Below are positions 1-23,592 of a stretch of 23,592 nt of DNA, in pieces (position 1 is the first letter of the stretch; every line of letters begins with the position of its first letter). The DNA lies in the IMG/VR virus record IMGVR_UViG_3300042433_000193, one strand, 5' to 3'. The notes beneath the pieces were generated by a model. It was not told where the DNA came from. It ran no database searches and saw only the letters and a program-made list of their open reading frames with translations. A program made the translations under genes and the position numbers. This DNA comes from an uncultured virus (IMG/VR IMGVR_UViG_3300042433_000193) (taxonomy: Duplodnaviria > Heunggongvirae > Uroviricota > Caudoviricetes).

Positions 1-483
1 GAATGCACAGTTTTTCTACTGCAAAGAGAAACAAATCAAATAACAGTTCTAAACGAATCTGTTACTGAATTACATACTCGTATTTATCAACTTGAACAGG
101 AAAATAAGCAACTAAAAACCAATCAACCAGAAACCAAACCAGAACCTAAGCTAGATAAAAAACCGATGGCTAAAAAGCCTAAGTTTAAACTGCCAGAAAA
201 CTTTGCTGACTACCAGCAAGAGTGCAACGACTTAATTGATGCCTTATCCTGTTTTTACAATATCAAAAAAGGTAAATGGGGAAAAGACATTCTCCAGTTT
301 ATTCTTACTCCCAACGATACCGAAAAAGCAAAGCATCCATATCCTGACAAGTGGAAAGCAGGACTATATTTACATGGACAGTGGACAGTCGATAAAGTCA
401 ATCTATCCGACCCTGATGGATGGGAAGACTGGTTCATGAATGTCAACGACTTCGCTGACGCTAACGACATAGAGATTAGTTAG
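1..483 (+). CDS. Hypothetical phage protein, 5'-truncated by the window edge
   Basis: The frame of the 166..483 ORF is open from base 1 (ECTVFLLQRETNQ...QLEQENKQLK...KPMAKKP), so the true start probably lies upstream. The N-terminal part looks coiled-coil. Confidence 0.75.
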   Translation, partial: ECTVFLLQRETNQITVLNESVTELHTRIYQLEQENKQLKTNQPETKPEPKLDKKPMAKKPKFKLPENFADYQQECNDLIDALSCFYNIKKGKWGKDILQFILTPNDTEKAKHPYPDKWKAGLYLHGQWTVDKVNLSDPDGWEDWFMNVNDFADANDIEIS

Positions 484-539
484 TTTCTAGTTATTAGTTA
501 TCAGTAGTACAAACGTTCAAAAATAGTTTTCCCACACAC

Positions 540-568
540 TTGACTTTATTGGGAGAATGATCCACAAT
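540..568 (+). promoter_or_regulatory. Sigma70-type promoter P0
   Basis: TTGACT (540-545), 17 bp, CACAAT (563-568). GAGG RBS before ATG 602. Imperfect inverted repeat TTTTCCCA (527-534)/TGGGAGAA (550-557) flanks the -35. Confidence 0.55.
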
Positions 569-601
569 AGAAAGTAACCAAAACACACGAGGTACTAAGT
601 C

Positions 602-745
602 ATGTCTAACGATAAACAACCAATCGAAACAACACAAATTCCTAAAATTAAAAAAGCTCAAATTTTCTGCAAAGAGATTGAGTTATTTGCTCAATCTTTA
701 AATCAGAAAGCACAAACAGTGCTGGACAAGTATCCGACGCTGTAA
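602..745 (+). CDS. Small hypothetical protein, 47 aa (below the ORF track cutoff)
   Basis: ATG602..TAA745 gives MSNDKQPIETTQIPKIKKAQIFCKEIELFAQSLNQKAQTVLDKYPTL. Own promoter and GAGG RBS. Confidence 0.65.
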   Translation: MSNDKQPIETTQIPKIKKAQIFCKEIELFAQSLNQKAQTVLDKYPTL

Positions 746-770
746 TCAGTTGTCAGTTATCAGTTGTCAT
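746..770. repeat. TTATCAG/TTGTCAG heptamer tandem repeat (copies also near 490-505, 2620-2645, 3233-3262)
   Basis: tcagttgtcagttatcagttgtcat directly after a stop codon. The same heptamer runs follow the stops at 483, 2608 and 3234 and resemble cyanobacterial short tandem repeats. Confidence 0.75.
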
Positions 771-896
771 CTGTCAAAAAGTGTGTGATTGCTTTATTGG
801 CTTGATTTTCCGAGATTTTTGGCAGTTCTGCGATCAGTGTAACCATGAGTAAATCTACGAACTACAAAAAGATAATAAAAAAGTTTGACAAACTAC

Positions 897-961
897 TTGA
901 CACGAAAACATATCCCTGTTATATTGGGTATATACCAAAACACACAAAGGAGTTCAACATG
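897..961 (+). promoter_or_regulatory. Promoter/operator/RBS module P1
   Basis: TTGACA (897-902), 17 bp, TATATT (920-925) with TG extension. Near-palindrome ATATCCCT-N8-GGGTATAT. AAGGAG RBS before ATG 959. Confidence 0.8.
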
Positions 962-1270
962 GCTACCATCGACAAAATTGATTCTCAACTTGCTGACTTA
1001 CAGTCTGAAATAGACTACTTAAAATCTCAAATTGAGATTTTTCAAGCCAAGCTATCTGATCTAGAACACCTTAAAGCGCAAAAAGAAGCGCAAAAAGAAA
1101 GAGTTCAAGACAAAACCTCAAAAGTATTGACAGAAGCAGAGTCACTAAATGTAGAGATTCCTTCAAAAGAAGAATTTGAAAAAGTCTATTATCATATTCC
1201 TTATTATCAGGGCGGACTAATCGATCAAGAAATTTGGAAGAGGCTATTGCTGAGGATCAAAAAACCATAG
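959..1270 (+). CDS. Coiled-coil hypothetical protein, 103 aa (start revised from 845)
   Basis: ATG959 follows the promoter and AAGGAG RBS. Heptad pattern IDSQLADLQSEIDYLKSQIEIFQAKLSDLE. The 845 start would run through the promoter. Confidence 0.75.
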   Translation: MATIDKIDSQLADLQSEIDYLKSQIEIFQAKLSDLEHLKAQKEAQKERVQDKTSKVLTEAESLNVEIPSKEEFEKVYYHIPYYQGGLIDQEIWKRLLLRIKKP

Positions 1271-1339
1271 CACTTAAAGCTATGTCTGTTATGTATTTTG
1301 GCTAGTCTCATCGGGGTTTAAAAATATTTCTTAACCCAC

Positions 1340-1404
1340 TTGACATACAAACATATACCTGTTATATTGGTTATATGCCAACAAACACAAAAGAGGTTAC
1401 GATG
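1340..1404 (+). promoter_or_regulatory. Promoter/operator/RBS module P2
   Basis: TTGACA (1340-1345), 17 bp, TATATT (1363-1368). Near-palindrome ATATACCT-N8-GGTTATAT. GAGG before ATG 1402. Confidence 0.8.
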
Positions 1405-2064
1405 AAATTTAACAGACAAGCACCTGGTCACTACGTTGCAGTAGCAGAAAAAGTTGAAATTAAAAAAGGTATTGGTGTCGATAAAGATAAATGGTTTTGC
1501 TATTTTCCTGATGATAAAGTATCTTACCGCCGTAGCTATGAAGCGGCTAAGGCTTGGTCAGAAAAATATATGAAAAAACTACAGACATACAATGTCACAG
1601 TCAATCAAGTTAAGACTGTCAAAAAACAAGCGACGACCAGTAAAGAGCAGTCTTTACAACACAAGCTATCTCGCCACCTAAGTTATGTGGTAGGAGCGGA
1701 ATCGTTAGGCTGTGTCAATACTGGACGCGCCGCTTGTATAGCACATTTATCTGTTAACGGAAAATCCTTTTATGTAGTCGGTTTTGAAGGTGCTGTTACT
1801 GATACCATTTTCGAGAAAATTATCTTTAAAATTAAAAAAGATTTACAATCTGGTTTATTCCAAGATTGCTATCAGACCGAAGCATGGGGTAGCGTTTCAG
1901 TTTTTAAAAGTTTCAAAGAAGCCGAAAAAGCCTATCGCAAAATGGATGACAAAACAAGAAAACAGAACGAGGAAGATCGTCAAGCAATAGCAGAAGCAAA
2001 AGCAAAAGCAAAAAAAGGAGACATAGAGGCTATGTTTACACTAGGAGATTATGGAGTTCTTTAA
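1402..2064 (+). CDS. Hypothetical phage protein, 220 aa (start revised from 1375)
   Basis: Long ORF with GAGG RBS before ATG1402. No recognisable motif. Confidence 0.8.
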   Translation: MKFNRQAPGHYVAVAEKVEIKKGIGVDKDKWFCYFPDDKVSYRRSYEAAKAWSEKYMKKLQTYNVTVNQVKTVKKQATTSKEQSLQHKLSRHLSYVVGAESLGCVNTGRAACIAHLSVNGKSFYVVGFEGAVTDTIFEKIIFKIKKDLQSGLFQDCYQTEAWGSVSVFKSFKEAEKAYRKMDDKTRKQNEEDRQAIAEAKAKAKKGDIEAMFTLGDYGVL

Positions 2065-2257
2065 TTGTCCCAAATGCCAATCACAGAGAATCTCTAAAAA
2101 AGGGTTCTCTGTGTCAGGAAAACAGCGTTATCGCTGTAAGGATTGCAATCATCATTTTACTGGCAATCCGGCAGGAAAACCCCCCCACCCTGATTCAATG
2201 ACTAACGCCGAAAGATGTCGTCGTTATCGGCTGAAAAAAAAACAAAAAAACACTTGA
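2051..2257 (+). CDS. IS1 InsA-like zinc-ribbon protein with basic C-terminal helix
   Basis: CPKC-x-S-x-RISKKG...GKQRYRCKDC matches the InsA Zn-ribbon pattern. C-terminus MTNAERCRRYRLKKKQK. AGGAG RBS, overlaps the upstream stop. No insB next to it. Confidence 0.75.
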   Translation: MEFFNCPKCQSQRISKKGFSVSGKQRYRCKDCNHHFTGNPAGKPPHPDSMTNAERCRRYRLKKKQKNT

Positions 2258-2317
2258 CATACAAACATATACCTGTCATTATAGGTATATACCAAAAAAC
2301 CAAAGGAGTTCAACATG
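2254..2317 (+). promoter_or_regulatory. Promoter/operator/RBS module P3
   Basis: TTGACA (2254-2259), 17 bp, CATTAT (2277-2282). Perfect inverted repeat ATATACCT (2267-2274)-N8-AGGTATAT (2283-2290). CAAAGGAGTTCAACATGG is identical to P1. Confidence 0.8.
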
Positions 2318-2608
2318 GATCGCATTCAAGAAATTCTTTCTTTACTAGGAAAAATTGAAATCGAAAAAGCCATCTTAGACCAAAAAAAATCTGAGTTAAT
2401 GGTAGAATATGAACACCACAAGCGAATCGCATACCATAATGTTTTAACTCAGCTATTCCGTGTGCAGTGCCAGTTAATTGATTTACGAAAAGCTGACGAA
2501 AAATGGTCAGTAGTCTATGATGTTTTGCTTGACAAGCGGGCAAAGCTAGATAAACAGCTTGCCGATCTAGATAAACAGTTTCTAGATAAACAGTTTGTTA
2601 ACAGTTAA
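2315..2608 (+). CDS. Coiled-coil hypothetical protein, 97 aa
   Basis: ORF behind P3. C-terminal LDKQ x3 from CTAGATAAACAG repeats at 2546, 2567 and 2582. Confidence 0.75.
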   Translation: MDRIQEILSLLGKIEIEKAILDQKKSELMVEYEHHKRIAYHNVLTQLFRVQCQLIDLRKADEKWSVVYDVLLDKRAKLDKQLADLDKQFLDKQFVNS

Positions 2609-2676
2609 TAAAGTGATAGTTTAGTTATCAGTTATCAGTTATCACCCGTCAAAAACAAAACACTTAGGAGTAAGAA

Positions 2677-3234
2677 ATGACGATTAAAATTGAAATAGTA
2701 GAAATACCAGCAAGTCAAGATCAAGAAATTGGTAGTTTTAAGATTGGGAAATATCCAATTACTCAGGAACAATATCAAGAGGTAATGGGAACCAATCCTT
2801 CATATTTTTCAGGAAATCCCCAAAATCCAGTAGAACAAATCAGTTATGACGACGCTATAGCTTTTTGTCAGAAATTGAGTCAGCTAACAGGGAAAAATTA
2901 TCGGTTGCCTACAGAAGCAGAATGGGAATATGCTTGTCGTGCAGGGACAACCACTCGCTATTATTTTGGCAATGATGATAATCAGTTAAAAGATTACGCT
3001 TGGTATGGAAGAAATTCTAATAACACAACTCATCCCGTAGGACAGAAAAAACCCAATGGTTGGGGATTGTATGACATGAGTGGTAATGTTTGGGAGTGGT
3101 GCGAAGATGGTTGTCTGCGCGGCGGTTCTTGGTACTACGATCCGAAGATCTGTCGCAGTGCGAATCGTGACAAGATCATCCCTTATCTAACAACGCTCTT
3201 CGACTACGGTTTTCGGGTAGTCTGCGACAATTAG
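2677..3234 (+). CDS. Formylglycine-generating enzyme family (FGE-sulfatase, C-type lectin fold) protein; putative DGR target
   Basis: Motifs GKYPITQEQY..VMGTNPS.F, PVEQIS, YRLPTEAEWEYACRAG, HPVGQKKPNGWGLYDMSGNVWEWC, RGGSW, GFRVV. AGGAG RBS. Confidence 0.92.
   Translation: MTIKIEIVEIPASQDQEIGSFKIGKYPITQEQYQEVMGTNPSYFSGNPQNPVEQISYDDAIAFCQKLSQLTGKNYRLPTEAEWEYACRAGTTTRYYFGNDDNQLKDYAWYGRNSNNTTHPVGQKKPNGWGLYDMSGNVWEWCEDGCLRGGSWYYDPKICRSANRDKIIPYLTTLFDYGFRVVCDN
3115..3234 (+). other. Putative DGR variable region (VR)
   Basis: Between RGGSW and GFRVV the variable residues use NNC/NNT codons (TAC TAC GAT, ATC, GAC, ATC ATC, TAT, CTC TTC GAC TAC), as expected for mutated AAC/AAT template codons. GC-richer than the rest of the gene. 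Confidence 0.65.
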
Positions 3235-3254
3235 TCAGTAATCAGTTATCAATT

Positions 3255-3287
3255 ATCAGTTATTAACCACAAATCAACAAAGGTAAT
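3255..3287 (+). repeat. 33-bp direct repeat, copy 1 (copy 2 at 4261-4293)
   Basis: atcagttattaaccacaaatcaacaaaggtaat vs atcggttattaaccacaaatcaacaaaagtaat, 31/33 identical. Confidence 0.9.
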
Positions 3288-3288
3288 T

Positions 3289-3519
3289 ATGTTTCACTTA
3301 AACTTTGCAGAAGAAGATAAAGATGGCAGTCCTAAACACCAGACCTTTACTGCTGGGGCTATTATATACAACAAAGAAGGAATACCTCAACAGTATTTTT
3401 GCAATATAAATACAGAAGATGATGTTACCAAAATCTTTAAGTATTACAATCAACGAAACAAGTTATTGTATTTTGAAGCTATATGTGTTAAGACTGGTCA
3501 AATTCTTAAACTAAAGTAG
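3289..3519 (+). CDS. Hypothetical protein, 76 aa
   Basis: ORF with AAGG RBS inside a repeated intergenic module. Confidence 0.7.
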   Translation: MFHLNFAEEDKDGSPKHQTFTAGAIIYNKEGIPQQYFCNINTEDDVTKIFKYYNQRNKLLYFEAICVKTGQILKLK

Positions 3520-3543
3520 TGAATCGACGGGAGTAATTATGTT

Positions 3544-3816
3544 ATGTTATCGTTTCAAGAGTTTCAATCTACAATCAAAGAAAATATTCCCTATTATCTT
3601 TGGGAATTTGAGCAAAATCAATCTTCTGACAATAATGGCGAATATTGGGCAAGAATAAAAAATTCCCAGATAGGAGTACGTTATCTTTGTCGATTAAATA
3701 GGTTTATCGTTATTTTGCAAAATAATGATAAAGACTATGGCGATCAAACAATTATAGCTACAGACTTAAGGTTTGTTCACGATGCCGTCGTGAGCTATAT
3801 TCAATTAGGGTTTTAG
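3544..3816 (+). CDS. MLSFQEFQ-family paralogue 1, 90 aa
   Basis: Starts MLSFQEFQS, ends IQLGF. GGAG RBS. Confidence 0.8.
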   Translation: MLSFQEFQSTIKENIPYYLWEFEQNQSSDNNGEYWARIKNSQIGVRYLCRLNRFIVILQNNDKDYGDQTIIATDLRFVHDAVVSYIQLGF

Positions 3817-3820
3817 TGTA

Positions 3821-4300
3821 ATGATTAGATTTTACTGGAATGATAAATTAGTGTCTTATCACGAGACACAAGAGGAAGCTTTTGAACAAGGATTTAAGTA
3901 TTTACATCAGCATCCTGCATTGCCTGATTTTAAGCGTATGCCTCATAGACAGTGTTCATTCGTGGACACAACAGAAATCGATTACTGGAAACATTCAAAA
4001 ATTCTTTTTGAACGGTTTACTGATTGGATTTGCTATAAGCGGTATTCTGATAATGGAGGCGTACTTATGGACATGAAGCGTATCCTTTCAGAAATAAAAA
4101 GAAAAGGGTATTTATCTTTAGACGATATAAATCAACTAATAGAGATTAACCCATACTTCTTAAATAACTTTGCAAGGTGCTATAAATTAACTCCAGAAGA
4201 GGTAAAAGTGTTAGCATCTGAAAGAGAAGTAACGTTTAACATGGTTTTTGAGTACATAGAATCGGTTATTAACCACAAATCAACAAAAGTAATGGAGTAA
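3821..4300 (+). CDS. Hypothetical protein, 159 aa
   Basis: ORF packed between paralogues. The last 12 codons read through copy 2 of the 33-bp repeat. Confidence 0.75.
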   Translation: MIRFYWNDKLVSYHETQEEAFEQGFKYLHQHPALPDFKRMPHRQCSFVDTTEIDYWKHSKILFERFTDWICYKRYSDNGGVLMDMKRILSEIKRKGYLSLDDINQLIEINPYFLNNFARCYKLTPEEVKVLASEREVTFNMVFEYIESVINHKSTKVME

Positions 4301-4302
4301 TT

Positions 4303-4581
4303 ATGCTATCATTTCAAGAGTTTCAATCTGTAGTTACGCAAAAGTTTCCTCATTGTAATTGGATATTTGAGCAACATAAAGTTACTCTTATAGGAGAAGA
4401 GTATCTTGCAAACATTACAGACAGTCGAATAATAATTTCCTATTCTTGCCAGTATCAAAGTTGGTCAGTTGGGTTATTAAGTGAAAACAGGGAATATGTT
4501 CAAAGTTGGCAGTACGCACACGCTAAATCTTTTATTTTGATATGCATTCAAATTGAGCGAAATATTCAACTAAAGTTTTAG
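4303..4581 (+). CDS. MLSFQEFQ-family paralogue 2, 92 aa
   Basis: Starts MLSFQEFQS, contains WIFEQ (WEFEQ in paralogue 1), ends IQLKF. GGAG RBS. Confidence 0.8.
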   Translation: MLSFQEFQSVVTQKFPHCNWIFEQHKVTLIGEEYLANITDSRIIISYSCQYQSWSVGLLSENREYVQSWQYAHAKSFILICIQIERNIQLKF

Positions 4582-4617
4582 TTTTATTAGGATTGTCAAT
4601 AAATCAACAGGAGTATC

Positions 4618-4974
4618 ATGCTATCATTTCAAGAGTTTCAAGAACAAGTTTTAAACGTTCTTAGTCCAAGTAAAAGAGAGTGTAAGTTTTGGAAAAGTTA
4701 CTCAAGTTTTTCGGCAGATATTAATTATCATGGCTTAAAATATATATCTTTTCAGGTAAAATACATAATAGACGAGAAAGACTGCAATTGCGGGCAGTGG
4801 TTTATTTAAAAAACTTACACGCAAGACTGTAAGACTTTTTCGGATTCCTTAACTCAAGGCATAGAAACTATTGACAAACAAACCACAAAATGTATTAACG
4901 ATGAGTTATTTTTGTTTGAGTCTTTAAGACAAATTAATATCTCACCACGAGACATAAGAGTTGACTATTCGTAA
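4618..4974 (+). pseudogene. MLSFQEFQ-family paralogue 3, interrupted by in-frame TAA at 4807-4809
   Basis: Starts MLSFQEFQ. After TAA the same frame stays open for 54 codons (KTYTQDCKTFSDSLTQGIETID...RVDYS) to TAA 4972-4974. Confidence 0.65.
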
Positions 4975-4996
4975 GCGGTTAGTCTAAAGTTGCTAT

Positions 4997-5029
4997 AATA
5001 GCTGTAAGGATAACTTACAGCTATTTTTT
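4997..5029 (+). terminator. Rho-independent terminator-like hairpin between accessory and tail genes
   Basis: 12-bp perfect stem AATAGCTGTAAG / CTTACAGCTATT, loop GATAA, then a T run. Overlaps TGcTATAAT (4991-4999). Confidence 0.65.
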
Positions 5030-5030
5030 A

Positions 5031-5429
5031 ATGATTAACTGGAATCTAGGAAGACAATTAGCCATTGAGTCTTTTAATGAGATGGTGGGCGAGTTTGCCC
5101 AAGAGATTAACTTTCAGATAGAGGATACTAAATGGAACTGGCCACGGGAGACTGTACGAAAAAACGGTAGTGTAGTTGGCTCACCCCGGGACATTGTAGA
5201 TACAGGTGAGCTAAAAAATAGCCAATTTATTGAAGATGTATCGGATACCTATAAAGTAATCGGTTACACGGCTGATCATGCCGCTCTTGTCCATGAAGGG
5301 TATCAAATAGAGCGTAACAATGGGACGGTAACAGATGTTCCCGCCCGACCTTTTATCGACACGGCTATAGAAGACTATAATCCAATTGAGGCTTATAGTG
5401 AAATCTTAAAGGAAAAATTAAATGAGTGA
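5031..5429 (+). CDS. HK97 gp10-like tail/neck component
   Basis: Motifs VDTGELKNS, A.LVHEG, PARPFI. Located upstream of the tail genes. Confidence 0.75.
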   Translation: MINWNLGRQLAIESFNEMVGEFAQEINFQIEDTKWNWPRETVRKNGSVVGSPRDIVDTGELKNSQFIEDVSDTYKVIGYTADHAALVHEGYQIERNNGTVTDVPARPFIDTAIEDYNPIEAYSEILKEKLNE

Positions 5430-5871
5430 ATCAGAATTAAGAGATATTTTATTAAGCATTAGAAACAATTTAAAGATACTTATCGGCGCTGACTTAGGTA
5501 AATACGAAATAACAAGCCCTACAGGGCAAAATTTAAAAGAAATTGATGCTATTTGGGTAGAGCCTCCTGAATTACCCCCTAACTATAAAGTAAAACCTAA
5601 TAGCGGCATCGAAGCAATTATTCAAAGAGAGCCTAATCCTTATCACGAAAATTTACTAGGATATACCGTAGGTATAAACAACTATTGCATTACCCTAAAA
5701 CAGTACAATCTAGAGAAATCCCTAACACCAGTGATTGAAACACTTAAATCTTCTCGCTACTGGAATTTTCTAGATCAGCCTCGCTTAACCCCCTATACCA
5801 AAACTTCTGAGGGGATTATCAGACCAAAAGCGACCTTTAAAATCACTACTGCTAGGCTTTTAGACTTTTAG
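5422..5871 (+). CDS. Putative tail terminator/completion protein
   Basis: 149 aa, between the gp10-like gene and the tail tube gene. Function from synteny only. Confidence 0.5.
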   Translation: MSESELRDILLSIRNNLKILIGADLGKYEITSPTGQNLKEIDAIWVEPPELPPNYKVKPNSGIEAIIQREPNPYHENLLGYTVGINNYCITLKQYNLEKSLTPVIETLKSSRYWNFLDQPRLTPYTKTSEGIIRPKATFKITTARLLDF

Positions 5872-5933
5872 AGTACACATTTACTAATCTTTTATAGTAC
5901 AATATAACTAGAAAAGTTTAGTCAGTGATTAGA

Positions 5934-6665
5934 ATGTCGAATCAAATTCTAGAATTAAATCGGAGTGACAACCTCACCCCTAGCCGTGATACGCAATTTT
6001 TTATCTCTGGTACTTATGGTTTTGGAGAGGAACCTTCCACACGAGTAGCCGATTTAGGTGGTGCAATCGTCTTAGGTGATTCCACTCTTACCGTGGCGAC
6101 TGGGGGTTTTGGCCGAATTTTATATGCTGGCAATTTAATTTATGTGGGGACTGCCGGTGATTATGTGGTCGTCCGAACAAAAACGACAACGCTAACTCAG
6201 ACAGTAATCCAGATCGAACCTTCCAAAATTGCTACTACCCTTGCTACTCCCGCTCAAAAATGCACAATTAAATCTTGGGCTCCTTTTTTGAGTGCCAAGA
6301 CCTTTAACGTTGACACCTCCTCTACCGAGGTTACTGATTCCGTCTTTGGTGAAATGGCGGTGGAGAAATTTATCTCCGAAATCATGAGTACTGGGTCGGT
6401 ATCGGGTCCGCTTGTATTTGGTGATCCTGGATATGAAATCATAAAGGCCGCAGAGCAAAAAGGTGATCGAATTTACCTTGAAATTGTCTATATGGGACAG
6501 CGCGGCGGCTTAGGTTTTCAGACAAATGTTAGCCAAAATGTTAGTGGTGAAAAAGGTAATTTCCTACAAGGAAACGTAACTCTAACTATTAGTGGCAATG
6601 TGTTTGACATTAAACCGATGGCAACGTCGCCATTCTCTCCTAATGTAGCTGATGACCTCAATTAA
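5934..6665 (+). CDS. Putative major tail (tube) protein
   Basis: About 243 aa, G/T/S/V-rich beta-type sequence, upstream of chaperone and tape measure genes. ATG5934 preferred over GTG5925. Confidence 0.65.
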   Translation: MSNQILELNRSDNLTPSRDTQFFISGTYGFGEEPSTRVADLGGAIVLGDSTLTVATGGFGRILYAGNLIYVGTAGDYVVVRTKTTTLTQTVIQIEPSKIATTLATPAQKCTIKSWAPFLSAKTFNVDTSSTEVTDSVFGEMAVEKFISEIMSTGSVSGPLVFGDPGYEIIKAAEQKGDRIYLEIVYMGQRGGLGFQTNVSQNVSGEKGNFLQGNVTLTISGNVFDIKPMATSPFSPNVADDLN

Positions 6666-6933
6666 AATAGTTAAACTTCTTGTCGATGAAGACCAAGAGG
6701 TAATGTTAGTCAATTCTAGAATAATCAATAATTACCTCTGGTTTTCTTTCGGTACGTTTGATCGAGAAATAAGTCAGCAAGAAAAGATATTAATCGAGCC
6801 ACCAGACGGAACAAAAAATCAAGAAAGAATACAGGTATCTGTAACCCTTGATCCTCTGTGGCTCAATACTGAACAAAGTGCAAAAAGAAACCAAAAGGTA
6901 AAAATAAATGGCGAAGTTAAGCGTATTAGGTAA
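6652..6933 (+). CDS. Hypothetical protein, 93 aa, in tail operon
   Basis: Fills the gap between the tube and chaperone genes and overlaps both. Confidence 0.6.
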   Translation: MTSIKIVKLLVDEDQEVMLVNSRIINNYLWFSFGTFDREISQQEKILIEPPDGTKNQERIQVSVTLDPLWLNTEQSAKRNQKVKINGEVKRIR

Positions 6934-7693
6934 ATTCAAGTTTAATGAAACATTCTTTTTCCCTTTAAAAAAAGAATGGATTTATTACATTCAAGACAAT
7001 GATACTTTATTAGAAAAGATAGACACAATTGCTACAGAAGAAAATGGGGAAATTGGGATTAAATTCTTAAAACGATACGGGATTAATCCAAAGGAAAATG
7101 AAACAGTCAAGGAATACTTAGAGGCACGGGAAAAAGCTGACAAAGCTTATCTTGAGAAAATTAAAGCTATCGGGCAAAAAACGGGACTATCCACTGCTGA
7201 AATTGAAGGAGTAGTAGTTAACGACGGTTCGATCCGAGAACGAATTGAACAGGTCATGGTTGATGCCCTTGACGGGGTAAAATCCGACAGCGTAGAACAA
7301 AAAGTAGAAACCGCCGCTATCGTGCAGCAATCAATTTTAAGCAACCGTAAAAAAACAAGAGAACTAACAAGAGAATCTATAGAACTTGTAGAGCCTTATC
7401 TCGATGAATTAAACGCTTTATTTAAGGATCGGGAAACAACCTACGCAACTTACAATAAAGCCTTGTTAGCTAACTTTCTAGGTAGTCCTCGACGGGTAGT
7501 TAAACTTAAAGATAAATCTTCTGTTGATTTCACCATACAAGACATTAATGATATGTCTCAATTTATGGTAGTAAAACTCTATCAAGACTATCTCTGGCAA
7601 GACATAACCCAGTGGCAAAACCCAGAAACTGAGAAACCAGAGCCTGAAAAATCAGAATCAGAATCAACGGAGGACGACGAAAAAAACGAATAG
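6908..7693 (+). CDS. Tail assembly chaperone (lambda gpG-like)
   Basis: Lies before the tape measure gene, has an acidic C-terminus, and ends at the slippery heptamer A AAA AAC (7681-7687). Confidence 0.75.
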   Translation: MAKLSVLGKFKFNETFFFPLKKEWIYYIQDNDTLLEKIDTIATEENGEIGIKFLKRYGINPKENETVKEYLEAREKADKAYLEKIKAIGQKTGLSTAEIEGVVVNDGSIRERIEQVMVDALDGVKSDSVEQKVETAAIVQQSILSNRKKTRELTRESIELVEPYLDELNALFKDRETTYATYNKALLANFLGSPRRVVKLKDKSSVDFTIQDINDMSQFMVVKLYQDYLWQDITQWQNPETEKPEPEKSESESTEDDEKNE

Positions 7694-8139
7694 ATGACGC
7701 AATTAATGCACGGTTAGAGGCAATTGCTAACCCCATTAATTGGGAAGAAATCTATTACAAATGGTGTGCATGGGGATTATCTATCGAGGAGTGGGAAGAT
7801 TGGCCAGACTGGTTAATCCTGAAAAAATATTCAGGGATTCAAAAAGTCAAATGTGAAGAAATTAATTCACTATCAGGTACGGTTAGTCAGATTGCTGCCA
7901 TGGTTCACGCCTACCTAATAGCACAATCTAAAGAAGGTTCTAAGTCACAAAGTCTTAATCCTAGCGATTTTCTGCCTTACCAGTTTAAAGAAAATAAAAA
8001 ATATTTTCTTGATCAAGAAACCGCTCAAATTCTGTTAGAAGCTATGCAAGCTGGCCAAGTGCCAGTCTTCGCCACTCAGATAATAGTCGATTGCGGACTA
8101 TACGACGAAATAATTCAATTAGTAGGGGAGAAAAGCTAA
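7687..8139 (+). CDS. -1 frameshift extension of tail chaperone (gpGT-like); includes the 7900..8139 ORF
   Basis: The -1 frame is open from 7687 (RIDDAINARLEAIANPINWEEIYYKW...) through ATG7900 to TAA8139, which overlaps the tape measure ATG. Confidence 0.8.
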   Translation, partial: RIDDAINARLEAIANPINWEEIYYKWCAWGLSIEEWEDWPDWLILKKYSGIQKVKCEEINSLSGTVSQIAAMVHAYLIAQSKEGSKSQSLNPSDFLPYQFKENKKYFLDQETAQILLEAMQAGQVPVFATQIIVDCGLYDEIIQLVGEKS

Positions 8140-11100
8140 TGTCTTTATCACTTGGTACTTTAGAAATCGGTCTAGGGCTAAATACATCTCAGTATGATGC
8201 CGGTATCAAATCGGCTAAAGACCAGCTTTCTTCCCTAGAGCAAAAAGTTATTACTCCCAAGGTCGATCACCGTCCGTTAGATGCCTTGAACCAGCATCTA
8301 ACGGTTAAAGAGAATCATTATGATAAACTTAATAAAAAGATTATTGCTCCTAATGTCAATCACGTTGCATTAGAAGCATTAAACGAGTATTTAACTGTTA
8401 CAGAAAAGCGCATCGATGAATTTAATAAGAAAGTCATTAAAGTTCAAGTTGATGACACAGAATTATTGGCACTTCAAAAACAATTAGAAGAAACTCTTGC
8501 TTTACAAAATCAAGTTATTGAGTCTTCTAAAGAAACTACTATTAAGCCAACAACAGACAGTCAAAATCTTACAAAACTTCAAAAAGACCACGAAAAAACA
8601 AATATTGCACAAGAAAAAACAAGAAAAAAAGCCAATCAAAACGTATCAATAACAACAAGTAATCAAAATCTAACAAAACTTGATCAACAGCATAAACAAA
8701 CTCAAATCAAGACAATACCTGTTACAACAGAACAGCAAAGTACGATTCAAAAACCCGGTTCAGTAGAACAACAAAATATAACTCAAAAACCTGTTGCACC
8801 AGAGCAGCAAAATATATCTCAAAGACCCAATATTCGAGGTGGTGGGTTTAGTGCAATGGTGGCCGTGGAGTTATTGTCGCAAATTTTGTCAGGATCATTG
8901 GCCAAAATTTTGTCAGCAGTATTACCAGCAATACTAAAAGTTGCTGAAACTAGAAAGAATTTTGTCAGTGCAGTAATGTCAATGCCTGCCAACTTTTTAA
9001 AGAGCTATTCAGAAGGCGCGGCTTACACTTACGCAGATATATTTACCAGGAATAATATTAAAGCTTTTGACAAAGAAGCAGGAACAAACTTGTATGAAAC
9101 TGGTGGTTCCGATCTTGGTAAGCTTGCTGGGAAAACAGTTAGAAAAGGCAAAACAGTATTAAACGAGCATTTAGAAACTGAATCGGCACAAAAAGGTTCT
9201 GAGGCTATAGCAGACGCAACTAAAAGAACAAAAGAAGAAATGGCAGAATTAAAAAAGTTAGCCATTGAATTTTATAATACTCAAGACCCTAGTAAAGCAC
9301 AAGAGTTAGCAAAACAATTGCTAAAAGTATCTGATTCAATGAGACAAGTTGCAATGTCTCCTATCGATACTTTTGCTAATGCAAGAAAAGAACTAAAATC
9401 AGGTGAGTCTATCGCAAAAGCTAGAAAACAATCAGCAACAGTCCAACTAGACGAAAAAGCTGTAAGTGAAGCAAAAAAAATAGTTTTTGTTTCTGGGGGT
9501 TTTGCTGGTAAACAGGGAGAAGGAAGCAAAGAAATTGCTGAAAATCTTCAACCAAAACTAGAAGATGGGGTTTTAGTTATCCCTATTGCTAATAAAGCAA
9601 CTGATTTAAGTACATCCATTAAAGATAATCCTTTGAAATGGGCTGGTGAAGCAGCCGCTCAAACGGTGGGGCAAGGATTGTCAGGGACTAACGAAGATTC
9701 AGTTTCAATGCTTGCTGCAGTTATCAAGGCTAGAGAATTAAATCCTAATGCTCAAATTGATTTACTTGGTTATTCTGCTGGGGGTTTTGTTTCTGAAGGT
9801 GCGACTAGATTAGCAAACCAAGCTGGTATTGAAAATATAAAAGGGGTAGCTATTGCTACCCCGTCAATGGTCGGGACTACTCAAATAGATAATTTTTCTC
9901 GTTATATGGGAGAAAATGACCCTATTAGACTAGCAGAACAAACTATGGGGGCATCAGATGTATCCAAGCAAAGTCAAGTTATTTCCGGTATTGCGTCACA
10001 TTCTTCTTCTGACTACCTTGAAAACGCAGAAATTATCAAGATATTGAATAAAGAAGTTGATAAATTACAGGAGAATATTGAAGATATTCCTGATCAATTA
10101 GAACTATTTGATATGTCATCTTTGCAATTAAAACAAAGAGAATTAGTAGCTATCGAAACACAGCTAAAAGAAGTCAAAGAAGCTACAAAACCTTTAGAAC
10201 ATTTAAAAGTTGATAGTATAGTAGCAACCAATATTCCTAACATTAAATTAGGCACTGAAGAGAAATCGTTTGAGATTCCTAGTATTAGTTCAAAAAATAA
10301 CCCGTCTAAAAATATAACAACCGACAATAAAGTTAGTAGCAATATAGGTGTTAAAGAAAAAGAACTTGTGTCACTGTCTAAACAGACAAAAGACCTAAAG
10401 TCTTTAATTCAAAGTAATCCTGCATCTGCTGATATTGTTAAAGCACAGGCTCAAACTGACGCAATTAGAAAATGGTTTAGTGATCGTTATCAAAAATTAA
10501 AAACATTAATAGATTCTGGTGAATTAGATCAAGCAAAAAAAGTAGCTAATGAAATATTAGCTGCCAAAGAACAAGCCTCTTCTGATTTAGAAGACATACT
10601 AAAATTACTCAAAGAAGCTGGACAGCCCACTTCTATAGCTTCTGGGGGAGTCGGTGCTTCTGTTCAGTCTGCAAAAGGATACTTAAGTAGTACAGGAAAA
10701 AAAGTTCAGACTGCTCAAGAAACAATTGGTATAAAAGAATTATCTCCTATTAAATCAGGACTAATTCAACAAATTCAGAAAACTGGTGTCGATACTACTA
10801 CAGTAGGCTTTAAGACTCTATTCGCAAAGGCTATAGAACAATCGGCAAAATCAATAGCTTCTGGTGGGAATAAAGAGTTAATAGAGGCTAATTTAGAGAA
10901 ACTAATCTTAAGCTTAAATCCTGTTTTAGCAAATAAAAATAAGACTAAAGGACTTGGCTCTGACATTATAGAAGGGATAAAAATAGGAATTAAAAGCGAG
11001 TCTGGTGATTTAAATGCAGAAATGCGGGAAATTGCTTTAACCTTACCGAAAACAATTAGAGATACACTTGAGATTCAATCTCCATCAAAAGTTATGATGC

Positions 11101-14100
11101 GAATTGGTCGTGACATCAAAAAAGGTTTAATACTAGGACTAGATGGAATAAAAACTGAATTAAAATTTAAGGAGATAGAGATAAAAGATTTTGTCGGGAA
11201 AGTAAAATCTTTAGACCGTGAATCTTTAAAAACTAATGTCCAAAAAGCAGGGAAAGGAATTTTTAATGCACTTCCTAGTAATGTAAGAAATGAAGTAAAG
11301 TTTAGACAATGGGAGATGGAAGAATCTGCTAAACAAATGCAACCCCTAAACCGTGAAACAATAAAAACAAATATTAAACAGGTAGGGAGAAAAGTTTTTA
11401 ATATTGGAGGGATTCTTGATAAAATTGATGATTTTAAAAGTAAAAGTAAGTTAGAGCAACTTAGCACCATTGCTGATAAAGTTCAAAGATCACTTGATAA
11501 ATTACCAGAACCAATTAAGAAAGTTGCTGGACTAATAAGAAACGCAATATTAGGTATAGTTGGTTTTAACATTCTTGAATCAACTATTGGTTTATTAAAT
11601 AAATTTGGAAAAGAAGCTTTTCAAACAGCAATTGAAGCAGAGCGGTTAGAAATGGCTTTATCCTTAACCACAGACGACGCTGAGTCTGCTTTATCTAGGC
11701 TAAAAGTACAAGCAGATAAACTTGGAACATCTTTTTTGTCTTCTGCCAAAAACTATCAGCAGTTTAGTGCTGCTGTAATGAACACTTCACTAGAGTTTCA
11801 AAAAGATAAAATTTTTGAAGGAATAACATTAGGATTGGCTACTAGAGGTGCTAATTCCCAACAGCAAGACAGAGCTTTACTAGCTATTACTCAAATAGCT
11901 AGTAAAGGTCGTGTTTCAATGGAAGAACTTAACTCTCAGTTAGGTGAAGCAATGCCAGGCGCGTTACAGATTGCCGCTAGAGCTTATGGTGTAACGTCTC
12001 AAGAATTTATTAAATTAATTGAGTCTGGATCAGTGGCATCAGATGAATTTTTGTCGAAATTTGCAACTCAAACTACTTTAGAATCAGCAGGAGGGATTAA
12101 TGTAATTAATGACACGGCTTTTGCCCAAGTTGCAAAACTTGAAAATCAATTAAACTCGCTTCGCGTAGAAATGGGAAAACCTTTATTAGAAGTGGCTAAA
12201 TTAGGGATACCTACAGTTATCAGTGGACTTAGGACTTTAGAGGATCATGGAGATAAAATTGTAGCTACTTTTGTTTCGATGGGGATTGTCGTATCGGGTG
12301 TATTTGTTCAAATGTTACACAGGCTTGGTCTTTTAAAGTTAGGGCTAAAAGCACTAGGAGTTACCGCAGCATCTACAAAAGCATCAATTGCACAAATAGG
12401 TATAGGATTTGTTAAAGGGCTAGGATGGACTGCTTTAGTCTTTGGTGTAATGGAAGCTTTTAAAGGGCTTTATCAATACATCAACGCAGGCTCCGAAGAG
12501 TCTAAACGATCCCTTAAATCAACTCAAGAATCGTTACAAGAATTGAGACGATTACTAGAAAAACCTTTACCTATACCTAAAGCTTCTACTGTTATAACTG
12601 ATAGTGCAACCGCAATTCAGCAATTTAAAAACAACAGAGAAAGAGATAAAAGTTTAGAGTTTACTGCGGGGGGACTAAGTGATACAACACAAATCTTAAA
12701 ATTATCAACTGACACATTTAGTGATACAAAGATTACCGAATTTACGGGTAAACTTGACACATTGCGGCAAAAAGCGAAAGACCTCAAGATAGATGAAATC
12801 ATAGCTAGTGGAGATGCTGACGTTAAAAAAGCTACATCTGTTCGTCAAGAAATTGCGAAAGTAAACCAAGAAATACAAGCTTTAACGGAAAAATACTTTC
12901 CTCAAATTGGGCTTATTGTTAATGAGATAGCATCTACAGAAGAAAGAATTACAGCAATTAAAAAAGTTTTAGATGATCCAGAGTCTTCTAATTCCCAAAA
13001 AGATAATGCTAGTATCCAGCTAGAAATTACTGAAGTTCAACTTAGAAAATTAAAAGAATCGCAAGAAAAATATAACGAAGCAGTCAAAGAGAATTTAGTC
13101 AACTATCAACGATTAACAGAACAAATAAATAAAGTAGCAAGAGCTTTATCTAATATTGAATTTGTCTCTAGTGGTCGAACTATTTTGTCTGAAACAGATA
13201 TTAAACGACAAGTTTTATCTGGGAACCTGAAGCCGTTTGAAATAGACTTGACCGTTAGAGAACAGAGCCTATCTATTGTCAAGGATCAGTTTAATTCGCT
13301 TAATGGATTACTGGCAACTAAAGAAAAAGAATTACAAAACACTCTAACAGATCAGATTAATCAGCGAATAACTGAGTTAATGCCTGAATTAAATGGAATA
13401 GATTTTAGAACGGCATTACAGCAGGGAAGTGTGTCACCAGAAGCTATAGGTGATCGGTTACAACAGTTGGGAGATCAAGTGCCTTTTGAATTAGAACAGG
13501 TATTAGAAACAGCTAAACAGCAAGCATCTATTAGACGACAAACTTTAACTATTGATAAATCAATTGTTGATACAGAACTAGAAATTGCTAACGCTAGACG
13601 AGAGCGCGCAAGAAATGCCAGACAAGCATCAATAGTCGGTGCCAATGTCAACGAGAGAATTGCTACTTTAAGGCAATTACCCTTTGGGGGGCCAGCCGCT
13701 TCCTATCGGGATGCCTTATCAGAAGTTCGCAACCAAGAGAGATTGTTAGGAGAGGCTTATCGTCGATTAGAAAGTGCGTCAGACGACCCTAATGTGATTC
13801 AGCAAGAGGTTGATAATACCCGATTAGCCCTAGAACAAGCCCGCGCTAACCTATTACAGCAACAAACATCACTACAAGACTACTACCGCAACCTTGACCG
13901 TCAGATAATCGACTTTAATCGTCAGATTGAAGATTATAGAAGACAGATTGAAGATGCTCAACTGTCAGCTTTTAGAGAAAATCGTTCTCTATCTGAAAGT
14001 TACACTGATTTAGTCAGGGAACTCGATAAGAACCTCTTAAATGCCCAAAATCAGCTACTGGATGCGACCGATAGAATCAGGGTACAGCAAGTTAAAAACC

Positions 14101-17100
14101 GTTTATTAATACCCGGTACAAGCGACGCTGGTAAAGAATTAGGCGACATTTTCCTAGAATTTGTACAGGGACAAGCTGATATTGCTAGTCGCGGACGCAC
14201 CTTCCAATCCCGAACCGAGGAGATAGAAACTTCCTATATCTCTACTCTAAGAAATATCCGTAACTTACAAGAGCAACAGCAAGACGCTGAAAGAAACCGA
14301 CTAAAAACGATTGAGGATATTAAACGGACTCAGGAAGACCTCAATCGTACTCTAGCTGATTTAATCCGACAAACCAATAAAGAATTAGGCTTTATTCCCC
14401 AATCAATCAAGGATATTGTCACAAATCTTAATACACTTCCAGAACCAATTAAATTAATCAATTCTGAGTTAGTGGCTATTCCCCCAAATATTAAGACTTC
14501 TGGGGAAGACTTAGTAAAAAGTATAGAAGAAACTGCGGAGGCAATTAGAAAAGCTAAGGGAGGTTTAATACTACCAGCACCTAATAATTTCACCCCTGCT
14601 CCTGTGTGGAATGGGGGAGGGTTTTTACCGCCGCCACCGCCACAGTTGTCTTCAATTCCCAAAGGGTTAACACCACGCGGTCAAGAATTATCTCAGCATT
14701 TAAACAATCCTCACGTCAAGGCCTTTCTTGATATTATTGCTTACGCAGAAGGTACTGCCAATATGCCAAATAAGGGATATAACACTCTTTTTGGACATGG
14801 ACAATTTAGTTCTTTTGCAGACCATCCACGCCAAAGAATCCCGTTTGGATCGACCAGTTCATCGGCATCTGGAAGATACCAGATTATGGATTTTACATGG
14901 GATGAAGAAAAAGCGAAATTAGGATTAAAAGATTTTTCTCCTGTCTCTCAAGATTTAGTCGCATTAAGCCGGATTTTAATGAGAGGTGGATTAGACGAGC
15001 TTCTTAAGGGAGATATTCGTGGGGCAATTAACGCAACCCGCAAAGAATGGGCATCTTTCCCAGGGGCTAATTACCCAGGGCAAGGTATGAAACGGATGGA
15101 AGACCTGTTAAAGGTTTACGATCAGTCTTTACGAAAATACCAACCAAATGCCCCTCGTACTCAATCCGAACTAGACGCACTGCGATATGACGGCAATCCT
15201 GCTAACAGCGGAGCATCAAACCGTATTCGACAAATCAGAAGAAATCAAGGCGGTTCACCCACTCCATCAACTTCCACCCCTAACCCTTCTCCATCAGTTC
15301 AGCAACAAATCACCAACAGATTACCAAAAAATATTCAATCTGTTTTAGTTCAAGAAGTTGGCGGAAAAACTGTATATTCTAAAAATGCTCAAACACCCCC
15401 AGCGTCACCAGCTAGTACAATTAAAGTTATTATTGCTGATTTGATTGCCAAAGAAATAACAAGCGGAAAACTTTCCTTAAAAGATGCTATCGCCATAAAA
15501 TTGCCTTTGGTTGATCCACACGGACAATTAAAAGCCAATCAAGTTAAAACAGTTGAACAGCTAGTACAGTTAATGCTAGAAAAGTCAGATAATACGGCAA
15601 CTAATGTTTTAATTGATCGGCTAGGTGGGCTAACCAAAGCTACAGAATTAGCCAGAAAAGAAGGTTATAAAAACACTACTATTTCTAGGTATTTAAATAT
15701 ACCAGGCAGTGGAACTCCAAACATTTCAACAGCACAAGACGTAACGTTAGCTATGCAGTCTTTAATTAAAAATCAAAATCCTGCAAGTCAATTAGCTGAA
15801 CAATCTCTGAGACAAACAAGAAATTTTAAGTATAATAATGAAATCGGCGGAAAAATTGGAAATAACTCTAAAGTTATTGGTAACGTTGGACTGGTAAACA
15901 TTAATGGGAAAGAATATATTGTAACTGCTTATGCAAACATTAACGGCAATCAACTAAATAATCGAAAAATAATAACTAATGCTACTAATGCAATTAGCCA
16001 ATCCATTAAAGACTCCACCCCTAACCCTTCTCCTGCCCGTGTTTTAACAAAAGAAAAAACAAAAGAAGGAAAAGGCGGTCCAGAATTTAGTAGTCCTCCA
16101 CCTATAGCCCAATTACCGGCTCTACCTAATCAAAACCGAGATAACTTCTGGGATGCCGATTTACCACCGGTTCCTAAAGACAATCCGATTAACTTCCAGA
16201 GTCCTAATTTACCTCCCGTTCCTAATCTTCCTACGGGTAATCTTGATGCGGCCGCTGATCAAATTCGCAACGCTGAAACAGCCAACCAAAACGCTGAGGA
16301 GTTTTCAAGACGGCTAGAAGAGCAACAAAATCTAAACAATGCTCTTGACAGATCAATGAAATTTAGACGGCAGCAAGAGGAAGATGCCCGTGCATTAGAA
16401 CGTACTTTAAGAGATGCTTCCGAAAATGTTGCTGATTTGACTATCAACTCTAAAGGGTATTTGACAGTACAAGAAGAAATTAATAAGAGTGCTACAGAAG
16501 TCTCTCGACAATATCGCTCTCAGATTGAATCACTAGAAGACCAGCGACGGACTTTACTTTTAAATGCTGAGGCTCAACAAAAATACAGCGACGCAATAAA
16601 AGAAATCTTAGGAGAATTTCAAAGAAAAGGCATAGCTCTCCCCCCTGAATTTCTCAAAGAAATGACAGATAGTATTGATGCTTTAGCTAAAAACGCTGAA
16701 TTAGCTAAAGAACAAGTAACAATTCTTGATCAAGCAATTGAACAATTAGGCAGAAATCAGGGAGTAGCTACCTTGGAAGCATCATTTAGAAAAACCAGAG
16801 ATACAGTCAGGAGTATTCGTGATCGGTTAAATGATTTAACTATCCAAAGAATGCAACTAGAATTTCAGTCTGGTTTTGGATTATTTGATAATTCTGCTAT
16901 CCTTGCCGAACGTATTAGCCTACAAAAAGAAAAAGAGGAACTAGAGGATTATTTAGAACCTTACAAAGACTTGCCACAGTACGCTGAATATGTGGCTAAT
17001 ATTCGCTCGGAATGGGAAAAACTTGCAGAATTAAGATTAGAACGAGCGGAGTTAGACGCTTCCCCAAATCGTGGCGCAGCTGAAAGCTTTTTCTCTGACA

Positions 17101-17915
17101 TTAGAGAAGGAAAAGGAATAGGATCAGCTTTTAGTAGTCTTGGATTAAATATTATGACAAAATTTGTTGAGGGTATTACCAAGCCTGCTATTGATGCTCT
17201 AACTTCTGCTATCGATGGATTTACAAAGCCAATTACTCAAGCTTTTGAATCGCTATTTAATGCAATCATCGGGCCAGTAGGCAATTTCTTCACTAACGCT
17301 CTAAACAGTATCTTTAAACCAGCAGGTAACATCTTTTCTTCTATTTTTGGTGGCGGTGGCGGAGGTGGCTTATTTAATGGACTACTTAGCGGAATAACAG
17401 GGATTTTTAGTGGAGGACTTGGGGGACTTGGTTCGATTGGATCACTTGGTAGTGTAGGAGCCTCTAGCTTTGCTTCTGCTCCGGCTTCTGCCTTTTCTCT
17501 AGGTACAGGATTCAGCCTATTTAGTGATGGTGGGAAAGTTGGAGATGCTAATGTTCCGATAGAGAAAAATATCATTTCAGCTTTTCAGCGTGAACGAGCA
17601 ATGTCGGGAGGCCGAAAACCTCGATTAATCGTAGCCAATGAAGATGAATTAATTCTCAACCCTAAAGAAACAGAAGCCTATCTAGACTACAGAAATAATG
17701 CTCCTATTAAGAACTATGCTAATGGAGGATTTGTCGGGGGTAAGCCTAATTACTCCACAACCTCAAATAACAATAGCTCTAATCAGTCTTTGGTAATTAA
17801 TAACACCAATAACGTGACTGTAGAATCACGGAATGATATGGGTTATAGTTTGAATCAATTGAAAGAACGGGAAAATACACAAAATGAACGAACTAAAAAA
17901 CGATTCTTTGGGTAA
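8139..17915 (+). CDS. Tape measure protein, 3258 aa, with embedded hydrolase, lysozyme and beta-lactamase-fold domains
   Basis: ATG8139 (TAATG overlap, GGGGAG RBS). Tape-measure motif [44 protein letters not shown], long coiled coils, Gly-rich C-terminus. Confidence 0.92.
   Translation: [3258 protein letters not shown]
9477..10050 (+). other. Alpha/beta hydrolase (lipase/cutinase-like) domain in the tape measure protein
   Basis: IVFVSGG; nucleophile elbow [10 protein letters not shown] (9768-9782); VAIATP; GENDPI (Asp 9918-9920); His 9999-10001. Confidence 0.75.
14700..15140 (+). other. Lambda R-like lysozyme/lytic transglycosylase domain in the tape measure protein
   Basis: [13 protein letters not shown] (Glu 14748-14750), YNTLFG, F.DHP, SASGRYQ, DFSP.SQD, EWASFPG..Y.GQ. 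Confidence 0.9.
15273..16033 (+). repeat. 20-bp perfect direct repeat TCCACCCCTAACCCTTCTCC at 15273-15292 and 16014-16033
   Basis: Two identical copies 741 bp (247 codons) apart, both encoding STPNPSP and bracketing the beta-lactamase-fold domain. Confidence 0.9.
15320..16010 (+). other. Class A beta-lactamase/PBP-like serine hydrolase domain in the tape measure protein
   Basis: PASTIK (SxxK, 15414-15425), SDNTATN (SDN, 15585-15593), STAQD, GKIG (KTG-like, 15852-15860). Confidence 0.85.
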
Positions 17916-18315
17916 TCAAATTGTTACCGAAGCTCTTGAATGGCTCGGTACTCCTTGGTTTCATGGTCAATCGCTTAAAGGGATTGGAACCGATTGTGTA
18001 GGATTTATCGCTGGCGTAGGGATTGAAGTCGGATTCTTGCCCCATGATTTCATTATTGAAAACTATGAACGGATTCCCCGGAATAACTTCTTAGTCAAAT
18101 TTCTTGATCGGTTACTAGATAGAGTTGAAGGTGATTTGTGTAAAGGAGATATTTTGATGTTTCGTAAGTCAGGAGTAAATGGTCATGTGGGGATTTATCT
18201 GGGAGATAGTGAGTACATTCACGCTGACTCAATAAATGGCGTGATGAAGACCTATATTCATGAATACCCGCCTGTACTAATTTATCGAGTACCTACTTTA
18301 GGAGTGGTAAAATAA
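17884..18315 (+). CDS. NlpC/P60 family cell-wall peptidase (phage tail-associated)
   Basis: A..WLGTPW.H...KG.GTDCVGFI (catalytic Cys), GDILMF, GHVGIYLG, YIHA. Confidence 0.9.
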   Translation: MNELKNDSLGNQIVTEALEWLGTPWFHGQSLKGIGTDCVGFIAGVGIEVGFLPHDFIIENYERIPRNNFLVKFLDRLLDRVEGDLCKGDILMFRKSGVNGHVGIYLGDSEYIHADSINGVMKTYIHEYPPVLIYRVPTLGVVK

Positions 18316-18350
18316 TAGAAAGCTACCTTTATCCCTTTGCCCCAAACAGA

Positions 18351-19031
18351 ATGACAACGATACTTAGAATAGTACAGCAATTTTTAGACTCTGGCAATAG
18401 TGATAAAGCTAGAGAAGAAATTGATAGAGCTTTCGGCAATCTGAAAAAGGTAGATAGTCATGTTAGAGAGTTTGCCGCTCTGTTGACACTGGGATCGATC
18501 GAAGCTTTAGAAATCGGATTAGGAGTATTGGGACGTAAGCTTCTACAGAATGACAGCGAGATTAATAATGAGGTTGTTTGGTTATTTATTGCGTCAATTT
18601 TATCTCGCAATAGTATTCCCGCTGATAGTCCATCTAGAATCAGCCTACTTGTTCTTACCGCTTCTGTCAATAGTTGGGAATTACCAATTTTTGCGCTTCT
18701 TGCCCCTGCCCTCGACGCTTTTTTTAAAGTTAGTCTTGCGGACGGAACCCCTTTAATTGCCGAACAAACTCTTGATTTTTTGACCACTTGGGGAAGAATT
18801 TATGCTAAAGCACCTCATGTCAAAACACAGCTTCAAGAACTTCAATCTCTTAGTAATAATCTATTAGAGCAAGTAGATGACTCAGAGTTAAAAGCTGAAT
18901 GGTCAGAGGGAATTAATATATTTTTTGAAGAAGCCAGTACAACCAAATATTCCGATAGTAATGTTTTTTCTGATAGTGGAGAATTGATTAAAAAAATTTA
19001 TTCGTTTTTGGATCGTGAAAAGTTAGAATAA
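18351..19031 (+). CDS. Hypothetical alpha-helical protein, 226 aa
   Basis: Long Leu/Ala-rich ORF with no recognised motif. Confidence 0.65.
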   Translation: MTTILRIVQQFLDSGNSDKAREEIDRAFGNLKKVDSHVREFAALLTLGSIEALEIGLGVLGRKLLQNDSEINNEVVWLFIASILSRNSIPADSPSRISLLVLTASVNSWELPIFALLAPALDAFFKVSLADGTPLIAEQTLDFLTTWGRIYAKAPHVKTQLQELQSLSNNLLEQVDDSELKAEWSEGINIFFEEASTTKYSDSNVFSDSGELIKKIYSFLDREKLE

Positions 19032-19057
19032 GTTTACACAATAGAGGAGGATTGATT

Positions 19058-19279
19058 ATGTCCTGGTTAGATAGATTAAAACAAGAGAAAACGGAGCTTG
19101 AAGAAAGGCTAACTGCTTTAAACAAGGCGTTGGAATCGCCACATGAAAGCATTTCATTAGAGCAACTAGCTCTTTTGGAACAGCAATCAGAGGCAATGCA
19201 AACGTATTTAGATATTTTGGTAAAGCGTTTATCGTTAATAGAAAGCGCCAATTCAAAAATGAAGTGCATCAATGTCTGA
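19058..19279 (+). CDS. Small coiled-coil phage protein resembling the crAss001_48-like family
   Basis: GAGGAGG RBS before ATG19058. RLKQEKTELEERL..L.....LL.QQ..AM..Y..IL..R pattern recalled for this family. Confidence 0.6.
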   Translation: MSWLDRLKQEKTELEERLTALNKALESPHESISLEQLALLEQQSEAMQTYLDILVKRLSLIESANSKMKCINV

Positions 19280-19435
19280 TAATAATTCATAGAATACCTC
19301 AAAAGAGGTTCGATAGTCAAGACATTTTCGAGGACGATGATTAATTAATTCTACAGCTTTTTAAATCGGCGTAGTCCCTGTCACAGTTAAAATCATTAAG
19401 TATGATGGAGAGTTTAACTTAACGAGGTGTCTATC

Positions 19436-19663
19436 ATGTCCACTGCCCGCCATATCCTAGCACTTCTAAAAAGTCATGTAGAAGGAGAAGATCAGCAATT
19501 TTATTCTGATCCCCTACAGATGGCTGCACACGAAGCAAGACAAGGACATGGTAAGTTAGCCCAAGAAATTTGCGAATTAATTGACCAAGCAAAGGCTAGT
19601 AGATCGGTTATTGAAAAAAATCTGATCCAATTCCCTTAGTACAACCAAAAGGATTTTGGTTGT
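19436..19663 (+). pseudogene. N-terminal remnant of an AAA ATPase of the type paired with S8 peptidases (IetA-like)
   Basis: MSTARHILALLKSHVEGEDQQFYS..LQMAAHEARQGHGKLAQEI.ELID. Frameshift in the A-run near 19614-19620 continues as KSDPIPLVQPKG, then similarity ends. No Walker motifs. Confidence 0.65.
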
Positions 19664-19741
19664 CAATAAGGTTATTTACAATCAAATTAGAAGAAGACAC
19701 TAGATATACTTAGCATATTTAAATTAAATACTGCTATCTGC

Positions 19742-22042
19742 TTAGATAATCGTTGCCAGTGATTCTTTAAAAGGCACTGGATAGCTTGAATTTTGAAAAA
19801 CTCGTACTGTGTAAGCCGATTGGACTGACCCCCAATCGGCTATTTGTTGTGCCTCTGTGTAAACGACGCTTCGGGCTGACAATACTGACCATTCTCGTTT
19901 TATTGTGTTTCCATCGTAAATTCTAACTACATAGCTGTCCAACTCTCCTGCTGCGTAAGCAATATCAATATAGTCGATCCAACGACCATCTAACCGCGTC
20001 CGTCGATACCAAGTAATAATTAAATCGTTGTTATCTTTTTCCCCTCTTACAGCGCAAGGGAAGGGCTTCAATCCTTCTAAGGTGATTGTGTGAGAGACTT
20101 CCTCCTCTATATCAGTTTCAAGTAATCCATTAGGAACTACTTTTAATAAATATTCTCGATTAATATCAGAAAGATTTAAGGGGTATCGAACTAAATAATT
20201 AGTTAGTAACACGAATTTTTCTCCTATTATATGCCTAGAGATAGCCGGTTCAGTTCCTTTGACTCCACGAATTGTATATGAAATATCAAAGGTTAGGGGA
20301 TTATTGGACACAATAGCAGCATTTTTAAAAGCTATAATTTCTCCAGTAGAAAACCAGCCTAATTGTTTGCCTGATAGAAATGTTTCAAGAGTAACTGGCT
20401 CTAATTGCCCTGAATTCATGCTTACTCGTATCCAATTTGAATCGTCAATAAAACTAGGAGAAGCGTTGTTAAAATTTGGGGAGAAGCTTAATACAGTACC
20501 AGTTACGCTGTTGGCAATGTTGCCAACAGCAAAATCATAGCTTAATCCGTTGTCATCAGAATAAAATAATGCTCCTCTGTTAAAACTAGAGTTACCTTCA
20601 ATCGCCACATAAATTCCCATGTCTGCATCTCGGCTACTAACTATTGGGCATTCAATAGGAATAGCGTTAGCGCGTCCGTAGGGACGAGGAATGTTATTGT
20701 CTGGTGGAAATTCGTTATAGGGACGAGGAATGTTATTGTCTGGTGGAAATTCGTTATCTACAGGAATATCTGGTAAATATCCTACTCCTTGAAATCGAGT
20801 AGCTTCAATTTCAATTAAATAATTTACTCCTCTTACTTTCTTTGTAATTTGCATCAATTCTTGATGATAATTGTTATTATTATCAGTAAAAATTATATCC
20901 CCAACCTTTAAATTTTCCCATGCTGGTAATAAAAACATTTTTGAAAAAGTTTTTGATTGCGTTTTCCCTAAAAAAAGAATTTTTGAGGCAATATTCATGA
21001 AAAACATATCTATATCTATTAGCTTAGTTTGAAAACTAAACTCGTTTGTGTGAGTATCTGATGGGTCTTTAGCTACTGCGGTAATAGTTTCATAATTTTT
21101 TAAAACATTTAGCCCAGATACCGTAACAGCACTAGGGGTTTCTCTAAAATGAGTCAGTTTTTTTTCATTAAGGTCAATAGGATTTTCTCCAAATTTTTTA
21201 GACCCAAAAGAGCTTTTAGGGATAAAAATAGGATCAGATGATTGTTCTTGTCTTTTAAAAATGATTTTATCTTTTGGCTCCCCTGTCACAATAAAAAAAG
21301 CTCTCATAAGTTCTTCTAACTGATCAGCAAAAGATGTCCCATCAAACAATAAATCAAATCCTTGAATTTGGTAATCATTAGGAATATCAGTTACGTCAAT
21401 TTGATCGTCTGTTCTACCAGCTAATTTACAAATAGTTTTCAAAATATTTTTTATTTTTGGATTGTTTCCACTTTCTCCAATCACTTCAATATCAATAGTA
21501 GGAAATCCAGTGCCGTCGTAATTAGCAATCGGATAATTATTAAAAAGTAAAAAAGACATTCCAGTAAAAGCAGGTACTGGGTTGGATTCTTTTGACTGAA
21601 TTACTGACGATGGTGTAGTTTGATTGCCAGTATAAATAGTTGTGTGTTCAATAAATTTTAGGCTTTTTTCGTCATTGGTTTCAGAGTTGTAAACAAGGAC
21701 GCTATTCATCCAAACTCGCCTAACAGAGCCAATTTTTCTAGCAATTGGATAAGCGGCTGTCAAAAAATAAGTGTAAACTTCGGTAGTTTGCCCACCACCA
21801 CCACCTTTTCCGCCTTGTCTTTCGGACGTGACGACTTCCTTAAGAGGAATCCCCCACATCATAGTTAGCCCTTCTTTTCTCACCCTTCCAAAAGGATAGG
21901 ATAGGCTTCTGCCGTATTCAGCATCGGGAACACCAGTATCCTCAATTTTTCCTTTTTGTTGGGTAGGGGGTTTAGGAGCAAATAGAGATAATAATAGGTT
22001 AGCTCCGATCCCTATTGCTACGGGAATGAGAAAAGTAGCCAC
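19742..22042 (-). CDS. Phage tail tip/host-specificity protein (GTA-like baseplate/central tail protein), 766 aa
   Basis: GTG start. AEYGRSL.YPFGRVR, GGKGGGG..T..Y.Y, I..VRRVW, IYTG.QT, PAFTG, RGVKGT, H..GEKFVLL, LIITWYRRTR motifs typical of this family. Confidence 0.8.
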   Translation of the reverse strand: MATFLIPVAIGIGANLLLSLFAPKPPTQQKGKIEDTGVPDAEYGRSLSYPFGRVRKEGLTMMWGIPLKEVVTSERQGGKGGGGGQTTEVYTYFLTAAYPIARKIGSVRRVWMNSVLVYNSETNDEKSLKFIEHTTIYTGNQTTPSSVIQSKESNPVPAFTGMSFLLFNNYPIANYDGTGFPTIDIEVIGESGNNPKIKNILKTICKLAGRTDDQIDVTDIPNDYQIQGFDLLFDGTSFADQLEELMRAFFIVTGEPKDKIIFKRQEQSSDPIFIPKSSFGSKKFGENPIDLNEKKLTHFRETPSAVTVSGLNVLKNYETITAVAKDPSDTHTNEFSFQTKLIDIDMFFMNIASKILFLGKTQSKTFSKMFLLPAWENLKVGDIIFTDNNNNYHQELMQITKKVRGVNYLIEIEATRFQGVGYLPDIPVDNEFPPDNNIPRPYNEFPPDNNIPRPYGRANAIPIECPIVSSRDADMGIYVAIEGNSSFNRGALFYSDDNGLSYDFAVGNIANSVTGTVLSFSPNFNNASPSFIDDSNWIRVSMNSGQLEPVTLETFLSGKQLGWFSTGEIIAFKNAAIVSNNPLTFDISYTIRGVKGTEPAISRHIIGEKFVLLTNYLVRYPLNLSDINREYLLKVVPNGLLETDIEEEVSHTITLEGLKPFPCAVRGEKDNNDLIITWYRRTRLDGRWIDYIDIAYAAGELDSYVVRIYDGNTIKREWSVLSARSVVYTEAQQIADWGSVQSAYTVRVFQNSSYPVPFKESLATII
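20679..20757. repeat. 39-bp tandem duplication (NEFPPDNNIPRPY x2)
   Basis: tagggacgaggaatgttattgtctggtggaaattcgtta occurs twice in tandem, in frame. Confidence 0.95.
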
Positions 22043-22200
22043 GGCTTTTTAAAAGATAGTATTTTCTCTATTCTAAGTGGATTGGGCTAGATTTGCACTA
22101 GCGTGGAATTACTCTACAGATTTACAGTCTGTCGCCTTCGACTACTCGGCCACCAATCCTTGTTTAAATTTATCTTACTATAATTCTTAATGCTTGTCAA

Positions 22201-22746
22201 TCATATTGGTTTTTGATTTTCTTGATTCTTTTGAGATTCTTGCAAATTAAGAAGTTGAAGCATTGCTTCTCCTGCGTCTTTACGCGCCATGTTACAAGTC
22301 CAGAGTCTTTGTTCATTGCGCTTGATAATGATAATTTCTGTATTAGAAACTAAACAAACTAAACCATTTTTCTGTTTTATTAGTTGATTAATAGCTTCTA
22401 ATTTTTGCTTTTGTTCTAATTCAGAAACGGGTTGAGGGTTTTCTCCATACTCTTGTGTGGAGAAAACAACAGCTAACATAAAACTTTTTGTTTCTTTAAA
22501 CTGAAAACGAATAATCTGCCAACTAAATTCACCATCAGGCTCTAATTCTCGATTCCAAATATTTAGAAACCTTTCTAAATAACCTTCTAATCCTTTTTGA
22601 GTTTGACGGTTTTTATTAATATCACTGAAAAGTCCTTGATGCTGTTGAGGATAGTTTTCAACAGGTTTTACTGACTCACTGTCTTGAATAGAGTAAGAAT
22701 GACAAGAATTAAATGGAAATATAAAGGGCATATTGTTTGCTATCAA
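22201..22746 (-). pseudogene. Probable C-terminal fragment of a cyanobacterial N6-DNA methylase/R-M protein
   Basis: C-terminal EIIIIKRNEQRLWT..MAR.DA...MLQ resembles the end of such enzymes as recalled. No methylase motifs in the ORF and a poor start context. Confidence 0.4.
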
Positions 22747-22793
22747 GATATTAGGAAAGTTTAATAATTTGTTGCAGATTAACTATATTAGAT

Positions 22794-23108
22794 TTATTCT
22801 CTGTAAAAATTAAGATTACACCAAAAGGAATCTTTCCAAAAATTTATCAATTTTATATTTTTTTCAGCTATTAATTTTCGCCAAAGACGAAAATTCTCAA
22901 AAAAATTATACCATCCAAAAGGAACATCTTCTCTAAGGGTAGTCCAAATAATAGGTAAATAGCTGTCGATAGGTTTATAAAGTTTGTTACAAACATAAAT
23001 ATAAAAACCAAAAGACAAAGTGTAAAACAACCCTTTGGTGATTAACATAAATCCCCACGCAGAAATTAAAAGCAAATTCAAGATTAAGGTTATCGGTTTT
23101 ATTTTCAT
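22794..23108 (-). CDS. Small membrane protein, 104 aa
   Basis: Hydrophobic N-terminal stretches (ITLILNLLLISAWGFMLI, LFYTLSFGFYIYV). Confidence 0.55.
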   Translation of the reverse strand: MKIKPITLILNLLLISAWGFMLITKGLFYTLSFGFYIYVCNKLYKPIDSYLPIIWTTLREDVPFGWYNFFENFRLWRKLIAEKNIKLINFWKDSFWCNLNFYRE

Positions 23109-23299
23109 TTTTGGACTTCAATAGATTTTAAAGTTATTACTACATTACTTTACCACAATTAAAGTTATTTGTCTATAACTTTGATAAAAAAATAAATTAG
23201 ATTTATCTTTTCTGCCGTCAGTGTTTTGATTTTCATTAAGATTTCTACTAATTTATCCTTAAGTTCTTTTTTAGTGGGTTCTGTGTTAGTTGGTTTATA

Positions 23300-23467
23300 C
23301 TTGCAATCTACTTAACAAGTCAAGCCGATTGTTACAAAATACCATGATTAAGCGATAAATAGCCTTTACCCTGTCTTGCAATCTACTTAACAAGTCAAGC
23401 CGATTGTTACCGGCACGGTATCGCTGCTAATTGGTTCGTTTGTACTGAACTTGCAATCTACTTAACA
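23300..23467 (-). CRISPR. CRISPR array: two full 36-bp repeats, one truncated repeat, two 39-bp spacers
   Basis: CTTGCAATCTACTTAACAAGTCAAGCCGATTGTTAC at 23300-23335 and 23375-23410, first 18 bp again at 23450-23467. Spacers 23336-23374 and 23411-23449. The reverse complement ends ATTGCAAG, like the ATTGAAA(C/G) 3' handle, so - strand orientation is inferred. Confidence 0.85.
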
Positions 23468-23592
23468 GGCGTTGTCAGACAGAAAGATGAATCAAGCAGA
23501 AACGCAGGGAATAGGAACATCCTTAAACTTGAGGTAATGAATAAGAAGCCGAATTGAGTGCTCTAACATTTCGACAGATTTTGAATAGCAGA
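23468..23592 (-). mobile_element. End of an IS1-family insertion sequence, inserted into CRISPR repeat 3
   Basis: Minus strand 23590..23492 encodes CYSKSVEMLEHSIRLLIHYLKFKDVPIPCVSA*, typical of cyanobacterial IS1 InsB C-termini. The element end GGCGTTGTCAGAC begins exactly where repeat identity stops. Confidence 0.8.

Follow-up and report, generated by a model that had tools for sequence, protein, structure and literature searches.

A truncated CRISPR array in a cyanophage tail module, read as the distal end of a type V-U2 (C2c8) locus

The window analysed here, a 23,592-nt stretch of DNA from an uncultured virus of the Caudoviricetes (IMG/VR IMGVR_UViG_3300042433_000193), ends just beyond a short run of CRISPR repeats situated next to phage tail genes, with no cas gene in view. 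Which CRISPR system do these repeats belong to, is it carried by the phage itself, and at what might it be directed? We read the window as containing the effector-distal array end of a phage type V-U2 (C2c8) locus, a cassette within the tail module of a siphovirus-like cyanophage with a genome of about 88 kb and, most likely, Microcystis as its host, and put the probability of this reading at roughly 0.8.

The array in the window and the sequence that ends it

The features of the window are as follows.

8091..18315, plus strand: a 3274-aa tape measure protein carrying TMP_3 and beta-lactamase-like domains, then an NlpC/P60 tail peptidase
19742..22042, minus strand: 766-aa tail tip or host-specificity-like protein, by a domain match (Rcc01698_C)
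22077..22159, minus strand: phage tRNA-Tyr (GTA)
22201..22746, minus strand: 181-aa ORF of cluster c4, part of a conserved cassette, with a weak, sub-threshold N_NLPC_P60 match
22794..23108, minus strand: 104-aa small membrane-like ORF of cluster c0, a conserved neighbour distal to the array
23165..23299 (approximate), minus strand: remnant of a small ORF of cluster c20, its 5' part missing, abutting the array; whole in relatives (ORF 2319-2516 of locus L006)
23300..23335, minus strand: CRISPR repeat 1, the same as the array repeats in 47 other loci
23336..23374, minus strand: spacer 1, 39 nt, also in the L006 array and in the arrays of five IMG/VR contigs
23375..23410, minus strand: CRISPR repeat 2, identical in sequence to repeat 1
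23411..23449, minus strand: spacer 2, 39 nt, unique to the window
23450..23467, minus strand: repeat 3, interrupted by an insertion after its initial 18 nt as read on the plus strand
23468..23592, no strand assigned: one end of a mobile element present in multiple copies, probably an IS, that interrupts repeat 3; found on a separate, deeper contig with several left contexts

The window holds a CRISPR array, defined as two or more near-identical direct repeats of 23-50 nt with unique spacers of comparable length between them. The two complete copies of the 36-nt repeat (CTTGCAATCTACTTAACAAGTCAAGCCGATTGTTAC, at 23300-23335 and 23375-23410) are 100% identical, and the third matches at 61% over 36 nt, being exact for 18 nt and then giving way to unrelated sequence up to 23592. 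The first-pass annotation had described identical 36-bp repeats with two 39-bp spacers, had quoted the repeat on the minus strand with a CAATC/GATTG symmetry at its ends, and had placed the array about 1.3 kb from the tail tip gene. These descriptions hold, in that the quoted repeat is the correct reverse complement, the symmetry is present and the distance is 1258 nt from the start of the 19742-22042 gene, and to them the third repeat, truncated at 18 nt, can be added, as the annotated end coordinate already implied. If the array is read in the gene sense, repeat 1 is the terminal repeat, since it corresponds to the one farthest from the effector gene in relatives. An Rfam search over the window returned the tRNA only.

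The sequence following repeat 3 is informative about how the array ends. In sequencing run X1, the probable source run, which contains 94% of the stretch's words, the 125-nt tail sits on a separate 1064-nt contig that starts exactly at 23468 and has a depth of 288, as compared with 51 for the phage flank. The tail has three different left-hand contexts in X1, with two contigs besides the window's ending at the same base. We conclude that the tail probably represents one end of a mobile element, an IS, that exists in several copies and has entered repeat 3, and the IS that had earlier been placed past the array is supported both by this copy number and by a boundary common to other contexts. 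The tail found no match among the related loci, a 31-mer from it had no match in IMG/VR, and five records gave no real match; 85 nt of it weakly resemble, at 74% identity, a part of the Stanieria plasmid AP017376 that is rich in transposases. It also occurs in contigs of two RNA libraries, contigs that carry no strand or level information and that we do not take as a sign of expression.

The junction could alternatively be an artefact, with the join of repeat 3 and the tail being a chimera formed at a repeat and the true array continuing. CRISPR repeats often break metagenome assemblies, the tail is five to six times as deep as the phage flank in X1, and one further X1 contig goes from repeat 2 directly to the C2c8 flank. 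However, a 115-nt unitig of depth 47, near the 51 of the flank, spans 23382-23496, taking in spacer 2, the 18-nt stub of the repeat and 29 nt of tail sequence (slightly short of the 31-nt bridging rule), the break falls inside the repeat rather than at its edge, and a boundary at 23468 common to two other contexts is expected of the end of a mobile element. We thus regard an artefact as rather unlikely and favor insertion of a mobile element into repeat 3. By itself the window contributes little, being a two-unit remnant severed by this element, and we can only infer the window phage's own effector, as no sequence is readable to the right of 23592.

The C2c8 effector and the phages that carry it

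The 36-mer, or its 23-nt prefix, is present at 47 other loci, one in genome_contigs, eight distinct loci in metagenomes and 38 in IMG/VR, with L007 and L035 representing one contig present in two collections; chance would give far fewer occurrences. Their arrays contain one to 15 repeats at spacings of 54-80 nt, with single outliers of 95 and 311. In relatives the array does run on rightwards, where further repeats had been thought worth seeking. At two loci (L011 and L014) there is one repeat and no spacer. A search of 185,579 species representatives identified no host array with the exact repeat, the sole occurrence being in one phage-like contig, and the repeat sequence was not found in the literature searched.

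Next to the array in these relatives is a gene for a compact type V effector of the kind that the first-pass annotation had suspected beyond the right edge. At L014, an ORF at 5449-7152 (minus strand, 567 aa) has its stop codon inside the adjacent repeat, and scores 370.8 bits on the NCBIfam model NF038192 (V_cas_c2c8, with a curated cut-off of 350) and 219 bits on NF040570 (guided_TnpB). The frame has 569 codons, corresponding to 558-567 aa depending on the start codon, and the Pfam domains of the protein are OrfB_IS605 and Cas12f1-like_TNB. Thirty-two loci extend 1710 nt or more beyond the right side of the array; in 29 of them an intact C2c8 gene abuts it, and these genes encode 20 distinct proteins that are mutually at least 97% identical. 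In the other three the gene is lost or broken, by a 1489-nt deletion that takes most of it in L020 and L026, both of which carry the window's spacer 1, and by an interruption in L051. The 115 nt adjoining the array are 95.7-100% identical in 44 loci.

In an alignment of 40 sequences the RuvC residues D282, E371 and D471 are invariant, as are the zinc-ribbon residues C443, C446 and C461, and C464 is at least 90% conserved; the RuvC D-E-D triad split by a zinc-ribbon/TNB insert, a general type V (Cas12) feature, is therefore present. The nearest named proteins are cyanobacterial C2c8 proteins with at most 50% identity, and the 98%-identity cluster of the effector has 147 members, all from ENA assemblies. 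C2c8, above the same cut-off, is encoded in all five of the long phage records, Cas1 was found in none of five phage records, and Cas2 in none of five other records. The layout in the relatives is that of V-U2, with a single TnpB-like effector beside the array and no adaptation or other cas genes, and on protein family and gene order together we assign the system to subtype V-U2, which the first-pass annotation could not assign from the repeat alone. The window holds a two-unit, IS-interrupted distal remnant of a phage array of this type. A further 78 viral C2c8 loci were identified, with the array downstream of the gene in 21 of the 29 examined, and gene and array co-vary as pairs over at least five repeat families. 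We found no report of C2c8 protein activity in the literature searched.

An IS200/IS605 transposon was also considered for this locus and rejected. There is no TnpA-like ORF in the 10-kb flanks, no IS ends were seen, and the locus shows no multi-site mobility, occupying one syntenic site in the 88-kb phages and one other site in a 34-kb phage type.

The genomic setting is clearly that of a phage. The array is internal in four phage genomes of 82.8-90.6 kb (CheckV completeness 91-100%), where it lies in the tail module, between tail genes and replication or regulatory genes, and the ends of G023 overlap to give a unit of about 88.4 kb. The first-pass annotation had proposed a phage-borne array and had named as its alternative an ordinary host locus outside a prophage boundary; the proposal is upheld and the alternative fails, because the array sits inside near-complete phage genomes. 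The record nearest to the window (G001) is 100% identical to it and ends at about 21735, before the array, and the closest relative with an array (G032) is 99.4% identical to window positions 18622-23299 and has an intact effector gene. The conserved order is host-specificity gene, small ORFs (clusters c6/c4, c0 and c11/c17/c20), array and a 122-aa ORF (c1), in gene-cluster maps that omit ORFs touching the array, the effector included. Past c1 there are two alternatives, either Rha, NlpC/P60 and a tape measure gene, or an RDF-like Gp3 protein and further genes. The c0 ORF (22794..23108 in the window) has no Pfam match. The tail tip protein has only distant matches, to GTA host-specificity proteins of alphaproteobacterial phages at less than 30% identity, and no cultured relative was found for a tail-module protein of the window. 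The same system is also found at the contig end of a second, unrelated siphovirus-like phage (G028; 34 kb, rated 100% complete), with genes for a capsid, a 3489-aa tape measure protein, a baseplate and an M15 peptidase.

Guide scaffold, spacers and targets

In the loci with the window's repeat, which we refer to as A-type, an anti-repeat lies inside the 3' end of the effector ORF, 145 nt upstream of the first repeat in the effector sense, and pairs over 28 of 30 nt; at L014 it occupies 5598-5627. Its score of 45 (null 15.1 +/- 1.9) was reached by none of 300 shuffles, and the search for a tracrRNA recommended earlier has in this way yielded a candidate near the array in relatives. Corresponding segments were identified at the C2c8 locus of the Aphanizomenon phage CL131 and with other repeat types.

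CL131: 147 nt upstream; score 27, reached by 0 of 300 shuffles
D-type: 135 nt upstream; z 6.3
L167 type: 146 nt upstream; z 3.7
C-type: 133 nt upstream; weak, not significant alone
B-type: 171-179 nt upstream; weak, not significant alone

The repeats differ, and each has its own anti-repeat at a near-equal distance, so that repeat and anti-repeat co-vary as entire segments. The anti-repeats in four repeat families, at 135-147 nt, predict a tracrRNA-like scaffold, and an anti-repeat encoded near the array, as in the tracrRNA-dependent type V subtypes (V-B, E, F, K, N and P), is present in the relatives. A 260-nt RNA in the gene sense folds with -76 kcal/mol (z -3.73, equalled in 0 of 200 shuffles), as compared with a z of -1.46 for the opposite strand; the CL131 fold is no better than shuffles (z 0.70). 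Mismatch patterns in the A-type duplex favor the gene sense weakly, and those of CL131 slightly favor the other strand. Rfam searches of the L014 gene-array region gave only sub-threshold noise. One 139-nt contig from an RNA library contains 31 nt of the repeat and 108 nt of the scaffold; it has no strand or level information, and we do not count it as evidence of transcription.

From these elements a plausible mode of action can be proposed. The locus would be transcribed in the gene sense, which is the minus strand of the window, and the last 180 nt or so of the effector ORF would double as a tracrRNA- or omegaRNA-like scaffold. The anti-repeat would pair with the repeats, in cis for the first unit and in trans for the others, and the repeat-spacer guides would steer the RuvC nuclease to PAM-flanked DNA. 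The role that we envisage is in conflict among mobile elements sharing one host, as a phage spacer matches a rival phage and a plasmid V-U2 array matches these phages.

The evidence for that role comes from the spacers and from a second system. The relatives' arrays contain 110 distinct spacers, mostly of 34-39 nt, in 31 distinct arrays, and about 270 spacers were collected over the A to E types together. In two sister phages (L040 and L052) a second C2c8, of 629 aa, lies immediately upstream of the first system and is accompanied by a separate array built from 37-nt repeats, the B-type, and this second effector scores 463 bits on NF038192; the c0 ORF follows this second array also. The B-type effector is 89% identical to the C2c8 of plasmid p1 of Microcystis aeruginosa NIES-2481 (WP_238999151), and the 37-nt repeat is identical. 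The plasmid array has 23 repeats and 22 spacers, five of which match phages of our analysis. Every one of the seven window-family genomes has a helicase gene matched by spacer 4 (4-6 mismatches in 36 positions), the 34-kb phage type is matched by spacers 14, 15 and 16 with 2-5 mismatches, and spacer 2 matches G028. The plasmid spacers and the B-type likeness together indicate Microcystis as host, and we consider it the most likely host of the window-type phage on these sequence matches. A metagenome-assembled genome labelled Crocinitomicaceae (G002) was rejected as host: it has no phycobilisome gene, and C2c8 is absent from 20 of 20 relatives of it; its C2c8 contigs are read as mis-binned phage DNA.

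The plasmid protospacers are also suggestive with regard to guide orientation. A GTC or GTT precedes four of the five when they are read in the effector sense and one of the five in the reverse sense, which supports effector-sense guides with a 5' PAM and suggests 5'-GTN as a candidate PAM of the B-type system. For the A-type, one of about 112 spacers has a target in the searched data: a G028 spacer matches 37 of 37 positions in the tape-measure gene of G023 and G024, where the 5' flank is AAT, not GTN. No protospacer was found for spacer 1 of the window in IMG/VR, INPHARED phages or PLSDB plasmids. The 26-nt end of spacer 2 has no exact match in IMG/VR, and spacer 2 is unmatched in INPHARED phages, PLSDB plasmids and the 11 phage sequences of the analysis, so that the comparison of the window's spacers with phage sequences, from which targets had been hoped for, gave none for either spacer in IMG/VR or INPHARED. 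More broadly, 31 A-type spacers (14 from L040, two from the window, eight from L015 and seven from L027) have no protospacer among PLSDB plasmids, the L040 and window arrays have none among INPHARED phages, and exact 26-mers of both window spacers, of spacer 17 and of one spacer shared by A- and B-type arrays returned array copies or nothing from IMG/VR.

How the arrays acquire spacers bears on this picture. The A- and B-type arrays, with unrelated repeats, share spacers from the same protospacers at offsets of 1-5 nt, which suggests independent capture through shared adaptation machinery. The conserved spacers tend to be the gene-proximal ones, the reverse of what acquisition at a leader end would normally give, and this counts against our best explanation.

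It should be considered whether the system serves interference at all, or is instead a regulatory or host-takeover device, or a TnpB-like homing device, with guides directed toward host DNA or its own empty site. L011 and L014, with a single repeat and no spacer, resemble a TnpB omegaRNA whose guide comes from the flanking sequence, and most spacers have no known target. A regulatory role was proposed by the CL131 authors in the part of their report available to us (PMC6293099), and the accessible text on the Microcystis phage Mic1 places the TnpB-like gp49 among the earliest transcripts, with its disruption cutting the burst from about 450 to about 2 (PMC11237433). However, the 31 distinct arrays together hold 110 distinct spacers, which speaks for a diversifying targeting repertoire, the RuvC residues are all conserved, and the targets found, among the phage and plasmid sequences searched, are phage genes only. 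We accordingly give a role outside interference a small chance, and retain interference between mobile elements as the preferred reading.

Least probable, with a very slight chance in our view, is an orphan phage array served by the host's Cas6 and a type I-D or III-B system, the TnpB-like gene being an unrelated IS passenger: in 29 of 32 loci the C2c8 gene runs directly into the array, its stop codon falling within the first repeat, gene/array pairs co-vary across at least five repeat families, anti-repeats match at a fixed distance, no TnpA or IS ends were seen at a position that is fixed and syntenic, and the exact repeat is in no host array among the species representatives, the one phage-like contig apart. 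The points in its favor are that the sequences closing the minus-strand repeat (ATTGCAAG) and the B-type repeat (ATTGAAAC) resemble the 8-nt handle of Cas6-processed repeats, that spacers of 35-39 nt are long for type V, and that no adaptation genes were found in the phage records searched for Cas1 and Cas2. Aphanizomenon hosts, according to the part of the CL131 report available, have III-B and I-D systems (PMC6293099).

Returning to the phage-encoded V-U2 system, a more far-reaching scenario can be put forward, tentatively and with considerable doubt. In Microcystis blooms, two phage lineages, with genomes of roughly 88 and 34 kb, may share V-U2 systems of the same family with a host plasmid, and all three may aim them at one another. 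Their arrays would diversify quickly without cas1 and cas2 of their own, presumably through host adaptation in trans; such borrowing is suggested by the capture of the same protospacers independently, with offsets of 1-5 nt, by unrelated repeat families. The disordered C-terminal tail of the effector could furthermore be dual-coding, with the DNA specifying the tracrRNA-like scaffold and a peptide with a terminal QLxLW motif, through which the nuclease might attach to the sliding clamp of the host. Ecologically, phages and plasmids that share a toxic, bloom-forming host may be turning one and the same miniature nuclease against each other, and such conflict could shape which phage wins during a bloom.

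Comparison with known systems

The kind of system described here is already known, from the V-U2 locus of CL131 and from annotated C2c8 proteins. What our comparisons would add at the level of the family is a probable link to Microcystis as host through plasmid spacers, support across repeat families for the predicted tracrRNA-like scaffold, GTN as a candidate PAM of the sister B-type system, and one apparent case of phage-against-phage targeting. We found no paper on the locus of the window's phage family in the literature searched; a 2022 survey in Cell of virus-encoded CRISPR systems may list V-U2 phage loci. V-U2 is a type V subtype listed in 2017, for which no biochemistry was found in the same literature. 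The natural variants in this phage family (20 effector sequences, 31 distinct arrays, and deletion and IS-disrupted forms), together with the predicted tracrRNA, the candidate sister PAM and a concrete host, make the subtype directly testable.

The closest parallel is the Aphanizomenon phage vB_AphaS-CL131 (MG209611), in which, as far as the available part of the report describes it, a type V-U2 locus has 10 spacers and 36-nt repeats, and whose authors reported no tracrRNA and did not settle the direction (PMC6293099). Like the A-type locus it is cyanophage-borne, with a single TnpB-like effector whose 3' end faces an array of 36-nt repeats and without further cas genes. Both repeats have the same ends, CTTGC...AAC when read on the plus strand, and differ in their cores, and the anti-repeat lies 147 nt from the array in CL131 and 145 nt in the A-type. 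The CL131 effector is the best match from a cultured phage, with 37.8% identity over 89% of the length, but the CL131 locus adjoins the terminase, whereas the A-type locus is inside the tail module. The C2c8 of NIES-2481 plasmid p1 is of the same family and has the same gene-then-array layout; it differs in being only 30% identical to the A-type effector, in being plasmid-borne, and in having spacers that target the phages described here.

We also note a resemblance to Cas12p, the 'Cas12 hacker' of type V-P, which the portion of the preprint available to us presents as a phage-encoded miniature Cas12 of 500-700 aa located beside tail genes and employing a tracrRNA, a repeat of 37 nt and GTN as its PAM, and as an early TnpB-Cas12 intermediate (bioRxiv 10.1101/2025.01.20.633832). 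The A-type effector aligns with Cas12p (PDB 9jfs) in the RuvC/TNB part only (residues 274-468, E 2.6e-25), and the B-type effector does so with an E of 1e-19. Since only the RuvC part aligns, we consider Cas12p to be an analogue belonging to a different family.

Another comparable arrangement is that of TnpB and its omegaRNA, with which Cas12n (V-U4) is grouped. The likeness of the C2c8 locus to IS200/IS605 TnpB is in the RuvC and zinc-ribbon core (PDB 8h1j, E 4.5e-20) and in a guide scaffold that overlaps the 3' end of the ORF. C2c8 differs from TnpB in having a multi-spacer array rather than a single flank-derived guide, and a protein about 150 aa longer than a typical TnpB. In the table of a 2024 review, as available to us, V-U2/C2c8 is given without size or PAM. 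A 2023 survey, in its accessible portion, regards the V-U variants as repeated transitions from TnpB to Cas12, with arrays that may derive from omegaRNA.

Cassette arrangement and the neighbouring phage genes

The cassette (window 18324-23467, compared with 1-10500 of the related phage record G023 and 21450-30615 of G032) contains a host-specificity gene, a tRNA, small ORFs, the array, the gene for the TnpB-like type V-U2 effector C2c8, and a member of the flanking gene cluster c1. In the window, in G032 and at the related array-bearing loci L037, L042 and L014, the cassette is inverted and lies on the opposite side of gene c14 relative to its arrangement in the phage records G023, G026, G030 and G031, and each of the two arrangements is seen in several independent contigs. 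The tape measure genes of these phages are giant and highly variable in size:

window 8091-17915, tape measure gene, 3274 aa
G023 10483-26469, tape measure gene, 5329 aa
G024 66559-79830, tape measure gene, 4424 aa

The N-terminal two-thirds cannot be aligned between the window and G023, and it is the variable part of the tape measure gene that is the target of the phage-derived spacer. We also note that window 2677-3234 encodes a protein with an FGE-sulfatase (formylglycine-generating enzyme-like) domain (Pfam E 1.9e-39), homologues of which (cluster c25) are present in sister contigs.

Tandem systems and common protospacers

Two V-U2 systems are arranged in tandem in some of the sister phages (L040:12870-15565; L056:1-2928). 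Next after each array comes a homologue of c0, the small membrane-like ORF at window 22794-23108, as if effector gene, array and c0 formed a three-part module. The A-type arrays, which have the repeat family of the window, and the B-type arrays of the second system have unrelated repeats and contain some spacers from the same protospacers. Two such pairs (L038 and L174, L033 and L176) have the same sense, with offsets of 1 and 5 nt, and a third (L051/G031 and L168/L170) has opposite sense.

Several short phage-like contigs bearing C2c8 genes and arrays belong to G002, a MAG labelled Crocinitomicaceae:

C124, C205 and C362 (= L006, L056 and L057), contigs with C2c8 and arrays

The C2c8 family is absent from each of 20 relatives of G002, and these contigs are therefore probably mis-binned cyanophage DNA.

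The effector C-terminus and single-repeat loci

The C-terminal ~40 residues of the effector hold a QLxLW or QLxLxLW peptide in 21 of 40 aligned relatives by the strict pattern, and in about 33 by eye. The DNA coding for this peptide directly adjoins the first repeat, and variability of its middle residue among the aligned relatives suggests that not only the RNA but also the peptide is under selection. At L011 and L014 the effector gene is followed by one repeat, without a spacer:

L014:5449-5480, effector C-terminus (QLxLW/QLxLxLW region)
L014:5417-5452, single repeat

This layout resembles that of TnpB with its omegaRNA and a flank-derived guide.
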